The notes beneath the pieces are model-generated. The model was not told the DNA's origin, made no database searches, and saw nothing but the letters and a program-made list of their open reading frames with translations. Source: Methanocaldococcus indicus (GTDB lineage: Archaea > AGJL01 > Methanococci > Methanococcales > Methanocaldococcaceae). From it: 64,000 nt of DNA. This document shows, piece after piece, positions 1 to 64,000 of this stretch (its first letter is position 1; each line of letters opens with the position of its first letter). The stretch is taken from NCBI RefSeq assembly GCF_049554935.1, contig NZ_CP186926.1, positions 1,120,001 to 1,184,000 of the forward strand. The letters are read 5' to 3'. The translations under genes and the position numbers were made by a program.

Positions 1-308
1 AAGAGGAGAGATTTGTAAGATTCTTAAATGAATGTCCTCCTATAACAAATAGACTACATTCCTTAGAATTACTTCCTGGAATTAGAGTTAAATATATGTG
101 GAAAATTATTGAAGAGAGAGAAAGAGAAAAATTTAAAAGTTTTGAAGATTTTGAGAAGAGAATTGGAAAAGACCCTGTTAGGATGATTGCTGAAAGAATT
201 GTTAAAGAACTATCTGATAATAAAAAAGATAAATATTACTTATTTGTTAAGTGGAAAAAGGGAATAATATTGGATGAGGATGATATGGCATTTTATTTAA
301 AAGAGTAA
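1..308 (+). CDS. DUF655 family putative RNA-binding protein (5' partial, begins before window)
   Basis: Open frame from position 3 (EERFVRFLNECPPITNRLHSLELLPGI...MWKIIEERE..F.SFED..KRI) matches the archaeal DUF655 C-terminal HhH region. Confidence 0.8.
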   Translation, partial: EERFVRFLNECPPITNRLHSLELLPGIRVKYMWKIIEEREREKFKSFEDFEKRIGKDPVRMIAERIVKELSDNKKDKYYLFVKWKKGIILDEDDMAFYLKE

Positions 309-330
309 ATTTAATTTTTTTGGTGAGGAG

Positions 331-1395
331 ATGATTAATCTAAGAAAGTTAGAGCATATTTTTATTTGTAATCATTGTGATGTTGAATATAAAAAAACTA
401 CTCTTTTGGAAGATGTTGAGCTTATACACTCTGGATGTGGGGGAGTTGATTTCAGCTCTATTGAGACAGAAATAGAAATTTTTGGAAAAAAATTAGATGC
501 ACCTATTATTGTATCTGGAATTACTGGGGGATATGAAGGAGCAAAAGAAATAAATAAAAATATTGCTAAGGCTGTTGAAGAACTTAACTTAGGAATGGGT
601 GTTGGCTCACAAAGAGCAGGAATTTTAAATAAGGATTTGGAAGATACATATAGTATAGTTAGAAAATATACAGATGGTTTGGTTATTGGTAATTTGGGAG
701 CTGTTAATTTAATGGATAGTTGGGGTTTAGAGGAGATTGATAAAGCTGTTAATATGATTGATGCAGATGCATTAGCTATTCATTTTAATCCTCTCCAAGA
801 GATTATACAACCAGAGGGAGATGTTAATTTTAAGAATATAAATAAACTAAAACTATTAATTGAAGAGTATAAGAAAGAGTATAAAGATATCCCTTTTATT
901 GCTAAACAAGTAGGAGAAGGATTCTCCAAAGAAGATGCTAAGAAATTATCATTTTTTGATGCAATAGATGTTCAAGGTAGTGGAGGAACATCTTGGGCAA
1001 AAGTTGAGTTATATAGAGTTAAAGATGAAGAGTATAAAAAAATATTATCTAAATTTTCTGAATGGGGAATTCCAACAGCTTTATCAATATTGGAAGTTAA
1101 ATCAGTATATAATAAGGTTATTATTGGTTCTGGTGGAATTAGAAGTGGTATAGATATTGCAAAAACTATAATTTTAGGATGTTCTTCTTCTGGAATAGCT
1201 TTGCCAATATTAAAAGCAGCATTGAGAAGTTGGGAAGAGGTTGTTAAAGTTTTAGAGAGATATATAAAAGAATTAAAAATAACTATGTTTTTAGTTGGTG
1301 CTGAAAATATTGATGAGCTAAGAAACACACCCTACATAATAAAAGGACAATTAAAAGAACTAATAAATCAGAGAATAAGAGGAGATACTATATGA
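331..1395 (+). CDS. fni: Type 2 isopentenyl-diphosphate delta-isomerase (FMN-dependent)
   Basis: RKLEH, SGITGG, MGVGSQR, HFNPLQEIIQPEGD, GSGGTSW and SGGIRSG motifs; GGTGAGG RBS. Confidence 0.96.
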   Translation: MINLRKLEHIFICNHCDVEYKKTTLLEDVELIHSGCGGVDFSSIETEIEIFGKKLDAPIIVSGITGGYEGAKEINKNIAKAVEELNLGMGVGSQRAGILNKDLEDTYSIVRKYTDGLVIGNLGAVNLMDSWGLEEIDKAVNMIDADALAIHFNPLQEIIQPEGDVNFKNINKLKLLIEEYKKEYKDIPFIAKQVGEGFSKEDAKKLSFFDAIDVQGSGGTSWAKVELYRVKDEEYKKILSKFSEWGIPTALSILEVKSVYNKVIIGSGGIRSGIDIAKTIILGCSSSGIALPILKAALRSWEEVVKVLERYIKELKITMFLVGAENIDELRNTPYIIKGQLKELINQRIRGDTI

Positions 1396-2738
1396 AGTTA
1401 GAAATTATTGCAATAGGTGGGTATGAGGAAGTTGGTAGAAACATGACAGCAGTTAATGTTGATGGAGAGATTATTATTTTTGATATGGGTGTTAGATTAG
1501 ATAGAGTCTTAATTCATGAAGATACAGACATATCAAAACTCCATAGTTTAGAGTTGATAGAGAAGGGAATTATTCCAAATGATACAGTTATGAGAAATAT
1601 TGAGGGTGAGGTTAAAGCAATTGTTCTATCTCATGGACATCTTGACCATATTGGAGCTGTTCCAAAGTTGGCTCATAGATACAATGCTCCAATTATTGGG
1701 ACTCCCTACACTATTGAATTAGTTAAAAGAGAAATTTTAAGTGAGAAGAAGTTTGATGTTAGAAATCCTCTAATAGTTTTAAATGCAGGAGAATCTATGG
1801 ATATAACTCCAAACCTTACATTAGAGTTTATTAGAATAACTCACAGTATTCCTGATTCAGTTCTTCCAGTTCTTTATACTCCTTATGGAGCTATTGTATA
1901 TGGAAATGATTTTAAATTTGACAACTTTCCAGTTGTTGGGGAAAAGCCTGATTATAGAGCTATAAAAAAGGTAGGAAAAAATGGAGTTCTATGCTTTATT
2001 TCAGAAACAACAAGAATAAACCATGAAGGAAAAACACCTCCAGAGATTATAGCATCAGGATTATTAAAAAATGATTTACTTTCAGCTGATAATGATAAAA
2101 ATGGAGTTATTGTCACTACTTTCTCATCTCATATAGCAAGAATAAAATCTATAACAGAGATAGCTGAAAAAATGGGAAGAACTCCTATTTTATTAGGAAG
2201 AAGTATGTTGAGATACTGTGGAATAGCCCAAGATATAGGTATAGTTAAGTTTCCAGAAGATTTAAGAATTTATGGAGACCCTTCATCTATTGAGATGGCT
2301 CTAAAAATGATAAGAAAAGAAGGTAAAGAAAAATATTTAATTATAGCTACTGGACACCAAGGAGAAGAAGGAGCAGTATTATCAAGAATGGCAACAAATA
2401 AAACGCCTTATGTATTTGAAAAGTATGACTGTGTTGTCTTCTCAGCTGACCCAATTCCTAATCCAATGAATGCAGCCCAAAGATATATGTTGGAATCAAG
2501 GTTAAAACTCTTAGGTGTTAGAATATTTAAAGGAGCTCATGTTTCTGGACATGCATCAAAAGAAGACCATAGAGACATGTTAAGATGGTTAAACCCGGAG
2601 CATATTATTCCTTCCCATGGTGACTTTAATTTGACAGCTGAATATACAAAATTGGCTGAGGAAGAAGGATATAGATTGGGAGATGATGTTCATTTATTAA
2701 GAAATGGGCAATGTTTAACATTTGAAAGAATATTATAA
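1392..2738 (+). CDS. rnj: RNase J family beta-CASP ribonuclease
   Basis: GGYEEVGRNM, SHGHLDHIG metallo-beta-lactamase motif, HVSGH, IPSHG; conserved fni-rnj-idsA order. Confidence 0.95.
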   Translation: MKLEIIAIGGYEEVGRNMTAVNVDGEIIIFDMGVRLDRVLIHEDTDISKLHSLELIEKGIIPNDTVMRNIEGEVKAIVLSHGHLDHIGAVPKLAHRYNAPIIGTPYTIELVKREILSEKKFDVRNPLIVLNAGESMDITPNLTLEFIRITHSIPDSVLPVLYTPYGAIVYGNDFKFDNFPVVGEKPDYRAIKKVGKNGVLCFISETTRINHEGKTPPEIIASGLLKNDLLSADNDKNGVIVTTFSSHIARIKSITEIAEKMGRTPILLGRSMLRYCGIAQDIGIVKFPEDLRIYGDPSSIEMALKMIRKEGKEKYLIIATGHQGEEGAVLSRMATNKTPYVFEKYDCVVFSADPIPNPMNAAQRYMLESRLKLLGVRIFKGAHVSGHASKEDHRDMLRWLNPEHIIPSHGDFNLTAEYTKLAEEEGYRLGDDVHLLRNGQCLTFERIL

Positions 2739-2749
2739 AATTCATTAAG

Positions 2750-3709
2750 GTGATAGTTATTTTCAAAAAAGAACTTCTAAATTTGATAGATAATGAGTTA
2801 AAAAAGTATCTAAATAAAGATGACAATCTATACAATGCATCTAAGCATTTAACATTTGCAGGTGGTAAAAGAATAAGACCTTATCTAACTCTTTTAGTCT
2901 ATAAACTAAAAAAAGATGATTTAGAAAAGGCATTACCTGGGGCTGTTTCAGTTGAATTAATACACAACTACACTTTAATACATGATGACATTATGGACAA
3001 TGATGATTTAAGAAGAGGAAAACCAACAGTTCATAAAGTTTTTGGTGTCCCAATAGCTATTTTAGCAGGAGATTTATTATATGCTAAGGCATTTGAAGCT
3101 ATATCAAATATAGAAGATAATAAAAAAGCTCATGAAGTTTTGAAAATTCTTTCAAAAGCTTGTGTTGAAGTATGTGAAGGACAAGCCATGGATATGGAAT
3201 TTGAAAGAAGATTTCCTAATATGGATGAATATTTAGAAATGATAAGAAAAAAGACAGGAGCTTTATTAGAGGCAAGTGCAAAGATTGGAGGAATTTTAGC
3301 AGATTTCAATGAAGAGGAGTTAAAGGCAATAGAAGAATATTCAAAATTAATAGGGTTAAATTTCCAGATTCAAGATGATATTTTAGATTTGATAGGGGAT
3401 AAGAACAAAATAGGAAAACCAGTAGGGAGTGATATAAGAGAAGGAAAAAAGACAATAATTATAATACATGCATTAGAAAATTTGGATGAAGAGAAAAAAG
3501 GAAGATTATTAAGTTTATTAGGCAAGAAAGATATAACAGATGAAGAGATAAAAGAAGCAATTGAAATATTAAAACCATCAATTGAATATGCTAAAAAACT
3601 AATGGAAGAAAACAATAAGAAGGCATTAAAAGCTTTAGAGATATTTGATAAAGATAGAAGAAAAGATTTAGAAGATTTAGCCAACTTCATTATAAGTAGG
3701 ATATATTAA
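2750..3709 (+). CDS. idsA: Short-chain/geranylgeranyl diphosphate synthase
   Basis: GGKRIRP, HDDIMDND..RRG (FARM), FQIQDDILD (SARM), GSDIREGK. Confidence 0.95.
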   Translation: MIVIFKKELLNLIDNELKKYLNKDDNLYNASKHLTFAGGKRIRPYLTLLVYKLKKDDLEKALPGAVSVELIHNYTLIHDDIMDNDDLRRGKPTVHKVFGVPIAILAGDLLYAKAFEAISNIEDNKKAHEVLKILSKACVEVCEGQAMDMEFERRFPNMDEYLEMIRKKTGALLEASAKIGGILADFNEEELKAIEEYSKLIGLNFQIQDDILDLIGDKNKIGKPVGSDIREGKKTIIIIHALENLDEEKKGRLLSLLGKKDITDEEIKEAIEILKPSIEYAKKLMEENNKKALKALEIFDKDRRKDLEDLANFIISRIY

Positions 3710-3729
3710 AAATTTTTTATTGTGATATC

Positions 3730-4212
3730 ATGAAGTTCCCAGAGTTGTATGTAGAAAATCCAAAAAAACATGAGAATAAGAGAGTTGTTATAGAAAGAGA
3801 TGGAAAAATTATAAAATTTTTAGATGAAAATGAAGACTATAAAGGAGATGGAAAAGTTCTATATAAAATAATATATGATGACTTTCCAAACTATATTCTT
3901 ATGAATGAACTTCTTTCTGATATCTTGCTTTATTATGAAGTTGGGGGAGCTAAACAAATAATATATCTAAAAAAAGGAACTAAACTTTTAGAAATTATGG
4001 CTGAGGGTTATAAAGTTTATCCAATTGTTGATTTTGGATGTAGAATTTTAGAAAATCATAGATTAGCAGCTATTCAAACAGGTAAAGGAGAGATTAGATT
4101 TGTAAATACTCCTGTAACTGGATTAGTTATTTTCTTAGAGGAAATCCCAACAAAATCTGGGAGAGAAAACTATAAATTTTACATACTCCCAGATAAAGAA
4201 ATTGAGGTTTAA
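3730..4212 (+). CDS. Conserved archaeal protein, DUF2118-like
   Basis: AEGYKVYPI...TGKGEIRF..P..G.V motif; operon context. Confidence 0.65.
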   Translation: MKFPELYVENPKKHENKRVVIERDGKIIKFLDENEDYKGDGKVLYKIIYDDFPNYILMNELLSDILLYYEVGGAKQIIYLKKGTKLLEIMAEGYKVYPIVDFGCRILENHRLAAIQTGKGEIRFVNTPVTGLVIFLEEIPTKSGRENYKFYILPDKEIEV

Positions 4213-4214
4213 TT

Positions 4215-4496
4215 ATGTTTGTTGCTAAACTAATAGCAGTATTTACTGTAAGAGAGGCTATTAATTCAGGATATGAAGAGTTTATAAAGTTGAGAGCAAT
4301 ATATGAAAATAGAAAATATAAAGATAATGATTATGTAGCTCTATTCAACATAGAAGGCACTACAAGCTATCATGTATTTTTTATAGATAAGGATACTAAA
4401 ATTGAAGATATTAAGAATGAGTTTGGAGAGTTAAATGTTATAATTAATTATGATTCTGAAAAATCTTTAAAAAGATTTATAGATGGTTTGAAATGA
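4215..4496 (+). CDS. Conserved methanogen protein, DUF749-like
   Basis: 93 aa with FNIEGTTSY motif, translationally coupled to neighbours. Confidence 0.6.
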   Translation: MFVAKLIAVFTVREAINSGYEEFIKLRAIYENRKYKDNDYVALFNIEGTTSYHVFFIDKDTKIEDIKNEFGELNVIINYDSEKSLKRFIDGLK

Positions 4497-5020
4497 AAGA
4501 TACAAGGGGATTAGATAAAGTATGGGTAGTTTTGTCAGAGTTGGCTGCTGAGTTAGTTAAAAAAGATATAAAAGTTCCTGAGATTGTTTTTGAAAAGTTG
4601 AGGTTATCAAAGGCCATATTGACATACTACATTTTAGATGAGCACACAACAGTAAAAACTTTGGCTAAAGCTGAAAAAGAATTAAATTATGCTCAATCTT
4701 ATTTATTTTCCTTGTGTGATGAAGAATTAATGAACAAATATTTAAAAAAGTTAGAGAAAGCAATAACTGGAGAGTTAGATGTAGAATTTCCTTTACCAAA
4801 AACAAAATTTGATACAGATGTTAAAAGAAGAGGTAATGTTGAAAGCATAAGAATTAAATTACTCAAATATATTGAAGAAGAGAGAGCTATTGATTTAGGA
4901 GAATGGCATGGTGTTATATTTGAATATAAAGATGATGAGAAAGTAGTTATTGAGGGAGATATAGAGAGAGTAAAAAGAGCACTAAAAGATTTTGGTATCT
5001 TATTAAAAAAGAGTGACTAA
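4493..5020 (+). CDS. Conserved methanogen protein, DUF2096-like
   Basis: WVVL.EL, EWHGVIFE and C-terminal G..ERVKRALK motifs. Confidence 0.65.
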   Translation: MKDTRGLDKVWVVLSELAAELVKKDIKVPEIVFEKLRLSKAILTYYILDEHTTVKTLAKAEKELNYAQSYLFSLCDEELMNKYLKKLEKAITGELDVEFPLPKTKFDTDVKRRGNVESIRIKLLKYIEEERAIDLGEWHGVIFEYKDDEKVVIEGDIERVKRALKDFGILLKKSD

Positions 5021-5022
5021 CA

Positions 5023-5715
5023 TTATACAACTCTTGTCTTTTTAACAATAAAAACACAATATGGGTCTCCTACACTAATACATTTTTCTTCAACAACTTC
5101 AACAATATATTTTCTATCAGCTATATTTTCTAAACATCCAGCTAAGAAACCGGCAGTTATATAACACACAGGTTCATTAGACCTATAATTTAAGGCCTCC
5201 TTATTATTTTTGACAGTAATCATTAATGGCTCTGACATTTCTATAGTAACTTCCCCAAATTCTTTTTTCATAAATTCTTTCATTTCATCATAATTTTTTA
5301 AATTTAGAAATAATGCATAATTTTTTCCTAAATCATAAAATATTTTTTTAATATTACTACCAAAATAAAATTTTCTTAAATAATCTTTGATATATACAAC
5401 TAATGGAGGGGCTCCAGTAAAATAAAATTGCTCTTTCTTTTCTTTGGATATAGGTTCAGTTTTTGACACTATTATTGATGATTTAAATTCCTCTTCTTTT
5501 AATTCTTTTTCCAATTCTTCTAATGGAGGATATGCTTCTAAAATTAAATCATGTAATCTTGTACCTTCAGTTAATTTTAATACTTCTTTTAATAGTTCCT
5601 TGTCATCTTTATATTTTTCAAGTAAGTTTTTCATCATTGTTAGTTTAATACCCATAAATTTAGCTCTGTTATCAATAATTTTGAGCATCTCTATAAGCTT
5701 TATAGGTGTTACCAT
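5023..5715 (-). CDS. V4R (4-vinyl reductase) domain protein
   Basis: C-terminal PVC...AGFLAG...VEEKC...GD.YC.F V4R signature; start placed at ATG 5715 after a purine-rich RBS. Confidence 0.8.
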   Translation of the reverse strand: MVTPIKLIEMLKIIDNRAKFMGIKLTMMKNLLEKYKDDKELLKEVLKLTEGTRLHDLILEAYPPLEELEKELKEEEFKSSIIVSKTEPISKEKKEQFYFTGAPPLVVYIKDYLRKFYFGSNIKKIFYDLGKNYALFLNLKNYDEMKEFMKKEFGEVTIEMSEPLMITVKNNKEALNYRSNEPVCYITAGFLAGCLENIADRKYIVEVVEEKCISVGDPYCVFIVKKTRVV

Positions 5716-5967
5716 CTCTATACCCCTTTTCATATAATAACAAAATTCAATAATACAATGTTGCATAACAATTAATAATAATTAAGGTTTAGAATAATAT
5801 AAAAGCTATACCAATATTTTAAGTTATCTATATTTTTTATATTTTTTTTATATTTATTCTTTATATTCTTTATTAAAACTATTTCTATGTAGTCATTATT
5901 TGGATATTAGAATAATAATCTAATTCCTATTTATAATTTTTTATTTATTAAACGACATATTACTAAT

Positions 5968-7440
5968 TCAAATTAACAAATTAATACCTTCCATAACTGC
6001 ATTTATTGAAGCTCTTATAATATCTGAATCAGATTTTTTAACTTCAACAATATCAGTTCCTTTTCTTAATTTTATAGAAACTTCAACTAATGCATCTGTT
6101 CCTCCACCAATAGCATTGACTTTATACTCCTCTAATTTTATATCTGCCACTCCACTTAAAGCCTTTTTAACAGCGTTTATAGCAGCATCTACTGGTCCTA
6201 CTCCATAAGCTGTCTCTATCAATGTTATATTTTCTCCTTTGTAGTGAAGTTTAACAGATGCTATTGGAGTTATTTTATTCCCAGATACTACTGTTAATTC
6301 ATCTAATTTTATCTTTTCCTCTGTTGCTCTTCCTAATACTTCATTAACTATAACCATTAAGTCATGGTCAGTAATATATTTCCCTAAATCACCAAGAGTT
6401 TTTATTTTTTCATATATCCTGTTAAGTTCTTCTTCTGAAACTTTAATACCCATTAGCTCTAATTTATATTTTAAAGCTTTTCTTCCTGAATGTTTTCCTA
6501 AGATTATTCTTCTTTTATTTCCCACAATTTCTGGAGATATTGGTTCATAAGTTTTAGTATTTTTAATTAATCCATCTACATGAATTCCTGCTTCATGGGC
6601 AAATGCATTATCACCAACTATTGCCTTGTTTGGAGGAACGGGGAGATTCATCAATCTTGCTACAACTCTTGAAACTTCATAAAGCTTCTCTAACTTGATA
6701 TTTGTATCATAACCATATAAAAACTTCATTGCACATACAACCTCTTCCAAAGCAGCATTACCAGCTCTCTCACCAATTCCATTTATTGTAACATGACATT
6801 GTTGAGCTCCAGATATCAGAGCTGAGCAAGTGTTTGCAACAGCTAAACCAAAATCATTGTGACAATGAACAGACACAGGAAGAGAAATTTCTTCACATAT
6901 TTTTTTAAATAGCTCTTGTGATTTTTGAGGTGTTAAAACTCCAACAGTGTCACATACACACACTCTATCAGCTTTTACTTTCTCTCCCTCTTTGAACAAT
7001 TTAATTAAAAAGTTTATATCTGCTCTTGTAGCATCTTCTGCTGATAACTCTACAATTAATCCATGGTCTTTTGCATATTCAACAGCTTTAATTGCAGAAT
7101 CTAAAACTTCCTCTTTTGGTTTTTTTAACTTATATTTTATATGAATATCTGAGGATGGCACAACTAAATGCACACTATCAACTTCACACTCTAATGCTGC
7201 ATCAATATCCACAGGTAGAGCTCTAACAAATGAACATATTTCAGCATTTAAATTTTCCTTAACTATTAATTTTATAGCTTCTCTCTCTCCTTTTGATGTT
7301 ATTGCACTTCCAGCTTCTATTACATCAACTCCTAACTCATCTAAATGTTTTGCTATTTCCAATTTTTCAGATGGTGTTAAAGAAACTCCAGGTGTTTGTT
7401 CTCCATCTCTTAATGTTGTGTCAAATACTCTAAATTTCAT
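5968..7440 (-). CDS. cimA: (R)-citramalate synthase
   Basis: DTTLRDGEQ, HCHNDFG, HEAGIH plus LeuA dimer domain; sequence closely follows M. jannaschii CimA as recalled. Confidence 0.9.
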   Translation of the reverse strand: MKFRVFDTTLRDGEQTPGVSLTPSEKLEIAKHLDELGVDVIEAGSAITSKGEREAIKLIVKENLNAEICSFVRALPVDIDAALECEVDSVHLVVPSSDIHIKYKLKKPKEEVLDSAIKAVEYAKDHGLIVELSAEDATRADINFLIKLFKEGEKVKADRVCVCDTVGVLTPQKSQELFKKICEEISLPVSVHCHNDFGLAVANTCSALISGAQQCHVTINGIGERAGNAALEEVVCAMKFLYGYDTNIKLEKLYEVSRVVARLMNLPVPPNKAIVGDNAFAHEAGIHVDGLIKNTKTYEPISPEIVGNKRRIILGKHSGRKALKYKLELMGIKVSEEELNRIYEKIKTLGDLGKYITDHDLMVIVNEVLGRATEEKIKLDELTVVSGNKITPIASVKLHYKGENITLIETAYGVGPVDAAINAVKKALSGVADIKLEEYKVNAIGGGTDALVEVSIKLRKGTDIVEVKKSDSDIIRASINAVMEGINLLI

Positions 7441-7451
7441 ATTAAGTCCCT

Positions 7452-8579
7452 CTATATAACTTTATTAAATACAGAATCAGCTGATTTTTGTGTTAGTTCA
7501 TAAATATTTATAGTATTATCAGAAATCTGCTTTAAAGTTGTTGATATTCTTGTATTGATACATATTGAGTATATTTTTATATTTTTTGATTTTATGATGT
7601 TTTTTATTTGCTCTATATCATCTAATGATAAATCATATTCTCCATCTGTAATAAATACAATATCACCATTATAAGACAAAGCTTTTTTTAAAGGTTTTTC
7701 AAAGTTAGTTCCACCACCATAAAATATAGAAGCAATATATATAATATCATCAAAGTTTATTTTTTCATATTCCAATATCTCCCTAACATCATCATCAAAA
7801 ATAATTATTTTACATTTTCTTTTTTCTTTTATAGCTACCTCTAACAAACTTATAGTTATTGCTTTTGCCCAAAGCTCTTTATTGCCTCTCATTGAGCCAC
7901 TTAAATCCAAACAAATTATAAAATCACCAACATTTTTTGAGATATCTAATTTATAGTTTAATAGCTTTTTCTCAGTATATCTCCTTAAAAAGTCAAGATA
8001 TAAGTAATCATCAGTTAAATTTTTTAATTCTGAAAGTATGAGATTATTTAAACTATCTCCCAAAGTTATTTCATATTTCTCTTTTGATGTTTGTCTTATT
8101 TTGTATCTATATTTTGATAAAGCTATTTTTCTAAATTTTCCAAGAATTTTAATAAGTTCTTTTAGTTTTCTGTTTTTTGCTATCTTTTTAGAGAGCTCTA
8201 ACTTATTTTTAGGATTTAAATAAGTTTTATCACCTTGTCCATATCCATAACTAACAGACAATAGACTTTCAAGATAATCCTCTAAATCTTCAATTATCTC
8301 ATTTATTTCCTTTCTTTCTTCACTTATTTTCTTACAAAAATAGTCAGTTGCTAATATGGAGTAGTATTCACTCAAAGTAGTTATATTTTTTATATTCTTA
8401 AATTTTTTGTTTGATTTTATTTTTTCAATTATCTCATTGTTCCTTAAAATTTCAATGTTGTATTTATAAAATAGATAGAAGATATTTTCCATTAAATCCT
8501 CATCTAAATAGGGATTAATTGAGTCCCTATATTTCTCCCATATTAGTTTATCATATCTATCATGCTTTATAATTATCAT
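7452..8579 (-). CDS. VWA domain protein (ViaA-like)
   Basis: MIDAS motif DLSGSM, GGGTNF, FITDG. Confidence 0.85.
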   Translation of the reverse strand: MIIIKHDRYDKLIWEKYRDSINPYLDEDLMENIFYLFYKYNIEILRNNEIIEKIKSNKKFKNIKNITTLSEYYSILATDYFCKKISEERKEINEIIEDLEDYLESLLSVSYGYGQGDKTYLNPKNKLELSKKIAKNRKLKELIKILGKFRKIALSKYRYKIRQTSKEKYEITLGDSLNNLILSELKNLTDDYLYLDFLRRYTEKKLLNYKLDISKNVGDFIICLDLSGSMRGNKELWAKAITISLLEVAIKEKRKCKIIIFDDDVREILEYEKINFDDIIYIASIFYGGGTNFEKPLKKALSYNGDIVFITDGEYDLSLDDIEQIKNIIKSKNIKIYSICINTRISTTLKQISDNTINIYELTQKSADSVFNKVI

Positions 8580-8605
8580 ATTAGCTCCCAAATTACAAAT
8601 ATATG

Positions 8606-8648
8606 TTATAAATATATGCTATTATTTTAATATATTGTCTTGTATTTT
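8606..8648. repeat. Left copy of 43-bp direct repeat (att-like island boundary)
   Basis: ttataaatatatgctattattttaatatattgtcttgtatttt, identical to 20176-20218. Confidence 0.92.
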
Positions 8649-8780
8649 GTAACTGACAGTATGATTACGGTATTCCTTTCTTTATTTAACTGATAGTGTG
8701 AATTCTTATTATCGATTTTAAAACCAAAAAAATAAAATAGTATCGATTTAAATACACTACTAAAAACATATGAAACTCCC

Positions 8781-9480
8781 ATGCTAACCACACTTAAAGA
8801 ATTACTCGTTAATGGTTTAAATACTTTAGGTATAGCCAATTCGGATAACTTGGTAGATTACTGCTTGGTTAGAACTTTAACCGAGATAAAGACAATTAAA
8901 GCAATATCTGGAGAGATTTTAGAAATTCATCGAACAACCATAATCAAAAAACTTCAAAAGCTATCGGAAATTGAGAACTGCTTTTATACTCATCTACTAA
9001 ACCTTCCCAACATTTTAAATAATCGTAAATTTAAATTTTCAATAATAATTGATTCAACCTTATTGAGAAGATATAGTAAAAATGTATTTGTTTGGCAGTT
9101 CTATTAGATACAATTACGTAGAAAATCATAAAAAATTATATCAAGAACAAATAAACTGCTGTATTTTTAATAAAAAAAAGGATTATACGATATACACCAC
9201 AATAAAACCAAGGAATATTAAATCGACTGATGTATATTTAAGAATTATAGAATCAATATCTAAAATTATTAAGAAAACGGTCGTTGGTGATGGTTTTGTA
9301 ACAATAAAGAAAATTTTAAGGAGATGTAATGAATTGGGAATCAATTATATTGGTAGAATCAGAAAAAACATAAAAATTGAAGTTTTCGGTAAAGATGTTA
9401 AAATAGAAGATATGTTTAAAAAGGACTTCAACGAAAATAAAGCTAAATTTTGTGATTTTCTTTACATAAATTATTTATAA
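8781..9480 (+). pseudogene. Degenerate DDE transposase (IS4/IS701/ISH3-like), frameshifted and truncated
   Basis: IIIDST first Asp motif, VVGDGF second Asp motif, YIGRIRKN; split over two frames with no C-terminal Glu region. Confidence 0.7.
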
Positions 9481-9671
9481 TACCTAAAATAAAGTTATAT
9501 AACGTTACTGTATCATACTTCCTATATCTTCTATTGTATCTTTTCCAGTATCCGGGTCTTTTTTTGCATTTTTCTTCACTCATATTTTTTATTACTTCAT
9601 TATACATTTTTATGTTTTTTCGACAACCTTACACATATAGAAATTATTTTTTGTTATTTTTTGGTGAGAGT

Positions 9672-10604
9672 ATGAAAGTTGGAATTACAGCAATAGTTCC
9701 ACCTGAGATTATTTACGCAACAAATCATACACCTTTAGATTTAAACAACTTTGTTCCACAATCTAATATAACTCCAAAAAATAAACTATGTGCCTGGACT
9801 GCTACATGGAGGGACTTAATTTTAGAGGATAAAATTAAAATTGATAAATTAATTGTTGTTGCAGGTGGAGATTGCCAAAATTCCCTTGTTGATGCTGAAA
9901 AGATAGAATTAAAGAAAAAAATTCCAACACATTATTTCTTTTATCAATTTGGAGATAAAAAGCACTTTGAAAATGAAATAAAAAAACTTATTAATTTTTT
10001 AGGAGGAGATGTTGATAAAGATATTTTAAGAGAAGTTTACAAAATAAAGAAACTTGTAAAAAAAGTCGATGAATTATGCTACAAAGACAAAATAAATGGG
10101 AAAGATGCGTTTTATACTATAATCTCTGCAAGCGATTTAAAAGGAAATCCAGACGTATATAAAAAAGAAATCAATAATTTATTAAACAAAGATGAAAATG
10201 TCGAATATAGTCATAGAATTGCTATAATAGGAATTCCTCCAATTTTTATAGATTTTTATGAATATTTAAATGAAATAAATGTACATTGTGTTTATAATGA
10301 GCTACCTTATGAGTTTATAAGAATGGGAGGATATTCAATAAAGAGTATTGTAGATACATATTCAACATACACATTTGCTAACCATATAAATAAAAGGATA
10401 AAGATTATAAAGAGAGAGCTAAAAAAAAGAAAGGTCGATGGAGTAATTCATTATACCCAAATGTGTTGCCATCATAAATTGGAAGATGAAATTCTCAGAG
10501 AATTTATTGATTATCCCATGCTAACAATAGAGGGGGATATTCCTCAAAAAACACCTGAACAAACAAAGTTAAGGATAGAAGCATTTATAGAATTGTTGGG
10601 ATAG
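9672..10604 (+). CDS. 2-hydroxyacyl-CoA dehydratase (HgdA/B/D) family Fe-S protein, short form
   Basis: VPPEII.A, LCAW, GGDCQN, DGVIHYTQMCCH, L.IEGD, KLRIEAF.E motifs; GGTGAG RBS before ATG 9672. Confidence 0.8.
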   Translation: MKVGITAIVPPEIIYATNHTPLDLNNFVPQSNITPKNKLCAWTATWRDLILEDKIKIDKLIVVAGGDCQNSLVDAEKIELKKKIPTHYFFYQFGDKKHFENEIKKLINFLGGDVDKDILREVYKIKKLVKKVDELCYKDKINGKDAFYTIISASDLKGNPDVYKKEINNLLNKDENVEYSHRIAIIGIPPIFIDFYEYLNEINVHCVYNELPYEFIRMGGYSIKSIVDTYSTYTFANHINKRIKIIKRELKKRKVDGVIHYTQMCCHHKLEDEILREFIDYPMLTIEGDIPQKTPEQTKLRIEAFIELLG

Positions 10605-10606
10605 CC

Positions 10607-11287
10607 ATGATAGGTATTGATGTTGGTTCAACAAACATAAAAATCGTAGACGGGAAGAGTTTTAAAAAATATCCAATAATTAAATTAAATGAAATATTAG
10701 AAAAATATAATAATGAAGAATCTTTTGCGACTGGATATTTTAGAAAGAGATTTAAAAATTACATAACTGAAATTACTGCTGCTATATATGGAATTGATAA
10801 AGATGTTGAAGTTATAATCGATATTGGGGGACAAGATACAAAGATAATAAACACAAAAACATTAGAGTTTATAATGAATGATAAATGTGGAGCAGGGACT
10901 GGATTATTTTTACAAACTATAGCAATGTATTTAAATGTTCCTATCGAAGATTTTGGAAAATATTATTCAAAAAATCCTCTAAACTTGAATAATACTTGTG
11001 CTGTTTTTTCAATTTCAGAAATAATTAACTACCTCGTGAGTGGCTATACTATTAAAGATATTATAGCATCTGTAAATTACACTATAGCAAAGAAAATAGC
11101 TAATATTAATCCCTATGAATGTGAAACTCTTACTCTAATTGGTGGAGTTGCAGAAAATAAAGCATTTGTGAGATATTTTAAAGAAATTACTGAGAAAGAA
11201 GTTTATGTTCCTAAAAATCCGCAATTTATAAATGCAATAGGGGCGAGAAAATATGGAATTAAATACTCAACAAAAAATCATCTTTGA
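10607..11287 (+). CDS. Acyl-CoA dehydratase activase (HgdC/BadF-BcrAD ASKHA ATPase, [4Fe-4S])
   Basis: GIDVGST, ATGY, DIGGQDTK, MNDKCGAGTG, TCAVF, GGVA.N, A.GA. Confidence 0.9.
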   Translation: MIGIDVGSTNIKIVDGKSFKKYPIIKLNEILEKYNNEESFATGYFRKRFKNYITEITAAIYGIDKDVEVIIDIGGQDTKIINTKTLEFIMNDKCGAGTGLFLQTIAMYLNVPIEDFGKYYSKNPLNLNNTCAVFSISEIINYLVSGYTIKDIIASVNYTIAKKIANINPYECETLTLIGGVAENKAFVRYFKEITEKEVYVPKNPQFINAIGARKYGIKYSTKNHL

Positions 11288-11828
11288 AATTTACGATTTA
11301 TACAAAAAATTTGAATTAATTGAAAGTAATAACAAATGTAAAAAGCTATCTAAAAGAATAGAAAAAATTAAAAATGGAATTGTAGTTAAAGATATTTATG
11401 ATGTTAATTATGTTGATAGAGTTCAGGAGATTTTATTAAATTACAGAGAAATTTGGGGTTTTATTTATAAATCATCAATAAAACAGTGGATTGCAACATC
11501 TAAAACTATAAATGTAGCTGGAATTTTTTATAAGGATGATTTAATTGGAGTTATGGTTTATGGAGAGAGACCAAATTATTTGAAAATTAATTACATTGCA
11601 GTAGATAAAAAATTTAAAGATAAATCTCTTGGAGGATATTTTATTCAATTTTTAGAGAAAAAAGCTAAAAAATTAAAAAAGAAAAAAATATATGCAGAAG
11701 TTCCAAAAATAAATGAGAATGGACTAAGATTTTTTATAAAAAATAGATTTGTAATTGAAGGAATTTTAAAAAATCATACAAGAAGGGACAAAGATTTAGT
11801 TTTAATGGCTAAATATTTAGAGGGATAA
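11253..11828 (+). CDS. GNAT family acetyltransferase
   Basis: IAVDKKFKDKSLG motif A, N..GLRFF.K..F..EG motif B. Confidence 0.85.
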   Translation: MELNTQQKIIFEIYDLYKKFELIESNNKCKKLSKRIEKIKNGIVVKDIYDVNYVDRVQEILLNYREIWGFIYKSSIKQWIATSKTINVAGIFYKDDLIGVMVYGERPNYLKINYIAVDKKFKDKSLGGYFIQFLEKKAKKLKKKKIYAEVPKINENGLRFFIKNRFVIEGILKNHTRRDKDLVLMAKYLEG

Positions 11829-11829
11829 A

Positions 11830-12756
11830 ATGGTGGAATTTTTTGCATCGTTGACCATTTCTCCAGGACAAATTAGAAAAATGGTTGAACTTTTAAAGAA
11901 ACACGAACCAAAAAAATGGGCTTTTGAAAATGTGATTTTTACACCGATAGTTTCATCAGAAGGGACTATAAAAGAAATTAAAAATTTAAAAAGAAAATAT
12001 AAAACAACTATTATGTTTGATAGTGGTGGTTATTATGTTCAACAGGGAAAGTTTGAAATATATCAACTGTTTTCCTTTTTAAGGGAATTTTATGAAAACA
12101 ATAAATGGGGAGATTGGTATGTTCTACCAGATTCTCCACCAGTGTCATCTGATAGTATAAATATTGCTTGGGGAAAAGTCCATGAGACAGTTTATTTTGC
12201 AAAGAGTTTTGCAGAAGAATTTAATGGAAAAATAGAGAAAAAATTTGTTCCTGTTGTTCAGGGCATTAATGAAGAACAAATCTATTATTGTATCAAAAAT
12301 TATGCTGATTTGAATGTTAAAAGAATAGGTTTTGGAAGTTTTGGAACTTGTGGAAAGAATAATCAGATTAATCGACTAACAAAAGAAAGTTTAGAAAACT
12401 TAAAATATTTGTCTATGTTAGCAAGAGATTATGGATTTGAGTTACATGCCTTTGGTATTGGTGGAGGAAGTTCTGTAAATAAAATTAAAGACTATGTTGA
12501 TAGTTTTGATAGTAGTGGTTGGGATAAAGCTGGAGGATTTGGAGACATATTTTTTCCAGGTTCGAGAACTATTAACATAACTGGAAAATCTGGAAGAATA
12601 TCTTCAAAAAATTACATAGGTTATGAAGATATGATTGAAAATCTTAGAAATGGGCATAGGTGTTATTTTTGTAAAAATATTGCCAATCTAAAAAAATATA
12701 AGATATATCGGTCATTACATAATATAATAGTGCTTTATGAAATGGTGAAAGAATGA
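11830..12756 (+). CDS. tRNA-guanine transglycosylase (TGT)/DpdA-like base-exchange enzyme
   Basis: MFDSGGY, LPD.P, VPVVQG, LHAFG, VDSFDSSGW, C-terminal HxCxxC...HN Zn site; no PUA domain. Confidence 0.85.
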   Translation: MVEFFASLTISPGQIRKMVELLKKHEPKKWAFENVIFTPIVSSEGTIKEIKNLKRKYKTTIMFDSGGYYVQQGKFEIYQLFSFLREFYENNKWGDWYVLPDSPPVSSDSINIAWGKVHETVYFAKSFAEEFNGKIEKKFVPVVQGINEEQIYYCIKNYADLNVKRIGFGSFGTCGKNNQINRLTKESLENLKYLSMLARDYGFELHAFGIGGGSSVNKIKDYVDSFDSSGWDKAGGFGDIFFPGSRTINITGKSGRISSKNYIGYEDMIENLRNGHRCYFCKNIANLKKYKIYRSLHNIIVLYEMVKE

Positions 12757-13493
12757 GTAGGGGATATCACATTCAACATAATGCAAAACCATCAATTATT
12801 AGAGAATTTATTGAATACAGTCCAAATGCTAAAAAATCAGAACTTAAAGAAGTGTTTTTAAATATAAAACCCAGCATTATAGATGATAATTATACAATTA
12901 TGAATAAACTTATTAATAGAGAAGATAAAAATGAGATTGAAAACCTTTTGAAAATGGATGAGGTAATATTTAATAATTATCTTCATTATAAGCTCTATTC
13001 ATCATCTTTACCAATTGGATGGTCATATAGAAGTGTAATTCATATATTATTTGAAGAATATAAGGATAAAAAAATAAATTACAACGATATTGAACAAAAA
13101 GTTAAAGATAAAGCATTTAATGAAGGTTTGGGAAGTATATCATTTAGTAGCAATAGTGTTCGTGGAGCAATTAATTTTATTAAATCTTTATACCCTTCTC
13201 CAATAGATGAAAATAACATATTCAACCTCAGAGATTATTGTCAACCACATCTCTTATTATGGGGAGTGGATTATCTTTATAAAAAACAATGGGGAGAGGA
13301 ATATGGTTCATTAATGCTTTTGGATAGTGAAAAAATTGAAGAACTTTGTAAATTTTGTTTAATTGATGAAGATGTGTTGGACAATCATTTAAAGGAACTT
13401 GGATTTATGTATGATTTTGTGGAAATATCGATAAAGGCATTTGGGAAGTATATAAGATTAAAAAGAGCTTGGAGTTTTAATGATATCTTATAA
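12753..13493 (+). CDS. Hypothetical protein, possible DUF4007/SspB/BrxA-like winged-helix DNA-binding subunit
   Basis: 246 aa, overlaps the TGT stop; C-terminal F.IDED.L...L.EL....VEI pattern recalls DUF4007; family call is weak. Confidence 0.45.
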   Translation: MSRGYHIQHNAKPSIIREFIEYSPNAKKSELKEVFLNIKPSIIDDNYTIMNKLINREDKNEIENLLKMDEVIFNNYLHYKLYSSSLPIGWSYRSVIHILFEEYKDKKINYNDIEQKVKDKAFNEGLGSISFSSNSVRGAINFIKSLYPSPIDENNIFNLRDYCQPHLLLWGVDYLYKKQWGEEYGSLMLLDSEKIEELCKFCLIDEDVLDNHLKELGFMYDFVEISIKAFGKYIRLKRAWSFNDIL

Positions 13494-13505
13494 AAGGGGA
13501 AAATA

Positions 13506-14015
13506 ATGGATTATATTGTACTAATAAACTATATCAAAAATAATTATTCTTTTAATTGGCTAACAAATAGTCAGAAAAATGCGTATAATATATTAAAAGA
13601 GTATCTTATTTATGATGATGTTATTAATCTTTATGGAAAAAGAGGAGTAGGGAAAACATTTTTAGGATGGGTATTTGCAAAAAATAACAACTTTATATAT
13701 TTTGAAAATGAAGATGCATTTAGAAATTATAAAGTAAAGACAAAAATAAATGCAATTATTGATAATGGCTCATTGAAGGATGGAAGGGAGATTAGAAGGA
13801 TGGTCTCCTTAAAAACCAATAAAGTAATTTACATTTCAAGAAAGAAAATTTTAGATTATGGTATAGAGTTAAAGTTAGATTTAAATGATGTAGAACATGT
13901 TTTAAATAATCTATCTCCAATTATTGGAGAAAATATAAATACTAACATTCAAAATTTGAAAATAAATGATATCGATTTATGGAACATTTTTAAGGGGAGG
14001 GTATATGAATATTAG
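13506..14015 (+). CDS. Small P-loop NTPase-like protein (BrxB-like position)
   Basis: INLYGKRGVGKT Walker A, AIIDN degenerate Walker B; directly upstream of the large ATPase. Confidence 0.65.
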   Translation: MDYIVLINYIKNNYSFNWLTNSQKNAYNILKEYLIYDDVINLYGKRGVGKTFLGWVFAKNNNFIYFENEDAFRNYKVKTKINAIIDNGSLKDGREIRRMVSLKTNKVIYISRKKILDYGIELKLDLNDVEHVLNNLSPIIGENINTNIQNLKINDIDLWNIFKGRVYEY

Positions 14016-17000
14016 TGTATTAGAATTTATAATAAATAAAAGTCCAGTAGTAGATACACAATCAGCCGAAAATTTAATAAATGAACCAGATTCAGTTGCA
14101 GATAAGTATGAAAATCATTTAAAAACCTATATAAAAGTTGATAATGAAGAATTTGATAAGCGATTTGTGAGAGAAATTAAAAAAGGAAAAACTGTAAAAG
14201 GTTATATTTCCGCTCCTTTTGGTTATGGAAAGACAAGTAAAGCATTAAGTTTATGGGAATATTGTAAAAAGAATAACATCTTTTCCATCCCTCCATTTAA
14301 ATTTGATGGAAAGCTTGATACAATAATGGACGCAGTTTATGGATGGACTAGATATGTTTATAAATACAAATATCCTGAATATGTGGACAAAATTGAAAAA
14401 ATTTATAGAAAATATAAAACACTAAGTATAGAAAAAGAAATAGATGAACTGGCAAAAAAAGAACACTTAACGAGAGATGAAGCAAAAAGAATAATTAATA
14501 ATTTCATAGAAAAAGGTAAACTAATTATATCAATGACACCAAAGGACTTGATGAATTTTTTAAAAGAGATGAATGAGATTATAAAAAAACATTTTGATGG
14601 ATTGGCAATTTTTGTAGATGAAGTGCAAGGAATAAAAAATATGGAAACTATTAATAATTTAAGAAACTTTATTTTCGAACTTAGTATTAACAATATAGGA
14701 TTAGGTATTTTATTCATAATTCCTGATTATCAAGAAGAGGACTTAAATATAAGAGCAGGAGATTTAATTGACAGATTACGAAAAGATGGATTTTACTTAA
14801 ATTTAGTAAATATATACAATGTAGATTTTGCAGAAAAATTATGGAAAAAATATGGAGAACTTTTACAATTTAATCCTTATGATATTATAACAAAGGACTG
14901 TTTAAGAAGTATTGGAGAAATATCTTCAAGAGATGATTTAGGAAAAGGTCCAAGAACTGTCATAGGGGCATTTAAATGTGCTTGTATGAAATATAAAGAA
15001 AAATTTGAGCCATACAATGTGTTTGATTTTGTTAATGATATTTTAAATGGTAAAATCGCATACATACAACAAAAATATTTAGATGCTTTAAATGAGGGGC
15101 TATCATTGAAGAAAGTTAATTCCGAAGAAAAAAGAAATGTTATTAAATTATTAGGGGCATTCCCGAGAGGAATAAGTGAAGAAATGATAAAAAAGTATGG
15201 CTTATATGATGAGTATGAAGAACTATCAGATGCTTATTATGGAACTGAGATTGTTTATGCACTTGAGGGATATACTCTAAGAGGATTATTAGACGAAACA
15301 CCAGATGGCTATGTCGAACAGCATATAAGGAAATTTAGAAGTGTATTTGATGAATCTTGGGAGGACGAGATGATTAATGCTTTTATAAATTATATATTAC
15401 CTGAAATTTTCCCAAAGAAAAAAGGATCTCAGATTGTAGGGTGGAGATTTGATAAAAAATACCCAATAAGTAATGGATATTATCACCAACTAACTGGGAC
15501 ATTTAATCCAAAATATCCTTTTAGAATTGTTGGGATATATTCTTTGAGGAAAGAACTTAAAGAAAAAGAAATGACGCTTATTAAAAATTTGGTTAATAAT
15601 GAGTCACCAGATGTTGAATTTAAATTTATATTAGATAAAAACATAGAAAATAACGATTTGATAATTAACTATAAAAATGGAGAAGTTATCTTTAAATTTG
15701 ATGTTTTAAAGAAAGTTGGAGAAGATAAATTACCTGGAGATTTGAAAAAACTTCAACAATATGTTAAACCACAAGAAGTTACGCCAATGTTTATGTTATG
15801 TCTTTTAGATTACTTTGACAAAATAAAAGAAAAAGAAGATGAATATGCAAAGTATGGGGGTGAAATTAATGCATTAAGGTCTATTCTTGTAAGATATTTA
15901 AAAAGATTTTTGTTTTCTGATGAGTTGGCAGAAAAATACGAGTTAAGGAAAAGACAAGAAAAAATAGTCGAAGAAATATTTAATAGAATTTGTGAATATA
16001 AATTTAAAGATTATAGAACATTAATTCATTCTCCAAACTGGCATAGAGATTTAGAGAGATATAGAATTTTATTGGAATCACTTTCAATTTCAAAAAGAAG
16101 GGGTGAAGAATTTGAAACTACTAAAAAAGAACTAGTTTCTAAATTGACTGGAAGTAAGAATCCAAGTGTTGCAGGATTCGATGATGAATGTAAAAATGGA
16201 AAATGGAAGGACTTGATATATTTGGAATATTGGGGTAAAGGAGAAAAAATTAAGGTTAAATTAAAAAAGCATCAACTTGAAGAAAGGATATTAAAAGAAT
16301 TCATTGAAAAATGGACACAACCAATAAGTATTGATGTAATAATTAATTATGGAATTAATTTGGGATACATTCCAGAAGAAGTCGAAGAAATTTTAAAAAT
16401 CCTTGAAAGTAGGAAATACATTGAAATTGATAAAGGATATATATTCAAACTTGAGGAGATAACAAACACTGATGTTTTAAATAAATTTGATGAAATTGAA
16501 AAACTTGCGAAGAAAGTTGCCAATCTTTATAAAAAATATGGAAAAGATATCCCAAACATCCCCATAAAATTATCTAAAAAAGATGAAATTAAGAACCAAA
16601 ATGATTCTGATTTATTATACAAAGAATTAGAACTTTTGGAAAGTTGGGAAAAAACATTAAAAGGATATCATAAGATGATTAAAAATGAAATAGATAAAAA
16701 TAAGGAAGAACTACTAAATGAAATCATAAAAACAAGGGAAAAAACAGAAGGACTAAAAAAGAAAATAGATGACATAAAAGAGGATATTATAAAGACCCAT
16801 TATTCATTAGGGGGAATTGTTAAGCATTTAGAAGAACAAATAAAGATAACAAAAAAGAAATGTAATAAGATATCGAGAGATTTATTGGAATTGAGAGAAA
16901 AAATAAACTCTTCAAGAGATATTGAAACTCTTGCCGAGATTTTAAATATTGCAAATAAAGAAATGGAACGTTTAAGAAAAGAACATACTGACATTAATGA

Positions 17001-17841
17001 AAAATATAATAAATTTAAATCTTGGTTAGCAATTCTTAGAAAATTAGAAGAATTACATGAAAAAATAGATTCCTATAAGGATTATATTGATATTGATGAA
17101 GAATATGAAAGATTTAACGAACTAATAGACGAAATAATAACTAACTTTGCAAGAGATGGGTGGGATTATCTAAACATGGATAAGGACGTTGAAAAAGATA
17201 TAGAATTAATAGAAAAAGACATAAAGAAAAAAGAAAGTAATTTAAGAAACGAATTTAATAAGATTCAAGATGAAATAAAAACAAAAATGGTTATCTTATC
17301 TCAAACACTAAAATCGTTAGATGTTTCTCCGTATTCATACAGAGAAGCATTTAGTATTGAAGATAGAGAGACAGCATACCAAAATCTTGTAAGAAATGTG
17401 AGGTTGTATCTCCAAGAAATTTTAAACAAGTTACATGACTATATTATATCATTAAAAACTGAAGTAGAGGTTAAATTGGGTAATAATGAAAATTATATAA
17501 CTATACTAAAGGAAATAGAAGATAAATTGGACAATATAAATATAGAAATTATAGAAAAAAATAATTTAATAACTGCTGTTGAAGAAATAAAATCAAATAT
17601 ACTTGATATATGGGAAGAAATAGAGAAGACTAGAAAAGAAATAAAAAGAGAAATTATTGAAAAAAATAAATCTGGTAAGTCAGAAGAAGAAATAAAAATA
17701 ATAGAATTATTAAACAAATATGGTGAAATTTCCATTAAAGAACTTACAAAACATTTAAACATGCCTATCGAGGGGACGTTAAAATGTCTATTGAATATGG
17801 AGAATATAGAAATAATTGTAAGGAAAAGATGGAAAAAATAA
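14005..17841 (+). CDS. Large P-loop ATPase with long C-terminal coiled coil (BrxC/SspC/PglY-like)
   Basis: APFGYGKTS Walker A, AIFVDEVQ Walker B, GPRT sensor-like motif, ~450 aa E/K-rich heptads, terminal wHTH-like segment; GGGGAGG RBS before ATG 14005. Confidence 0.75.
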   Translation: MNISVLEFIINKSPVVDTQSAENLINEPDSVADKYENHLKTYIKVDNEEFDKRFVREIKKGKTVKGYISAPFGYGKTSKALSLWEYCKKNNIFSIPPFKFDGKLDTIMDAVYGWTRYVYKYKYPEYVDKIEKIYRKYKTLSIEKEIDELAKKEHLTRDEAKRIINNFIEKGKLIISMTPKDLMNFLKEMNEIIKKHFDGLAIFVDEVQGIKNMETINNLRNFIFELSINNIGLGILFIIPDYQEEDLNIRAGDLIDRLRKDGFYLNLVNIYNVDFAEKLWKKYGELLQFNPYDIITKDCLRSIGEISSRDDLGKGPRTVIGAFKCACMKYKEKFEPYNVFDFVNDILNGKIAYIQQKYLDALNEGLSLKKVNSEEKRNVIKLLGAFPRGISEEMIKKYGLYDEYEELSDAYYGTEIVYALEGYTLRGLLDETPDGYVEQHIRKFRSVFDESWEDEMINAFINYILPEIFPKKKGSQIVGWRFDKKYPISNGYYHQLTGTFNPKYPFRIVGIYSLRKELKEKEMTLIKNLVNNESPDVEFKFILDKNIENNDLIINYKNGEVIFKFDVLKKVGEDKLPGDLKKLQQYVKPQEVTPMFMLCLLDYFDKIKEKEDEYAKYGGEINALRSILVRYLKRFLFSDELAEKYELRKRQEKIVEEIFNRICEYKFKDYRTLIHSPNWHRDLERYRILLESLSISKRRGEEFETTKKELVSKLTGSKNPSVAGFDDECKNGKWKDLIYLEYWGKGEKIKVKLKKHQLEERILKEFIEKWTQPISIDVIINYGINLGYIPEEVEEILKILESRKYIEIDKGYIFKLEEITNTDVLNKFDEIEKLAKKVANLYKKYGKDIPNIPIKLSKKDEIKNQNDSDLLYKELELLESWEKTLKGYHKMIKNEIDKNKEELLNEIIKTREKTEGLKKKIDDIKEDIIKTHYSLGGIVKHLEEQIKITKKKCNKISRDLLELREKINSSRDIETLAEILNIANKEMERLRKEHTDINEKYNKFKSWLAILRKLEELHEKIDSYKDYIDIDEEYERFNELIDEIITNFARDGWDYLNMDKDVEKDIELIEKDIKKKESNLRNEFNKIQDEIKTKMVILSQTLKSLDVSPYSYREAFSIEDRETAYQNLVRNVRLYLQEILNKLHDYIISLKTEVEVKLGNNENYITILKEIEDKLDNINIEIIEKNNLITAVEEIKSNILDIWEEIEKTRKEIKREIIEKNKSGKSEEEIKIIELLNKYGEISIKELTKHLNMPIEGTLKCLLNMENIEIIVRKRWKK

Positions 17842-18734
17842 AGACTCCATGTTACTTAAAAATAAAACATAAACTTTCACTTCTATTTTCTGATTTTGAA
17901 GACATCTCCTATAATGATTTCTGGTTAATGGTAGACAACCCAAATAAAAAACTTCCTCAGAAAAAATTTGTTATAACCGATAAATTTGATTATAGATTAC
18001 CTATTTATGAAATAAATCATAATCCTTTTACACCAGAATTAAACAAAATTATTAGTGAAAAATATCATCTAATTGAAAAATATGTTAAGACACAAAGAGA
18101 TATTAAAGATTATATCGTTGATTATGTTAATACCAAAACTCCAAAAACTGTTATTTTGTATCTTATTGATGGACTATCGTATTGGGACTATATAAATGCA
18201 AGCATAAAATATAATGTTGAACCAATATTTGTCAATGGAAAAACAACAACCGAAAATGGGCTTAAAAATATTGTTTATGGAAAAAATGGCATACCTATTG
18301 CAAAAGAACTTTATAAGTTTGGATATAAAGGCTACGGACAAACTTATTGGAATAGAAAAAATAAATTAACAGATATTTTGTTTAGATACATAAGTGAAAA
18401 GAACATTTTTTATTATGATGAAAACATACACGACATAATAGTTAAAAATAAACAATCAAAGAAATATATTCAAATTTATAAAATTGGATTAGATGATGAT
18501 GCACATAAGTTAAGAGAAGTTAGTAAAAAAAGTATAATTAATAAAATAAAAGAAATATTTGAAAATATAAACATCTTAAGAGATATTCTAAATCAAACTA
18601 ATCAGCCTTATCTTATAGTAATTACTGCTGACCATGGTATAAAGTGGGATTTTACAAAAAAATATAGAAAAGGTTCTCATGGAAACATTTCATTTGAGGA
18701 GTGTTTTGTGCCTTTAATTATAATTGAGGGGTAG
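17829..18734 (+). CDS. PglZ-like alkaline phosphatase superfamily protein
   Basis: LYLIDGLSY, LDDDAH, IVITADHG, SHGNISFEECFVP metal-binding motifs typical of the PglZ domain. Confidence 0.82.
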   Translation: MEKIKTPCYLKIKHKLSLLFSDFEDISYNDFWLMVDNPNKKLPQKKFVITDKFDYRLPIYEINHNPFTPELNKIISEKYHLIEKYVKTQRDIKDYIVDYVNTKTPKTVILYLIDGLSYWDYINASIKYNVEPIFVNGKTTTENGLKNIVYGKNGIPIAKELYKFGYKGYGQTYWNRKNKLTDILFRYISEKNIFYYDENIHDIIVKNKQSKKYIQIYKIGLDDDAHKLREVSKKSIINKIKEIFENINILRDILNQTNQPYLIVITADHGIKWDFTKKYRKGSHGNISFEECFVPLIIIEG

Positions 18735-18736
18735 CT

Positions 18737-19897
18737 ATGTTATTTATTGGAAGAGAAAAACTAAAAGACAGATTAGGAGATGATGTGTATATAGATGCTT
18801 CAAAATCTCATGCAATTTTTATTTGTGGTAAAAGAGGTAGTGGAAAAAGTTATACTTTAGGTGTTTTAGTTGAAGAACTTCAAGAAAAATACTCCGAGTA
18901 TCTAAAAATTATTATCGACCCAATGGGGATATTTTGGACTATGGTAGAGCCAAATGAAGAACAGGAAGAAGAACTTTGGGATTGGGATTTATATCCAGAA
19001 AGATATCCTGTTAAGTTAATAGTCCCTGGGGAAATAGAGGAAAGATTTGACGAAGATGTTATAAAAGAAATGGAAAATAGGGGAGTAGAATTTAAAAAAC
19101 TTCTTTTGAATCCTTCTGATATCTCAGCAGAAGGATGGTGTGATTTATTCAATTTAAATATAAACGAAATTATGGGAATTGCTTTGTATAGGGCAATTGA
19201 TAATATTGAAAAAGATTTTTTCACAATAGATGATATTATTTATGAGGTTGAGATGGATACAAAATCAAAAGAATCTACAAAAGAAGCATTAATAAATCGT
19301 CTAAACATGGCAAAAAAGTGGGGAATTTTTTCAGATGAATACATTCCAATAGAAAATATTTTTGAAAAAAATTCAATAAATGTTATTGATTTAAGTGTTA
19401 TTGAAAGTGGAAGATATGGGTTAAGAGATTTGATTGTATCAATAATTGCAAAATACTTATTTAATCAACGATTGAAAGCAAGAAAAAAAGAAATGTTAAA
19501 TTTACAATCAAAAATGCCAAAAGTTTGGCTGTTTATTGACGAAGCACATAATTTTATTCCTTCTGGGAAATCAACATTATCAAAAGAAATTCTAATAAGA
19601 TGGGCAAAGGAAGGACGACAGCCTGGGTTAAATTTAGTTATAGCTACTCAACAACCATCAGCAATTGACAATGAAGTTTTAAGTCAATGTGATATAATCT
19701 TTGCTCATAAAGTGACTAATAGAGAAGATATAAATGCATTAAATAAGCTCAATCAAGAGTATATGGGAAAGGAACTAAAAGTATATATTAAAGATTTAAA
19801 TAAAGGAGAATGTGTTTTTATTGATGATGAAAAAGAATTCTTAAAAATTATAAAAATAAGAACAAGAAAAAGTAAACATGGAGGAGGAGAAAAGTAA
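18737..19897 (+). CDS. HerA/FtsK-like ATPase (DUF87), no N-terminal HAS barrel
   Basis: ICGKRGSGKSYT, IIDPMG, LFIDEAHNF, KEGRQPG, ATQQPS. Confidence 0.9.
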   Translation: MLFIGREKLKDRLGDDVYIDASKSHAIFICGKRGSGKSYTLGVLVEELQEKYSEYLKIIIDPMGIFWTMVEPNEEQEEELWDWDLYPERYPVKLIVPGEIEERFDEDVIKEMENRGVEFKKLLLNPSDISAEGWCDLFNLNINEIMGIALYRAIDNIEKDFFTIDDIIYEVEMDTKSKESTKEALINRLNMAKKWGIFSDEYIPIENIFEKNSINVIDLSVIESGRYGLRDLIVSIIAKYLFNQRLKARKKEMLNLQSKMPKVWLFIDEAHNFIPSGKSTLSKEILIRWAKEGRQPGLNLVIATQQPSAIDNEVLSQCDIIFAHKVTNREDINALNKLNQEYMGKELKVYIKDLNKGECVFIDDEKEFLKIIKIRTRKSKHGGGEK

Positions 19898-20175
19898 AAA
19901 TATGAAATTATTTATAGAAAAACAGGAATTAACAAAATTTTATTAATTTTAGGAATGGAGTTAAATAGTATTTATCACATATAGTCAATACTGACAATAA
20001 ATAATAACCTAAATGATAATTATAAAGTATTTGAATAAAAAAATAATAAAATATAAGACTCAATACGGCTCATAAAATAAATAAAATCCTAAATGAAATT
20101 CTGTTCTGTATTATTTATGTCCTTTCTCAGTTTTATACTAACAGTGCATATTATTATCATCTGTTTTTTATTGAT

Positions 20176-20218
20176 TTATAAATATATGCTATTATTTTAA
20201 TATATTGTCTTGTATTTT
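20176..20218. repeat. Right copy of 43-bp direct repeat, overlapping the pilin-like gene stop codon
   Basis: Identical to 8606-8648; encodes KIQDNILK-stop of the 20192-20413 gene. Confidence 0.92.
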
Positions 20219-20413
20219 CTTTGTAATGTTCATTGTTTTATTATTTAGTGCAGATACTACATTATTAACTGATTCATCAACTTGTTTCCAAGTATCTCTA
20301 ACTTCCTTTATATAGAAGTATGCTGCAATTGTAGAAACTACTACTGCTGCTAAAATTAATATTGCTAACTCCATAGAAATCTGTCCTCTTTCAGAATATA
20401 CTTTATTTATCAC
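20192..20413 (-). CDS. Class III signal peptide (type IV pilin-like) small protein
   Basis: RG/QISMELAILILAAVVV: prepilin cleavage site with Q+1 and E+5 followed by a hydrophobic helix. Confidence 0.85.
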   Translation of the reverse strand: MINKVYSERGQISMELAILILAAVVVSTIAAYFYIKEVRDTWKQVDESVNNVVSALNNKTMNITKKIQDNILK

Positions 20414-20504
20414 GTAAATCCTAACCTCTTAGAATTTTGTTACTAAATACTTAACCAACTAAATTATATTGTATACTATATTAATTATTATCCTTTGTGA
20501 GAGT

Positions 20505-21152
20505 ATGGAGATTGGATTAAGTGTATTAGCAGAGAACAAAGTTGGAGTTTTACATAAATTAACTGGAGTAATTGCAAAATTAGGAGGTAATATTTTATAT
20601 ACTCAACAGTTTATAACCTCTGAAAATTATGGATTTATATATATGGAAGTTGAGGATATAGATATAGAGCAATTAAAAAAAGAACTTGATAAATGCAACT
20701 ACATTAAGGAGTATGAGATTCACAATACACTAAAAAAGATATTTGGGAAGAGAATAATTATTATTGGTGGAGGGGCACAAGTTGCAGAAGTGGCTAAGGG
20801 AGCTATAAGTGAAGCAGATAGACATAACATAAGAGGAGAAAGAATAAGTGTAGATACACTACCAATAGTTGGAGAGGAGAATATTGCTGAAGCAGTTGAA
20901 GCTGTTTTAAAACTTCCAAGAGTTGGAATTTTAGTTTTAGCTGGCTCATTAATGGGAGGAAAAATAACAGAAGCTGTTAGAAAAGTAAAAAGTAAGGGAA
21001 TTCCAATAATTAGCTTAAAAATGTTTGGTTCTGTCCCAAAAGAAGCTGATTTAGTTGTTGGAGACCCAATTCAGGCAGGCGTTTTGGCAGCTATGGCAAT
21101 AGCTAAAACAGCTAAATTTGATATAAATAAAGTTAGAGGGAAAGTTTTATAA
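20505..21152 (+). CDS. ACT domain + DUF5612-like protein
   Basis: N-terminal ACT (ENKVGVL..LT..IA..GGNI), GGGAQVA..A.GA..EADRHN.RGERISVDT. Confidence 0.85.
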   Translation: MEIGLSVLAENKVGVLHKLTGVIAKLGGNILYTQQFITSENYGFIYMEVEDIDIEQLKKELDKCNYIKEYEIHNTLKKIFGKRIIIIGGGAQVAEVAKGAISEADRHNIRGERISVDTLPIVGEENIAEAVEAVLKLPRVGILVLAGSLMGGKITEAVRKVKSKGIPIISLKMFGSVPKEADLVVGDPIQAGVLAAMAIAKTAKFDINKVRGKVL

Positions 21153-21345
21153 ATTTATAAATTATAAATTTATAAAAGTTATACTCTTAGTTCTAACTAT
21201 TAAAATACAGCTGAGATTTTAATATGAGAACATTAGTTAATGTCCTAATAGAATAGTATTTAAATAATAAATAACTAATAACTAATCTATCATTAATTGT
21301 AATGAAAAAATCTCAATGTATATTTTAGCTTGTTATGGGATTTGT

Positions 21346-21870
21346 ATGGTAGATGTTCCTGTTGAAGTGGCAATGAATAAACCAATGTTTGTAAAATATA
21401 ATAAGCCAATTGATGAATTAATCAACCTAATGGTAAAAAATTTAAAAAATTTTGCTATTTTATTGGATGAAAACAATAATCCTGTTGGTATTGTTACTGT
21501 AACTGATATTATAAGGTATCTTATATTAGAAAAAGGAGATAGAAAAGCACCTGCTTATACTATTGCTACTAAAAAATTAATAACAATAACTCCAGATACT
21601 TCAATAGAAAAAGCTTTAGAAATAATGAAAAAACATAAAATTTCAAAGTTACCAATAGTTAAGGATGGGAAAATAATAGGAATAGTTACAGAGAATGAGC
21701 TTATAGAAATTTTACCATACATATTAGATTCTCTAAAAGAGCTTGTAGATTATCTAAATGATATTATATCAGAAGAGTTAAAAGAAGAAGATTCTAAAGA
21801 CAAAAGTCATCTCCAAAAAGATGAAAGCAATAAACAAATATCATCAAAAATAACTGTTAAAAATAAATAA
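21346..21870 (+). CDS. CBS domain pair protein
   Basis: PVGIVT..D and LPIV..GKIIGIVTE.E CBS repeats; start could be 21316. Confidence 0.85.
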   Translation: MVDVPVEVAMNKPMFVKYNKPIDELINLMVKNLKNFAILLDENNNPVGIVTVTDIIRYLILEKGDRKAPAYTIATKKLITITPDTSIEKALEIMKKHKISKLPIVKDGKIIGIVTENELIEILPYILDSLKELVDYLNDIISEELKEEDSKDKSHLQKDESNKQISSKITVKNK

Positions 21871-21884
21871 TTTTTAAATTAAAT

Positions 21885-22280
21885 TTACTCAATAATTTCA
21901 ATTGCTTTAAATGGACATGCTTTTAAGCAATTTTTACAACCTACACATTTCTCATAATCAAATTCAACACTAAAATCTTCTTTGAAATATATTAAATCAA
22001 ATGGACATTGGGTTATACAAGCTCCACAATGAACACATTTCTCTAAGTCTCTTTTAATAACATTTTTTATTTCTTCTAACTCACCATATTTAGATAAATA
22101 TTCTAAAGCTTTTTTTATAGTTTCTTCATCTCCAATAATTTCTAAAATTAAAAATGCTTCTTGAGGTTCAACTTTTGCCTTTAAAATATTTATTTTAGCT
22201 CCTGTCTCCAATATAGTCTCTGCAATAACTGGCCTACTTATATATTTTGAATCTGTCCAGTAGTATATTCTCTTTTTCAT
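21885..22280 (-). CDS. NIL domain/2x[4Fe-4S] ferredoxin, homocysteine biosynthesis partner (MJ0099-like)
   Basis: CVHCGACITQCP and CVGCKNCLKACP; directly downstream of DUF39-CBS. Confidence 0.88.
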   Translation of the reverse strand: MKKRIYYWTDSKYISRPVIAETILETGAKINILKAKVEPQEAFLILEIIGDEETIKKALEYLSKYGELEEIKNVIKRDLEKCVHCGACITQCPFDLIYFKEDFSVEFDYEKCVGCKNCLKACPFKAIEIIE

Positions 22281-22283
22281 ATC

Positions 22284-23801
22284 TTATCTACCTATTAATC
22301 TTGATAAATCTTCTGATGTAACTATACCAACAACTCTGTTATTTTTATCTACAACTGGAATTCCAGATATTGAGTATTTTTCCATCTTTTTAGCTACTAT
22401 CTCAACTGGGTCTGTTTCTTTGGCAGTTATTACATTTATAGTCATTATTTCATCAATTGACTTCTTACCCAATGCTATGGCCTTAGCTATATCCCAAGAT
22501 GTAACAATTCCTAATAAAATACCATTTTCATCTACAATAGGAAGATGGTTAATATCATATTTCATTAATATTCTTGAAGCTTCTTCAATAGATATATGTG
22601 GTTTAGCAGTTATAGCTGGTTTTGTCATTATATCTCTAACTAAGATAACATCAGATTTCATTGGCTTACATTCTCCCTTTCCTAATGGTGCTACTCTTTC
22701 AGTTAATAAAAACTTTCCTTCCAATATCCATTTTTTTAATTCTTCTGCTACTTCTTTGGCTTTTTTATAGCTTGAAACTGAACCAGTTTTTATCTCTTTA
22801 AGAACTTTTTTGTTATCTATCTCTACCTCTAAACAAATCTTTCCACTTCTTAAATCTTTATATGTTGTTTTTCCAATTAATGGTCTTTCTCTTCTTGGAA
22901 CTCCATAGTCATATATAGGAACTTCAATATCCTCATCCCTTATAGCACATCTTTTGGCTATTTCTTCATTTAGAACAGGAATTGGAATCCCTAAACCAAT
23001 ATACAATGTTGGTCCATACATAGGCATTGTAGCTGCTCTTAAAAATTTATCACTTATCTCTTTTAAATTACCTTTAACCATTAAAGTTCCAAATGGAGGA
23101 TTATGTTGTGTTCCTTCTCCAACTATATACCCTACTCCTCCACCCAAGAATATTTTAGTCCCTATTCCTATTGTATTGTAACTGTTAGTTTTTGGATTAT
23201 AGTCATTTTGTAGAGGATTTAATTGTCCAGCTCCTGAGTAGTGTATATTTCCAAATTCAGGTAAGAGAACTCCCATATAAGTATAAATCTTCTCTTCTCT
23301 ACTGTTTGTAGCAGCAGCATAGGTTTGGTAGCAGTTCCTTGGATTTAACATAATTGCCTGATTTACATCATCTAAGGTAATTCTGATATTTATCTCCTTT
23401 CTTGGATAACAGTCAGTTGTATATCCTTCTGCATATAGCTCTATTTCTTTTCCTCTTACCAAATCTTCTATTACATGAGCTCCTCCATAATCTATATCAA
23501 TATCAGGGTCTTCATTTGGTTGAGCAGCTCCAATATATGTATCTACTGCTGCTAATCCACCATAAGCTAAAACATTATTTAGATAGATATTTAGCATTTT
23601 AATTGGAGGGTCTGCATGCCCAAAATTAAGAAAAACCCCTGATGAGCACATAGCTCCAAATGTTCCAGTGGTAACTACATCTACATACTCAGCTGCTTTT
23701 TTTGCCCCTTCTTCTTCAACAATTTTAATCATTTCCTCAGCAGTAACAACAACAGCCTCTCCTTTCTTAATTTTTTCATTTATTTGTTTTATTGTTTTCA
23801 T
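22284..23801 (-). CDS. L-aspartate semialdehyde sulfurtransferase (DUF39-CBS, MJ0100-like)
   Basis: VDVVTTGTFGAMCSSG, TDCYPR, two C-terminal CBS domains. Confidence 0.92.
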   Translation of the reverse strand: MKTIKQINEKIKKGEAVVVTAEEMIKIVEEEGAKKAAEYVDVVTTGTFGAMCSSGVFLNFGHADPPIKMLNIYLNNVLAYGGLAAVDTYIGAAQPNEDPDIDIDYGGAHVIEDLVRGKEIELYAEGYTTDCYPRKEINIRITLDDVNQAIMLNPRNCYQTYAAATNSREEKIYTYMGVLLPEFGNIHYSGAGQLNPLQNDYNPKTNSYNTIGIGTKIFLGGGVGYIVGEGTQHNPPFGTLMVKGNLKEISDKFLRAATMPMYGPTLYIGLGIPIPVLNEEIAKRCAIRDEDIEVPIYDYGVPRRERPLIGKTTYKDLRSGKICLEVEIDNKKVLKEIKTGSVSSYKKAKEVAEELKKWILEGKFLLTERVAPLGKGECKPMKSDVILVRDIMTKPAITAKPHISIEEASRILMKYDINHLPIVDENGILLGIVTSWDIAKAIALGKKSIDEIMTINVITAKETDPVEIVAKKMEKYSISGIPVVDKNNRVVGIVTSEDLSRLIGR

Positions 23802-23984
23802 AAAAAAATCCCTTTTCTTTTTTTGGTAAATTTATGTTTTGTTTTAAAAGTAATATTTAAAAGCTACTACTATTTAATTTGAATATATGGATATAAAATA
23901 GAACAAACTTGAATTTTATAATTAAGATTGTAAGCACAAAATAATTTTAGTCCTCTAAGTGATACGATTTTAACAATAAAAAAG

Positions 23985-24748
23985 ATTTCCATACCAAGGC
24001 GGTCTTATTTTAACAGTTATGAAAAAATATAATTTCAAAGTATGATATGAGATTTCCATACCGGGACGGTCTTATTTTAACATAAGTACGTGTTTGACTA
24101 TTGGGGAATTTGGCATAAATTTCCATACCGGGACGGTCTTATTTTAACTTTATACTTATTCCACAATTGGCTTATTTTTCTTTGATTTCCATACCGGGAC
24201 GGTCTTATTTTAACTGAATATCAACTATTTTTCCATTCAAATTCTCATAATCAATTTCCATACCGGGACGGTCTTATTTTAACTTTATGGAGAATGTATT
24301 CAATTGGTTGCACAAGCTTATTTCCATACCGGGACGGTCTTATTTTAACTGTAAATGAGTATGTTTTAAGCATATTGTTTTCAAATATTTCCATACCGGG
24401 ACGGTCTTATTTTAACTTGATATGTTCATATAAAAGCTCTTTATGCTCTTGAACAATTTCCATACCGGGACGGTCTTATTTTAACATAAGTATAATCAGT
24501 GTCAGTGTCATAATTAGTTCCGTCATTTCCATACCGGGACGGTCTTATTTTAACATAATGAAAAAAGTGAAGCTGAAAATAATGAAGCTAATTTCCATAC
24601 CGGGACGGTCTTATTTTAACGTTAATAAGTCAGAGGAAATTAAGCCAATTATATTTCCATACCGGGACGGTCTTATTTTAACTTAACTGCTTTATTGATT
24701 TCAAAATACACCAATTTAATTTCCATACCGGGACGGTCTTATTTTAAC
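23985..24748 (-). CRISPR. CRISPR array, 12 repeats of 30 bp and 11 spacers of 32-39 bp
   Basis: Repeat atttccataccgggacggtcttattttaac (minus strand GTTAAAATAAGACCGTCCCGGTATGGAAAT) starting at 23985, 24052, 24119, 24185, 24254, 24320, 24387, 24456, 24525, 24591, 24653 and 24719; leftmost copy is degenerate (ccaaggcgg). Confidence 0.98.
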
Positions 24749-25100
24749 AGGAGGCACATTTTATACGTAATAATATAGCAACGTTCTCATATATAAGCTT
24801 TTTGGTACTAAAATTTTCGAAGGGTGGGTTTCCCTATTTATTTATATACCTTTGAACTTTTATAAAAATCTTTCTATTCCATATTTTTCAATTAAAAATT
24901 TTTTATATCTAAAAACTAAACCAATTTATCAGGGATTTTCAAATATTAAAGGAAACAACTTAAAACTCTAAAAAATCTCAATAAATTATATAATCTAAAT
25001 ATATAAAATATTAAAAATACAGACCCCCTCTGTATTTCCCCAAAAATCATTTAAATTAAAAATAAACAACTAAAATCCAATAAAATCAAAAAATAAAAAT
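24749..25100 (-). promoter_or_regulatory. Probable CRISPR leader
   Basis: AT-rich, ORF-free stretch on the side opposite the degenerate repeat; TATA-like ttatatat on the minus strand near 24790; extent approximate. Confidence 0.7.
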
Positions 25101-25248
25101 TTTTAGCGTGATAATTGTTATCTGAATATATGGAAGTATATGCATTACCAACCAAAATATTTAAATAATAGTATTATTTATATAGTAAAGTTAGTTATTA
25201 AGTTAAACATCAAAATAAAAAAATAACATAAAATTTGGAGGGATAGTT

Positions 25249-25530
25249 ATGGAGTTGGATTATGAAAAATTTGAAAGAGCAGCAGAAATCTTTAAAGCAT
25301 TTGGAGACCCAACAAGATTAATGATTTTAAAGTTATTAGCAGATAATGGTAGTATGTGTGTTTGTAAAATAATAGAAGAGTTAAAAAAACCACAACCAAC
25401 AATTTCACATCACTTAAACATCTTAAAAAAAGCTGGAATTGTTAAAGCAAGAAAAGAAGGAACTTGGAACTACTACTACATAGTTAATGACAAAGTTAAA
25501 GAAATCATAAAATTAGTTGATGAATTATAG
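25249..25530 (+). CDS. ArsR/SmtB family transcriptional regulator
   Basis: FKAFGDPTRL.IL, CVC, QPTISHHL..LK.AG.V..RKEG. Confidence 0.93.
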   Translation: MELDYEKFERAAEIFKAFGDPTRLMILKLLADNGSMCVCKIIEELKKPQPTISHHLNILKKAGIVKARKEGTWNYYYIVNDKVKEIIKLVDEL

Positions 25531-25542
25531 ATAAAAATTTTT

Positions 25543-26403
25543 TTATTTTTTCAGCCCCGGGAAACCGCGGGGAACGAGCACTCCGGCGCGAGGAGTTCCC
25601 TTTGCTCCCCCGGGGCACATCTCCAATATACTCCTTGATAATCCTGTTTTTATAACATTTAAAAAGTAGTTGTTAAACCAGTAGTTTTTAAACTTTTTAA
25701 GAATATACTCACTATAATTATAATCTACATCTACTTTTGCCTCAATTAATATTAATCCTTCTGGAACTGCTGGAGGAGGACTTTCTTTATAGTTGTTAGA
25801 TAAGAGATTATCTATCCAACTTATAGGTTTTTCTTTTAAAGAAACTAAATTTAATGCTGAAACTATTTTCCTAACCATTTGCCATAAAAAGCTTTCTCCA
25901 ATAATATCAATAGTAATAAAAAATTCATTCTCTTTAATATCTATTTTGTATATTGTCCTTATAGGTGATTTTTCTTTACTTTTATCTTTCTTACAAAAGT
26001 TGTGAAAAGATTTAGTCCCTACTAATTTTTTAGCTCCTACTTTCATTAATTCAATATCTTGTCCAATTTTTGGTAAGATATATCTATAATGTCTATATTC
26101 AACTTTTGGTATTTCTTCTATTTCTTTATATCCCAATATCCAAATTCCAAAATTATTTAGTTTATAGTTGATATACTTTATAGTGTTTTCATTTATTTCT
26201 ATTTCATTATTAATATCTAAAACTACAAAATTACCCAGAGCAGATACTCCTTTATCAGTCCTACCTCCTGAATATACAATTTTTTTAGTTTTTAGTAGGT
26301 TAAGGTCTTCAAAAGTATCTAATATCTTATCACAAACTGTCTCCTTATGTGGTTGTTGTTGAAATGAATACCTCCCATCATAAGCAACTTTAAAGATATA
26401 CAT
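25543..26403 (-). CDS. truA: tRNA pseudouridine(38-40) synthase
   Basis: KVAYDG, GRTDKGVSA catalytic motif, FHNF, SFLWQMVR. Confidence 0.93.
   Translation of the reverse strand: MYIFKVAYDGRYSFQQQPHKETVCDKILDTFEDLNLLKTKKIVYSGGRTDKGVSALGNFVVLDINNEIEINENTIKYINYKLNNFGIWILGYKEIEEIPKVEYRHYRYILPKIGQDIELMKVGAKKLVGTKSFHNFCKKDKSKEKSPIRTIYKIDIKENEFFITIDIIGESFLWQMVRKIVSALNLVSLKEKPISWIDNLLSNNYKESPPPAVPEGLILIEAKVDVDYNYSEYILKKFKNYWFNNYFLNVIKTGLSRSILEMCPGGAKGTPRAGVLVPRGFPGLKK
25554..25622 (+). ncRNA. Single-hairpin box H/ACA guide sRNA (Pf9-like, predicted 16S rRNA target)
   Basis: GC-rich patch: lower stem GCCCCGGG/CCCGGGGC, pocket AAACCG(C) / UGCUCC, upper stem GGGAAC/GUUCCC, GA-containing K-turn-like apex, ACA 3 nt from the 3' end. 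Confidence 0.8.
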
Positions 26404-26409
26404 CTAATA

Positions 26410-27033
26410 TCAACCAAATGACTTAGCTATATTGTATGTTACAAAACCTTCAACTATTCCAGCTATTAAAAATAAAATAATTGAAAATAATAGGAGTTTA
26501 ATAGATTCTTTTAGATAATAGCTATTTCTATTAATAATAAACTGGATAACTCCATAATATAATAATATTCCTGCTGATACAGATAGTATTAAAGCTGGAA
26601 TTTCTATAACTCCATGAGGTAAAATTAGATAAATAAATGTCTTTTCTCCAAATTTGTAGAGAACATAAGAAAGTAAATAAGTATTTACAAGTAAGACAAA
26701 TAATGAAAAGAAACCTATTATATAGTTCATTAAACAAACTCTTAAATTATTTTTCCAGATAATAGATACAATTTCAAAGTTGTTCATATCCTTAGAAAAT
26801 CCTAAGTTTTTAACTTGTAGTTTAAAATTGTTAAATAATAAATCCCCAAAGTATGTGAATTTTGGAACAAATTCAATTAAAATATATGAAACAATAAAAC
26901 TTAAAATAAAAAATATAGAAACTCCTAAAATAACATTTTTATTTTTATAAACACTCCTAATAATTTCCCTAAAACTAAAAATTTCTTTTATAGTGTCAAT
27001 AATTTTCATTAAATTATATGCTTCATCTATCAT
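26410..27033 (-). CDS. SpoIIM/DUF95 family membrane protein
   Basis: I..NN, ILPHGVIEIPA, A..VEG. Confidence 0.88.
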   Translation of the reverse strand: MIDEAYNLMKIIDTIKEIFSFREIIRSVYKNKNVILGVSIFFILSFIVSYILIEFVPKFTYFGDLLFNNFKLQVKNLGFSKDMNNFEIVSIIWKNNLRVCLMNYIIGFFSLFVLLVNTYLLSYVLYKFGEKTFIYLILPHGVIEIPALILSVSAGILLYYGVIQFIINRNSYYLKESIKLLLFSIILFLIAGIVEGFVTYNIAKSFG

Positions 27034-27036
27034 TGT

Positions 27037-28245
27037 TTATCTACCAAGTTCTTGGTGTGCCTTACCTAAATGATGTGATGCCAAAGCCCCTAATAAAGAA
27101 AGTTCTCCAGCTAAAACAGCAGCTCCAACAATTTCAGCAAATTTTTTAACTTTATTATCTCCATAACATCCCATTATTTCTAAACACTCTCTTTGTGTTT
27201 CTACTCTTGTCCCTCCACCTATAGTAGCTAATGGTAAATCTGGTAGAGTTACTGAAAAATATAATCCATCTTCATCTACTTCTGCAATAGTTATACCTAA
27301 ACTGCCTTCTACTATATGAGCCTCATCTTGTCCAGTAGCTAAGAATATAGCCCCAACTATATTGGCATAGTGTGCATTAAACCCTAAACTATTACTTATA
27401 GCTGAACCTATATAATTTTTTAATCTATTTACTTCTGCTATTCTTTCAGGAGTTGTTTTTAAATATCTTTCTACTTCTTCTCTATTTAAAAAAACTTCTG
27501 CTACTACACTCTTACCTCTTCCCTCTATTATATTTATTCCAGCAGGTTTTTTATCTACACAGGCATTACCACTTACAGCTATCAACTCTATATCTATACC
27601 TTCTTTCCTTAATTCTTCAACAATAAAATTAGATGCCTCTTCTGTGGCAATAGTGGCCATATTCATTCCCATAGCATCTCCAGTAGTATAGCAAAATCTT
27701 GGATATATATATCTTCCAGCTATTAAAATAGGTTGAATTTTTATAAGTTTTCCATGTCTTGTTGTAGATTCAGCAACTTCCTTAATTCTATCAAAATTTT
27801 TTATAATCCATTCTTTAACTTTTATACAATCAACAACACTCTTTGTTTTAAAGCATGGTGCTCTTGTCATTTTATCTTCCAATATTCTTACAGTTGCCCC
27901 TCCACATTTTGTAATTATTGAGCAGCCTCTATTAACTGATGCTACTAATGCTCCCTCAGTTGTTGCTAATGGTATAAAAAATTCTCCTTTTGCATATTCA
28001 CCATTAACTTTTAATGGTCCAGCAAAACCAAGAGGAATCTGAATAGCTCCAATCATATTCTCTATATTCTTTTTAATAGCAAGTTCCTCATCAATTGAAT
28101 AGTGTTTTATATGCTCTAACTTTGTATTAGTTTTTATTTCTAAATATTTCCTTCTCAATTCAGTTGCTTTTTTATATCCAACCAGTTTATCTAACTGATA
28201 TGGCTTTATTTCTTTATTTAAAAGTTTTTTTAACATTTCATCCAT
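27037..28245 (-). CDS. hmgA: HMG-CoA reductase (NADPH, class I)
   Basis: ENMIG, PLATTEGALVAS, DAMGMNM, GQDEAH, GELSL. Confidence 0.97.
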   Translation of the reverse strand: MDEMLKKLLNKEIKPYQLDKLVGYKKATELRRKYLEIKTNTKLEHIKHYSIDEELAIKKNIENMIGAIQIPLGFAGPLKVNGEYAKGEFFIPLATTEGALVASVNRGCSIITKCGGATVRILEDKMTRAPCFKTKSVVDCIKVKEWIIKNFDRIKEVAESTTRHGKLIKIQPILIAGRYIYPRFCYTTGDAMGMNMATIATEEASNFIVEELRKEGIDIELIAVSGNACVDKKPAGINIIEGRGKSVVAEVFLNREEVERYLKTTPERIAEVNRLKNYIGSAISNSLGFNAHYANIVGAIFLATGQDEAHIVEGSLGITIAEVDEDGLYFSVTLPDLPLATIGGGTRVETQRECLEIMGCYGDNKVKKFAEIVGAAVLAGELSLLGALASHHLGKAHQELGR

Positions 28246-28251
28246 AAACTT

Positions 28252-29301
28252 TCACCTTAAAGCATACTCTAAAATCTCTCCAAATCTTGATTTTACCACT
28301 TCTCTTTTACCTAAAACTTTTGCATGTGCATCTAACTCAACAATTGCATAGTCATAAATCTCTTTTATTGGATAGTATGTCCTTGGTCCATCTGAAACAG
28401 CTATTTTTATAATACTACTATCTAACTCCTCAACTGGCAAAGCATGAGGAATTCCTGCAACTACAACAGCAGAAATATCTAATTTTTTTAAAATTTTGAT
28501 AGCATTCTCTCCTGTTATTGCATACTCATCTAATCCACCAATTATATAATCTGGCTTGAAAAATTTTAATATGTTTTTAGCATCATTCCTAACCTTTGGT
28601 AGTCCTTTATTTATATCTAAGTTTCCTAAATTTATACATTTAAAATATTTATTTAGGACAATTAAAGGATGAGCAAATAAATAAGAAGTTTCTTTTTTAG
28701 CATTTAAAACACATGCTATTTTTTTATCTTCTTCTTTTAACTCTTTTAAAACTTTAATAACTTCATCTAAATCATCTTCATAGCAAGGTTTAAGGTATCT
28801 ACTTTTAGCCATTCCTCTACTCTTTTCAAGTTCTGTAGCTTTCTCTAAAAGATACTTCTGCCTATTGAATTCCTCTTCATCAATTAATCCAATTTTTAGA
28901 GCTGATTCCATTGCTTTTATAGCTCCAATTGTATTATCTTCATAACCTCCATAAACCTCTACAGGAATTATTGTTGCCTCTTTATACTCATCAGCAATGC
29001 TCCATAAATCTTCTCCTATAATCATACTTGCACAAGTTCCAACTATTCCAATTAATGGATTTTCTTTTTTTAAGTAGTTGATAGCATAATCTAATGCATT
29101 TTTTAAGTTTTCATAAGCTCCAAAGACAACAGAATTCTCTGAAATTGAAGAAGTGAATACTCTTACACCATCTAACTCTAACAATCTTGCTGTCCTAAAA
29201 CAACATCCAGATGGTCCATGTATAATTATAGCATCTACTCCTAAATCTCTAAGCTGATACATTGCTCCTGCTATTGGAGAAGGCCTTGGATGAAAAATCA
29301 T
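28252..29301 (-). CDS. cfbD: Ni-sirohydrochlorin a,c-diamide reductive cyclase catalytic subunit (coenzyme F430)
   Basis: HPRP.PI..A.Y.LRD, HGPSGCCF, GTCASMIIGED; NifD-like. Confidence 0.9.
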   Translation of the reverse strand: MIFHPRPSPIAGAMYQLRDLGVDAIIIHGPSGCCFRTARLLELDGVRVFTSSISENSVVFGAYENLKNALDYAINYLKKENPLIGIVGTCASMIIGEDLWSIADEYKEATIIPVEVYGGYEDNTIGAIKAMESALKIGLIDEEEFNRQKYLLEKATELEKSRGMAKSRYLKPCYEDDLDEVIKVLKELKEEDKKIACVLNAKKETSYLFAHPLIVLNKYFKCINLGNLDINKGLPKVRNDAKNILKFFKPDYIIGGLDEYAITGENAIKILKKLDISAVVVAGIPHALPVEELDSSIIKIAVSDGPRTYYPIKEIYDYAIVELDAHAKVLGKREVVKSRFGEILEYALR

Positions 29302-29503
29302 AGTTGTATCCTCCAAAAAATTATTGTATAGTTGTAAAAGTAAATAATTGTTATTAAAAAATATATACTACCAGATATTTCCAGAAAGATATTATTTAAT
29401 CTATTTGAATAGTTTTAGAATCGTGTTATATTTATATTTGTATATTTTGCATAGTTAAAAACTATTAAAAATAATGCTTTAATTAATACATATGGTGATA
29501 ACT

Positions 29504-30730
29504 ATGGGGCAGAAATTAACGAGACATAGTCTAATAATGATATTTTTTAGTTTATTAACAGCATTTTTTAACTATCTCTATCAACTTTTTATGGGAAGAT
29601 TATTAATTCCAGAAGATTACGGAATTTTATTTTCCTTAATAAATATTTTTTATATTTTTAGTGTTTTATCTGCAACGGTTCAAACTACTATTACAAAATA
29701 TACATCACAATTAAATGCAAAAAATCAACTTAATAAAATTTCCTATTTTTGGAGATATGCTTTAAAAAAATCTTTTATATTTGGAATAATAACAACAATT
29801 TTATTTTTTATAGTAACTCCCTTAATTTCTAATTATTTGCATTTATCTTCACCAATACCAGCGTTAATATTATTTTCGTCCCTGTTATTTGCTTATTCCT
29901 TGCCAACAAATCAGGGTATCTTACAAGGATTACAAAGATTTGTTCAATTAGGAATTACTCAGACATTATGGGCATTATTAAAGTTTATATTAGGTGTTTT
30001 ATTAGTTTATCTTGGTTTTAGTGTTAGTGGGGCGTTAGTGCCTTTTTTAGTAGCAAATATAATTATTTTTATTATTTCCTTTTATTTCCTAAAGGATTTA
30101 ATAAAAATAAAACCTGAAACATTTACAATTCCTAATCTTTATAAATATTCAACCTTAACTTTATTAGCATTATTGGCAAATACTACGTCATACTCAATAG
30201 ATACTATATTAGCAAAACACTATTTAACTGATTTTTTAGCGGGGATTTATTCCTCAGTTTCTGTATTAGGAAAAATAATTTTATTTGCTCCAGGAGGTGT
30301 AGCAGTAGTTTTATTTCCAAAAGCATCAGAACTAAAAGAAAAAGGGCTTAATCATTTCAATTTATTTATAAAGGCACTAATATTGACTGTTATATTAACT
30401 TTACCTACATTAATATTATTTAGACTTTTCCCAGAGCTAACTATAAAAATTATATTTGGAGAGAAATATTTAAAAGCAATACCATATTTATTTAAATATA
30501 GTTTAGCAATGTTTTTCTTTGCAATTTCTGGGTTGATTATGAACTATCTCATATCATTGGGGATAACAAGGATATCATACGCTCTAACTTTAACCTTAAT
30601 AATTGAAATCGTTGGAATTACTTTGTTCCATCAAAATATAAATCAAATAGTAAATGTTGTTTTAGTAGTATCAATGTTGTCTGTTATTGTTCAAATTCCA
30701 TTTTTATTAATAGTTAGAGGGAGAATATGA
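29504..30730 (+). CDS. Oligosaccharide flippase (Wzx/MOP family)
   Basis: About 12 hydrophobic segments, R.L.PEDYG, AGIYS, FG.KY. Confidence 0.88.
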   Translation: MGQKLTRHSLIMIFFSLLTAFFNYLYQLFMGRLLIPEDYGILFSLINIFYIFSVLSATVQTTITKYTSQLNAKNQLNKISYFWRYALKKSFIFGIITTILFFIVTPLISNYLHLSSPIPALILFSSLLFAYSLPTNQGILQGLQRFVQLGITQTLWALLKFILGVLLVYLGFSVSGALVPFLVANIIIFIISFYFLKDLIKIKPETFTIPNLYKYSTLTLLALLANTTSYSIDTILAKHYLTDFLAGIYSSVSVLGKIILFAPGGVAVVLFPKASELKEKGLNHFNLFIKALILTVILTLPTLILFRLFPELTIKIIFGEKYLKAIPYLFKYSLAMFFFAISGLIMNYLISLGITRISYALTLTLIIEIVGITLFHQNINQIVNVVLVVSMLSVIVQIPFLLIVRGRI

Positions 30731-32787
30731 ATATAAAAGAATTTAAAAAATATAAAATTCCAATAATTTATTTTATATTATCTTTAATAATCTTAATTCC
30801 AATTTCTTCAAATAAATATTTTTTTTTATTAGACACATTACCAAAGTTAAACAATCAAATTTTTATTATGCATTTTTATGGTTTTTTTGTCCCATCATAT
30901 GGAGGAACTCTACCCTTTGATATATTATCTAATTTAATTCCAGCAGATGTCTTTCAAAAATTACTATTATTATTTATACTATTTTTCAGTGGATTTTCAG
31001 CTTATTCATTAGCAAAGAAATTAACTAACTCAGAAGTTGGAAGTTTTTATGCAGGTATTTTGTATATGATTAATCCCTACACTTATATAAGAATAATAGT
31101 AGGTCATTGGCTTATTTTATTTGCATACAGCTTATTACCATTGGGAATAAAATACTTTATAGAGTTATTAGAAAATAGAGATAAAAGGTCCATTATAAAA
31201 GCAACATTAATAACTTCATTGATTGCTTTCAATGCACACACACTGTTCATGGCTTTCATGGCTTATGGTATAATATTAATCATAAAATTAGCAAGAGAAA
31301 AATCTATAAAGCTATTAAAACCTGTTGGTTTATTTTCAATATCATTTACAGTATTAAATCTCTACTGGTTAATACCATTACTAACAGCAAAGTCTTCGTC
31401 ATTGGTAAATTATATAACAATTCATGATTTGTATGTATTTGCTCCAAAGATTGATTCTTTCTCAGCATTATTTACATTGGCGAGTATGTATGGATTTTGG
31501 AGACCGGCTTATACTTATGCAAAAGATTACCTCCCATTTTGGGAAATACTTTTTGTTATAATCTTCTTCCTCTCAATTCATGGATTTATAAGCTACTATA
31601 AAAACAAAAAAGTTAATATTTACATAATATCATTTGCTCTTATTTGGCTAACTGGATTATTATTTGCTACAGGTGTAACAGGACCTTTCAAAGATATATT
31701 TCAATTTCTTTTTGACAACATATTTATTCTAAAAGGGATGAGGGATACTCATAAATTTGTTACCTTGATAGCTTTATCCTACTCAATTTTAGGAGCGTTT
31801 GGATTAAAAGAGATAATTGAAAATATAAAATCAGATAAAATAAAAAAAGCCGTAGTAGTTTTCTTTATTTTAGTCCCTCTAATTTATTCATTTACATTCT
31901 TTAACGCCTTTGATAATCAAATTAAACCTACTGACTATCCAAAAGATTGGTATCAAGTAAATACATTCTTAAATAAAGATAAAGATGATTTTAACATCCT
32001 ATTTTTTCCTTGGCACTTATACATGGACATCCATTGGGTTCCAAATAAAGATAAAAGAATAGCAAACCCAGCACAAACATTTTTTGACAAATATGTTATA
32101 TCAGCAAAAAATATTGAAGTTCCTGGAATATATACTGAAGTTTATACTCCATATCAGAACTATATCAATCACATCTTACAAAATAAAGATAGAATAGAGA
32201 ATTTTGGTTCTTTAGTAGCTCCTCTTGGAGTAAAATATATTTTACTTACAAAAGAAGTGGATTATAAAAACTACAACTTCTTATTTAAACAGAAAGATTT
32301 AAAATTAATCTTAGAAACAAAAAATTTCTATGTGTTTAAAAACGAAAGGTATAAAGGAAAGATTTATTCAGTTGAAGGAATTAAATATGTAAAAAATTTT
32401 GATGAATTAATAAACTTAAGTAATAAAGAGGATATATCAAAAGAATTAATTTTAATAGGAAATGGAACTAATAAAGCCTCAGACAAATGGAAGCCATTAA
32501 ATTACAAAGAAATAAATCCTGCAAAATATGTTATTGAAGATAAGCCTTTAAAATACATAATATTCACAAACGAATACTCAAAAGATTGGGTGTTAAATGG
32601 AAAAAAACCTTTAAACGCTTATGGCGTTGTCAATGCCTATGAAATAAAAGAAAATGAAAATAAATATATCATAACTTATGAAAGGTTTTATAAAGTGTGC
32701 TTACCTTCTTATATAATTTCCTTGATATCTCTAATGTTATGTATCGTATGTTTAATTAAAGAGAAACTAAACTTAAAAACCAAATAA
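30727..32787 (+). CDS. Multi-TM GT-C-like membrane glycosyltransferase (AftD/YfhO-like)
   Basis: LYMINPY, about 12 TM segments, extracellular domain with GVKYILL, C-terminal TM. Confidence 0.6.
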   Translation: MNIKEFKKYKIPIIYFILSLIILIPISSNKYFFLLDTLPKLNNQIFIMHFYGFFVPSYGGTLPFDILSNLIPADVFQKLLLLFILFFSGFSAYSLAKKLTNSEVGSFYAGILYMINPYTYIRIIVGHWLILFAYSLLPLGIKYFIELLENRDKRSIIKATLITSLIAFNAHTLFMAFMAYGIILIIKLAREKSIKLLKPVGLFSISFTVLNLYWLIPLLTAKSSSLVNYITIHDLYVFAPKIDSFSALFTLASMYGFWRPAYTYAKDYLPFWEILFVIIFFLSIHGFISYYKNKKVNIYIISFALIWLTGLLFATGVTGPFKDIFQFLFDNIFILKGMRDTHKFVTLIALSYSILGAFGLKEIIENIKSDKIKKAVVVFFILVPLIYSFTFFNAFDNQIKPTDYPKDWYQVNTFLNKDKDDFNILFFPWHLYMDIHWVPNKDKRIANPAQTFFDKYVISAKNIEVPGIYTEVYTPYQNYINHILQNKDRIENFGSLVAPLGVKYILLTKEVDYKNYNFLFKQKDLKLILETKNFYVFKNERYKGKIYSVEGIKYVKNFDELINLSNKEDISKELILIGNGTNKASDKWKPLNYKEINPAKYVIEDKPLKYIIFTNEYSKDWVLNGKKPLNAYGVVNAYEIKENENKYIITYERFYKVCLPSYIISLISLMLCIVCLIKEKLNLKTK

Positions 32788-32791
32788 ACCT

Positions 32792-34166
32792 CTATTTTCT
32801 ATTCCAGTCATCCTCAAATCTTACAATATCATCCTCGCCCAAATACTCTCCAACCTGTATCTCTATAACCTCCAAAGGAATCTTTCCAGGGTTTTCTAAC
32901 CTATGCTTTAAACCGCTCTTCTAACGAAGATGCTTTCTCCACTTCTAACAAATTTTTCTTTTCCCTCAATAGTTACCTTAGCCATACCTTTAACAACAAC
33001 CCAGTGCTCACTCCTATGGTAATGTAATTGATAACTCAGCTTTTTTCCAGGTAGAACAGTTATTTTCTTAACTTTATAAAATCTTCCCTCATCTAAAACC
33101 TCATAACATCCCCACGGTCTATAAACTTTCTTGTGGAATAAAACCCTTTCATTACCTTTTTGTTTTAAATATTTAACTACATCTTTAACTTTCTGACTTT
33201 CTCCCTTATTACAAATTAATAAAGCATCTTTCGTATCAACAACAATTAAATCATCGATTCCAATCAAAGAAACTAACTTCCCTTCATGAGTATATATTAG
33301 GTTATTTCTCGAATTTAAAACAACATTCTCCCCATAAATAATATTTCCATTTTTATCCTTATTAAAAACCTCATATATGGCATCAAAACTACCTAAATCA
33401 CTCCATCTTATATTTAGAGGGATTACAGCAACTCTATCAGATTTCTCCATAATTCCATAATCTATTGAAATATCAGGAACTTTTTTATAAACCTCCTCTA
33501 TATTGCCCTCTTTAAATGCCTTACAAATTTCTGGACAGTATCTCTTAACTTCCTCTTCAAAAATATCAGTCTTAAAGAGAAACATTCCACTATTCCATAA
33601 ATATCCTCTCTCTATATATCTCTTAGCAGTCTCAAAATCAGGTTTTTCTTTAAATTCATCTACCTTATAACCAACATCCAATTTCATTCCAGGTTTTATG
33701 TAACCATAGCCTGTATGAGGTCTATTAGGCTTAATTCCAAAGGTTATTAAATAATTATCTGCCAACTTAACTCCTTCTTTAACAGATTTCACAAATTCAT
33801 CTCCATTCTTAATTAAATGGTCTGAAGGGAAAACAGCTACAACATTATCTCCATCCCTATCCTTTATAACTTTAGCCCATAATATATTGCTGGTAAGGTA
33901 TTTTTTCCAATAGGTTCAACTAAAATATTTTCTTCTTTAAAATTATAACCTAACTCCTTTATCTGACCCAAAACCAAAAACTTATGCTTTTCATTTGTAA
34001 TTATGTATATATCATTTATATCTGATAGTTTTAAAGTCCTTTCAAATGTTAGTTGAAAAAGTGATTTTCTAAATGCTTTGAATTTTATAAATTGTTTCGG
34101 GTAATATTCTCTACTTAGTGGGAATAATCTACTACCTATACCACCAGCCAAAATGATAGATTTCAT
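32792..34166 (-). pseudogene. manC: Mannose-1-phosphate guanylyltransferase/mannose-6-phosphate isomerase, two frameshifts
   Basis: ILAGG.GSRLFPLSR...PKQF, EP.GKNT, PSDH, WNSGMF, RPWG, H..RSEHW, then [27 protein letters not shown] in another frame; breaks near 33870 and 32915. Confidence 0.9.
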
Positions 34167-34242
34167 TTTATCACTTTTTTATTATTTATCTTATAAATTA
34201 AAATATTATTATTCTGATTATTAAATAAAAATTTTCCAAAAA

Positions 34243-34848
34243 TTGGTGACATTTATGGTAGATAAAATTAAAGACATTAGAGATGTAATTTTAAATGTAT
34301 TTATTATTATGTTATTTATATATTTATTTATAATGACATACATCTATTTACAAACTAACATTACCTACAACTTATATATTATAAAGGTAAATATACAAGT
34401 AGTATTGGTGATTTTGGGAATAATGCTTATTTTACTGTATCTTCCAAAAGTGAAAACAGTAACATATGATTTATTTAAGAAATTCCATTCTCAAATAAAA
34501 TCTTTTTCATTAGGTCAAAAGTTTGTTCTTATAGCAATTATTCTTCTAATATACTCTGCAATTTCTTTAATAAAAAATAATGAAAATTATGCGAATGCAA
34601 TTGCTATTTTAAGTTATTACTTTTTGACTCTTGGAGTAATTAATGAATTCATAATTTATGTTTTAGAAGAAAAAATTAATGACAAAATAAATATTATTCA
34701 AACATTTGCATCTCTACTATTTCTTGGATTAGCTGTTCATTATACAAGTGATATTAAATATTATTTTAAATATTTGGATATTGTAATTATTGCAATTGCA
34801 TTAATATACATTATAATAGAATTAAAAAATAAAAAAAAAAGATATTAG
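34243..34848 (+). CDS. Hypothetical membrane protein (about 6 TM)
   Basis: Hydrophobic ORF with AN.IA...YYFL..GV motif. Confidence 0.6.
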   Translation: MVTFMVDKIKDIRDVILNVFIIMLFIYLFIMTYIYLQTNITYNLYIIKVNIQVVLVILGIMLILLYLPKVKTVTYDLFKKFHSQIKSFSLGQKFVLIAIILLIYSAISLIKNNENYANAIAILSYYFLTLGVINEFIIYVLEEKINDKINIIQTFASLLFLGLAVHYTSDIKYYFKYLDIVIIAIALIYIIIELKNKKKRY

Positions 34849-34856
34849 TTAATTGT

Positions 34857-36296
34857 TCATTTTTTCTTACCTATAAATAAGTATGCTCCCACTCCAATAA
34901 TTACCAATACAGCTATTACCATTATGATTGCTGTCCATGGAGATCCTTTTGTTTCTTCTGTTACTGATTGTGTTGTTACTTCTTTTGTTGTTGTAGTTTT
35001 TTCCTCGATTGTGGTTGGCTTTGAGGATTTATTTCCTTCTTTGATTGTTGTTGTTTTTGTTGTAGTTTCTTCTTCAGTTGTAGTAGGTTTCTCTTCTTCT
35101 GCTTTAATTGCTACAGCAAAAATACTAAATCCTGGAGTGTATGCTTTATAATATATATTTTCTGCATCTTCAATTCCTAATTTTTGGGTTTCTAAAGTTT
35201 CCCATCCATTGTGGTATCTTAACATTACTACATCATCTGGGTTATATCCTTTTTCTTTAAGCCATTTCTTTGATACCATAAACTTAATCCAACCTTTTGG
35301 TTCAATTTCTTTTCCTGTAGCTTCATCTATAACCTTTATTTCAATGATGTTGTATATGTCCTTAGCAATTGCTGGCTTTTCTATTGTTGATGGTAGTGAT
35401 GCTAATTTTGCAATCATTACTTTTGCTTGGACTTGTTGTTGATACTCAAGTGTTAATCCAAGTATTCCTAATTCTTTTGCTTTTTCAAATGGTATTGATA
35501 TTTCTATTGGTTTTCCTGGTTCAAATTGAGTTTTTATTTCTACTTTTGCAACAACTCCTGGAGTTTCAGTTTCTTCGGAGGATATTGCTATGCCGCCTCC
35601 ACCACCAGATGTATAATGTCCAGATGTATAATGTGTTGTTGTAGTTGTTTCTTTTACTTCAATACTTTGTTCTTTTGTAAATAAAACTGTTTCACCATCA
35701 GATTTTTTAACTACAACTTCTAATTTTATTTTGTAAGTTCCAGCAGATTTTGGTTTCCATTTTATATCATAAACAATAAATGCAGAATTTAAACTATTTA
35801 TGACATTGTATCCGTAACCATAGCCAGTTATGTAGCCATAATTATATCCGTAACCATATCCTGTTTGGTAAGTAATATACCCATATCTTGATTCATTTAT
35901 ATAATCATATCCATAACCATATCCTGAAACAGCATTAGTTTCTGAATCTACTTTTATTTCAATAATCTCACTTGAAGTGTTGTATAGCTCTATATTTTGA
36001 ACAACAATTGCATTTGGAGTTAAATTAATCGGAATATTTACTTTATCAACTTTTCCATCTTTTGATATTGTTAATGTTATATTTTGGATATCTGACCATT
36101 CTTGACTTTGGATTTCTATTTTTGCTTTGAAACTAACCTCTTCATTTACATTACAACTTGAAGGTAGATTTTCAAAACTTACCTGTATTCCCGCCATGGG
36201 TTGTATCAATATTAGCATAGCTACAATACTTAGCGTTATTATTATACTTGATAATGTCTTCTTGTCTTTATTTATAGGAGTCATAATCTCCCCCAA
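34857..36296 (-). CDS. Cell-surface glycoprotein with Gly-Tyr repeats, PGF-pre-PGF domain, Thr-rich linker and C-terminal TM anchor
   Basis: Signal peptide, GYGY repeats, SGGGGG linker, V...W...W..L.T...Y.A.TPGFSIFAV, TTTEE tract, TM + KKK; start may be 36284. Confidence 0.85.
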   Translation of the reverse strand: MGEIMTPINKDKKTLSSIIITLSIVAMLILIQPMAGIQVSFENLPSSCNVNEEVSFKAKIEIQSQEWSDIQNITLTISKDGKVDKVNIPINLTPNAIVVQNIELYNTSSEIIEIKVDSETNAVSGYGYGYDYINESRYGYITYQTGYGYGYNYGYITGYGYGYNVINSLNSAFIVYDIKWKPKSAGTYKIKLEVVVKKSDGETVLFTKEQSIEVKETTTTTHYTSGHYTSGGGGGIAISSEETETPGVVAKVEIKTQFEPGKPIEISIPFEKAKELGILGLTLEYQQQVQAKVMIAKLASLPSTIEKPAIAKDIYNIIEIKVIDEATGKEIEPKGWIKFMVSKKWLKEKGYNPDDVVMLRYHNGWETLETQKLGIEDAENIYYKAYTPGFSIFAVAIKAEEEKPTTTEEETTTKTTTIKEGNKSSKPTTIEEKTTTTKEVTTQSVTEETKGSPWTAIIMVIAVLVIIGVGAYLFIGKKK

Positions 36297-36463
36297 AATA
36301 TAGAATCATAAGTCTTAGAAAGAAATAAGAATATATAAAATCTTAATTAACTTTATAAATATATAAAATTTATGGTATTGAAAATTTATGGGTAATATTG
36401 GGTTTATACTAGTTATAGTAATTAATATTATATATAAATGTTTGTGATATTTCTATATTTGAA

Positions 36464-37204
36464 ATGGTGAGGCTGATGGGATTATCTATAATTATGCCTT
36501 GTTATAGAGGAGAAAGATTTATTGAACATTCCATTAGAGAAGTTGAAAGAATAGTTAGTAAATTTTGTAAAGATTTTGAAATTATTGTTGTAGTTGATGG
36601 TTTTGTAGATAAAACTTATGAGATTGCTAAAAAGTTAGAAGAAGAATTTAATAATTTAAAGGTTGTAGGATATGAGAAAAATAGAGGTAAGGGTTATGCA
36701 TTAAAGTATGGGTTAAAATTTTGCAATGGGAAGTATGTGGCATTGTTGGATAGTGATTTAGAGTGTCGTCCTGAAACATTAAAGTGGTTTATTGAAAAAA
36801 TTAAAAACAATAATATTGATATAATTATTGGAAATAGAAAAAATAGAAAAAGTATTGTTAAATATCCAAAATTAAGGAAGTTCCTAAGCTATGGGTTTGT
36901 ATTTTATGTAAATTTGATGTTTCCAGAGCTTAAAGTTAAAGATACTCAAACTGGAATTAAGATGTTTAAAAAAGAAATTTTAGAAGATTTATTTAAAGAG
37001 TTTGAAAGGTTGAATTTATCTTATAGATATTCCTTTGATGTTTCTTTATTGGTTTTGGCAAGAAGAAAAGGATATACAATAAAAGATAGCCCATGTATTG
37101 TTGTTAAAGAGGATAATGGAAATAATCTAAATGGATTAAAATTAATTAATATAATTTATAGTATGGGAAAAGATATTATTAAGTTAAAAATGAGGTTGAA
37201 ATAA
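36464..37204 (+). CDS. GT2 glycosyltransferase (Dol-P-sugar synthase-like)
   Basis: SIIMPCY, VVDG..D.T, NRGKG.A, LDSD, DTQTG.K. Confidence 0.88.
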   Translation: MVRLMGLSIIMPCYRGERFIEHSIREVERIVSKFCKDFEIIVVVDGFVDKTYEIAKKLEEEFNNLKVVGYEKNRGKGYALKYGLKFCNGKYVALLDSDLECRPETLKWFIEKIKNNNIDIIIGNRKNRKSIVKYPKLRKFLSYGFVFYVNLMFPELKVKDTQTGIKMFKKEILEDLFKEFERLNLSYRYSFDVSLLVLARRKGYTIKDSPCIVVKEDNGNNLNGLKLINIIYSMGKDIIKLKMRLK

Positions 37205-37267
37205 ATTAAATTAAAAATCTATTTTAAATTTAATAGATTATTTAGTTTTTGTTTTAAATTTGATTAC

Positions 37268-40192
37268 CTATTTTTCTCTTTTCCAGTTATAAAGTAAGTA
37301 GGTTATACAGCATAATAGTGTTGCTCCACTTATGAATAATCCAAAGTAGAATAAACTCTGTGGTAAGAAATATATGATTATTGTAAATCTACCATCCTTA
37401 TTTTTATCAAATTCTTTTGGGTTAATATACCATGCGTTTGCAAAACCGTTTGCTATGAAGTGGAAAGTTTCATTTACAGCTGGTTTTTTAAATAAGTAGA
37501 TTATATCCCCCGGAGTAAATCTATACCAGTCATGCTTAGCCTCTTTCACATGAACTTTTGGATATTCTGCCATTATTTGGTTAAAGTTAGTTGATTTATC
37601 TTCTATGTAGATTTTCCACTGTGGATGATATGATTCAGAGAACACCAGGAAGAATGGTTGTGTAGCGTTTTCTACTGATACAATGTATTTTGTTGGGTTG
37701 ATTTTTTTGAAGGTTATTGTTGGAGTTGAAGATTTAATTTCATTTAGTTTAGTTAAGTTAGTTAAATCTAATGTGTGCAAGGTTATATTATTATCTTTGA
37801 TTATATGATTAATTTGTATTATTGCTCTTTGATTTGGGGGGATTACAATTGGAAAGTTTATGGGTTTTGTCCCCATACCCATCCAGTCAGTTTCCCACCA
37901 TACTCCTATAATATCATCTATTTGTTTTCCATTTTCATCTATTTTAGTAATTATTAATGGTTTAGAACCAGTTTTAATGTAGATTAGTGTTGAATTATAG
38001 GCACTCCAGCCAGTTGAACTATACGGTGGGAATTTGTATGGACATGTTTTTAGGGATGAGAAAGTCAGAGTATCATTTAGTTCTTTTCCATCTGTTCTTA
38101 TAACTGATTTCCATCCTATATAGTATCTTGCATCTATAGAATTGTTTGATAAATTATTCCAGCTGAATGGATTTTTATTTCCATTGGTTGGTTTTATAGA
38201 TATTGTGTGTTTAGTTATGATTATTGAATTATTGTAATTTTTAAGGAATTGCCACTGTTCTTTATTTGTTTGGTTAGAAAGGATTATTATGTTGTTTTCA
38301 ATTTCATAGTCATCCAAGCTTAGTATTATGAACATGTCATTAAGGCTACTATTTAAGAACACTATATTTCTAACAGAATATATTTTAGGTAAGCTATATT
38401 TCAATGAATATATCTTAACATATCTATTATGCGAAGTGCTATTATTAATGATATAGAGTTTATTATCAAGTTGTTTATTTATTAATTCTAAATTATATAG
38501 ATTTTTATTTGGAGTGTGCCATGGTAAAACATCCATTCTTAATACTATATATTTTATATTTAACATATATAAAATTTTTTTAACTTTTGAGATATTAGTT
38601 GAAGTGTATATATTTTTTTCGAGAATTCTAATAAAATCTCTGTTAAATATACAAAGATCTGAATATAATGTGGGTTTTGGAGAATATAATATTATTGGAT
38701 CTCCTCCCTGACCTTCAGTCTGATAAAAAGTTTTAAGGTAGTAAGGTGAAGCAACCATTGGTAAATACATAACTCGTATGTCTTTTTTATCGTTTTTTAA
38801 CAATAGTTGAATTTTTTTATATTCTTCAGGAGTTTCAAAAACATTTACCTTCGCCCATAGCTTATGGTAGTTATCTGAAAGATAGTTATAAGAAAAATCT
38901 CCAGATAAGTATGTAGGAATATTAAGTAATAGAAATATCAAAATGGCTATTATTAACATTAATTTTTTTGTTTTTATATTATTTAGCTTTTTTAAAGTTA
39001 GAAAAATTGAAAGCCCTACACAAATCGATAGTCCTAAAGTAGCAATAAAAATTAAATGTTGAGGGGATCTAAACAAAAACATATAGGATATTACATTACT
39101 TAAAACATTTTTAAGAGGACCCTTTAATCCTGATGATAAACCAACACCAATTAGGAATACGAAATACCAAAAGAGATATTCCCCATATATTCCAAACTTT
39201 GTAGTTTTATTATCTTTAAACATTATACCTAATAAACATAATATAACAGGGGCTATCAAAATGAAATACCCTACAGATCCAAAAAAATCAAGTACTACGT
39301 GCGTATAAAAATGTCTATCAAAATACCCCGAAGTCGTAAATGCAAGAAAAGTATCTGGAACATTATGTGCAAATGACATATATACTTGCATTTTTGGTTG
39401 TGAAATTGCGTATTCTATTTGAGTAGATGTTAAAAAATTAATAAAATAAAATAACCACCACGCATTCAGTAGTAAAATCATGAGAAAAACAAATAACAAA
39501 AAAATTTTATTAATTTTTATTTTTTTTATATTTAGTGTTATATATATCATTATAATAAATATAAAAATAAATAATTTTTGTAGAGACATTGTTATAGCTG
39601 AAAATAGCAAAACAAATATTATTAAGTCCCTAATGGGTTTTTTACTTGTTATAATAATACGTCTGAAGTAAAGGAGTATCAATGGAAAAATCGAATATGA
39701 TATTAATTGGGTGTATGCTCCCCCAATAATTTCATTAAATAAATAGGGTGAAAATCCGTAAAACAACCCTCCAAAAAACGAAGCAATATATATTATATTA
39801 GAATCTAATTTTTGCTCTGAGTAAGATACAATAATATTGTATATTAAATAAAACATAGAAATAGATGAGATGCTTAAAATAAGAGATATAAAAAGCTTGG
39901 ATGTTAAACCTCCCCCAAATATCTCACATAAAATTCCTTGAATGATCCAATATGGGATGTTAGTTATAAAATACCCAATTTCAAAACCAAAACAATTTTC
40001 ATCATATACAAAAAAAGATTTTTTTATTAAAGTATTTGCACTAATTGATGTTGATGGAAATGACCAATCCCAGTTATGTCCAACTGTGCCATTATTTACC
40101 AAAAAATTATGTATGCTAAAAAAACTAAGAAAAATGTAAAATAAAAATACAAATGCTAATTTTTTGTTAATTGATTTGACTGTTTTAATCAT
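37268..40192 (-). CDS. Large multi-TM GT-C-like membrane protein, paralog of 30727-32787
   Basis: HNWDW loop, FYGFSPY, LNIKYIVL, INPTKY, FSESYHPQW, ANGFANAW. Confidence 0.6.
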   Translation of the reverse strand: MIKTVKSINKKLAFVFLFYIFLSFFSIHNFLVNNGTVGHNWDWSFPSTSISANTLIKKSFFVYDENCFGFEIGYFITNIPYWIIQGILCEIFGGGLTSKLFISLILSISSISMFYLIYNIIVSYSEQKLDSNIIYIASFFGGLFYGFSPYLFNEIIGGAYTQLISYSIFPLILLYFRRIIITSKKPIRDLIIFVLLFSAITMSLQKLFIFIFIIMIYITLNIKKIKINKIFLLFVFLMILLLNAWWLFYFINFLTSTQIEYAISQPKMQVYMSFAHNVPDTFLAFTTSGYFDRHFYTHVVLDFFGSVGYFILIAPVILCLLGIMFKDNKTTKFGIYGEYLFWYFVFLIGVGLSSGLKGPLKNVLSNVISYMFLFRSPQHLIFIATLGLSICVGLSIFLTLKKLNNIKTKKLMLIIAILIFLLLNIPTYLSGDFSYNYLSDNYHKLWAKVNVFETPEEYKKIQLLLKNDKKDIRVMYLPMVASPYYLKTFYQTEGQGGDPIILYSPKPTLYSDLCIFNRDFIRILEKNIYTSTNISKVKKILYMLNIKYIVLRMDVLPWHTPNKNLYNLELINKQLDNKLYIINNSTSHNRYVKIYSLKYSLPKIYSVRNIVFLNSSLNDMFIILSLDDYEIENNIIILSNQTNKEQWQFLKNYNNSIIITKHTISIKPTNGNKNPFSWNNLSNNSIDARYYIGWKSVIRTDGKELNDTLTFSSLKTCPYKFPPYSSTGWSAYNSTLIYIKTGSKPLIITKIDENGKQIDDIIGVWWETDWMGMGTKPINFPIVIPPNQRAIIQINHIIKDNNITLHTLDLTNLTKLNEIKSSTPTITFKKINPTKYIVSVENATQPFFLVFSESYHPQWKIYIEDKSTNFNQIMAEYPKVHVKEAKHDWYRFTPGDIIYLFKKPAVNETFHFIANGFANAWYINPKEFDKNKDGRFTIIIYFLPQSLFYFGLFISGATLLCCITYLLYNWKREK

Positions 40193-41094
40193 TCCACCAT
40201 CCCCTCCAACACACCCTTTAAGTATGCACCGATAAACTCAGTTTTTCCAAGTTTTAATAACACATACAAATAATACATTGTTATAACTAAATTAAAAGTT
40301 AGTAAAAATATTATATAGTGTGTTTTTGGTGCATTTCTTTTCATAAATATAACCCTATTTCTTGCCAATAAATATACCCTATCCCATCTATGCAATCCTA
40401 AATTTCTTGAGTTGTCCGTTTCTATAGGGATGTTATGGTATGCTATTGCAGAAGGAACTGCTAAAACTTTATACCCTAATTTTTTTATTCTAATAGCTAA
40501 TTCGCTTTCTTCATACATAATTTTATATTTTTCATAAAAACCTCCAAGTTTATCAAAGCATTCTTTTCTCACCATGAAAGTATGGGGCATGTGGTCTATT
40601 TCATAAGGTTGTTTTGGAAGATTTACTTCACTTAGCTTTTTATTTCTATGCAAATATTTTGTTAAACTTGTAAATAAATCGTTATATCCCCCTGCACACC
40701 AGATTATATCGCTATTCCAATACAATATTACTGGTGCTACTAAGCCCACTTTTTCATCACTTTCCAATACTTCAACAAGCTTGTTTATAGTATCTTTATC
40801 AACAGCTCCATCATCATCTATAAAGAACAAATACTTCCCTTTAGCGTATTTTGCTCCTATGTTTCTGCCTTTGGCTGGAAAGTAATTTTTATCATTCTTT
40901 ACATAGAAAATATAAGGAAATTTTTCACAGTATTTCTTAATAATATCGGGAGTATTATCAGTAGATGCATTATCTACAACAATTATTTCTTTTTTTGGAT
41001 AGTTATCAGATACTAATGATTCTAATAAAATCTTAAGTTTATCAAGTCGATTATGTGTTACTATGATAATAGAAACTAATGGTAATTTGTTCAT
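40189..41094 (-). CDS. GT2 glycosyltransferase
   Basis: VSIIIVTHN, VVDNASTD, FIDDD, EESEL..R. Confidence 0.9.
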   Translation of the reverse strand: MNKLPLVSIIIVTHNRLDKLKILLESLVSDNYPKKEIIVVDNASTDNTPDIIKKYCEKFPYIFYVKNDKNYFPAKGRNIGAKYAKGKYLFFIDDDGAVDKDTINKLVEVLESDEKVGLVAPVILYWNSDIIWCAGGYNDLFTSLTKYLHRNKKLSEVNLPKQPYEIDHMPHTFMVRKECFDKLGGFYEKYKIMYEESELAIRIKKLGYKVLAVPSAIAYHNIPIETDNSRNLGLHRWDRVYLLARNRVIFMKRNAPKTHYIIFLLTFNLVITMYYLYVLLKLGKTEFIGAYLKGVLEGMVE

Positions 41095-41114
41095 TTTTTA
41101 CACCACATTATGAT

Positions 41115-41726
41115 TTATTTTTTAGCAATAATAAATATGGTGTATCCACTATCTTTTTTCCTTAAATTATACTCAATATCTATTTTCTTTAGTAATAGCT
41201 TTGGAGCATAAGGTAAATTCACTTTAAAAATTTTAGTAATTGGATATGTTATAAAACTATACCATAAAATACCCAATAACTCCCAAAAACCGCCTGCAGT
41301 AAAAACATCTTCTACTTTAAATCCAACATTTTCAACCATTTTAATAAGGGTCTTTACTTTATAATGCCTATGTCCTAAAATATACTTTGCAGGGTCTAAA
41401 TACGTATAAATAGGTCTATCATTTGGAGTTGTTAAGATTAAAATACCGTTTGGCTTTAGAACTCTATAGATTTCTGATAATGCCTTCAACTCACTATTTT
41501 TTGGTAGATGTTCAATTACATCTGTAAAATAAACAAGATCAAAAGTATTATCTTCAAATGGTAAGTTCAAGACATCTGCAACTATATCGGGATTTACATT
41601 AGGATCAATATCTACATTTATACTTCCAAATCGGGTTTCTTTACAACCAATATTTAATGAAAATCCATTAATATTTGAAGTTAGTTCTTTAATAACTCTC
41701 AACCTACCAAAAATTTCATTATTCAT
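41115..41726 (-). CDS. Class I SAM-dependent methyltransferase (Methyltransf_11)
   Basis: LNIGC, D...LPF.DNTFD, VIEH, RVLKP.G.L..TTPN. Confidence 0.88.
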   Translation of the reverse strand: MNNEIFGRLRVIKELTSNINGFSLNIGCKETRFGSINVDIDPNVNPDIVADVLNLPFEDNTFDLVYFTDVIEHLPKNSELKALSEIYRVLKPNGILILTTPNDRPIYTYLDPAKYILGHRHYKVKTLIKMVENVGFKVEDVFTAGGFWELLGILWYSFITYPITKIFKVNLPYAPKLLLKKIDIEYNLRKKDSGYTIFIIAKK

Positions 41727-41730
41727 TTTA

Positions 41731-42750
41731 TCAACCTTGTTTCCATTTACTTCTATCTTCAGGTTTAACCCCAAACAAATAATTCTGTAAAGTTCCAAAT
41801 CCATAAACCAACAAAGTTATCCAGCAGGCTGGGATATGAAAGAACCAAGCTACATCTGGCTTTTTTCTATAACCTTTAATAACTTGAAATAATAACGGTA
41901 ATATAAATACCGTATAAACAATAAACTTTAAAAGTTTGCCTCTGCTAAGTGATGACCATGGATATTTTCTTAATCCCAATTTTTTATAGTATGAATAATC
42001 TTTAATCCTTCTTCTCTGTTTTCTTATAAAGGTAGATATACTACCAGAGAATATATGGATTATTCCAACTTTAACCTTAGCAAATTTGTTATATCCTTGC
42101 TTAACTAACTCATACACAACATCAATATCAAACAAATAATCATCTATTGAACATTTTTTAAGCATTTTTCTTCTTATCATAAATCCATTAGCACCAATTG
42201 TTGGTATTTCTCTCTCATTAATCTCAATTTTTAAATAATCTCCCCTATCTTCCTCTTTGATATTTAATTCTGTCCATTTGTCAGTTATCAAACAATACCT
42301 ATCATAGTTTCCCATGTATAGACATAAAGGGTCGTTCATTCCTATTAAAGCACAATATCGAGTTATATAACCATCTTCCTTTCTGTAAGTATAATAAAGC
42401 GGTTCTGAGCCAACTATTTCCTCATCTTCAATAAATGGTTTTATCATTTTTTTAAACCAATCTTTTGTTGGTAGTATATTATCAGAATCAATTAATGCAA
42501 TAATATCTCCGTTAGCTTTTTTAACTCCAACGGCTTTTCCAGCCTCCCCCGTTTTTAAAGGATTATTAAATATTTTATCCGTATATCTTCTTGCTATCTC
42601 TAAGGTTCTATCTACAGACCCTCCATCGGCAATGATTATTTCAATTTTATCCTTTGGATAATCTTGATTAACTATAGATTCCAGACACATCTCAAGAGTT
42701 TTTTCTGAGTTATATGTTGGAATAACTACTGTTATAGAGGGACACTCCAT
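41731..42750 (-). CDS. GT2 glycosyltransferase with C-terminal TM segments
   Basis: VVIPTYNS, DGGS.D.T, IDSDN. Confidence 0.9.
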   Translation of the reverse strand: MECPSITVVIPTYNSEKTLEMCLESIVNQDYPKDKIEIIIADGGSVDRTLEIARRYTDKIFNNPLKTGEAGKAVGVKKANGDIIALIDSDNILPTKDWFKKMIKPFIEDEEIVGSEPLYYTYRKEDGYITRYCALIGMNDPLCLYMGNYDRYCLITDKWTELNIKEEDRGDYLKIEINEREIPTIGANGFMIRRKMLKKCSIDDYLFDIDVVYELVKQGYNKFAKVKVGIIHIFSGSISTFIRKQRRRIKDYSYYKKLGLRKYPWSSLSRGKLLKFIVYTVFILPLLFQVIKGYRKKPDVAWFFHIPACWITLLVYGFGTLQNYLFGVKPEDRSKWKQG

Positions 42751-42778
42751 TTTTTATCAACCTCAGTTGTCTTTACTA

Positions 42779-43198
42779 TTATTTAGCACATACATATTTT
42801 TTATCAAACTTTACAAAAATCCTATAAACCAGAAAGTAACTTAAAGGATGCAATTCATAACTACTAAAATCTAATATTAAATGAGATAACAACCCAATAG
42901 AAGCCCCAAATAAACATTTAGATAAGTTAGGAAACAAAAAACCAAATAAAATTAACAAAAACACAAATTCAAGGGAATGAAATAACACAATTACTTTTCC
43001 AAACTTTTCATAAAAATGCTCAAAAATTTCTTTACTAAAGATTATTTTCTTTTTATATATCCAAAAATCTATAAGATGGTCTACATCAACAAAAAATCCA
43101 AAGATGAAACAAAATAAAGCACCATCTAAAGAACTTGTCGATACATAATATATCAATGCTAAAATAATAGACGCTATAAGATGATATTGGGGCATCAT
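42779..43198 (-). CDS. Membrane-bound metal-dependent hydrolase-like protein (YdjM/DUF457-like)
   Basis: H near the N-terminus, DVDH, FHS.E, SHLILD. Confidence 0.7.
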   Translation of the reverse strand: MMPQYHLIASIILALIYYVSTSSLDGALFCFIFGFFVDVDHLIDFWIYKKKIIFSKEIFEHFYEKFGKVIVLFHSLEFVFLLILFGFLFPNLSKCLFGASIGLLSHLILDFSSYELHPLSYFLVYRIFVKFDKKYVCAK

Positions 43199-43207
43199 AC
43201 TTCTACC

Positions 43208-44671
43208 TTAATTTGAAGGAGAAAAATCCTTTAAATGACCTATAACCTTCTTAGCCCCTCTTAATATAAATTCTAAATCTTCCTTACTTCTAATTGATAA
43301 AATCCTTCTCATCACATATTTAGGGGTTAAGAACGATTTATACAATTCTCTTGTTAATTCTTTAACATCATTATCATCTATTGGAGCTTTTATAACAAGC
43401 TTCCTCATATCGTAATCATCCCAATCATAAGTCATTAACAATCCTTGCTCCTTCATATCTTCAAACATCTTAGTCCCGGGATATGGAACAACTATAGTGG
43501 CTTGTAAAGTTGAAGCATAACCCTTCTCAAACAGCCATCTCGCTAACTTTACAGTTTTCATAGCTTCTTCTTTTGTCTCCCAAGGATAACCGACCATTAT
43601 CGTTATATGTGGCTCTAATCCAGCCTCTGAAGCCCATTTTAGCTCTTCTGTAATCCTCTCTACAGTTACTCCTTTATTTATCCTTTTCAATGTTTCATTA
43701 CTTGCAGATTCCAAACCACAGAGTATCATTCTAAATCCTGCCTTTGCTAAAAGTTCATAATCTTTTTTAGTTAATGCTCCAAATCTCATATTGCATCCAA
43801 TATATATTTCTTCGTTATAGCCCCTCTCAATTATCATATTTGCAAACTTTCTTAGCCATTCTCCTGATGGAAATGAACCTGTGTCATCAAAAATTTCTTT
43901 AACTTTATACTTTTCAATTAACATCCCAATTTCATCAACTAATAACTCTGGATTTCTTACCCTATAATTTGGATATAATGTTGTCCAAGCACAAAAACTA
44001 CATCCCCCATTCTCTCTCCACCAGCAATCTCTTCCAGCCATTGTATAAGTTCCAGGAGTTCTTTTGTAATTTCCATTTTTATATGCATAAAGCCACCATT
44101 TTGTTAAATCTCTATCTATAAATGGTAGTGAATTTAAATCATGATTTAATATAAACCTTCCAGTATTTTTTATATGCCCATCTTCATCCTTATAATAAAA
44201 CCCAGGTTCAAGGTTATCCTTTCCTTCCAACCATTTAACCAAATTTAAAAGCATAAAATCATAGTCTCCACCAGTTATTACAAAATCTACTTTAGAATTT
44301 TCAAATGACTCTAACGGCAATGCAGTAACATGATCACCCATCAAAACTATCTTAGTTTTTGGCAGATATTCTTTTAACTCGTTAATTATTTTCCAATGTT
44401 TTTTAACCACGGGAGTTTTTGTTTCTATCGCTATAATATCAGGTTCTTCATTTATAATATCATTTAACCATTTATCATAGCTTTTTTCTTCAGCAATTCC
44501 ATCATCCCAAACCACATCATAACCATTATGCTTTAATAGAGTTGCCGCATAAGCTGGGACCATAGGATATATATAAGTAGGCTCACTAAACCATTGAAAT
44601 TGCCTATTTTGTGAAAGTAACGGAACTCCTTTTTCACTTTCCAATGGAGGGTAAGATATACTAATTTTCAT
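43208..44671 (-). CDS. B12-binding domain radical SAM protein
   Basis: N-terminal cobalamin-binding-like domain (G.H.T..P), CWWRENGGCSFC, DDT, GLES, PYPGT. Confidence 0.88.
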   Translation of the reverse strand: MKISISYPPLESEKGVPLLSQNRQFQWFSEPTYIYPMVPAYAATLLKHNGYDVVWDDGIAEEKSYDKWLNDIINEEPDIIAIETKTPVVKKHWKIINELKEYLPKTKIVLMGDHVTALPLESFENSKVDFVITGGDYDFMLLNLVKWLEGKDNLEPGFYYKDEDGHIKNTGRFILNHDLNSLPFIDRDLTKWWLYAYKNGNYKRTPGTYTMAGRDCWWRENGGCSFCAWTTLYPNYRVRNPELLVDEIGMLIEKYKVKEIFDDTGSFPSGEWLRKFANMIIERGYNEEIYIGCNMRFGALTKKDYELLAKAGFRMILCGLESASNETLKRINKGVTVERITEELKWASEAGLEPHITIMVGYPWETKEEAMKTVKLARWLFEKGYASTLQATIVVPYPGTKMFEDMKEQGLLMTYDWDDYDMRKLVIKAPIDDNDVKELTRELYKSFLTPKYVMRRILSIRSKEDLEFILRGAKKVIGHLKDFSPSN

Positions 44672-44674
44672 AAA

Positions 44675-45655
44675 TTACCACCTTTTTCTTAAATCTTTCT
44701 TTAATAATCCAATAATAAACCCAATACCATAAACCAAGTGTGTGAGTATAATCCCAATCCAAGTTAATATTAACAATTTAGGAGATTTGGTTTGGTCTAA
44801 TGCCGCTACAAATGCTAAAATAACATACACCAACATTATTAAAGACATGAACAGGGCAATATACTTCACTATAGGCAGATATAAAGCTAATATCAAACTA
44901 ACAATCCAAAACACAAACATGCCCACCAACAGGGAGGGAACTATATAAATTAATTTTCTTGAATTTTCTGGAAATTTCTTAAAGAAATGTCCTCTGTGCA
45001 ACCCAAATCTATATACCTGTCTTAGATGTGGAATAAACAACGGTCTTCTGTGATGATAAACTATAACATCAGGAGCCTCTATCATTTTAAACCCCAATTT
45101 TTTTATTTCTAAGCATATTAAAGTATCTTCTCCAGGCCAGTATTCTTCATTCCATCTAACTTTTTCAAATATTTCTTTTTTTACTATAAAGTTACACGAG
45201 TGGATATCATCAGATTCGTAAGGTTTCCCCATCTTGTATCTATTTTTTAATCCCCCCATCAAAAATGATGAATATATGTATCCACTAACTTTCTGCATAT
45301 CACTATCTTCAGGAGGCGTTATTCCAGGTCCCCCCACAGCAGCCACTTTAGGATCTTTTAAATATTTAACAGCATTTTTCAGCCAATCTTTTATAGGATA
45401 CGCATCATCATCTATAAAAGCTACAATATTTCCAGAAGAATTTTCTACACCAATATTCCTTTTCTTTCCTGGAGACGCTTTCCCAGTAGGTATTATTTTT
45501 ACATCTTTATCGTCTACTATATCCTCATTATTTATATAATCTGGTAAGACAATAATTTCAAAATCTGGATAATTTAATTCTTTACATTTTCTAATACAAT
45601 CTTTCGCATATTTATTAATATTTTTACATGGGATGATAATAGAAACTTTATCCAT
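44675..45655 (-). CDS. GT2 glycosyltransferase with C-terminal TM segments
   Basis: SIIIP, KRN.G, FIDDDA, GED, VYHHRR. Confidence 0.9.
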   Translation of the reverse strand: MDKVSIIIPCKNINKYAKDCIRKCKELNYPDFEIIVLPDYINNEDIVDDKDVKIIPTGKASPGKKRNIGVENSSGNIVAFIDDDAYPIKDWLKNAVKYLKDPKVAAVGGPGITPPEDSDMQKVSGYIYSSFLMGGLKNRYKMGKPYESDDIHSCNFIVKKEIFEKVRWNEEYWPGEDTLICLEIKKLGFKMIEAPDVIVYHHRRPLFIPHLRQVYRFGLHRGHFFKKFPENSRKLIYIVPSLLVGMFVFWIVSLILALYLPIVKYIALFMSLIMLVYVILAFVAALDQTKSPKLLILTWIGIILTHLVYGIGFIIGLLKKDLRKRW

Positions 45656-45672
45656 ATACCTTAACCTCCTAA

Positions 45673-46375
45673 GACACTGTCAAGTTAACGACTTCAACCA
45701 ATTGTAGAACATCATGAAACTTTTAATCCAGCTAACAACTGTATCGAATTTGCTGTTATTAGGAAACCTATTATAAAATGCTTTAGTTCTTCGTTTGAGT
45801 AGTGAGAAAAAGCTTTCTACACAATTTCTCAGTCCGAATCTGACTCTTTCAAATTCTAAACCCAATCTTTGCAATGCCCACGGATACCATCTTCCACCAT
45901 CGACCAAAATCTTCGGCTTATTAGAGCAAAATTTTAATATGCTCTTAACGAATAATATAGTATCGAGGTAGTTTCTTGTTTCAGAAACATAAACTCCCAA
46001 GCACTCTTTCGATTCAACATCAATAGCAGACCATACGTAAATAACTTCATTTCCAATCTTTAGTTTGGTCTCATCGATTGCAATTGCGTATCTTTCCTTT
46101 CTTTCAGGTTCGTTTAAAACCTCTTTAACCTTGTGATAATAAGTCCTAACCGACTCATGGCTTATACTTTCGAATTGGGAAAGAAACAAACTTACTTTCC
46201 TCAACGATAGTCCAAAGTAATACAAAATCCCAGCTAAGATTTTAACTTCTATCGACTTCTTATTCCTTTTAAAAATCTTCTCCTCTTCGATTCTCTCCTT
46301 TAAGACTTCTATCGTGAGCTTCATATTTTACTATTTTTTATCGATATATTAATAAAAGCTTAACTTGACACTCTC
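45673..46375 (-). mobile_element. IS6 family element, copy 1 (intact 214-aa transposase 45680-46324)
   Basis: Imperfect IRs gacactgtcaagttaa / gagagtgtcaagttaa; IDETK, AID, VDGG..Y, N.VE..F..LK DDE motifs. Confidence 0.93.
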
Positions 46376-46397
46376 ACTATAGTAAGGTTAATATATA

Positions 46398-47302
46398 TTA
46401 GTCAAAAATATATATTTTATCATTTAATAAATAGCCCCAATATTTAAGGTTATATGTGATTGTGAAGAGTAAGAGCTTAACGCTTAAACCTTTCTTGCTT
46501 ACAGCTCGAATATGCTTAGGGAACATTGTAACTAACTCTGAGAAGTTAGTTTCGATGCTTTTTTTCAACTTATTCAATATTTTATACTTTTTTCTCTCTA
46601 CAAACAATTTAATCATGTTTTTTCTTTTTATCGCTTCGAAATAAACTTTTCCATTTCTTAATAAATTTTCAAAACCTTTATCCATATAACCTTTATCTCC
46701 GATTATACTACAGTTCATAAATTCTCGAATAAACCATCTGAAATTTTTCTTTTAAAATATCTAAGTCGTGTTGATTTGCAGGATTAATGAATATCAGCAT
46801 TAGATATAAACCATCGGTGATATAAGTTGCTTTATATCTAAAATAATAACGTTTTTTTGATGCATTAAACCCGACTGTTCCATCTTTTTTAATTAACATT
46901 GATTTTCCTCTTTTATTATGTCTGTTTTTTCTTACAAGTTCTTTCGTTTCAATTGGAATTGTATCTATAAATAACAAACAGTTTTTTGTTTAAAAAGACC
47001 CTCTGAATTTCAAATAATAGTTCTTCATATCTACTTAATCGTTCAACTAATTTGTTGTATCTTATTTTCGGAAATAACCCCAACTCTTCGATTAAAAATT
47101 CATATCCCTTTTTATACACCCACCGAAGTATACCATACAATAGAACCGAAAAGATTATTAAGTCCAAGAAAGATATTTTTTCTCTGCGGGTGTATGGCGA
47201 TTTATATTTAGTAACTATCAGGTGAAACTTAGTCCGCATAAGTTTTATTAAACGCTTAATCTTCGGAATTTTTGATTTATCGGTGATATTATCACCTCCC
47301 AA
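46398..47302 (-). pseudogene. IS982-like transposase broken into three frames
   Basis: IDT.PI, G....K.RYYF.YK, PAN.HD, GDKGY, R.NM, IET.FS; a 12-bp direct repeat taaggttaatat flanks it at 46383 and 47366. Confidence 0.75.
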
Positions 47303-47399
47303 TATTTTTTGTAGTAATCTATAATTACATAAAATTATATATAAATATATCTGTTTGATGGGAACTAAGGTTAATATTTTTATCAGAGACTGTTGGAAA

Positions 47400-47453
47400 C
47401 AAAAGCTTTATGATGTTTTACAATAAGGATGATGTCGGTAACTTGACAGTGTC
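47400..47453 (+). mobile_element. Diverged IS6 right-end remnant
   Basis: aaaagctttatgatgttttacaat...taacttgacagtgtc aligns with the transposase 3' end and IR of the full IS6 copies. Confidence 0.75.
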
Positions 47454-47482
47454 TTATAAGATTATAAACTTAGGGGATTTAA

Positions 47483-48808
47483 ATGAAAATTTCAGTTATT
47501 GGAACTGGATATGTTGGTATAATACAAGCAGTTGGTTTAGCAGAGTTTGGTTTTGAAGTTGTAGGAATAGATATTGATGAATCAAAAGTTAAAGCATTAA
47601 ATAGTGGAGAATGTCCTTTGTATGAAGAAGGATTAGAAGAGCTATTAAAAAAACATGTAAATAAAAATTTAACTTTTACAACATCTTATGAGCCAATAAA
47701 AGACTCTGAAGTTATATTTTTATGTGTTGGGACTCCACAAGATAAAGATGGTAATGCTGATTTAAGATTTTTATTTTCAGCAGTTGAAAAAATAAAAGAA
47801 ACAATAGATAAAGAAGATTATAAAGTTATTGTTATAAAATCTACTGTTCCAGTAGGAACAAATAGGAAAGTGAAAGAACTCTTAAGAGGTTATAATGTTG
47901 ATGTTGTTTCAAATCCTGAATTTTTAAGGGAAGGAATTGCTGTTTATGACTTTTTCAATCCAGAGAGAATAATTTTAGGATTTGAAAGTTTAGATAAGAA
48001 AAAGCCAATTGAGATTATGAAAAAAGTTTATAATTATTTTGAAGGGAAAAATGTTCCATTTGTAATAACAAATTGGGAAACAGCAGAGTTAATAAAATAT
48101 GCATCAAATGCATTCTTAGCAACAAAAATATCATTCATAAATGAGATAGCAAAATTAGCAGATAAAGTAGGAGCTGATATAAAAAACATAAGCTATGCTA
48201 TGGGATTAGACCCAAGAATCGGTAATAAGTTCTTAAATGCTGGAATTGGTTATGGTGGAAGCTGTTTCCCCAAGGATGTCAAAGCATTAATAAAACAATT
48301 TGAAAACAATAATATAGAGCCGATATTAATTAAAGCTACGGATAGAGTTAATGAAGAACAAATAAAATGGTTCTTTGAGAAAATTAAAAATTACTATGGA
48401 AATTTAAATGGAAAGACCTTTGCTATCTTAGGTTTGGCTTTTAAACCAAATACTGATGATTTGAGAGAAAGTAGGGCTATAAAATTGATAGATATGGTTT
48501 TAGATAGTGGAGCAATTGTTAAAGGGTTTGATTATGTGGAAAAAGCAAGAGAAAATACAACTAATATGTATAAATTGAATAAGTCAAAGGCATTTTACGG
48601 CTATAATTTGTATGTGTTGGATGACTTGTATGAGACAGTTAAAGATGTCGATGGAATAATAATAACTGTTGAGTATGATTTTAATAAAGAAGATTGGGAA
48701 AAAATTGCAAATTTAGTTAAAGAAAAAGTTGTATTTGATGGAAGAAATGTTTTGGATGTTAAAAAGATTAAAAAATTAGGATTCAAATATTATGGGGTGG
48801 GTAGATGA
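47483..48808 (+). CDS. ugd: UDP-glucose 6-dehydrogenase family protein
   Basis: GTGYVG, CVGTP, KSTVPVGT, NPEFLREG, GYGGSCFPKD, GLAFKPNTDD.RES, DGRN. Confidence 0.94.
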   Translation: MKISVIGTGYVGIIQAVGLAEFGFEVVGIDIDESKVKALNSGECPLYEEGLEELLKKHVNKNLTFTTSYEPIKDSEVIFLCVGTPQDKDGNADLRFLFSAVEKIKETIDKEDYKVIVIKSTVPVGTNRKVKELLRGYNVDVVSNPEFLREGIAVYDFFNPERIILGFESLDKKKPIEIMKKVYNYFEGKNVPFVITNWETAELIKYASNAFLATKISFINEIAKLADKVGADIKNISYAMGLDPRIGNKFLNAGIGYGGSCFPKDVKALIKQFENNNIEPILIKATDRVNEEQIKWFFEKIKNYYGNLNGKTFAILGLAFKPNTDDLRESRAIKLIDMVLDSGAIVKGFDYVEKARENTTNMYKLNKSKAFYGYNLYVLDDLYETVKDVDGIIITVEYDFNKEDWEKIANLVKEKVVFDGRNVLDVKKIKKLGFKYYGVGR

Positions 48809-48873
48809 AAACAATAAACTTTATTTAATTAATAGTAAATTCTTCATTTCCCATATTTAGTACTGGAATAGTA

Positions 48874-49575
48874 GAGAGTGTCAAGTTAAGCTTTTATTAA
48901 TAATTGATAAAAAATAATAAAATATAAAGCTCACGATAGAAGTCTTAAAGGAGAGAATCGAAGAGGAGAAGATTTTTAAAAGGAATAAGAAGTCGATAGA
49001 AGTTAAAATCTTAGCTGGGATTTTGTATTATCTTGGACTATCGTTGAGGAAGGTAAGTTTGTTTCGTTCCCAATTCGAAAGTATAAGCCATGAGTCGGTT
49101 AGGACTTATTATCACAAGATTAAAGATGTTTTAAACGAACCTGAAAGAAAGGAAAGATACGCAATTGCAATCGATGAGACCAAACTAAAGATTGGAAATG
49201 AAAATATTTACGTATGGTCTGCTATTGATGTTGAATCGAAAGAGTGCTTGGGAGTTTATGTTTCTGAAACAAGAAACTGCCTCGATACTATATTATTCGT
49301 TAAGAGTATATTAAAATTTTGCTCTAATAAGCCGAAGATTTTGGTCGATGGTGGAAGATGGTATCCGTGGGCATTGCAAAGATTGGGTTTAGAATTTGAA
49401 AGAGTCAGATTCGGACTGAGAAATTGTGTAGAAAGCTTTTTCTCACTACTCAAACGAAGAACTAAAGCATTTTATAATAGGTTTCCTAATAACAGCAAAT
49501 TCGATACAGTTGTTAGCTGGATTAAAAGTTTCATGATGTTCTACAATTGGTTGAAGTCGTTAACTTGACAGTGTC
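48874..49575 (+). mobile_element. IS6 family element, copy 2 (transposase start ATG>ATA at 48924; probably non-autonomous)
   Basis: Near-identical to copies 1 and 3 with the same IRs; aatataaagctc in place of aatatgaagctc. Confidence 0.92.
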
Positions 49576-50277
49576 TGTAGATATATTAAAAGATTATTTA
49601 GATGAAGATGATTATATTGAGTTATTATCAAAAACTAAGAGTAAAGAAGAATCAATAAAAAGAATAATCAATAGTGGGCTAAGTAGAAGCAAAAAATTTG
49701 AATTACTTTTGTCAATAGATAAAGATGAAGCTATAAAATATGCCACTAAAAATAGGTTGTATAATGACCTCATTAAATATTATTATTTTGCTAATGAATA
49801 TGATAAAGTCGTTGAATTATTTAGAAAATATAAATTCAGATACATCCCAAACATTATATATGATGTCAATTATTAAAGTGAATCCTGAGGATAAAGATGA
49901 TTTATTAAGAAAACTATTCAAATATGCAGATTCATATACTAAATATTACATTGCTATGGAATTAAATGATAAAGAATTATTGCTTAAAACCTATAAAGAG
50001 TTAGTTAAATATGATATTCATAGACATGAATTAATAAATGTAATAAGAAAACTTTTATTAGATTATGATGAGAAATCCATAATTCCCAATAATAAAAAAT
50101 TTGATTTATAAATATATTGATGAAAAGACACAGTTTGGTTATGAATCTGCTGTTTCTTTATTAGAGATTCTAAAGGAACATGATGAAGATGAATTTAAAA
50201 ATCTTTTAGAAGAAATAAAAAAGAATCACTTTAGAAAAAGAAATTTAATGTCACTAATATCAAAAAAGGGCCGGTAA
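49576..50277 (+). pseudogene. 5'-truncated, frameshifted helical-repeat protein gene
   Basis: Coding-like fragments in successive frames right after the IS end, finishing ...HFRKRNLMSLISKKGR. Confidence 0.5.
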
Positions 50278-50309
50278 ATATGTAATAAAAAATTTAAAAA
50301 TTCACTATT

Positions 50310-50560
50310 TATCAATAAATTTTTTGATATATAGATAGTAGAAGAGTTTATAAAGGAAAATAAGCAGAGAATTGAACAAAAATTTAAGGATGAAAGGATA
50401 GTTATAAAGAAGGAGTTAAAGGATGAGTTGAGGTATGAGTTAGCAGCTAAGGAGGATGTTTTATTAACTAAAACAGAACTTAAAAAAGATATTGATTTAG
50501 TTAGGTGGGATATGATAATAATAGCATTACCAGAGATTATTGGTAAATTTTTTAGTTGAT
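50310..50560 (+). pseudogene. Remnant of a coiled-coil ELATKED-type protein gene
   Basis: DELRYELAAKEDVLLTKTELKKDIDLVR resembles the 52880-53161 product; no clean start. Confidence 0.45.
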
Positions 50561-50576
50561 TATAGGGTGATAAATA

Positions 50577-51020
50577 ATGGATGAAGAAAAATTAAATAAA
50601 ATCTTAAATGAATTTTTAGAAAGATGTAAAGAAAAATTTGGTGATAATTTAATATCAATAGTTTTATTTGGTTCTTATGCAAAAGGGACAGCAACTGAAT
50701 ATTCCGATATTGATTTATTAGTTATTGCTAATAACTTGCCAAAAAGAAGAATTGATAGGTATAAAATTATAAAAGATATTGACTTAGAGTTTCTTAAAAA
50801 ATATCACATAACCATATCTCCAATTTTAATTAAGCCAGAAGAATTATCAACTAAATCAATAAGTCCATTAATTTATGGTATTTTAACTGGTTATAAGGTT
50901 ATTTATGACAAAAACAATTTTTGGAATAATTATATTGAAAAAATAAGGCCGATTATAAAAAAAGATGGGGCCATTTATGTTGAGAGGGATAAAGAATGGA
51001 AGATAGCAGAGTTAATTTAA
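50577..51020 (+). CDS. Minimal nucleotidyltransferase (MNT) antitoxin
   Basis: LFGSYAKG...EYSDIDLLV. Confidence 0.92.
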   Translation: MDEEKLNKILNEFLERCKEKFGDNLISIVLFGSYAKGTATEYSDIDLLVIANNLPKRRIDRYKIIKDIDLEFLKKYHITISPILIKPEELSTKSISPLIYGILTGYKVIYDKNNFWNNYIEKIRPIIKKDGAIYVERDKEWKIAELI

Positions 51021-51436
51021 GCAAATACTTTTTATCTATGGCAGAAGAAGATTTAGAAATTGCCAAAATTTTGTTAGAAACAAAACATTATGCTGGCTCT
51101 GTCTTTCACTCTCAACAGTGTATTGAAAAAGGTATTAAATCTGTCTTAATCTTATTTGGAATTTTTATAAAAACACACTACGTCTCAAATTTACTGGTTA
51201 GGAATTTGGATAAGTTTGATGAATATTGGAAAGAGAGGTTTGATAGCTTATTACCTATAATAAGGGAATTAGAAAGACATTGGGCTTTGCCTCGCTATCC
51301 TGAACCAATGGGGGAAGAAGTGTGGAATCCACTGGATAATTATACCAAAGAAGATGCAGAAGAATGTCTTAAAAATGCAGAGTATGTTTTAAAGGTTGTT
51401 AAGGAGTTTTTAAAAGAAAAATATGATTTAGAGTAA
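50996..51436 (+). CDS. HEPN domain protein (MNT-HEPN pair)
   Basis: AEEDL..A, F..QQ..EK..K, KTH, RYP, A...L..A. Confidence 0.9.
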   Translation: MEDSRVNLSKYFLSMAEEDLEIAKILLETKHYAGSVFHSQQCIEKGIKSVLILFGIFIKTHYVSNLLVRNLDKFDEYWKERFDSLLPIIRELERHWALPRYPEPMGEEVWNPLDNYTKEDAEECLKNAEYVLKVVKEFLKEKYDLE

Positions 51437-51490
51437 AATTATACAATATATGCTCCTGAAAATATTAAAATATTACCACATAAAATAGGT

Positions 51491-51982
51491 ATGAGTATGA
51501 TAATTAAGAATAGGGAATTATTAGAAAAGATAATTAAAGAGTTAAAAAGCCAAAATCTAAAAATCATCTTTACTAATGGATGTTTTGATATAATTCATAG
51601 GGGACATGTAGAATATTTAAATAAATCAAAGAAGCTGGGAGATGTTTTAATAGTTGGGATAAATTCAGATGAATCAATAAAAAAGATAAAAGGTAATAAA
51701 AGACCAATAATTCCTCTATACTCCAGAGCTTATGTTTTAGATAACTTAAAGGCTGTTGATTTTGTAGTTCCTTTTGATGAAGAAACTCCAATAGAGTTGA
51801 TAAAAATCATTAAGCCAGATGTTCATGTGAAAGGAGGAGATTATAAAGAAGAAGATTTACCTGAAGCTAAAATTGTTAAAAGTTATGGTGGAAAAATAAA
51901 AATAATTCCTTTAATTGATGGTTTTTCAACAACAAAAATAATAGATTGGGTTTTAGAGAAATACAAAGAGGGGAAAAAATGA
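51491..51982 (+). CDS. hldC: D-glycero-beta-D-manno-heptose 1-phosphate adenylyltransferase
   Basis: FTNGCFDIIHRGH, G.NSD.S...KG..RP, F.E.TP, KGGDY, STT. Confidence 0.92.
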   Translation: MSMIIKNRELLEKIIKELKSQNLKIIFTNGCFDIIHRGHVEYLNKSKKLGDVLIVGINSDESIKKIKGNKRPIIPLYSRAYVLDNLKAVDFVVPFDEETPIELIKIIKPDVHVKGGDYKEEDLPEAKIVKSYGGKIKIIPLIDGFSTTKIIDWVLEKYKEGKK

Positions 51983-52887
51983 TAATAGTTTTAGGAGAGG
52001 TAATGTTAGATAAATACACTTATGGAAAGGTTGAGAGAATAAATCCAGAAGCTCCAGTCCCAATATTAAATGTAGTTGAAGAAAGATATACCTTAGGAGG
52101 AGCTGGAAATGTAGCTAATAATATAGCATCTTTAAATCATGGTGTATTTTTAGTTAGTATCTTAAATAATGATGAATTTGGAAAATGTATTAAAGAGTTA
52201 TGTGAAAAGAATAATATCAAATATTATTTTATCTCTGATGGAAGGCCAACAATTGTAAAGCATAGGTTTGTTGCCTTAGGATATAATCAGCAATTGCTTA
52301 GGGTTGATTATGAAAAAGTTTATCCTATAAATGATAACTTAGCTGAAAAAATCTTAGAAGTTATTAAAAATCTCAATGAAAAATCAAATATATTGATAAT
52401 TTCTGATTATGCAAAGGGATTAATTACAAAAGAACTTATGGAAAGTATAAAAAAAGAATTTAAAGGAAAAATCTTAGTTGACCCAAAACCTAAAAATATT
52501 GAACTTTATAAAAAAGTTTATTTAATAAAACCAAATTTAAAAGAAGCTTCTCAAATTTTAGGGATAGAGATAGAGAATAAAGATGATGAGGTAGAAAAAG
52601 CTGGTTTAGAGTTAGTTGATAAATACAACTCAAACTTTGTTATAACAAGGAGTGAAAAAGGAGCTACATTGATAACATTAGATGGAGAAATTTTCCATAT
52701 CCCAACAAAAGTTAAAGAAGTTCATGATGTCTCTGGAGCTGGAGATACATTTATTGCTGTTTTAGGATATGCATTAGATAAAGGTTATGATTTAGTTGAT
52801 GCCGTTAAATTGGCAAATAAGGCAAGTTCAATTGTTGTTGGAAAAGTTGGAACTGCAACAGTTTGCTTAGAGGAGTTGTTTGATTAA
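51979..52887 (+). CDS. hldA: D-glycero-beta-D-manno-heptose-7-phosphate kinase
   Basis: MLDKY..G..ERI.PEAPVP, LGGAGNVA.N, SDYAKG, VDPK, DVSGAGDT. Confidence 0.92.
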   Translation: MIIVLGEVMLDKYTYGKVERINPEAPVPILNVVEERYTLGGAGNVANNIASLNHGVFLVSILNNDEFGKCIKELCEKNNIKYYFISDGRPTIVKHRFVALGYNQQLLRVDYEKVYPINDNLAEKILEVIKNLNEKSNILIISDYAKGLITKELMESIKKEFKGKILVDPKPKNIELYKKVYLIKPNLKEASQILGIEIENKDDEVEKAGLELVDKYNSNFVITRSEKGATLITLDGEIFHIPTKVKEVHDVSGAGDTFIAVLGYALDKGYDLVDAVKLANKASSIVVGKVGTATVCLEELFD

Positions 52888-53256
52888 ATTTAAATTTTTT
52901 GATGAAAATATGTCAAGCATCTCAATTAATGATTTAGCTTTAAAAATTGAAAAATTAGAAAAAGAAATAAAAAAATTGAAAGAGGAGAATGAATTACTTA
53001 AAGAAAAGATTAAAGAAACATCAATCTGTGTTGCAAGAGAAGAAATTAAGTATCAATCAGCAATAATTAGAAATGACGTTAGAGATGAATTAAGAAAAGA
53101 ACTTGCAACAAAAGAGGATTTAATGCTTGTTGAAGAAAGATTAGAAAAAAAATTGAATTAATTAATCAAAAACTTGATTTTTGGATAAAAATATTAATAA
53201 TATTAATTATAATATCACCATTTATTCCTAATATATTAAATTCCTAATATATTAAA
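52880..53256 (+). pseudogene. Coiled-coil + C-terminal TM protein (ELATKED motif), frameshifted in an A-run
   Basis: The frame resumes as IELINQKLDFWIKILIILIIISPF after the A-run near 53150; 16-bp tandem duplication attcctaatatattaa at 53224-53255. Confidence 0.55.
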
Positions 53257-53296
53257 AAATATAGGATTGGTATTAAGATGAAAATAAAGGGAAATT

Positions 53297-53809
53297 ATGG
53301 ACAATAAAGCAATTTTCTTAGATAGAGATGGGGTTATAAATAAAAGATTAATTGAGGATTATGTTAAAAAAATAGATGAGTTTGAATTACTGCCTAAAGT
53401 TAGAGAGGCGTTAATTGAATTTAAAAAAATGGGTTATTTGTTGATAGTTGTAACTAATCAGCAGGGAATAGCCAAAGGAATTATGACAGAGGATGATTTA
53501 AAAGTTATTCATAATTATATGCTTAAATTGTTGCCAGAGATTGATGATATTTTTTATTGCCCACACTTAGAAGGGACTTGTAATTGCAGAAAGCCAAAAA
53601 ATGGAATGCTTTTAAAAGCTAAGGAAAAGTGGAATATTGATTTTAAAAAAAGTTGGATGATTGGTGATAGTGAAAGTGATATAATCTGTGGGAAGAGTGT
53701 TGGTTGTAAAACAATAAGGATTCTTTATGATGATAATGATAAAACTGAGGCTGATTTTACAGCTAAAAGTTTATATGATTGTGTTGAGATTATTAAGAAT
53801 AATAAATAA
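53297..53809 (+). CDS. gmhB: D,D-heptose 1,7-bisphosphate phosphatase
   Basis: FLDRDGVIN, VTNQ.GI, CPH....CNCRKP, MIGD..SD. Confidence 0.93.
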   Translation: MDNKAIFLDRDGVINKRLIEDYVKKIDEFELLPKVREALIEFKKMGYLLIVVTNQQGIAKGIMTEDDLKVIHNYMLKLLPEIDDIFYCPHLEGTCNCRKPKNGMLLKAKEKWNIDFKKSWMIGDSESDIICGKSVGCKTIRILYDDNDKTEADFTAKSLYDCVEIIKNNK

Positions 53810-53890
53810 GTTTATATTAACGATTTGTTAAGAAAATTTTAAAGAATTTGGAAGAAAAAAGGCAAAACCTAATTTAAAAAATGTGATATT

Positions 53891-55009
53891 GTGGATATAA
53901 TTTCAATATTAAGGATGGTCGATAAACATATAGGAAATTTGGCAATATTATTTATATCTTTCTTAAAAACTAAGACACATAAGAATCTAAGAGATAGAAA
54001 ACCAAAAAATATATTGATTATTAGATTATGGACTTTGGGAGAAAGTATATTAACTCTTCCTATGATAAAAAGACTAAAAGAAGAGGGATATAATATATCT
54101 GTTTTAGTAACAAAGAGAAGTAAAGGGGTTTTTGAAAATATTGACTTTGTTGATGAAGTTATTGATTTGGAAGATTTTTGGAAAGTTTTAAAGAATTTTA
54201 AAAAGTATGATGTTGTGATTGATACTGAACCTTATCTAAATATATCTGCTATATTAGGTTGGTTTTTAGGTAAAACTGTTATTGGATTTAAGGGTCTTTT
54301 TAGAGATAAGTTATATGATTTTAAAATTGATTATAATGATAAAATTCATGCAGTTTATAATTTTTGTAATATGTTAAAACCGTTTGGTATCACATATAAA
54401 CCAAAAAAATTAGTTCCTCTAAAATATGGAGAGAATGATAAAGAGAATGTTGATATGTTGTTGAGAAAATATAGCTTAGAGGATAAAGAATTAATTGGCA
54501 TCCATTGTGGAACTGCTGAAACAGCTCCATGGAGAAGCTGGAAAAAAGAGAAGTTTGCTAAATTAATTGAAAAGTTAGTTGAGGATGGATTCTATATTAT
54601 TTTAACTGGTAGTAAAAATGACTATGAAGTAAATGAAAAAGTCCTAAATTTAGTTGATGATAAATTTAAAAATAGAGTATTTAACTTTGTAGGTAAAACT
54701 AATTTGAGAGAATTTGCTTATTTATTAACAAAATTTAAAGTTTTTATATCTAATGATACTGGACCTATGCATTTAAGTGCTGCTATGGAAACCAAGACAA
54801 TTGGCTTATTTGGGCCAAATTTACCAGAAAGGTTTGCTCCTTTTGGTGATGGGAATATTGCTATTTATAAGGCAGACAACTTAGATTGTTCTCCTTGTAT
54901 AAATGTTCATAAAGGAGAGTTTAAAAGATGTGAATTAAATGGAAAGTGCATGGATTTAATTGAGGTGGAAGATGTTTATAATGTTGTTGTAAATATGGTG
55001 AGAAAATGA
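53891..55009 (+). CDS. GT9 (heptosyltransferase family) glycosyltransferase 1
   Basis: LGESILT.P, R.W...F, NDTGPMHL.AA, LFGP, C.PC...C...CM. Confidence 0.88.
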   Translation: MDIISILRMVDKHIGNLAILFISFLKTKTHKNLRDRKPKNILIIRLWTLGESILTLPMIKRLKEEGYNISVLVTKRSKGVFENIDFVDEVIDLEDFWKVLKNFKKYDVVIDTEPYLNISAILGWFLGKTVIGFKGLFRDKLYDFKIDYNDKIHAVYNFCNMLKPFGITYKPKKLVPLKYGENDKENVDMLLRKYSLEDKELIGIHCGTAETAPWRSWKKEKFAKLIEKLVEDGFYIILTGSKNDYEVNEKVLNLVDDKFKNRVFNFVGKTNLREFAYLLTKFKVFISNDTGPMHLSAAMETKTIGLFGPNLPERFAPFGDGNIAIYKADNLDCSPCINVHKGEFKRCELNGKCMDLIEVEDVYNVVVNMVRK

Positions 55010-56052
55010 AAATTCTACTATTCAAGATTGGAGCTATAGGAGATACTTTAATGACGACACCATTAATACGACAATTAAGAAAAAATTTTAAAGACGCCAC
55101 CATTGATTATTTAATTGGGAAATATTCTTATGGGGTTTTAGAAGGAAACAAGCATTTAGATAACATAATTAAATTTGACGAAGATATATTCTTTAAAAAA
55201 GATTTTAAAGAATGGTTAAAGTTAATTTTTAAAATTAGAAAAAGGAGATATGATACAATTTTTGTTTTAGACAAACATTGGATTTTTAATTTAACTGCTT
55301 TTTTGTTTGGAATTAAAAAAAGAATTGGCTTTGATAGGTTTGGTGAAGGAAAGTTTTTAACTTATAAAGTTCCTTATTTTGGAAGAAAGCATGAGATTTT
55401 TTATTATTTGGATTTACTGAAGGGTTTAAGAATTGAGCCAAATTATGAAGATTGGGAGATGGAAATATTTTTAAGTGAGAAAGATTTGGACTTTGCAGAA
55501 AGATTTTGGGATGAAAATAATTTAAATGATAAAGTTGTTGTTGGAATTTGTCCAGGAGGAGCAAGAAATATTGGAGTTGGAGATGATGATTTAAGAAGAT
55601 GGGACTCTAAAAAATATATAGAGCTAATAAAAAAATTAAAAGAAAAAGGATTTGAAGTTTTGTTAATTGGAGGAAAGACAGATAAAGGAATTGAAAAAAC
55701 AATACTAAAAGAAGTTAAATGCATTTCTACTATAGGAAAAACATCTTTAAAAGAAAGTTCTGCTTTATTAAAAAAATGTGATGTTGTTGTTTGTAATGAT
55801 AGCGGACCAATGCATTTAGCAGCATCAGTTAATAAAAAAATTATTAGTATATTTGGTCCTACTCATCCATCTGAAAAAGCTCCATTACATAAAGAAAGCA
55901 AATATATTTGGAAACAAATAGGGTGTAATCCATGTTATGATTTGTGGGGAAGATTTCCAAAACCTTGTCCTTATAAAAAGAGATGCATGGAATGTATAAA
56001 AACTGAAGAAGTATTAAATATTATTGATGAAGTTATTGGTGATATAAAATGA
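55006..56052 (+). CDS. GT9 (heptosyltransferase family) glycosyltransferase 2
   Basis: GAIGDTLMTTP, RRW, NDSGPMHLAA, IFGPT. Confidence 0.92.
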   Translation: MKILLFKIGAIGDTLMTTPLIRQLRKNFKDATIDYLIGKYSYGVLEGNKHLDNIIKFDEDIFFKKDFKEWLKLIFKIRKRRYDTIFVLDKHWIFNLTAFLFGIKKRIGFDRFGEGKFLTYKVPYFGRKHEIFYYLDLLKGLRIEPNYEDWEMEIFLSEKDLDFAERFWDENNLNDKVVVGICPGGARNIGVGDDDLRRWDSKKYIELIKKLKEKGFEVLLIGGKTDKGIEKTILKEVKCISTIGKTSLKESSALLKKCDVVVCNDSGPMHLAASVNKKIISIFGPTHPSEKAPLHKESKYIWKQIGCNPCYDLWGRFPKPCPYKKRCMECIKTEEVLNIIDEVIGDIK

Positions 56053-56966
56053 AAGTTTTGGTCACTGGAGGAGCAGGATTTATTGGGTCTAACTTAGCAT
56101 TAGAACTACAAAATAAAGGTTATGAAGTTATAGTTTTAGATGATTTTTCATCTGGGCATTTTAAAAACCTTATAGGTTTTGAAGGGGATGTTATCACAGA
56201 AAATATTTTAGATGTTGATTTAAATAGATTTAATAATGTTGATGTTATTTTTCATCAAGCGGCGATAACAGATACAACAGTTCAAGACCAAAAATTAATG
56301 ATGCAAATTAACACAGAAGGTTTTAGGAGGTTTTTAGATTTTGCTGTTGAGAATAACATTAAGTTTATATATGCATCATCAGCAGCAACTTATGGTAACT
56401 CTAAAGCTCCTCAAAAAGAAGAAGATGCTGGAAAACCAAACAATATCTATGGCTTTTCAAAATGGATTTGTGATTGTATTGCAAAAAAGTATATGAAAAG
56501 ATTTCCAGAAGCACATATAGTTGGATTAAGGTATTTTAATGTCTTTGGACCGAGAGAGCAGTATAAGGGAAAGATGGCTTCCATGGTTTGGCAATTAGCA
56601 AAACAGATGGTCGATGGCAAAAGACCAAGAATTTTTAAATGGGGAGAGCAAAAAAGAGACCAAGTGTATGTTAAAGATGTTGTTAAAGCAAATCTATTAG
56701 CTATGGATGCTAAGAAAAGCTGTATTGTGAATATTGGTAGTGGAAGAGCAGTTACTTTTAATTATATAATTGAAGTTTTGAATAAGGTGTTAGGATTTAA
56801 CTATGAACCAGAGTATTTTGACAATCCATATAAAGAGTTTTATCAAGATTATACTGAAGCAGATTTAACCAAAGCTAAAGAATATTTAGGATATAAACCA
56901 GAGTGGAGTTTTGAAGAAGCAGTTAAAGATTATGTTAAGTGGTTGAAAGAGAATTCATATATATAG
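56049..56966 (+). CDS. hldD: ADP-L-glycero-D-manno-heptose 6-epimerase
   Basis: TGGAGFIGSN, YASSAATYG, P.N.YGFSK, LRYFNVFGP.E..KG.MAS, YQ.YT.AD. Confidence 0.9.
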   Translation: MKVLVTGGAGFIGSNLALELQNKGYEVIVLDDFSSGHFKNLIGFEGDVITENILDVDLNRFNNVDVIFHQAAITDTTVQDQKLMMQINTEGFRRFLDFAVENNIKFIYASSAATYGNSKAPQKEEDAGKPNNIYGFSKWICDCIAKKYMKRFPEAHIVGLRYFNVFGPREQYKGKMASMVWQLAKQMVDGKRPRIFKWGEQKRDQVYVKDVVKANLLAMDAKKSCIVNIGSGRAVTFNYIIEVLNKVLGFNYEPEYFDNPYKEFYQDYTEADLTKAKEYLGYKPEWSFEEAVKDYVKWLKENSYI

Positions 56967-56982
56967 ATATTTGTGGTAATAT

Positions 56983-58053
56983 ATGTTTAAAGTGGATAAG
57001 ATTAAACAGAAGTTTATTGCTGGTTGGGTAATTAACAATAAGTATTACTATAGAGTAGTAAATAAATATTTAGCACTATTTTTATATTTCTTAGACATTT
57101 TTTTGAATCCATTATTTAAAAAAAGAAAATTTCCTAAAAAAATTGAAAATATATTGATAATTAGAGTTGAACAAATCGGTGATGTTATATTAACTACATC
57201 ATTTTTTAGAGAATTAAAAAGAAACTACCCTAATGCTAAACTAACTGTTTTATGTAGAAAACTTACAAAAGATTTATTTAAGTTGATTCCATGGATAGAT
57301 AATATTATTATATTAAACACTCCATGGCTTAGTAGAAATGATTCCGAGGGTTTTTGGAATGTTCTAAAGTTTATAAAAGAGAATTATAAAAAATATGACT
57401 TAGTTTTTGATTTACATCCTGACCCAAGAAATCTACTTATTGCAAGATTCGTTGGGAAATATACCATTGCCTATGGAATTAGAGGATTTAGATTTTTGAT
57501 TGATAGAGAAATCAGTTGGAATTTTAAAAAAGTTGAACATATAGTTGATAGATATTTAAATATTCTTGAAAAAATGGGACTAAATATAGAGGAAAAAGAA
57601 CTTGAACTCAAGTTAGATGAAAAAATTATGATGAATATAAAGAAAAAATTAAAAAATACGTTTAATTTAGATATAGACAAGGAAAAAAATATAAAAATTG
57701 TGTTAATCCATCCAATAAGTGGAAGAGAAGAAAAAAATATTAGTTGGAAAGAATGGGAAATTATAATAAAAAATTTATTAAAAGAAAAAGATAGCTTAAT
57801 TTTTATTGGTGGGGCAAAAAATGAAAAATCAATAATTAATAAAAATTTAGGGCATTTAATAGATAATAAAAGAGTTTTTAATATTGCAGGGCTTTTTAGT
57901 TTGTTGGAGTATATTCATTTTATAGATTTGGTAGATATTATCTATAGTGTTGATACATTTGTAGTTCATGTAGCTTCAGCATTAAAGAAAAAGATAAAAA
58001 CATTTTATGTAGCAACAAATGAGAATGAGTGGGGATATTATGGAAAAGATTAA
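56983..58053 (+). CDS. GT9 (heptosyltransferase family) glycosyltransferase 3, divergent
   Basis: EQIGDVIL, LK..YPNA, DT..VHVA.A. Confidence 0.82.
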   Translation: MFKVDKIKQKFIAGWVINNKYYYRVVNKYLALFLYFLDIFLNPLFKKRKFPKKIENILIIRVEQIGDVILTTSFFRELKRNYPNAKLTVLCRKLTKDLFKLIPWIDNIIILNTPWLSRNDSEGFWNVLKFIKENYKKYDLVFDLHPDPRNLLIARFVGKYTIAYGIRGFRFLIDREISWNFKKVEHIVDRYLNILEKMGLNIEEKELELKLDEKIMMNIKKKLKNTFNLDIDKEKNIKIVLIHPISGREEKNISWKEWEIIIKNLLKEKDSLIFIGGAKNEKSIINKNLGHLIDNKRVFNIAGLFSLLEYIHFIDLVDIIYSVDTFVVHVASALKKKIKTFYVATNENEWGYYGKD

Positions 58054-59269
58054 AGTGTTGTATATTGGCAATTACGCACCTTGGCTATACCAAAATTTTA
58101 AATATTACAATAAGTTTGGAATTGATTTTTATGTTTTACCAATAGAAGGGAAAAATTTTTTAGAAAAGTATAAAATAAAATATTATAATGCTAAAAGAAT
58201 AAAGGATATTATTAAAATTCCAGTATTAGTTGATTTTTTAAACTATTTTTTTTCTATTGGGAATAAAGTTATAAAACTTGAAGAAATAATAAAAAAGGAA
58301 GATTTTGATATAGTTCATAGTTTAGAACCTTTTTCTCCTTATACCGTTGATGTAATTAGGTTGTCTAAAAAATATAATTATAAAATAGTTGTAGAAACAT
58401 GGGAAAATTTACCATATAATTGGGAATATTTCTCATACCTTGGAACTCCTTTTTCATTATTTAAAATAGAAAGAATTTATCATAAAAAAAATAAAAGATA
58501 TTCATTAACAAACTGTGATAAAATATTGGCGAAATCAAAAACTGTTAAAAATGCCTTAATTTTAGAAGGTTGGAATAAGAATAAAATAGAGACAATATAT
58601 TATGGGGTGGATTCAAAAGTATTTAATCCATATTCAGAGAAAGAAAAAGAGAATCTAAAAGAAAAATACATGAGAAAAATAGAAATAGAAAATAACGCTA
58701 AAAGAAAGTTTTTTGTCTTATCTATTGGCAGAATTGAATATGAAAAAGGATATATTGATATGTTTTGGGCAATAAAAAAATTAATTGAAGAATATAGAAA
58801 TAAAATTGATATTTATTGGTTAATATTGGGTTCTGGAAATTTAAAAAATAAATTGAAGGAATTATCCAAAACTTTTAGAATTGGAAAATATGTAAAATTC
58901 TTAGGGTTTCTTGATTATTTTAACTTACCTGATTATTATAATTTAGTAGACGTTTTTGTATTAACTCCAAATCCAAATATTCATTGGCTTGAGCAGTATG
59001 GGTTTGTTTATATTGAAGCACAAATGTGTAGCTTGCCTGTAATTTCTTCATTAACTGGGGAGATACCCAATATTGTTAAAAATGGAGAAACAGGTTTTTT
59101 AGTGAAGCCAAGAGATTCTTTTGAAATATATTGTAAAATAAAAGAACTTATAGAAAATGAAGATTTAAAAAAAGAATTTAGAAAAAATGCAAGAAAATGG
59201 GCATTAAACTTTGATGCTGAAAAGAAAGCAAAGGAACATGCTGAGTTTTATAGGTCAATTTTACAATAA
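58040..59269 (+). CDS. GT4 glycosyltransferase
   Basis: IGRIEYEKG, EQYG.V.IEA....PVI, GETG.LV. Confidence 0.9.
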   Translation: MEKIKVLYIGNYAPWLYQNFKYYNKFGIDFYVLPIEGKNFLEKYKIKYYNAKRIKDIIKIPVLVDFLNYFFSIGNKVIKLEEIIKKEDFDIVHSLEPFSPYTVDVIRLSKKYNYKIVVETWENLPYNWEYFSYLGTPFSLFKIERIYHKKNKRYSLTNCDKILAKSKTVKNALILEGWNKNKIETIYYGVDSKVFNPYSEKEKENLKEKYMRKIEIENNAKRKFFVLSIGRIEYEKGYIDMFWAIKKLIEEYRNKIDIYWLILGSGNLKNKLKELSKTFRIGKYVKFLGFLDYFNLPDYYNLVDVFVLTPNPNIHWLEQYGFVYIEAQMCSLPVISSLTGEIPNIVKNGETGFLVKPRDSFEIYCKIKELIENEDLKKEFRKNARKWALNFDAEKKAKEHAEFYRSILQ

Positions 59270-60292
59270 TCCTTTTTCTTTTAATATTCTTATATTTTCT
59301 TTTGGTATCTCAAATCTAATATATTTCCACATTTTAAAGGACATAGGCTTTCTTTTTATTTTACCAGAAAATATTAATTTGAATGCATGAAGTGTCCCTT
59401 TCAGAAATTCAGAATACATTTGTAAAAAAGAAATATTTGGTTCTTTCTGTTTTAAATTTTTATAAGATAGTATACTTTGAATAGTTAACCAATTTAGAAC
59501 ATATATGAAAAATAAAAATAATGGATAATTTTTATATAACATTAATATTTGATTTTTTGTCATCTGGTATTCTCTCCATAAGTTATTTCTTCTTTTAGGT
59601 GTTTCATTATGTCTTATTACTATCCATGGATTTAAAACAACTTTATAATTATTAATCCAAAGTCTAATAGATAAATCAATGTCTTCCGCATATACAAACA
59701 TATTTTCATCAAAACCATTTATCTTTTTAAAAGCTTCTTTTTTAATTAAAACTCCACATGTTGCAAAATGATTTAAATAAAAATATACAGAATTTTTTTT
59801 TAATAAATTTATGTTATTTGCAAGATCATAACATTTTTTTGTTTTTTTATCTAATTCACAAACTGCATATTCATAGCCAATTCTTTTCCCGTTTTTGTAT
59901 ATTGGATATTCAGTAGCATAACGAATAGCACCGATTTCGTCATTTTTTTCTAATAATCCAATATCTTTTTCTATAATACTTTTTAAAATATTCTCATTTT
60001 GCAGATAGTTATCGTCATCTAAAAAGAGAATATATTTACCATTTGAATTCTTAACACCAATGTTTCTACCTTTGGAAGCCCCAACATTTTTGTTATTATT
60101 TATATATTTAATGTTTAATTTCTTTTCATAATTTTTTATTAAGTCTATAATGTCTTCACCGTTATTTACAATAACAATTTCATATAAATCTCTATCAACA
60201 TTTCTCTGTGTTAAAATGCTATCTAATAAATTTTTTAAATCTTCTTTTCTGTTATTTGTCACTACTACAATAGACAATAAAGTGTTACTCAT
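59261..60292 (-). CDS. GT2 glycosyltransferase
   Basis: SIVVVT.NR, N.G....RN.G, FLDDD, GFDE.....ED.DL..R. Confidence 0.9.
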   Translation of the reverse strand: MSNTLLSIVVVTNNRKEDLKNLLDSILTQRNVDRDLYEIVIVNNGEDIIDLIKNYEKKLNIKYINNNKNVGASKGRNIGVKNSNGKYILFLDDDNYLQNENILKSIIEKDIGLLEKNDEIGAIRYATEYPIYKNGKRIGYEYAVCELDKKTKKCYDLANNINLLKKNSVYFYLNHFATCGVLIKKEAFKKINGFDENMFVYAEDIDLSIRLWINNYKVVLNPWIVIRHNETPKRRNNLWREYQMTKNQILMLYKNYPLFLFFIYVLNWLTIQSILSYKNLKQKEPNISFLQMYSEFLKGTLHAFKLIFSGKIKRKPMSFKMWKYIRFEIPKENIRILKEKGLL

Positions 60293-61361
60293 TTATTTCA
60301 CCTTCAATTATATTCAAAAAATACTGTGCTAATTTTTTATCTAAAAAATATTTATTAACATGAGCATTTCCTTCTTTTGCAATTTTTTTCCATCTATTGT
60401 TTTCTAAATGATAAAAAATTAAGTCTCTAATTTCATTAACATTATTGTAAAAAACAGCCGATTTTCCATTAATAAAATTATTAGGTATTTCAATTATTGG
60501 CTTTTTTGTTAATAACATTGTTTTTAAGTATGGTATTTCATAATATCTAAAAGTATCTACTCCATATCCATAAGTATTTATAGATATTTTTGAAGAGGCT
60601 ATTATTTTCAAATAATCTTCAAACCTTAAACTACCTTTGTTTGTATAACATTTTATATCATATTCTTTTTCTAATTCTGTTAATATACTAAAAATAATTT
60701 TTCTCTCTTTAGTATTTGGCGTTGCAATAAATGAAACGTCATAGTCTTTCTTTTTAATATTTTTTAAAATAGGATAGTGTTCTTCTAAATTTACAATACC
60801 TAAAGGAATTGGGCGTATTTTTTCGTTTTTTATAATATTTGTTGGATATAGGTACAAACCATTTAAAAAAATTGAATTAGATATACTTTTAAATAATATT
60901 TTTGAATTATGATATAAAACAGCAGATAAATGCTTTTTAAGATAAATATAAGATTCTAAATCATTAATTAGTTTTTCTCTTTTAAAATATACAAGAACTT
61001 TATTACTAAAAATTATTTTTCTTATATAAGGAATATCATCGAAATCTATTATAATTATATTTTTCTTACTGTTTTCTAAAATATATCTAATGAAATTAGC
61101 AATATAATCATTTAGGCATCCAATAATTATATAATCATAACAATTGTTATCTATATTTTCTTTAATCTTTTTCCAATTTGAAATATCTTTTTTATCATAT
61201 TTTACTGTAAAAGATTCTTTATCGATATTTGGCAAAGGAAAAATATCAATATTTTCACCTAATATTTTTTTTAGTCCAATATAAAGAGTATTTTTAAGAT
61301 AATGGGAATGTAAAGTATCTAATAATAAAATTTTCATAATTTCACCTAAATTTTTAGCCAA
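60285..61361 (-). CDS. GT-B fold glycosyltransferase-like protein (CgeB/GT1-like C-terminus)
   Basis: YDVSF, Y...I.SSKI.IN..G.G.DTFRYYE, IA..G; start may be 61337. Confidence 0.7.
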   Translation of the reverse strand: MAKNLGEIMKILLLDTLHSHYLKNTLYIGLKKILGENIDIFPLPNIDKESFTVKYDKKDISNWKKIKENIDNNCYDYIIIGCLNDYIANFIRYILENSKKNIIIIDFDDIPYIRKIIFSNKVLVYFKREKLINDLESYIYLKKHLSAVLYHNSKILFKSISNSIFLNGLYLYPTNIIKNEKIRPIPLGIVNLEEHYPILKNIKKKDYDVSFIATPNTKERKIIFSILTELEKEYDIKCYTNKGSLRFEDYLKIIASSKISINTYGYGVDTFRYYEIPYLKTMLLTKKPIIEIPNNFINGKSAVFYNNVNEIRDLIFYHLENNRWKKIAKEGNAHVNKYFLDKKLAQYFLNIIEGEINE

Positions 61362-62269
61362 TGACTTAAATCTCTTCCTGTGAATTCACTTAATGATAAT
61401 ATATCGTCTTTATATAATCTAATTAGATATTCTTTTGTTTCTTTTCTTATTTTTGGTTTTTTACTTCTTCTATATGCCAAATTCACATAAATCTTTTGAT
61501 AAACTCTTCCTAATTTTAATTTTCTAGCTAAACTATAAACATAAGGAAATTTAGAGATATTTTCCAATAATACAATTTCAAATTTATTGAATAATTTATA
61601 CCATTTAGAAGAGACATCTGGAAGAATTCCAGCATTTTCTTTTCTTTTTAAAGATTTTGGAATGTAATTAATATTATTAACTTCTAAAAATTCATAAATA
61701 TCCTTTAATAATTTTTTTGGATTACTTATTATATCATCATAAAAACATATAAAAATTTGCTCCTTATCAAACAAAGATAACCATTTTTGAAGATGTTTAT
61801 AATAAAAACCAATTTCTATGTCCCACTTAGCTACTTTTAAATAATCTTCAAATGTTATATGTTCTAAATTTTTTAACTCTTTAAAATGTTTTCTTAATAT
61901 AAATGAGGAAGGTAACGAGTAGAAGTAGCTTGAGTATAACCTTTCAATAGGATTTCTAAATATTACAATTAATTTAATATTTGGAAAGTGTTTTTTTATT
62001 CTTTTATATGCTAAGGGGTCTGCGAAGTATGAAGGTGAAAATTCCCCCTTAATTGGCTTTTCTGAATTAAAGTTGGATAAATACCACTCAATTCCCTTTT
62101 TATAATTCTCTTCAAATTCAAATTTCTCACAATAGTAATATTTATTAAAAAAATGTATTTCTTTTTTCTCTGGAAGGTATATTTCAGGATGTTCAGAAAG
62201 ACATTTTGCTAACCACGTAGTCCCACTTTTTGGAGTTCCAATACCTATAAAATTTATGGTTTTTTCCAT
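61346..62269 (-). CDS. PAPS-dependent sulfotransferase
   Basis: GTPKSGTT 5'-PSB loop, KE.HFF, RNPIER..S.Y 3'-PB motif. Confidence 0.92.
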   Translation of the reverse strand: MEKTINFIGIGTPKSGTTWLAKCLSEHPEIYLPEKKEIHFFNKYYYCEKFEFEENYKKGIEWYLSNFNSEKPIKGEFSPSYFADPLAYKRIKKHFPNIKLIVIFRNPIERLYSSYFYSLPSSFILRKHFKELKNLEHITFEDYLKVAKWDIEIGFYYKHLQKWLSLFDKEQIFICFYDDIISNPKKLLKDIYEFLEVNNINYIPKSLKRKENAGILPDVSSKWYKLFNKFEIVLLENISKFPYVYSLARKLKLGRVYQKIYVNLAYRRSKKPKIRKETKEYLIRLYKDDILSLSEFTGRDLSHWLKI

Positions 62270-62293
62270 AAATTCACCTTTCTTATATCATAG

Positions 62294-62555
62294 CTATAGT
62301 ACTTGTTTTAAATTTATAAATAATTTATCCCCAAAACGCTCCCAACTATATTTCTCAATCTGTTTTCTTGAGTTTTTACCCATTCTTTTTATTTCATCTC
62401 TATTCTCGTAAAAATATAAAATTCTTTCTTTTAAAATTTCAGTATCCATTACTGGAACTATAAATCCACTTTTTCCATCTTTTATAATATCTTTTATTCC
62501 TACATTATTTGATACGATTACTGGAAGACCTGTCGCCATAGCTTCAGCAACTGCT
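62294..62555 (-). pseudogene. C-terminal fragment of a GT4 gene truncated by IS6
   Basis: AVAEAMATGLPVI...G..G......YSWE begins exactly at the IS end. Confidence 0.85.
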
Positions 62556-63257
62556 GACACTGTCAAGTTAACGACTTCAACCAATTGTAGAACATCATGA
62601 AACTTTTAATCCAGCTAACAACTGTATCGAATTTGCTGTTATTAGGAAACCTATTATAAAATGCTTTAGTTCTTCGTTTGAGTAGTGAGAAAAAGCTTTC
62701 TACACAATTTCTCAGTCCGAATCTGACTCTTTCAAATTCTAAACCCAATCTTTGCAATGCCCACGGATACCATCTTCCACCATCGACCAAAATCTTCGGC
62801 TTATTAGAGCAAAATTTTAATATACTCTTAACGAATAATATAGTATCGAGGCAGTTTCTTGTTTCAGAAACATAAACTCCCAAGCACTCTTTCGATTCAA
62901 CATCAATAGCAGACCATACGTAAATATTTTCATTTCCAATCTTTAGTTTGGTCTCATCGATTGCAATTGCGTATCTTTCCTTTCTTTTAGGTTCGTTTAA
63001 AACATCTTTAATCTTGTGATAATAAGTCCTAACCGACTCATGGCTTATACTTTCGAATTGGGAAAGAAACAAACTTACCTTCCTCAACGATAGTCCAAGA
63101 TAATACAAAATCCCAGCTAAGATTTTAACTTCTATCGACTTCTTATTCCTTTTAAAAATCTTCTCCTCTTCGATTCTCTCCTTTAAGACTTCTATCGTGA
63201 GCTTCATATTTTATTATTTTTTATCAATTATTAATAAAAGCTTAACTTGACACTCTC
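62556..63257 (-). mobile_element. IS6 family element, copy 3 (intact 214-aa transposase 62563-63207)
   Basis: Same IRs and near-identical transposase. Confidence 0.93.
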
Positions 63258-63460
63258 ATTGATGATAGTATATTGTTATAAAAACTATAAATATTATCTT
63301 CTATAATATTTAGTTCATAATTTTTTATTTTATTATAGCAGTAATCAGGTAATATCCTATATGATTCACATATTTCCAAGAATTTATCAATATCAATATA
63401 AATATAATCATTTGTTAGTCTATTACTATTATTATACTTTAAATTAAAAAATACTGTCAT
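63258..63460 (-). pseudogene. 5' fragment of an unknown gene cut by IS6
   Basis: ATG overlaps the TauE stop; the ORF runs into the IS left IR. Confidence 0.5.
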
Positions 63461-64000
63461 AACATCACCATTATTGCTTTTATTTTTTTAATTAAAAGCA
63501 CCACACCCACAACTAAAATCATTAATGATATCATTTTTCTTAAATTTTTTGGTTTTATTTTTGAATTCAAGTATGCTCCCAAATAAACCCCAGGAATAGT
63601 TCCAAAAATTAAAAGTAAAACCAAATTATAATTAACACTTCCTAAACTTATATAACTTACACTGCTAAAAAATGTCAATAGAAGTCCATAAAATAAACTT
63701 GTTCCAATAACATCTCTTGGAGAAAGATTTGTAAAGTTCATTAATGCAAAAGTAATTAATACCCCACTACCTATGGACGTAAATTGAACAACCAGCCCTA
63801 CTAAAAATCCAAAAAATACTAAAATTTTGGATGAATTATATTTTTTATGAATACAAAAAAATTCTTTTTTTAAATTTATAATTGAAGTAAATATTAAAAC
63901 AATACTAAGCATTATTGTTAAAAAAGTATTTATTTCGTCTCTATTAATAGTTCTTAGTATTATAGAACCAATAGCTATAGCTGGAAAACTACCAAAAAAT
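63457..64000 (-). CDS. TauE/SafE sulfite exporter family membrane protein (5' end beyond window)
   Basis: GS.PA...G, G..VG..V..TS.GSG, IGT.L, G.IPG..LG; frame open to the window edge. Confidence 0.88.
   Translation of the reverse strand, partial: FFGSFPAIAIGSIILRTINRDEINTFLTIMLSIVLIFTSIINLKKEFFCIHKKYNSSKILVFFGFLVGLVVQFTSIGSGVLITFALMNFTNLSPRDVIGTSLFYGLLLTFFSSVSYISLGSVNYNLVLLLIFGTIPGVYLGAYLNSKIKPKNLRKMISLMILVVGVVLLIKKIKAIMVML

What the first reader, a model, noticed from the sequence alone, without database searches (positions are those of the whole stretch)
9672..11828. Radical dehydratase/activase pair plus GNAT coupled to the TGT: possible new base hypermodification chemistry
Seen: unusually short HgdD-like (310 aa) and HgdC-like (226 aa) genes and a GNAT are the first cistrons of the operon and run directly into the TGT gene. 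Known: HgdC-type ATPases drive low-potential electrons into HgdAB-type Fe-S enzymes, normally in amino-acid fermentation, which has no obvious role in a defence island. Phage deazaguanine pathways add tailoring enzymes to preQ1. Inference: ATP-driven reduction or dehydration (for example of the preQ0 nitrile) followed by acylation could yield a new, anaerobe-specific DNA base.
Basis: inference. Interest (0 to 1): 0.78.

Follow-up and report, generated by a model that had tools for sequence, protein, structure and literature searches.

The report
Candidate iron-sulfur preQ0 reductase pair
A compact iron-sulfur enzyme and its ATP-driven activator head an archaeal DNA-marking defence operon and probably stand in for the usual enzyme QueF in making the modified base preQ1, which would be a second, unrelated biological way to reduce a nitrile.

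Summary
Window 9672-12756 (+) carries four tightly packed genes: a 310-aa HGD-D Fe-S protein, a 226-aa HgdC-type activase, a GNAT and a divergent TGT. They open a nine-gene operon that ends at 19897. The operon matches the computationally described BREX-Related Capture (BRC) system (PMC12839542). That paper's main text never mentions the Fe-S pair.

The pair is intact. It belongs to a distinct compact family with three conserved Cys, and the activase is adjacent or fused.

Four gene contexts tie the family to 7-deazaguanine chemistry:
- It sits in BRC operons of two separate clades.
- It lies beside tRNA tgt-queA in ANME/Methanosarcinales-like contigs.
- In Ilyobacter polytropus a relative shares an operon with queD-queE-folE-queC.
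- An orthologous Haloplanus BRC locus has QueF beside its GNAT where the methanogen islands have HgdD/HgdC.

QueF was found in 0 of 40 Methanococcales genomes.

Best reading (confidence 0.55): the pair is an ATP-driven preQ0-to-preQ1 reductase. The GNAT then acylates the aminomethyl group, and the TGT-like enzyme puts the base into DNA. Every functional step is inferred from gene context; nothing is biochemical. I found no publication of this idea.

The parts
9082..9480 (+). IS4/DDE transposase fragment just upstream of the island
   Evidence: PF01609 E 1.5e-4 and NF033591. Homology to related islands begins only at about 9662.
9672..10604 (+). Compact single-subunit HGD-D family Fe-S protein (310 aa); proposed catalytic subunit of a preQ0 reductase
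   Evidence: PF06050 99.4 bits. GGTGA lies before ATG 9672. Invariant C40, C68 and C266, each kept in 63 of 66 family representatives. AlphaFold model pLDDT 95; fold matches HadC, DCCP and BzdO/MbdO at TMq 0.79-0.81 and 14-21% identity.
10607..11287 (+). HgdC/HadI-type ATP-dependent activase (226 aa)
   Evidence: TIGR00241 136.1 bits against a 125.4 cut-off. DVGST, DIGGQD, Cys94 and Cys131 are conserved; about 20 aa are deleted in the N-subdomain. Best solved relatives are 4EHT, 7YYL_E and 1HUX. It lies downstream of HgdD in 62 of 63 loci with room and is fused to it in 15 of 22 longer relatives scanned.
11253..11828 (+). GNAT acyltransferase (191 aa)
   Evidence: PF00583 30.4 bits. GNAT-TGT fusions of 459-489 aa occur among TGT-like homologues, in L100 and in L104.
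11830..12756 (+). Divergent TGT/DpdA-like guanine transglycosylase (308 aa)
   Evidence: 318 homologues, most carrying PF01702. Invariant D64, D101, D227 and H276-x-C278-xx-C281...H297. Model pLDDT 87.5. Foldseek probability 1.00 to Z. mobilis TGT and P. horikoshii ArcTGT.
12753..13493 (+). 246-aa protein in the BrxA/DUF4007-like slot of BRC
   Evidence: No Pfam family. Orthologues sit in the same position in L084, L103 and L104. Identity is assigned by position only.
13506..14015 (+). 169-aa small P-loop protein in the STAND/BrxB-like slot
   Evidence: Weak AAA/nSTAND3 hits. An orthologue is present in L084.
13966..17841 (+). 1291-aa BrxC-like ATPase
   Evidence: No Pfam hit on the window protein. 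It is orthologous (E 3e-94) to the Haloplanus protein that hits PF10923 BrxC_BrxD and is annotated as a BREX ATP-binding protein.
17784..18734 (+). 316-aa PglZ-like protein
   Evidence: PF08665 E 0.06. Atlas lead to PglZ clusters at 0.88 and 0.84. Orthologues are present in L084 and L103.
18737..19897 (+). HerA/FtsK-type ATPase (386 aa), last gene of the operon
   Evidence: PF01935 1.4e-13. PADLOC HerA 1.5e-28 and mad8 2.8e-24.

Best explanation
The first two genes encode a two-component, ATP-dependent iron-sulfur reductase. The activase (10607-11287) is probably a dimer bridged by a [4Fe-4S] cluster on Cys94 and Cys131. It takes an electron from ferredoxin and uses ATP hydrolysis to push it onto the three-Cys [4Fe-4S] cluster of the compact HGD-D protein (9672-10604). 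I propose that this enzyme reduces the nitrile of 7-cyano-7-deazaguanine (preQ0) to the aminomethyl group of preQ1. The host already makes preQ0 for archaeosine. This is the reaction normally done by the unrelated NADPH enzyme QueF, which Methanococcales lack. The GNAT then acylates that primary amine, before or after insertion. The TGT-like enzyme exchanges guanine in DNA for the modified base and so marks self DNA for the BREX-related capture machinery encoded downstream. What is shown: gene content, order, conservation, fold, cluster ligands and the genomic associations. What is inferred: the substrate, the product, the acyl donor, DNA as the target, and the defence role.
For: (1) The pair is an integral, conserved part of the island. 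Homology between islands begins at the HgdD start. HgdD-HgdC-GNAT-TGT is found in 5 of 40 Methanococcales genomes, in L001/L002 and in L009-L012.
(2) There is a second, phylogenetically separate BRC association. In L084 the order is TGT...HerA, an inserted DDE transposase, then HgdD-HgdC. In L044 HerA runs directly into HgdD. BRC-linked rows need 2 changes on the careful tree, and 0 of 200 bootstrap trees join them.
(3) An orthologous Haloplanus plasmid BRC locus has QueD-QueE-QueC next to it and ends with HerA-GNAT-QueF. Orthology scores: TGT 4e-58, BrxC-like 3e-94, PglZ-like 6e-19, HerA 3e-146. Its QueF scores PF14489 62 bits and TIGR03139 81.9 bits against an 86.9 cut-off. It has the catalytic Cys and VESKSLKKF, and is closer to B. 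subtilis QueF 4F8B (9e-8) than to QueF-Like 5JYX (1.5e-4). The NADPH motif is given in 10.1101/2023.04.13.536721.
(4) In Ilyobacter polytropus pILYOP01 a family member (31.5% identity, three Cys kept) and its activase open one same-strand operon with queD, queE, folE and queC. No QueF is found on that 961,624-bp replicon.
(5) Eleven of 76 other archaeal loci have bacterial-type tgt (TIGR00430, 452 bits) and/or queA within 0-6 kb upstream, in at least 4 subclades.
(6) QueF was found in 0 of 40 Methanococcales genomes. The own genome (99.25% complete) has QueC and ArcTGT but neither QueF nor QueA.
(7) HgdD-HgdC fusions (15 of 22 scanned) show that the two act as one unit.
(8) A GNAT needs an amine. 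preQ1 offers one and preQ0 does not. Formyl- and methyl-dPreQ1 are known phage DNA bases.
Against: Sixty-three of 76 close-homologue loci show neither tgt/queA nor BRC genes in the fetched flanks. No phyletic anticorrelation with QueF could be tested outside Methanococcales. The Ilyobacter main chromosome, which may hold QueF, tgt and queA, could not be searched. In DPANN archaea tgt-queA is co-localised with QueH (PMC8204110), so the tgt-queA neighbourhood alone fits an epoxyqueuosine reductase equally well. GNAT+TGT modules exist without the pair or QueF nearby in Oscillatoria, the Thermocrinis virus and L100. The GNATs of the window, the Haloplanus locus and the fusions are not demonstrably orthologous by BLAST (E 0.003 and 0.5). 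Whether the L084-type BRC has a GNAT is unknown, because the contig part upstream of the TGT was not fetched. No fusion of the family to a que, TGT or GNAT domain was found. Nitrile reduction has no precedent in this enzyme superfamily and needs four electrons. All of this is gene context only.
Confidence: 0.55

Rival explanations
1. The pair does act on a 7-deazaguanine, but in a different reductive step. It could reduce epoxyqueuosine to queuosine (an analogue of QueG/QueH) in the tRNA context. It could act on preQ0 already inserted into nucleic acid. It could also make another C7 side chain.
For: The pair is adjacent to tgt-queA in 11 of 76 loci. DPANN archaea co-localise tgt-queA with QueH, so by analogy HgdDC could fill the QueH slot. 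The question of free base versus inserted base is also open for phage QueF.
Against: The window's genome has no QueA, so no epoxide substrate exists in the BRC context. The Ilyobacter operon joins the pair to preQ0 synthesis genes, not to queA or tgt. The Haloplanus locus has QueF, not QueG or QueH, in the equivalent slot. A single function that fits all four contexts is preQ0 reduction.
Confidence: 0.2
2. The pair is a true acyl-CoA dehydratase-type enzyme. It prepares an unusual acyl-CoA, for example an enoyl-CoA, that the adjacent GNAT transfers to the base or to DNA.
For: The fold and family are those of 2-hydroxyacyl-CoA dehydratases and benzoyl-CoA reductases, which act on CoA thioesters. 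The pair is directly followed by the GNAT, with a 35-nt overlap.
Against: Only one HGD-D subunit is present, not an alpha/beta pair. It scores far below the equivalog models. Most family members have no GNAT neighbour. In L084 and L044 the pair follows HerA. This reading does not explain the association with tgt-queA or with queDE-folE-queC.
Confidence: 0.08
3. The pair is a passenger with no role in base modification. It could be a general low-potential reductase, or a gene pair that merely travels with the island.
For: Most homologues lie in varied chromosomal neighbourhoods. Transposase remnants flank or interrupt the islands.
Against: Island homology starts exactly at HgdD. The pair is kept across Methanococcales islands of 74-91% identity and is joined to BRC a second time in another clade at another position. 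Three further deazaguanine contexts recur.
Confidence: 0.07

Closest known systems
[quoted passage not shown]
   Same: The proposed reaction (preQ0 to preQ1) is the same. So is the genomic placement: inside a preQ0 operon (Ilyobacter), next to users of preQ1 (tgt-queA), and in the GNAT/TGT module of BRC (Haloplanus has QueF there).
   Different: There is no homology. This is an HGD-D fold with a [4Fe-4S] cluster and a separate ATPase, not a T-fold with a thioimide-forming Cys and NADPH. It should be oxygen-sensitive and driven by ferredoxin and ATP. The activity is not shown.
2-hydroxyacyl-CoA dehydratases (HgdAB/HadBC) with activators HgdC/HadI, and class I benzoyl-CoA reductases
   Same: The fold matches (TMq 0.73-0.81 to 3O3M, 8S02 and 9GAI). 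Three Cys ligands are present. There is a dedicated HgdC-type activase whose best solved relatives are 4EHT and 1HUX.
   Different: There is a single 310-aa subunit instead of two different subunits of about 380-430 aa. Identity is 14-21%. Scores lie far below the equivalog cut-offs. No fermentation or aromatic-degradation genes are nearby.
Double-cubane cluster protein DCCP with DCCP-R (6ENO, 7YYL)
   Same: It is a single-gene catalytic component with its own activase, and the structural similarity is equal (TMq 0.79-0.81). By recollection, DCCP reduces small triple-bonded molecules such as acetylene.
   Different: The genome has a true DCCP elsewhere (NF040772, 508 bits), and it is a core gene in 30 of 40 genomes. 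The island protein scores 41 bits against a 350 cut-off, is about 60-110 aa shorter, and has three rather than six conserved Cys.
BREX-Related Capture (BRC) system, PMC12839542 section 36
   Same: The component set matches: HerA/FtsK, BrxC-like, PglZ-like, BrxA-like, small NTPase, GNAT and TGT. GNAT-TGT fusions are noted in both.
   Different: The paper's main text has 0 occurrences of dehydratase, HgdC, BadF, activase, Fe-S, QueF, QueC or preQ1. It suggests the mark may be limited to dPreQ0. Here the loci carry HgdD/HgdC or QueF, which points to a preQ1-derived mark. I could not see its supplementary tables.
Dpd system and phage DpdA pathways (dPreQ0, dADG, dPreQ1, mdPreQ1, fdPreQ1)
   Same: A TGT paralogue is predicted to insert a 7-deazaguanine into DNA. 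Tailoring of the dPreQ1 amine is known, by DpdM (methyl) and DpdN (formyl).
   Different: There are no DpdB or DpdC homologues. The TGT-like clade is distinct. The tailoring enzyme is a GNAT, and 'acetyl' occurs 0 times in that paper. The reductase would be the Fe-S pair.

Membership tests
HGD-D superfamily (2-hydroxyacyl-CoA dehydratase / benzoyl-CoA reductase / DCCP catalytic subunits) | PF06050 domain above the gathering score, and the corresponding fold | tested here: met
   99.4 bits against 28.4. Foldseek probability 1.00 and TMq up to 0.81 to 3O3M_B, 6ENO and 8S02_B.
HGD-D superfamily | Conserved Cys ligands for an Fe-S cluster | tested here: met
   C40, C68 and C266 are invariant in 20 sequences, and each is kept in 63 of 66 representatives. 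C266 aligns with the HadC Cys.
Bona fide 2-hydroxyacyl-CoA dehydratase (HgdAB/HadBC) | Two different HGD-D subunits, and an equivalog-level match | tested here: not met
   There is one HGD-D gene per locus. HadC model NF052456 scores 18.4 bits against a 700 cut-off.
DCCP (double-cubane reductase) | NF040772 equivalog score | tested here: not met
   41.2 bits against a 350 cut-off. The true DCCP of this genome scores 507.8 bits.
HgdC/HadI/DCCP-R activase (TIGR00241) | Model above cut-off, ASKHA ATP motifs, two cluster Cys, and pairing with an HGD-D partner | tested here: met
   136.1 bits against 125.4. DVGST, DIGGQD, C94 and C131 are conserved. It is adjacent in 62 of 63 loci and fused in 15 of 22 relatives scanned.
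QueF family | Homology to PF14489 / T-fold | tested here: not met
   No QueF hit on any operon protein, in the own genome or in 40 Methanococcales genomes. The claim is that it works like QueF, not that it is a QueF.
QueF family | preQ0 to preQ1 activity | not testable with these tools
   Inferred from contexts only.
BRC system (PMC12839542) | HerA/FtsK translocase (universal in BRC) | tested here: met
   PF01935 1.4e-13. PADLOC HerA 1.5e-28.
BRC system | BrxC-like DUF6079 ATPase | tested here: inconclusive
   No Pfam hit on the 1291-aa window protein. Its Haloplanus orthologue (E 3e-94) hits PF10923 at 2.3e-6.
BRC system | PglZ, the BrxA-like DUF4007 protein and the STAND NTPase | tested here: inconclusive
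   PglZ E 0.06 and an atlas lead. The 246-aa protein has no family. The 169-aa protein has only weak P-loop hits. Gene order is conserved with L084, L103 and L104.
BRC system | GNAT and TGT modification module | tested here: met
TGT/DpdA transglycosylases | TGT fold with conserved Asp residues and a Zn site | tested here: met
   Foldseek probability 1.00 to 2OKO and 1IQ8. Invariant D64, D101, D227 and HxCxxC...H. The roles of these residues are assigned by analogy, from recollection.
TGT/DpdA transglycosylases | Pfam TGT or DpdA model above the gathering score | tested here: not met
   17.6 and 17.3 bits against 26.3 and 27 for the window protein. The cut-off is met in many homologues and in the Haloplanus orthologue (41.6 bits).
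TGT/DpdA transglycosylases | DNA rather than tRNA as substrate | not testable with these tools
   Inferred from the defence-gene context and from the presence of the module in a virus next to replication genes.

The most novel reading that the evidence does not exclude
HgdD/HgdC-short is a new, non-homologous, ATP-dependent iron-sulfur nitrile reductase. It would be the missing preQ1 synthase of anaerobic archaea and of some anaerobic bacteria that lack QueF. Defence islands have recruited it twice, to make a preQ1-derived and GNAT-acylated (probably N-acetyl-dPreQ1) DNA base not yet described.
Probability: 0.45. Interest if true: 0.88.

Novelty: new variant of a known kind. Interest (0 to 1): 0.78.

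Why it matters
QueF is described as a unique class of nitrile reductase (abstracts of PMC13740343 and PMC7317782, seen in the listing). Organisms that have bacterial TGT but lack QueF are currently explained by salvage (PMC5699537). A second, unrelated enzyme for this step would do four things. It would close a gap in queuosine biosynthesis for anaerobes, including archaea that carry tgt-queA. It would extend the chemistry of the HgdC-activated Fe-S enzymes to a C-N triple bond. It would offer an oxygen-sensitive, ATP-driven nitrile-to-amine biocatalyst. It would also revise the proposed self-mark of the BRC defence system from dPreQ0 to an acylated dPreQ1. The prediction can be tested directly by complementing a queF deletion and by nucleoside mass spectrometry.

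Tried and rejected
1. A 'FolE2' gene directly upstream of the pair in 8 loci looked like a deazaguanine link. It is MptA, which belongs to methanopterin synthesis (TIGR00294, 457.7 bits), and the 8 loci are one syntenic lineage. Dropped.

2. In the own genome a true DCCP and its activase lie next to QueC. This adjacency is present in 1 of 30 loci across Methanococcales, so it is chance.

3. No fusions of the family to que, TGT or GNAT domains were found. The word-index search for longer proteins found none, which is weak evidence. Of 22 long or representative hits scanned, 15 were HgdD-HgdC fusions only.

4. No HgdD-like gene was found in phage records or in IMG/VR contigs.

5. Neither QueF nor QueC was found in the three viral records that carry the TGT-like gene; two of those records are incomplete.

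6. GNAT orthology by pairwise BLAST was weak.

7. The PADLOC library hit only the HerA-like protein, out of 9 operon proteins tested.

8. The sigma-70 promoter and terminator scan is not meaningful for an AT-rich archaeon.

9. Sequencing runs: no RNA holder was listed, and read laying was not used.

10. The search of earlier findings was not open.

11. The metagenome records behind loci could not be searched whole, and a plasmid record could not serve as a centre for relatives. Phyletic profiles for Methanosarcinales, ANME and Ilyobacter therefore remain untested.

12. Complex prediction was not used. The HgdD-HgdC fusions already show that the two work together.

13. The conserved 120-aa and PNPOx-like neighbours remain unexplained.
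Full report
**What is there**

The window comes from a low-GC archaeon of the Methanococcales. Its neighbouring genes are archaeal housekeeping genes such as DUF2118, DUF2096, HcyBio and HMG-CoA reductase. The closest named relatives of the operon are in Methanocaldococcus sp. 16A and Methanothermococcus sp. Ax23.

On the + strand nine genes run from 9672 to 19897 with almost no gaps:
- HGD-D protein, 310 aa from ATG 9672, preceded by GGTGA
- HgdC-type activase, 226 aa
- GNAT, 191 aa, overlapping the activase by 35 nt
- TGT-like protein, 308 aa
- proteins of 246, 169, 1291 and 316 aa
- a HerA-like ATPase, 386 aa

The family calls are solid for the first three genes and for HerA. The window TGT is below Pfam cut-offs. 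It is secured in three ways: 318 homologues, most of which carry PF01702; invariant Asp residues and an HxCxxC...H site; and an AlphaFold model (pLDDT 87.5) that matches Z. mobilis TGT and P. horikoshii ArcTGT with probability 1.00.

**Are the two short genes damaged?**

No. The 310-aa protein belongs to a family of about 303-351 aa. One search found 254 hits; those at 46-53% identity are named from Methanosarcina barkeri, ANME-2, Methanoperedens and Thermoplasmata. C40, C68 and C266 are invariant, and each is kept in 63 of 66 representatives.

Its model is confident (pLDDT 95). It is about equally close (TMq 0.79-0.81, 14-21% identity) to HadC, DCCP and the BzdO/MbdO-type subunits. By sequence it is far from all of them: E is about 3e-8 for the profile against the PDB, and the DCCP model scores 41 bits against a 350 cut-off.

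The activase lacks about 20 residues of the N-terminal subdomain but keeps DVGST, DIGGQD and both cluster cysteines. Its best solved relatives are HadI, DCCP-R and HgdC.

In 76 non-Methanococcales metagenome loci, an activase follows the HGD-D gene in 62 of the 63 with at least 800 nt of room. Fifteen of 22 longer or representative relatives scanned are HgdD-HgdC fusions. The genome also has a true DCCP with a full-length activase elsewhere. That DCCP is a core gene in 30 of 40 genomes, whereas the short pair is accessory: 6 of 40 genomes match, and one of those is a 62-residue fragment.

**The surrounding system**

The seven genes after the pair match the BREX-Related Capture (BRC) system described computationally in PMC12839542. 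I read section 36 in full and searched passages elsewhere. Its components are PglZ, BrxC-like DUF6079, a STAND NTPase, BrxA-like DUF4007, HerA/FtsK, GNAT and TGT, and the GNAT is sometimes fused to the TGT.

My tests confirm HerA, GNAT and TGT. The BrxC-like, PglZ-like, BrxA-like and NTPase assignments rest on three things: weak hits, conserved order, and orthology to a Haloplanus plasmid locus whose large protein hits PF10923.

The paper's main text has no occurrence of dehydratase, HgdC, BadF, activase, Fe-S, hydroxyglutaryl, benzoyl-CoA, QueF, QueC or preQ1. It suggests the mark may be limited to dPreQ0. I could not see its supplements.

**Is the Fe-S pair part of the island?**

Yes. HgdD-HgdC-GNAT-TGT is present in all five Methanococcales genomes with a full-length hit. 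It is also present in L001 and L002 (these may be among the five) and in metagenome contigs L009-L012. Similarity between the window and four related islands (L001, L002, L009, L010) begins sharply at about 9662, which is the HgdD start. Flanking genes differ between genomes, and transposase remnants lie beside or inside the islands.

A second arrangement exists. In L084 the order is TGT, 246-like, 169-like, BrxC-like, PglZ-like, HerA, an inserted DDE transposase, then HgdD-HgdC. In L044 HerA runs straight into HgdD.

On a careful ML tree (37 rows, four distant family members as outgroup) the two BRC-linked groups are separate. The Methanococcales clade branches outside a 29-row group (99/94). 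The L084/P0015/P0091 clade (100/100) is nested inside that group. No bootstrap tree (0 of 200) unites them. For P0015 (M. barkeri 3) and P0091, BRC linkage is inferred only from shared contig lengths with TGT-like hits.

In the first tree, 11 duplicate rows and rows with fewer than 280 aligned positions were dropped.

**What do the other family members sit next to?**

Most of the 76 other loci show varied archaeal chromosomal neighbours. Eleven of them have bacterial-type tgt (TIGR00430, 452 bits) and/or queA within 0-6 kb upstream, usually divergently transcribed. That is 9 of the 48 loci with at least 1.5 kb of upstream sequence. They fall in at least four subclades. Two of the 76 are BRC-linked, and 63 show neither context.

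A more distant relative gives the clearest picture. In Ilyobacter polytropus pILYOP01, a 330-aa family member (31.5% identity, three Cys kept) and its activase open one same-strand, tightly spaced operon with queD, queE, folE and queC. No QueF is detectable on that 961,624-bp replicon. tgt and queA are not on it either, and the main chromosome could not be searched.

**The displacement argument**

A Haloplanus sp. HW8-1 plasmid carries an orthologous BRC locus in the same order (TGT 4e-58, BrxC-like 3e-94, PglZ-like 6e-19, HerA 3e-146). QueD-QueE-QueC lie immediately upstream, and the operon ends HerA-GNAT-QueF.

That 132-aa protein scores 62 bits on PF14489 and 81.9 bits on the preQ1 synthase model, just under its 86.9 cut-off. 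It keeps the catalytic Cys and VESKSLKKF. This differs in one position from the NADPH motif E(S/L)K(S/A)hK(L/Y)(Y/F/W) quoted in 10.1101/2023.04.13.536721 (passages read). It is closer to B. subtilis QueF (9e-8) than to the amidinotransferase QueF-Like (1.5e-4) (PMC5485725 passages).

So the aerobic version of the system has QueF where the methanogen versions have HgdD/HgdC. Methanococcales have no QueF (0 of 40 genomes). The window's genome has QueC and ArcTGT but no QueF and no QueA. A single-sequence search with the Haloplanus QueF hit only its own locus among 7,679 ORFs of the window and loci L001-L104.

**Mechanism proposed**

The host makes preQ0 for archaeosine. The activase, reduced by ferredoxin, uses ATP to inject electrons into the three-Cys cluster of the compact HGD-D protein. 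That protein reduces the nitrile of preQ0 to the aminomethyl group of preQ1, a four-electron reaction. The GNAT acylates that amine. The TGT-like enzyme exchanges guanine in DNA for the product. The BRC proteins use the mark to tell self from non-self.

Precedents are dPreQ1, methyl-dPreQ1 and formyl-dPreQ1 in phage DNA, and the rule that phages encoding QueF always contain dPreQ1 or a derivative. An acetyl derivative is not mentioned in that paper ('acetyl' 0 times).

The GNAT+TGT module also occurs in the Thermocrinis Great Boiling Spring virus next to replication genes. It occurs as a fusion on an Oscillatoria plasmid and in L100. These contexts fit hosts that supply preQ1 themselves, but I did not check those hosts.

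**Weak points**

Everything functional is inferred from gene context. Sixty-three of 76 close-homologue loci show no deazaguanine gene in the fetched flanks. The tgt-queA neighbourhood alone would fit an epoxyqueuosine reductase equally well, because DPANN archaea co-localise tgt-queA with QueH (PMC8204110 passages; QueF occurs 0 times there).

I prefer preQ0 reduction because it is the one function that fits all four contexts. The BRC host has no QueA, and the Ilyobacter operon is a preQ0 operon. No phyletic test outside Methanococcales was possible. GNAT orthology across the loci is not demonstrable.

**Novelty**

Seven full-text searches found no paper that links this enzyme family to preQ0, QueF or the TGT/GNAT module. 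PMC5699537 explains organisms that have bTGT but lack QueF by salvage.

The system frame (BRC) and the enzyme superfamily are both known. The proposed substrate, the QueF displacement and the preQ1-derived acylated mark are new. I rate this as a new variant of a known kind, of high interest, and directly testable.

Noticed in passing
window 25554-25619 (+): H/ACA box snoRNA Pab160 (RF02796, 61 bits against a 47.4 gathering score). It overlaps the 3' end of the minus-strand pseudouridine synthase ORF at 25543-26403.
   Followed up: no
own genome G000:C1:160663-163400 (L098): A true double-cubane reductase (NF040772, 508 bits) with a full-length 245-aa activase lies convergent with QueC. The adjacency is present in only 1 of 30 Methanococcales loci, so it is probably chance.
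   Followed up: yes
L002 11684-16028: The Methanothermococcus island has four extra genes between the 246-aa and 169-aa genes. One is a RAMP-superfamily protein (PF03787, 2.9e-19). The others have no family.
   Followed up: partly
L013-L040 (for example L013 3586-4488, minus strand): In 18-19 of 76 archaeal loci the HgdD-HgdC pair is followed, convergently, by a conserved 120-aa protein of no known family and a 137-aa PNPOx-like FMN-binding protein. Their role is unexplained; they could be an electron-donor module.
   Followed up: partly
L136 / L101 3953-5130 (Thermocrinis Great Boiling Spring virus BK013347): A virus carries a GNAT directly followed by the same TGT-like clade, next to a sliding clamp, a helicase, a PD-(D/E)XK nuclease and PolA. 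This suggests it modifies its own DNA with the same module.
   Followed up: partly
L103 8986-11007 and 21428-21826 (Haloplanus sp. HW8-1 plasmid): The BRC locus is bracketed by QueD-QueE-QueC and by a QueF annotated only as a hypothetical protein. The plasmid is therefore self-sufficient for preQ1.
   Followed up: yes
window 37268-40192 (-): A 974-aa ORF with no Pfam family lies among glycosyltransferase and methyltransferase genes of a surface-polysaccharide cluster.
   Followed up: no
L084 8563-9873 (-) and window 9082-9480 (+): DDE transposases sit at or inside BRC islands. In L084 one is inserted between HerA and HgdD. In the window a fragment lies just upstream of the island.
   Followed up: partly

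Follow-up and report, generated by a model that had tools for sequence, protein, structure and literature searches.

The 11.6-kb island described here, which lies within a 64,000-nt stretch of the Methanocaldococcus indicus chromosome (hereafter, the window), is the archaeal form of a predicted anti-virus system, BREX-Related Capture (BRC), whose seven-component architecture was recently described from in silico work (NAR 2026, PMC12839542; preprint October 2025). The window carries all seven components in the conserved order (GNAT, TGT, BrxA/SspB-like protein, BrxB-like P-loop protein, BrxC/D-like ATPase, minimal PglZ and HerA), together with two further genes, g1 and g2, encoding an Fe-S protein of the HGD-D family and its activase (Table 1). 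The nine genes are best explained as one horizontally acquired operon, an archaeal variant of BRC that consists of two halves. We consider it moderately probable that g1/g2 make preQ1 in this operon, that a preQ1-derived base serves as a self-mark, and that DNA lacking the mark is restricted. An earlier note on this DNA had put the system forward as a candidate undescribed one; this does not hold, since the same architecture has already been published as BRC. Its BREX-like reading is right, and its interpretation as a whole is partly supported by our results.

Table 1. Features of the island, with positions in the window.
Feature	Position	Strand	Evidence or remark
Direct repeat, left copy, exact 43 nt, island boundary	8606..8648	+	sequence match
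Two short ORFs, apparent DDE transposase remnants, island left end	8781..9480	+	PF01609 weak match in one ORF
g1, Fe-S protein of the HGD-D family, 310 aa, candidate catalytic subunit of a reductase turning preQ0 into preQ1	9672..10604	+	PF06050, E 3.9e-28
g2, ATP-dependent activase of BcrAD/BadFG (HgdC) type, g1 partner	10607..11287	+	TIGR00241, 136 bits vs cut-off 125
g3, GNAT acyltransferase, BRC-specific clade	11253..11828	+	PF00583, E 5e-7
g4, DpdA-like TGT-superfamily member, 308 aa, proposed guanine-exchange enzyme	11830..12756	+	family profile, conserved residues
g5, SspB/BrxA-fold (DUF4007-like) protein, C-terminal winged helix	12753..13493	+	AF2 model and structure alignment
g6, small active P-loop NTPase, "BrxB homologue" in the naming of the BRC paper	13506..14015	+	Walker A
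g7, BrxC/BrxD-like ATPase, 1291 aa, long coiled-coil C-terminal half, terminal winged helix	13966..17841	+	family profiles
g8, minimal PglZ-type enzyme of the alkaline-phosphatase superfamily, 316 aa	17784..18734	+	Foldseek, PADLOC
g9, HerA/FtsK-type ATPase (HerA/DUF87)	18737..19897	+	PF01935, E 1.4e-13
Direct repeat, right copy, exact 43 nt	20176..20218	+	overlaps 3' end of pilin-like gene 20192-20413 (- strand)

The nine + strand ORFs (9534/9672 to 19897) are co-directional and overlap or abut (g1/g2 +2, g2/g3 -35, g3/g4 +1, g4/g5 -4, g5/g6 +12, g6/g7 -50, g7/g8 -58 and g8/g9 +2 nt), which confirms the tight same-strand packing pointed out previously; if internal ATGs visible in the translations were the starts, g6/g7 and g7/g8 would overlap by only some 11 and 13 nt. 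The true start of g1 is likely the ATG at 9672, as chosen in the earlier note, rather than the TTG at 9534, since a GGTGA-type ribosome-binding site lies just upstream of the ATG and within the longer, TTG-initiated ORF the Pfam match starts only at residue 54. The direct repeat that had been noticed around the island is exact over 43 nt and occurs exactly twice across the whole 1.44-Mb genome, at the two island ends, with 0 matches in 100 shuffles of the window. Near the left end, ORF 9082-9480 shows a weak match to PF01609 (DDE_Tnp_1; E 1.5e-4, under the curated cut-off), and ORF 8781-9107 gave no family match. The island is patchy and mobile, because g7 occurs in only 5 of 40 Methanococci genomes, the 43-nt repeat is specific to the island ends, none of the genes flanking the island in the window was found within the examined flanks of the islands in relatives L001, L002, L088 and L089, nor in those of L003, and BRC copies reside on plasmids, one from Haloplanus and a conjugative one from Oscillatoria.

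The genes g5-g9 encode the BREX-like machinery. In VIA-align, the AF2 model of g5 (pLDDT 96) aligned best with SspB 6juf (Z 15.6, rmsd 3.3, 237 aligned); BrxA 7zge followed at Z 10.7, ahead of a further structure at Z 8.4. The g6 family has an invariant Walker A motif, with G44, G47, G49-K50-T51 and D86 unchanged across 28 sequences; in g7, D218-E219 is invariant and the Walker A motif (G86, G88-K89-T90) nearly so. Of the 36 members of the g7 family, 13 matched PF10923; in PADLOC, five of the 36 matched BrxD and one matched BrxC. The PGAP annotation of the Haloplanus homologue reads BREX system ATP-binding domain protein. Foldseek searches with the g8 model (pLDDT 88.6) placed PorX at the top (2e-7) and also retrieved a BREX PglZ (9zn5_B, 8e-6); a full-length structural alignment was obtained with PorX only (Z about 16). 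PADLOC PglZ models, and only these, matched 32 of the 48 g8 family members; D129, T156, D237, H241, D283, H284 and H299 are invariant. For g9, PADLOC returned HerA (1.5e-28) and, over the full length, mad8 (2.8e-24). The proposed kinship of the ATPase and the phosphatase with BrxC/D and PglZ is thus borne out. Profile searches of the nine proteins gave no match to methyltransferase or PAPS-reductase families, in agreement with the absence reported before. The expected linkage of the TGT-like gene with the ATPase and PglZ genes was also found elsewhere: TGT-g5-g6-g7-g8-g9 are all kept in 46 of 80 TGT-anchored loci from archaea and many bacterial phyla, and clustering of the ORFs from these loci plus the window gave counts of 81 (TGT), 75 (g5), 66 (g7), 54 (g6), 48 (g8) and 48 (g9).

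As far as the literature considered here extends, the BRC term is used only in PMC12839542 and there is no experiment showing defence by any BRC system. Given this, along with the apparent transposase remnants inside the island, the cluster might serve a mobile element in DNA repair or DNA maintenance, or might be an inactive remnant. We regard this as highly improbable, however, since all nine ORFs are intact, the catalytic residues invariant in the alignments of g4, g6, g7 and g8 are present in the window copies, the distribution is patchy and in part plasmid-borne, and g5, g7, g8 and g9 have homologues among the proteins of BREX, Ssp/Dnd and MADS.

The GNAT encoded by g3 matched an HMM built from BRC-linked GNATs (E 4e-9). 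Besides the window, 62 of the 80 TGT-anchored loci have a GNAT, and in 23 loci it is joined to the N-terminus of the TGT; the two proteins, fused in many bacteria, would act together. On its own, g4 stays below the Pfam cut-offs (TGT and DpdA models, E 2e-3), but PF01702 is found on most of its 318 homologues and PF23859 on some, and D64, D101, Q144-G145, D227 and H276-x-C278-x2-C281...H297 show no variation among 16 sequences. The family profile matched DpdA (E 1.7e-3) and arcTGT (E 3.3e-3) weakly, and its best match in the PDB was the DNA-guanine transglycosylase 7ui4 (E 1.7e-3). DNA as a target has precedent, since dPreQ1 occurs in phage DNA, as do N-formyl and N-methyl forms of it (PMC6884629, PMC10516641), and the GNAT+TGT pair is also found within the DNA-replication module of a tailed virus, BK013347.1. 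Alternatively, the pair could modify protein or RNA, e.g., deazaguanylate a component of the system, so that the BREX-like machine would be regulated thereby and no DNA self-mark would be made. Such a role would be in line with type IV CBASS, in which TGT-like and QueC-like enzymes attach a deazaguanine to a protein N-terminus (PMC13279940), and with our finding no TRD-like motif-recognition domain in g4. Nevertheless, we think it quite unlikely: the closest solved relative by profile acts on DNA, no BRC partner proteins that could be modified were found in the virus, and BREX-type systems work through the self-marking of DNA (PMC12839542).

The earlier note had named the dehydratase and the activase but gave them no role. 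In g1, C40, C68, C266, H267 and H268 are invariant in an alignment of 18 sequences; g2 always adjoins g1, and its sequence displays a phosphate loop of the ASKHA type at the N-terminus as well as two motifs with Cys. HGD-D enzymes usually have CoA thioesters or aromatic rings as substrates, and the typical dehydratases possess two different D-type subunits, whereas only one is present here; we found no precedent for members of this family reducing a nitrile by four electrons. Among ten archaeal BRC islands, the pair is present in six (the window, G006, G009, G014, G036 and Methanosarcina L003), while QueF is encoded instead in the other four, either 78 bp upstream of the TGT on the same strand (G430 and G482) or directly after the GNAT (G370 and the Haloplanus plasmid). 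The Haloplanus island additionally adjoins annotated queC, QueE and 6-pyruvoyl-tetrahydropterin synthase (queD-type) genes, and together with QueF these neighbours make the previously suggested link to 7-deazaguanines much stronger. Since sequence hardly separates QueF from the amidinotransferase QueF-L (PMC6884629), the island QueFs could make the archaeosine base instead of preQ1.

Possibly, g1/g2 are passengers of a genuine BRC system, i.e., a small metabolic or redox pair that does not feed the TGT step. The pair also occurs alone in genomes of the class Methanosarcinia, where no BRC gene lies closer than about 9 kb, was found in none of 77 bacterial BRC loci and goes unmentioned in the main text of the BRC paper (PMC12839542). 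Yet we judge this very unlikely, given that three archaeal lineages retain the pair, with Methanosarcina carrying it elsewhere in the island (after HerA, not ahead of the GNAT), that its occurrence in the 40 Methanococci genomes strictly follows g7 (g1 in 5/5 with g7 and 0/35 without) and that QueF replaces it in every archaeal island without the pair.

Moreover, the stand-alone copies keep telling company: outside BRC, the pair often neighbours QueA, a bacterial-type TGT or FolE2. In five of ten QueA-positive archaeal genomes g1 lies <2 kb from QueA, in two loci it adjoins FolE2, and in locus L097 a bacterial-type TGT sits beside QueA. Across genomes, the presence of g1 follows BRC or QueA. 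In a 151-genome sample g1 was found in seven genomes and QueA in six, all of them within the g1 set, the seventh being the BRC carrier G040; a 401-genome sample showed the same nesting (g1 in eight, QueA in seven), and in the union g1 is present in 10/10 QueA-positive archaeal genomes, these counts being drawn from related and hence not independent genomes. QueF was the only queuosine step found missing in these ten archaea (0/10), whereas QueH is present in the five tested. In bacteria, it is QueF that turns preQ0 into preQ1 by reducing its nitrile to an aminomethyl group. QueA requires this aminomethyl group, and acylation by a GNAT needs an amine, which preQ0 does not have at C7. These points, with the replacement by QueF, lead us to infer that g1/g2 may be a non-orthologous preQ0-to-preQ1 reductase. 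They also argue against a different reaction on a 7-deazaguanine (reduction of preQ0 after its insertion in DNA or tRNA, or formation of another derivative), by which the base would not be preQ1-derived; this we consider unlikely, although the genomic evidence links g1/g2 to the pathway and leaves the step unfixed, phage QueF, too, could reduce either the free base or the base already in DNA (PMC6884629), and dPreQ0 is the base proposed in the BRC paper (PMC12839542).

The supply of precursor fits this scheme in that the window genome has QueC and arcTGT, with neither QueF nor QueA found in it, and that QueC and QueF are both present in 14/14 Poribacteria/Latescibacterota carriers. Against it, both are absent from the 4/4 Chloroflexota carriers examined; as these retain canonical Tgt and QueA, they must import a precursor.

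In the self-marking half of the proposed system, preQ0, already supplied by the host for archaeosine, would be reduced from the nitrile to the preQ1 aminomethyl by g1, acting as a single-subunit HGD-D-type [4Fe-4S] protein into which the ATP-driven activase g2 would inject electrons, a step that would do the job of bacterial QueF in this archaeon without QueF. The GNAT and the DpdA-like transglycosylase would swap guanine for a preQ1-derived base at particular host DNA sites, and this base, probably or at least possibly N-acylated at its aminomethyl group, would serve as the self-mark. In the sensing half, the DNA-binding g5, the NTPase g6 and g7 would assemble on DNA and read the presence of the mark, while g9, as a HerA translocase, and g8, as a minimal PglZ phosphodiesterase/nuclease, would attack unmarked incoming DNA. 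The products of g1 and g2 look like a previously unknown type of enzyme making preQ1, and they are the most informative and newest part of the system.

The island in the window comprises nine open reading frames (ORFs) on one strand, which encode, in order, an HGD-D protein (g1), an activase (g2), a GNAT (g3), a TGT-like protein (g4), an SspB/BrxA-like protein (g5), a small P-loop protein (g6), a 1291-aa ATPase (g7), a PglZ-like protein (g8) and HerA (g9). In the ORF listing, neighbouring genes overlap by up to 58 nt or lie up to 12 nt apart. The longest g1 ORF begins at a TTG codon; upstream of the ATG start lie a ribosome-binding site of the GGTGA type and a spacer of 190 bp that is rich in T. 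An exact 43-nt direct repeat brackets an 11.6-kb segment; it found no match in 100 shuffles of the window, and its two copies, at the island ends only, are the sole ones in the 1.44-Mb genome. The ORF listing and this repeat confirm the co-directional nine-gene block within a repeat-bounded island that the earlier note had described. The stretch from the left repeat to g1 holds two short ORFs, of which one weakly matches a DDE transposase. The flanks carry housekeeping genes, namely a LeuA-type synthase and a VWA protein on the left, and a class III signal-peptide protein, an ACT-DUF5612 protein, a CBS protein and HcyBio on the right. The GC content of the window is ~27%, and the island proteins find their closest named homologues in Methanocaldococcus. 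The start region of g1 resembles that of the ACT-DUF5612 gene, probably through a shared translation-start context or by chance, and a candidate guide RNA lies further downstream (see the table).

Coordinates of features in the window, elsewhere in its genome (G000) and in loci compared with it (L, loci; G, genomes)
Feature	Sequence or locus	Position	Strand	Remark
g1-g9	window	9672-19897	+	nine ORFs
g1	window	9672-10604	+	ATG 9672; longest ORF begins at TTG 9534
g9	window	18737-19897	+	
43-nt repeat, left copy	window	8606-8648		
43-nt repeat, right copy	window	20176-20218		
g1 ribosome-binding site and start	window	9661-9696		72% alike to 20494-20529 over 36 nt
ACT-DUF5612 gene start	window	20494-20529		just outside the island
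Rfam Pab160 match	window	25554-25619	+	archaeal H/ACA guide RNA; 61 bits, gathering score 47.4
Distant g1/g2 paralogue pair with QueC	G000:C1	160663-163400		outside the window; pair tail-to-tail beside QueC
QueC	G000:C1	160663-161319	+	
HGD-D-like gene	G000:C1	~161472-162640	-	followed by activase-like gene
Insertion between g5 and g6	L002 (Methanothermococcus sp. Ax23)	11661-16041		~4.4 kb
PD-(D/E)XK nuclease family gene	L118 (Haloplanus plasmid)	22399-24924		large; after island-end QueF
Viral GNAT+TGT pair	L119 (BK013347.1)	3953-5130		
Large ORF upstream of TGT	L013	768-3020		example
Large ORF upstream of TGT	L009	423-3023		example
Short-form loci	L017, L025, L028, L031, L044, L045, L051-L053, L056, L057, L075, L078			GNAT, TGT, g5, g7; without g6, g8, g9
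QueA-positive archaea	L097-L102			Methanosarcinia class or same phylum: G115, G125, G153, G175, G181, G207, G211, G221, G231, G241

The island is a BREX-Related Capture (BRC) system, in a variant that carries an extra two-gene module (g1/g2). BRC comprises PglZ, a DUF6079/BrxC-like ATPase, an active STAND NTPase (BrxB homologue), a DUF4007 (BrxA-like) protein, HerA/FtsK and, in a subset of loci and sometimes fused, GNAT and TGT; it likewise lacks DpdB and DpdC (PMC12839542). Counterparts of all seven components are present in the window, that of the BrxC-like ATPase being a putative one, and the distribution is likewise sparse, phylogenetically wide and inclusive of archaea. As the earlier note had expected, no complete PADLOC system model was found, g9 alone among the nine proteins matching any model; moreover, Pfam, NCBIfam and PADLOC searches of the nine revealed no methyltransferase, PglX, PAPS reductase/BrxP, DpdB or DpdC, in agreement with its reading of the sequence. 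Its interpretation of a BREX-like system with a TGT/DpdA base-exchange module was right in kind, but its claim of an undescribed system has been overtaken by the prediction of BRC (PMC12839542; NAR, January 2026; preprint October 2025), beyond which we found no use of the term in the literature searched. The main text of that paper presents BRC as an in silico prediction, reports no experiment and proposes dPreQ0 as the mark of self DNA; the words dehydratase, BadF, activase, Methanococc-, QueF, QueC, QueE, preQ1 and Haloplanus do not occur in it.

An alignment scan for TGT-like proteins in one genome per GTDB species yielded 112 relatives (compared with 45 taxa in PMC12839542), of which the best 80 loci were kept. 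Analysis by tblastn and ORF clustering revealed the cassette TGT-g5-g6-g7-g8-g9 on one strand and in the same order (with g6 after g7 in Poribacteria) in Methanocaldococcus, Methanothermococcus, Methanosarcina, Chloroflexota, Poribacteria, Latescibacterota, Gemmatimonadota, Armatimonadota, Desulfotomaculum-type Firmicutes, Ignavibacterium and others. A simple classification placed all six genes in 46/80 loci; hence, the linkage of TGT, ATPase and PglZ, on which the earlier note had staked its interpretation, is conserved. Seven loci are of a short form, without g8 and g9 despite at least 2.5 kb after g7, and one is odd. The remaining 26, most of which run off the contig or locus, were left unclassified; they include L022, which has g8 and g9 and a g6 that fell outside the clusters, as well as five loci in which g5-g7 is duplicated. 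HerA is universal according to PMC12839542, whereas the short forms lack it. Loci composed of GNAT, TGT, g5 and g7 are listed in the table; the conjugative Oscillatoria plasmid NC_019763.1 (L120) carries the same short form, and some short-form loci contain a second g5-g7 pair together with two divergent genes without Pfam match (families F10 and F11).

Additionally, in 37/80 loci, all bacterial (within L004-L080), a 750-1000-aa protein is encoded by the gene that directly precedes TGT, in the same orientation. It belongs to family F8 in 20 loci and F9 in 17, with matches to sigma-70 region 2/4, RNA-polymerase alpha-CTD/HhH and HARE-HTH. No equivalent was found in the archaeal islands; the main text of PMC12839542 lists no such protein as a component and mentions sigma only with regard to BrxL.

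The structural model of g5 (pLDDT 96) matches SspB with Z 15.6 over 237 of 246 residues and BrxA with Z 10.7 (next match 8.4), which identifies g5 as an SspB/BrxA-type protein corresponding by structure to the DUF4007/BrxA-like component; by sequence, 0/38 family members matched DUF4007 in Pfam and 0/38 matched BrxA or SspB in PADLOC. The 169-aa g6 possesses a Walker A motif (GxxGxGKT) and an acidic Walker B residue (D86) that are invariant in 28 sequences, in keeping with an active NTPase, and its profile found only generic AAA+ Walker A regions in the PDB. In g7, a conserved N-terminal Walker A/B region is followed by a coiled-coil C-terminal half. PF10923 (BrxC_BrxD) is matched by 13/36 members of its family (best E 1e-5), PADLOC BrxD by 5/36 and BrxC by 1/36; the window copy alone gave no match, and the family profile found coiled coils only in the PDB. 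When residues 1-820 were searched in the ESM Atlas, generic P-loop clusters were returned, and a cluster with 35% BrxC_BrxD members appeared at rank 18 (score 0.90), which we take as a lead only. Weak family-level matches, together with the published analysis, suggest that g7 and g6 may be homologous to BrxC and BrxB, respectively.

The model of g8 (pLDDT 88.6) adopts an alkaline-phosphatase-superfamily fold, with PorX as the best Foldseek match (2e-7) and the BREX PglZ 9zn5_B at 8e-6. In VIA-align, many superfamily members tied at Z 15-16, and PorX, which we take to carry a PglZ domain, alone aligned over the full length. PADLOC PglZ models, and no others, are matched by 32 of 48 family members and Pfam PglZ by 13 of 48, which supports membership of the PglZ family; the window copy alone yielded no match at E <= 0.01 in Pfam or PADLOC, and the g8 profile matched PorX weakly (E 0.009) and PglZ at E 0.44 in the PDB. 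A predicted g8+g6 complex scored a median of 0.31 against a mark of 0.32, and counts neither for nor against binding. The last protein, g9, is a HerA/FtsK-type ATPase (PF01935, E 1.4e-13; PADLOC HerA, E 1.5e-28), which also matches PADLOC mad8 over its full length (E 2.8e-24).

Features in common with canonical BREX (types 1-6, with BrxA, BrxB, BrxC, PglX, PglZ, BrxL and others) are an ATPase putatively related to BrxC/D, an enzyme of the PglZ family, a protein with the BrxA fold, a small NTPase in the BrxB position and, presumably, the logic of marking self and excluding non-self, but the system has neither PglX nor PAPS reductase, its PglZ is cut to 316 aa, the P-loop of g6 is intact, and HerA, GNAT and TGT are added. 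A TGT-superfamily enzyme coupled to 7-deazaguanine supply genes is common to Dpd systems (DpdA-K) and phage DpdA clusters; however, the island lacks DpdB and DpdC as well as Dpd-type helicase and nuclease genes, its TGT belongs to a distinct clade with weak DpdA-model matches, and the partner of this TGT, unlike that in phage clusters, is a GNAT rather than the formyltransferase DpdN or the methyltransferase DpdM. The SspABCD-SspE/DndFGH phosphorothioate systems resemble the island in the SspB fold of g5 and in HerA, which in BRC is similar to that of DndH type (PMC12839542), but the island contains no sulfur-transfer genes (cysteine desulfurase or PAPS-reductase-like SspD/DndC). The likeness to MADS, the methylation-associated defence system, is confined to the mad8 match of g9, as no other mad model was matched among the other eight proteins and no methyltransferase is present.

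The BRC island, with its repeat and transposase remnants, is patchy in distribution (g7 in 5/40 genomes of the class). The genes that flank the island in the window were not found in the island flanks covered in L001, L002, L088 and L089, and the flanks covered around the islands of L001, L088 and L089 contain no direct repeat of at least 20 nt. The L002 island carries an insertion (see the table) and is otherwise collinear. The counterparts of the two island flanks are separated by tens to hundreds of kb in each of five island-free genomes from this genus, so that no empty site can be read. Plasmid copies occur in Haloplanus and, in the short form, on the Oscillatoria plasmid.

The two genes that distinguish the window from published BRC belong to well-defined families. 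g1 matches PF06050 (HGD-D; E 3.9e-28, 99 bits, cut-off 28) and has five residues, C40, C68, C266, H267 and H268, that are invariant in an 18-sequence alignment, whereas g2 exceeds the cut-off of TIGR00241 (136 bits against 125) and is thus an acyl-CoA-dehydratase-type (BcrAD/BadFG) activase. Its N-terminal ASKHA loop is intact and it contains two Cys motifs. In the two-gene layout of enzyme and activase, in both family matches and in the three invariant cysteines of g1, the pair resembles 2-hydroxyacyl-CoA dehydratases, benzoyl-CoA reductases and double-cubane proteins with HgdAB-HgdC-type activases. However, g1 is a single 310-aa D-type subunit and not part of an alpha/beta pair, as one HGD-D gene is found in the island and one in each stand-alone pair; moreover, its neighbours (Que, TGT and BRC genes) suggest nucleobase rather than acyl-CoA metabolism. 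g1 matches the double-cubane model weakly and solely at the C-terminus (E 1e-10, 41 bits, cut-off 350), and its scores fall far under the equivalog cut-offs of HadC and the double-cubane protein. An origin of g1/g2 as a duplicate of a housekeeping pair was rejected, since the sole paralogue in the own genome is 34% identical over 190 aa; the only, distant paralogue pair of g1/g2 lies next to QueC (see the table).

Comparison of the archaeal islands revealed an exchange between g1/g2 and QueF, the bacterial reductase that converts preQ0 to preQ1. g1 and g2 accompany the cassette in the window, in G014 (L001), G006 (L088), G009 (L089), Methanothermococcus G036 (L002) and Methanosarcina G040 (L003), after HerA in the last and before GNAT elsewhere. 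Among 40 Methanococci genomes, g1 (E <= 1e-40) is present in exactly the five that contain g7, while g1/g2 were found in 0/77 bacterial BRC loci. A profile search of 401 genomes of the phylum of Methanosarcina identified four TGT-like carriers, G040, G370, G430 and G482. The latter three lack g1, but possess the full cassette and GNAT, and each of their islands includes QueF (PF14489), either co-directional with TGT and 78 bp ahead of it (G430 and G482, with a second copy nearby in G482) or directly after GNAT (G370). A further island, on the Haloplanus sp. HW8-1 plasmid NZ_CP098519.1, reads 6-pyruvoyl-tetrahydropterin synthase, QueE, queC (these three as annotated), TGT, g5, g6, g7 (to which PGAP gives the name "BREX system ATP-binding domain-containing protein"), g8, g9, GNAT and a hypothetical protein, which is a QueF with 66-69% identity to the other island QueFs (E 1e-49 to 1e-51). 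A large PD-(D/E)XK nuclease family gene follows it and may be an accessory effector. Collectively, of ten archaeal islands, six carry g1/g2, four carry QueF, and none carries both or neither. tblastn detected no QueF within +/-10 kb of the 80 TGT-anchored loci and no match to the island QueFs in the window. The island QueFs contain what we judge to be the NADPH-type motif. QueF and QueF-L cannot be safely separated by sequence (PMC6884629).

Outside BRC, g1 has a second association. Its homologues number 254 at E <= 1e-10, and many that are ~50% identical are named from ANME-2, Methanoperedens, Methanosarcinales and Thermoplasmata. In a class sample of 151 genomes, g1 was found in seven and QueA in six, all six with g1, the seventh g1 genome being a BRC carrier; the phylum sample of 401 genomes showed the same relation (g1 in eight, QueA in seven). 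In the union of both samples, g1 is present in 10/10 QueA-positive genomes and QueF in 0/10 (see the table). Such co-occurrence counts come from related genomes whose completeness is unknown, and do not represent independent events. QueH was present in 5/5 QueA-positive genomes tested, and none of those tested reached the QueG cut-off. g1 and QueA form a divergent adjacent pair with a spacing of 64-69 bp in three genomes, 478 bp in one and 1.9 kb in another; FolE2 is the gene immediately upstream of g1 in two loci, and in L097 a bacterial-type TGT (E 5e-103 to 2ash) adjoins QueA. These archaea thus appear to possess a queuosine pathway of bacterial type, which looks like an unreported one for archaea and in which, judging by gene content, a single step, from preQ0 to preQ1, would be unaccounted for.

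Given the displacement of QueF by the HGD-D protein in the islands, along with the co-occurrence of g1 and QueA outside them, the simplest reading is that g1/g2 convert preQ0 to preQ1. We propose that they work like QueF, without g1 being a member of the QueF family. The likeness would lie in the reaction and the genomic slot, whereas fold and cofactors are unrelated: QueF is an NADPH-dependent preQ0 nitrile reductase of the T-fold, and g1/g2 are an Fe-S HGD-D protein and an ATP-dependent activase, presumably oxygen-sensitive. To our knowledge, such chemistry is without precedent in the family of g1, and we found no published proposal of a preQ0 reductase of this type. QueF is called a unique class of nitrile-reducing enzyme in the abstract of a recent review (PMC13740343, November 2026).

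Precursor supply in the carriers was also compared. The own genome contains QueC and arcTGT; QueA was not found and the QueF domain PF14489 has no match anywhere in it, so that preQ0 is available and preQ1 would be absent unless made by the island. QueC and QueF are both present in 14/14 Poribacteria/Latescibacterota carriers. In Chloroflexota carriers both are absent (4/4) and canonical Tgt and QueA are retained, so that these bacteria must import a queuosine precursor; the absence of QueC as a bar to a deazaguanine substrate was therefore rejected in favour of precursor salvage.

The genes for the putative modification enzymes, g3 and g4, lie next to each other, separated by 1 nt. g3 matches an HMM built from BRC-linked GNATs with E 4e-9, and the same HMM finds a GNAT of this type in 62/80 loci and in the window, placed before TGT, after HerA or g7, or fused to the TGT N-terminus (23 loci). 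g4 alone gives a borderline TGT/DpdA match with E 2e-3 and PF23859 under the cut-off (E 2.4e-3); most of its 318 homologues match PF01702 and some PF23859. D64, D101, Q144-G145, D227 and an H-x-C-x2-C...H pattern are invariant in the family; we take the aspartates to be of TGT type and the pattern to be a Zn site. Single-sequence PDB searches with g4 and g8 returned nothing useful, and the best PDB match of the g4 family profile is the DNA-guanine transglycosylase 7ui4 (weak, E 1.7e-3), which suggests that among solved structures this clade is closest, weakly, to DpdA. The target of the modification would presumably be DNA. dPreQ1 and its N-methyl and N-formyl derivatives (mdPreQ1 and fdPreQ1) are established phage DNA bases, made by QueF-type and DpdM/DpdN enzymes (PMC6884629, PMC10516641), and an N-acyl-preQ1 made by a GNAT would be their obvious analogue; neither "acetyl" nor "GNAT" occurs in PMC10516641. 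Whereas dPreQ0 is the base proposed in PMC12839542, our data point to a preQ1-derived one.

A BRC-type GNAT+TGT pair is also encoded by a tailed virus (with capsid, portal and terminase genes), the Thermocrinis Great Boiling Spring virus BK013347.1, where it sits between hypothetical genes and those for sliding clamp, helicase, nuclease and DNA polymerase; no g5-g9 were found in this sequence. The pair fits a role in viral DNA modification, possibly mimicking the host mark. Two other IMG/VR contigs with TGT-like genes are L115, which has a g7 homologue, and L117, which ends inside the TGT-like gene.

All functional statements here are inferred from comparative genomics. Tentatively, and at odds that we would place clearly short of even, we speculate that g1/g2 found a second, QueF-unrelated class of preQ0 nitrile reductase, which feeds both an unrecognised archaeal queuosine pathway and the island. 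g1 would be an oxygen-sensitive Fe-S enzyme of HGD-D type driven by the ATP-dependent activase g2, and the preQ1 thus supplied would serve queuosine synthesis as well as defence. The GNAT and the DpdA-like TGT would install an undescribed N-acyl-preQ1 base in DNA, as a self-mark to be read by the BREX-like restriction machine.

The exchange of QueF and the HGD-D protein, and the queC, queE and queD-type genes beside one island, narrow the candidates for the BRC base to those of preQ1 type. The question thus becomes testable by nucleoside mass spectrometry, with Methanocaldococcus sp. FS406-22, Methanosarcina barkeri 3 and Haloplanus sp. HW8-1 as cultivable carriers. The viral GNAT+TGT pair hints at counter-defence by mimicry of the mark. 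If the proposal is true, a second, Fe-S/ATP-dependent solution to nitrile reduction would matter for enzymology and biocatalysis, and g1/g2 would fill the missing step of an archaeal queuosine pathway that has bacterial-type TGT, QueA and QueH and no QueF. Hence, the two-gene module may point to a possible new class of nitrile reductase and to a queuosine pathway that has gone unnoticed in archaea.

Follow-up and report, generated by a model that had tools for sequence, protein, structure and literature searches.

A compact TGT-like enzyme beside a GNAT acyltransferase in a BREX-related island of Methanocaldococcus indicus, a candidate for marking self DNA

To our knowledge, DNA marked with 7-deazaguanines has been described in phages and in a single bacterial system, Dpd. 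Cap10 of type IV CBASS, likewise a TGT-fold enzyme of an immune system, works with a QueC-like partner. BRC, for "BREX-related capture," has been described by comparative genomics alone, in 45 taxa with archaeal and bacterial hosts (PMC12839542; NAR 2026;54(3):gkag035). The text of that paper holds a HerA/FtsK translocase to be universal in BRC and assigns GNAT and TGT genes to some BRC loci only, from which it follows that BRC can work without them; it also independently proposes dPreQ0-type self-marking of DNA without DpdB or DpdC, a proposal that is unproven there. The parts that it names, namely a GNAT (sometimes fused to TGT), a TGT, a BrxA-like protein, an active P-loop/STAND NTPase, a BrxC-like protein, a short PglZ and HerA/FtsK, recur, some of them as candidates, around the TGT-like gene described here. 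The island carrying this gene has the HerA, GNAT and TGT components and fits BRC, and the interpretation that it marks DNA is plausible and already in print (PMC12839542).

We analyzed a stretch of 64,000 nucleotides from M. indicus (contig NZ_CP186926.1, positions 1,120,001 to 1,184,000; hereafter, the window). At 11830..12756 on the + strand, it contains an ATG-initiated gene for a 308-aa protein, P0001, predicted to be a compact base-exchange enzyme of the TGT superfamily; the opposite strand is stop-rich throughout. A sequence-only reading of this DNA had listed a set of TGT motifs in the ORF, all of which are present. The ORF contains FDSGG (63-67), LPD (99-101), VVQG (142-145), GFGSFGT (167-173), HAFG (206-209), VDSFDS (223-228), HRCYFC (276-281) and HN (297-298). 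Among 22 relatives with 36-84% identity, D64, D101, Q144/G145, H206 and D227 were invariant, as were H276, C278, C281 and H297/N298 on the side of the Zn site. In a larger set of 145 relatives, D64, H206, G209 and H297 remained invariant, and D101, D227, H276, C278, C281 and N298 were kept in at least 90%. From this conservation across the family, we concluded that the motif set is, at the level of sequence, more than chance.

The same reading had described the catalytic residues as intact and the C-terminal PUA domain as absent, and our analysis agrees with it on both counts. [quoted passage not shown] P0001 has the full set of residues that double-displacement chemistry requires in TGT and DpdA. 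Position 144 is Gln in P0001, and His in GNAT-fused relatives and in a viral copy. H276, C278, C281 and H297 align with the TGT Zn site, in which the first Cys is replaced by His. The 308 residues comprise the catalytic barrel and the Zn sub-domain, with which the protein ends. Judging from its sequence, P0001 is probably an intact and active TGT-superfamily enzyme that lacks the tRNA-binding C1, C2 and PUA domains.

An AlphaFold2 model of P0001 (pLDDT 92.3, pTM 0.91) displayed a (beta/alpha)8 barrel followed by a C-terminal Zn sub-domain, with structural alignments extending over residues 1-308, and the best 50 Foldseek matches of the model were TGTs without exception (50/50). By VIA-align, the model matched arcTGT 1iq8 with Z 24.1 (rmsd 2.7, 265 aligned residues, 19% identity), bacterial TGT 3unt with Z 21.7, DpdA 7ui4 with Z 21.6 (284 aligned), QTRT2 with Z 20.7 and Cap10 with Z 16.9, and unrelated TIM barrels scored at most 16.4. 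The predicted structure thus resembles arcTGT, bacterial TGT and DpdA to about an equal degree. Searches of the PDB sequences required a family profile, as P0001 alone returned nothing relevant; the profile matched arcTGT (E 1.4e-10), DpdA (E 1.2e-9), bacterial TGT (3.3e-6) and Cap10 (E 1.4e-3). Pfam PF01702 scored 17.6 bits on P0001, below its cut-off of 26.3, and is carried by most relatives, reaching 41.6 bits on the orthologue from Haloplanus. The best library match of P0001 was phrog_887 (E 1e-5, residues 49-254).

The match to Cap10 raises the prospect that P0001 conjugates a nucleobase to protein and thereby regulates the P-loop NTPase, the BrxC-like ATPase or another partner. Cap10 was solved with a modified protein target (title of PDB entry 9ntn), and the text of a 2026 preprint predicts nucleobase transfer for another TGT-like immune domain. 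Cap10 is, however, a protein modifier that matches P0001 less well than do the enzymes acting on nucleic acids, its Z score lying clearly below the 21.6-24.1 of arcTGT, bacterial TGT and DpdA, and the island ORFs include neither a QueC-like (Cap9-type) partner nor a CD-NTase according to Pfam, PADLOC and NCBIfam. We regard protein conjugation as highly improbable.

DpdA shares with P0001 the TGT barrel, the three aligned catalytic aspartates, the Zn site (with His for the first Cys in P0001) and a location in a defence island, where each consists of a catalytic domain that stands alone. It differs in having His where P0001 has Gln144, Gln being the tRNA-TGT-like residue, and in a large Ins8 insertion that is absent from P0001 by length (308 aa vs 413-436). 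The Dpd system also differs, in that neither DpdB (ParB-like) nor DpdC (DUF328) was detected among the island ORFs by Pfam, NCBIfam or PADLOC. The Pfam model for DpdA, PF23859, gave 17.3 bits on P0001 (cut-off 27) and 27.8-30.1 bits on a few relatives; it detected only three genes in 26 host genomes, all of the BRC type, and none in 40 genomes of the phylum. Since it also found no match in five phages known to encode DpdA, this model cannot serve to exclude DpdA, and we used phrog_887 instead, which matches 5/5 of the phages named as DpdA-encoding in PMC6884629. These phage proteins (PHROG 887: 9g, CAjan, 7-11, Dp-1 and Rosebush) resemble P0001 in a D-S-x-x-W sequence after the nucleophile Asp, and 9g and CAjan DpdA differ from it in that the aligned stretch is without the CxxC Zn motif.

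In a tree of 47 rows, which included phage DpdA and left out the Salmonella-type bacterial DpdA, arcTGT formed a clade (support 100/99) within a larger clade of arcTGT and bacterial TGT (99/91), both of which exclude the TGT-like family, and a branch with support 91/99 separates this family from them. The family, P0001 included, is therefore, by sequence phylogeny, a lineage of its own outside the tRNA-TGT clade. The DpdA of 9g, CAjan and Rosebush formed a separate clade (100/97) apart from the family; that of phage 7-11, with a branch length of 4.24, was placed among the family, probably as an artefact.

These results bear on whether tRNA is the substrate, with P0001 being either an additional paralog that modifies tRNA or an effector of defence that alters host or viral tRNA. 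GNAT toxins that acylate tRNA or aminoacyl-tRNA exist, and the GNAT of this operon would do likewise. Every solved TGT except DpdA and Cap10 acts on tRNA, and arcTGT is the top match of P0001 by both structure and profile, although by a small margin; HxFG, FDS and CxxC...HN align between the two. Against this, P0001 lacks the C1, C2 and PUA domains that arcTGT possesses and falls in a separate clade. Moreover, the host already encodes a complete arcTGT, with TGT, TGT_C1, TGT_C2 and PUA domains, in a 645-aa ORF (G000:C1:706019-707014), which is the separate canonical tgtA that the sequence-only reading had asked to have confirmed elsewhere in the genome. P0001 is also part of a strict operon with BrxC-like, PglZ-like and HerA proteins that handle DNA. 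We consider a tRNA substrate quite unlikely.

The island itself is bracketed by a 43-nt direct repeat, whose left copy (8606..8648) is 100% identical to the right copy (20176..20218) at a spacing of 11,570, and, of the 40 species genomes that represent the phylum, only 5 hold the TGT-like gene, which bears out the earlier suggestion that the gene is island-borne. Just inside the left repeat, at 8781..9480 (+), lie two short ORFs, the second a fragment of a DDE/IS4 transposase (Pfam DDE_Tnp_1, E 1.5e-4, under its cut-off; NCBIfam IS4 E 1.4e-3), and the stretch at ~8680-9000 is multi-copy in the host genome, with several copies 77-94% identical. Neither the 43-nt repeat nor the island ends are common to the islands of relatives; no exact repeats of at least 22 nt were found around three relatives' islands (4 kb upstream, 3.5 kb downstream), and the genes flanking the island in the window had no match near the TGT-like copies in relatives. 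There are no tRNA genes in positions 1-30000 of the window, and GC content does not mark the island (0.24-0.28 inside vs 0.23-0.32 around).

Upstream of the TGT-like gene, the island encodes a 310-aa Fe-S protein of the HGD-D family (9672..10604, +; Pfam HGD-D 3.9e-28; NCBIfam double_cubane 1e-10, partial), whose start we took from an alignment of relatives (MKVGITA). It resembles 2-hydroxyacyl-CoA dehydratases and double-cubane reductases, and three Cys are conserved in 4/4 sequences. This gene is followed at 10607..11287 (+) by that of a 226-aa ATP-dependent activase of the BcrAD/BadFG, HgdC-like type (TIGR00241 136 bits, cut-off 125.4; BcrAD_BadFG 1.4e-25), in which the ATPase motifs and both cluster cysteines are kept. 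The gene for the Fe-S protein, at an identity of at least 78%, is present in exactly the five of 40 phylum genomes that hold the TGT-like gene. Both genes are part of the operon in archaea, a point that the sequence-only reading had missed, and all methanogen copies of the TGT-like gene that we examined have them alongside. This is a difference from BRC and an addition to the main text of PMC12839542, where the words dehydratase, activase, BcrAD and Methanocaldococcus are absent. The gene of a 191-aa GNAT acyltransferase (11253..11828, +; Pfam Acetyltransf_1 5.1e-7) overlaps the activase gene by 35 nt and ends 1 nt before the TGT-like start.

Downstream, and overlapping the TGT-like gene by 4 nt, is the gene for a 246-aa protein (12753..13493, +) that is probably the BrxA-like/DUF4007 DNA-binding component, a candidacy based on its position and on the component list in the text of PMC12839542; it had no Pfam match, and its N-terminal part weakly matched the winged helix of the arginine repressor (E 0.013). 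Next come a 169-aa P-loop NTPase (13506..14015, +), a candidate BrxB-like STAND NTPase in which 25 sequences share an unvarying Walker A (GxxGxGKT) and Walker B (D86) and whose profile matches are to generic AAA+ proteins only, and a 1291-aa BrxC-like ATPase (13966..17841, +; true start maybe ~14005) with conserved Walker A/B motifs and C-terminal coiled-coil and winged-helix parts. The window's BrxC-like protein had no Pfam match above cut-off, and DUF6079 was not among its listed matches; its Haloplanus orthologue, annotated as a BREX ATP-binding protein, matched Pfam BrxC_BrxD with 27.3 bits (cut-off 22.2).

The 316-aa PglZ-like protein (17784..18734, +) belongs to the alkaline-phosphatase superfamily. 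Its model (pLDDT 85.7) aligned by VIA with chains of that superfamily at Z 12-15, including PorX, which has a PglZ domain (Z 14.3 over 232 residues), and the BREX PglZ 9zn5 (Z 13.6 over 197 residues), scores that are no higher than those of other superfamily members. The D/T/DH/H metal-site residues are conserved, and the profile match to 9zn5 reached E 0.74 only. Atlas searches connected this protein to PglZ clusters and also lie behind the BrxC-like assignment, in both cases as leads only. The last gene encodes a 386-aa HerA/FtsK-type ATPase (18737..19897, +; DUF87 1.4e-13; PADLOC HerA 1.5e-28, mad8 2.8e-24; NCBIfam anti-phage HerA 3.1e-20, below cut-off). The TGT-like, BrxA-like, P-loop, BrxC-like and PglZ-like proteins are not represented by any PADLOC or NCBIfam model, and profiles of the accessory proteins gave weak or generic matches only against PDB sequences. 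The TGT-like gene is thus no orphan paralog; it is part of a conserved operon of GNAT, TGT-like, BrxA-like, P-loop NTPase, BrxC-like, PglZ-like and HerA-like genes. As no DNA methyltransferase was found among the island ORFs by Pfam, the GNAT and the TGT-like enzyme make up the only candidate marking module.

Relatives of P0001 are encoded in 99 stretches from species-representative genomes, compared with the 45 taxa reported for BRC. Among the 53 well-flanked loci (flanks of 3 kb or more upstream and 9 kb or more downstream), a GNAT gene was present in 45, a BrxA-like gene in 51, in each of these directly downstream of the TGT-like gene, and a BrxC-like gene in 50; 28 also had PglZ-like and HerA genes. 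GNAT was found in 59/81 loci and fused to TGT in 23/81, its placement being either this fusion, just upstream, or after HerA. The fusions argue for an association of the two proteins, and by these gene arrangements GNAT is a near-obligate partner of the TGT-like enzyme, which the sequence-only reading had not noticed. A second subtype, accounting for 20 of the 53 loci, joins the GNAT-TGT/BrxA-like/BrxC-like front end to a DEAD/DEAH-helicase back end, without HerA or PglZ-like genes. The GNAT-TGT module is portable, as the existence of two back ends (HerA/PglZ vs DEAD/DEAH-helicase) on one conserved front end shows.

A tailed Thermocrinis virus carries a GNAT gene together with a TGT-like gene of 39% identity. 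The pair is next to the viral genes for clamp, helicase, nuclease and PolA, and BREX-like genes are absent. The viral TGT-like copy is split across two reading frames and may be broken or mis-assembled; the available text of the paper on Thermocrinis viruses (PMC7689252) does not discuss the GNAT or TGT genes. In IMG/VR, the family was found on two contigs, the Thermocrinis virus itself and one subtype-II defence island, so it is not common in viruses. This virus, together with the HerA-less subtype, the 43-bp repeat and the Haloplanus que genes described below, is among the observations added here.

The virus also bears on the idea that P0001 is an effector, which would remove guanine in the manner of a glycosylase, or insert a damaging base, in incoming DNA captured by the HerA/BrxC-like machinery. 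The first TGT half-reaction is indeed a base excision via a covalent Asp intermediate, according to the text of PMC10164549, and in that of PMC12839542 GNAT and TGT figure as optional additions to the capture system. Yet a virus that keeps the pair beside its own replication genes would more readily be protecting than damaging itself, the residues of the base pocket show the conservation typical of true exchangers, and the island already has a candidate effector in its PglZ-like protein. We find an effector role very unlikely.

With regard to the incoming base, the sequence-only reading had held that the island has no que genes and had inferred that the enzyme draws on host preQ0 or a derivative. 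No que genes are among the island ORFs, and a full-length QueC is encoded elsewhere in the genome, outside the island. Across 26 host genomes, full-length QueC was missing from seven, all Chloroflexota, six of which also lacked QueF, so that preQ0 may not be the substrate family-wide; canonical TGT was kept in all 26, which makes salvage of 7-deazaguanines possible in the hosts without QueC. Archaeal hosts had no QueF (0/4). Neither the window nor the viral record nor any of 80 genome loci had que genes near the TGT-like gene, and the sole case was a plasmid of Haloplanus sp. HW8-1, on which queC-queE-queD lie ~1 kb from the TGT-like gene and are divergently oriented. In TGT and DpdA, according to the text of PMC10164549, selection of the 7-substituent falls to the beta6 loop. 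This loop comprises in P0001 GFGSFGT plus an insertion of 8-9 residues and differs in sequence from known enzymes; as its register differed between the HMM alignment to DpdA and the MAFFT alignment, we drew no conclusion on pocket size.

The hosts without QueC leave some room for a guanine exchange in DNA that is independent of the queuosine/archaeosine pathway, in which the incoming base would be a non-7-deazaguanine, for instance an acylated purine, made or acylated by GNAT. The near-obligate and often fused GNAT, a beta6 loop unlike those of the preQ0-specific arcTGT and DpdA, and the 80 genome loci devoid of que genes would suit such a base. On the other hand, the residues that read the edge of guanine or 7-deazaguanine are retained as D101 and Q144 (the latter His in the virus and in GNAT fusions), queC/E/D adjoin the operon on the Haloplanus plasmid, and the QueC-less hosts all retain a canonical TGT and so probably salvage 7-deazaguanines. 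Such a base is, in our judgement, unlikely; adjacent que genes, for their part, would suit a tRNA enzyme equally.

The reading that we favor, with about even confidence, is that P0001 is the base-exchange enzyme of a GNAT and TGT-like module that marks self DNA within a mobile BREX-related defence island. The case for DNA as the substrate is drawn entirely from neighboring genes: we counted toward it the DNA-directed defence partners, their co-transcription with P0001 and the viral GNAT and TGT-like genes beside replication genes. P0001 also lacks tRNA-binding domains, and we counted host QueC and the Haloplanus queC-queE-queD as the link to 7-deazaguanine. Action on DNA and preQ0 as the base are both read from context, and our literature search found no experiment on any member of the family. 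In the proposed mechanism, D227 would attack C1' of a target deoxyguanosine in host dsDNA, guanine would leave, and a 7-deazaguanine-type base, derived from the preQ0 of the host's archaeosine pathway and perhaps further processed, would be inserted in its place. Either ahead of insertion or following it, GNAT would acylate this base or an amine that it bears, and insertion may be powered by an ATPase of the operon in the way that DpdB serves DpdA. Self DNA would carry the mark, leaving the BrxA/B/C-like, PglZ-like and HerA-like proteins to act on unmarked incoming DNA.

If self-marking is correct, this would be a third TGT-fold lineage, nearly always paired with an acyltransferase and wired to BREX-like machinery, that widens the chemistry of self/non-self marking, and BREX-type systems would gain a marking step other than methylation. 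A further step of chemistry may be at work in methanogens, where a radical-type Fe-S enzyme and its activase are strictly paired with the system; the two proteins may add a radical or low-potential reaction. That the HGD-D-like protein, activase, GNAT and TGT-like enzyme form a four-enzyme pathway that makes and inserts an undescribed DNA base strikes us as doubtful. Two versions of this pathway fit the data, and both lean on the chemistry of double-cubane reductases and 2-hydroxyacyl-CoA dehydratases. In one, set in archaea, where QueF was found in none of the four hosts, the Fe-S enzyme would reduce the preQ0 nitrile to an amine and GNAT would acylate it, placing an N-acyl-preQ1-type base into DNA; in the other, by analogy, the Fe-S enzyme would tailor the acyl-CoA from which GNAT transfers its group.

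The source names of the family genes that we saw were "hypothetical" or "tRNA-guanine transglycosylase," and neither suits the context in which these genes occur, a misfit that carries a lesson for annotation.

The TGT-like protein P0001 is encoded on the plus strand at 11830–12756 by a 308-aa ORF with an ATG start, opposite which the other strand is closed. All the motifs named by the sequence-only reading were found in its translation: FDSGG (residues 63–67), LPD (99–101), VVQG (142–145), HAFG (206–209), VDSFDS (223–228), HRCYFC (276–281) and HN (297–298). A word-indexed search yielded 318 relatives at E ≤ 1e-3 from 993 candidates, and an exhaustive search yielded 166 cluster representatives, 50 of them with E < 1e-30. 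Across 22 relatives (36–84% identity), D64, D101, Q144, G145, H206, D227, H276, C278, C281, H297 and N298 were invariant; in a 145-relative set, this held for D64, H206, G209 and H297, with the other key residues retained in at least 90%. Because these residues are conserved across relatives, the motifs are, judged by sequence, more than chance. P0001 comprises only the catalytic barrel and Zn sub-domain and, as had been stated, lacks the C-terminal PUA domain of the housekeeping archaeosine TGT (arcTGT), which we located elsewhere in the host genome (G000) as a separate 645-aa tgtA ORF with TGT, C1, C2 and PUA domains.

As a single sequence, P0001 matched Pfam TGT (E = 2.1e-3) and DpdA (E = 2.4e-3) weakly, each short of its cut-off, and PHROG 887 at E = 1e-5; NCBIfam and PADLOC searches gave no match. 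A profile of the TGT-like family (P0001 and its relatives) gave clearer matches to PDB sequences, namely arcTGT (1.4e-10), DpdA (1.2e-9), bacterial TGT (3.3e-6) and Cap10 (1.4e-3). We then compared an AlphaFold model of P0001 (pLDDT 92.3, pTM 0.91; input alignment of 145 sequences) with 48,161 chains using VIA-align. The model matched arcTGT 1iq8 (Z = 24.1, rmsd 2.7, 265 aligned), bacterial TGT 3unt (Z = 21.7), DpdA 7ui4 (Z = 21.6, 284 aligned) and QTRT2 (Z = 20.7), and the best 50 Foldseek rows were all TGTs. Cap10 scored Z = 16.9 and unrelated barrels Z ≤ 16.4; that P0001 modifies protein in a Cap10-like manner seems to us highly improbable.

To place the family, we built an unrooted tree of 47 rows (IQ-TREE, LG+C20, 327 columns), comprising 24 family members, 4 arcTGTs, 6 bacterial TGTs, 2 TGT paralogs and 7 other TGT-like genes from host genomes, and 4 phage DpdAs. 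ArcTGT and bacterial TGT formed one clade (support 99/91), DpdA from phages 9g, CAjan and Rosebush formed another (100/97), and a 91/99 branch separated the TGT-like family from all of these. Since the tree sets the family apart, P0001 does not cluster with the tRNA-specific TGTs; we regard tRNA as a rather unlikely substrate of P0001. The partial DpdA of phage 7-11 fell within the family on a branch of 4.24 changes per column, a placement taken to be a long-branch artefact. On this unrooted tree, drawn without Salmonella-type DpdA, the family is a third lineage and not a member of the phage DpdA clade.

A scan of species-representative genomes returned 99 stretches encoding a P0001 relative, of which 80 were retained, and tblastn and ORF clustering of the loci showed that the TGT-like gene belongs to a conserved operon. 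Among 53 loci flanked by at least 3 kb on the upstream and 9 kb on the downstream side, a GNAT gene was present in 45, a BrxA-like gene directly downstream of the TGT-like gene in 51, and a BrxC-like ATPase of ~1300 aa in 50. PglZ-like and HerA genes were found in 28 (subtype I), three other genes including a ~1900-aa DEAD/DEAH helicase, without HerA, in 20 (subtype II), and neither pattern in 5. The GNAT was fused to the TGT at 23 of 81 loci, directly upstream at 17 and after HerA at 19. The operon of the window is tightly packed: activase and GNAT share 35 nt, the GNAT stop comes 1 nt ahead of the TGT-like start, and the TGT-like gene overlaps the next by 4 nt. Walker motifs are retained in its P-loop NTPase and large BrxC-like ATPase, whose orthologue in Haloplanus scores above the Pfam BrxC_BrxD cut-off and bears the annotation BREX ATP-binding protein. 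The modelled 316-aa protein has an alkaline-phosphatase-superfamily core, matching PorX (PglZ domain; Z = 14.3) and BREX PglZ (Z = 13.6), with many superfamily matches equal. Family matches (Pfam, PADLOC) make the identity of HerA clear; this ATPase (18737–19897) also matched mad8, the PADLOC model for a MADS component, from end to end (E = 2.8e-24), which suggests that the two systems draw on a common ATPase stock.

This operon appears to pair one to one with the seven components listed for the BREX-related capture (BRC) system in section 36 of a paper that describes it by comparative genomics alone, in 45 taxa (NAR, January 2026; PMC12839542): PglZ, BrxC-like DUF6079, an active STAND NTPase, BrxA-like DUF4007, HerA/FtsK, a GNAT occasionally fused to TGT, and TGT. 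Because that section holds the same component list and puts forward the TGT as the enzyme that inserts dPreQ0, the NTPase taking DpdB's role, the core idea of the sequence-only reading, a TGT-like enzyme that marks DNA, is already in print as a comparative-genomic proposal. A literature search for experiments on the TGT-like family found none.

Several loci depart from this plan. Subtype II (loci L079, L151 and L098, the Oscillatoria plasmid NC_019763.1, among others) shares the GNAT-TGT, BrxA-like and BrxC-like front end; its helicase is accompanied by two family-less proteins (~470 and ~790 aa), and HerA, the PglZ-like gene and the small P-loop gene are all missing. Bacterial subtype-I loci encode a 750–1070-aa protein directly upstream of the TGT-like gene (43/81 loci), which is missing from archaeal loci and is not among the seven components named in that section (PMC12839542). 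The four scanned (L055:7318–9561, L037:809–4027, L041:7017–9407, L013:6960–9995) carry 2–5 alpha-CTD repeats of the RNA-polymerase type together with sigma-70 region 4 (in one case region 2), and two of them also have a HARE-HTH domain. Methanothermococcus sp. Ax23 has a 4.4-kb four-gene insert between the BrxA-like and P-loop genes (L004:11684–16028), including a RAMP-superfamily gene (E = 2.9e-19). Three same-genus islands (L090, L091, L003) have diverged unevenly from window 9672–19897, with identities of 94–96% for HerA, 83–89% for TGT-like, 70–90% for PglZ-like, 66–81% for BrxA-like and 62–73% for the P-loop NTPase.

With the TGT/DpdA chemistry described in PMC10164549 as a template, D227 of P0001 would be the nucleophile, D64 the general acid/base, and D101 and Q144 the base-edge residues. 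Genomic context favours DNA as the substrate, which, with chemistry argued by analogy to DpdA/TGT, we put at an even chance; that P0001 is instead an effector acting on foreign DNA we consider very unlikely. The reading that P0001 marks DNA using host preQ0 is reasonable, its weakest step being which base is inserted. M. indicus makes preQ0 (QueC is encoded in G000) and its island has no que genes, as had been claimed; across the family, reliance on host preQ0 fares less well, as full-length QueC was present in 19/26 host genomes and missing from seven, all Chloroflexota. QueF was missing from 4/4 archaeal hosts and 6/7 QueC-less hosts, and 26/26 host genomes kept a canonical TGT. A non-deazaguanine base would suit the QueC-less hosts and the beta6 loop of P0001 (GFGSFGT and an insertion that contains an invariant Asn), which is unlike that of preQ0-specific enzymes, though the loop alignment is unreliable. 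Against it stand preQ0 synthesis in M. indicus and a Haloplanus plasmid (NZ_CP098519.1, 105384–118224) with que genes of its own, where queD-queE-queC adjoins a complete subtype-I operon in divergent orientation, at a distance of ~1 kb from the TGT-like gene. We consider a non-deazaguanine base unlikely. On this plasmid the GNAT follows HerA, with a PD-(D/E)XK nuclease gene next; at the other loci covered (80 genome loci, the window and a viral record) que genes were not found.

An HGD-D-family Fe-S protein with an intact HgdC-type activase was encoded in 6/6 methanogen genome loci examined (the window, three same-genus loci, one from another Methanococcales genus and one from Methanosarcina), directly upstream of GNAT in Methanococcales and after HerA in Methanosarcina. 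The island-type Fe-S gene (at least 78% identity) occurred in exactly the 5 of 40 phylum genomes that hold the TGT-like gene, with fragments in two more; remaining matches were ~30–35% identical paralogs. The order Fe-S, activase, GNAT, TGT was repeated on four metagenome contigs, and thirteen more distant Fe-S/activase pairs (45–53% identity) had no GNAT, TGT or HerA close by. The words dehydratase, activase and BcrAD do not appear in the main text of PMC12839542. Compared with BRC as published, the methanogen version would have an additional Fe-S/activase step. On two short metagenome contigs (L147, L149) GNAT directly follows the Fe-S gene, and on L149 a HerA fragment comes next, without an intervening activase or TGT; both contigs may stem from islands that underwent deletion or rearrangement. 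Outside the window, QueC of G000 adjoins a distant (34% identical) HGD-D-family paralog (G000:C1:160663–161319 and 161472–162095), probably by coincidence, since the same two genes lie ~25 kb apart in a sister genome.

A tailed virus of Thermocrinis from Great Boiling Spring (BK013347.1, 36079–37256; L096/L152) encodes a GNAT and a TGT-like protein of 39% identity beside its sliding clamp, helicase, nuclease and PolA replication genes, with no other operon parts. The viral TGT-like gene spans two reading frames, breaking ahead of the Zn-site segment, which resumes in another frame. In the window, the nine-gene operon and the transposase fragments lie between two copies of a perfect 43-nt direct repeat (8606–8648 and 20176–20218, spacing 11,570 nt), the left one falling in the promoter region of a VWA gene (7452–8591, minus strand). 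No integrase gene lies between the repeats, and the islands of relatives share neither the repeat nor the ends of this island; around three of them, a search of 4 kb upstream and 3.5 kb downstream found no flanking exact repeat of at least 22 nt. The stretch at ~8680–9000, beside the left repeat, is an element present in multiple copies in G000, and it overlaps ORFs that weakly match IS4/DDE transposases; its copies, 77–94% identical, lie near 244.6, 489–494 and 1401 kb on contig C1 and near 8 and 13 kb on contig C2.
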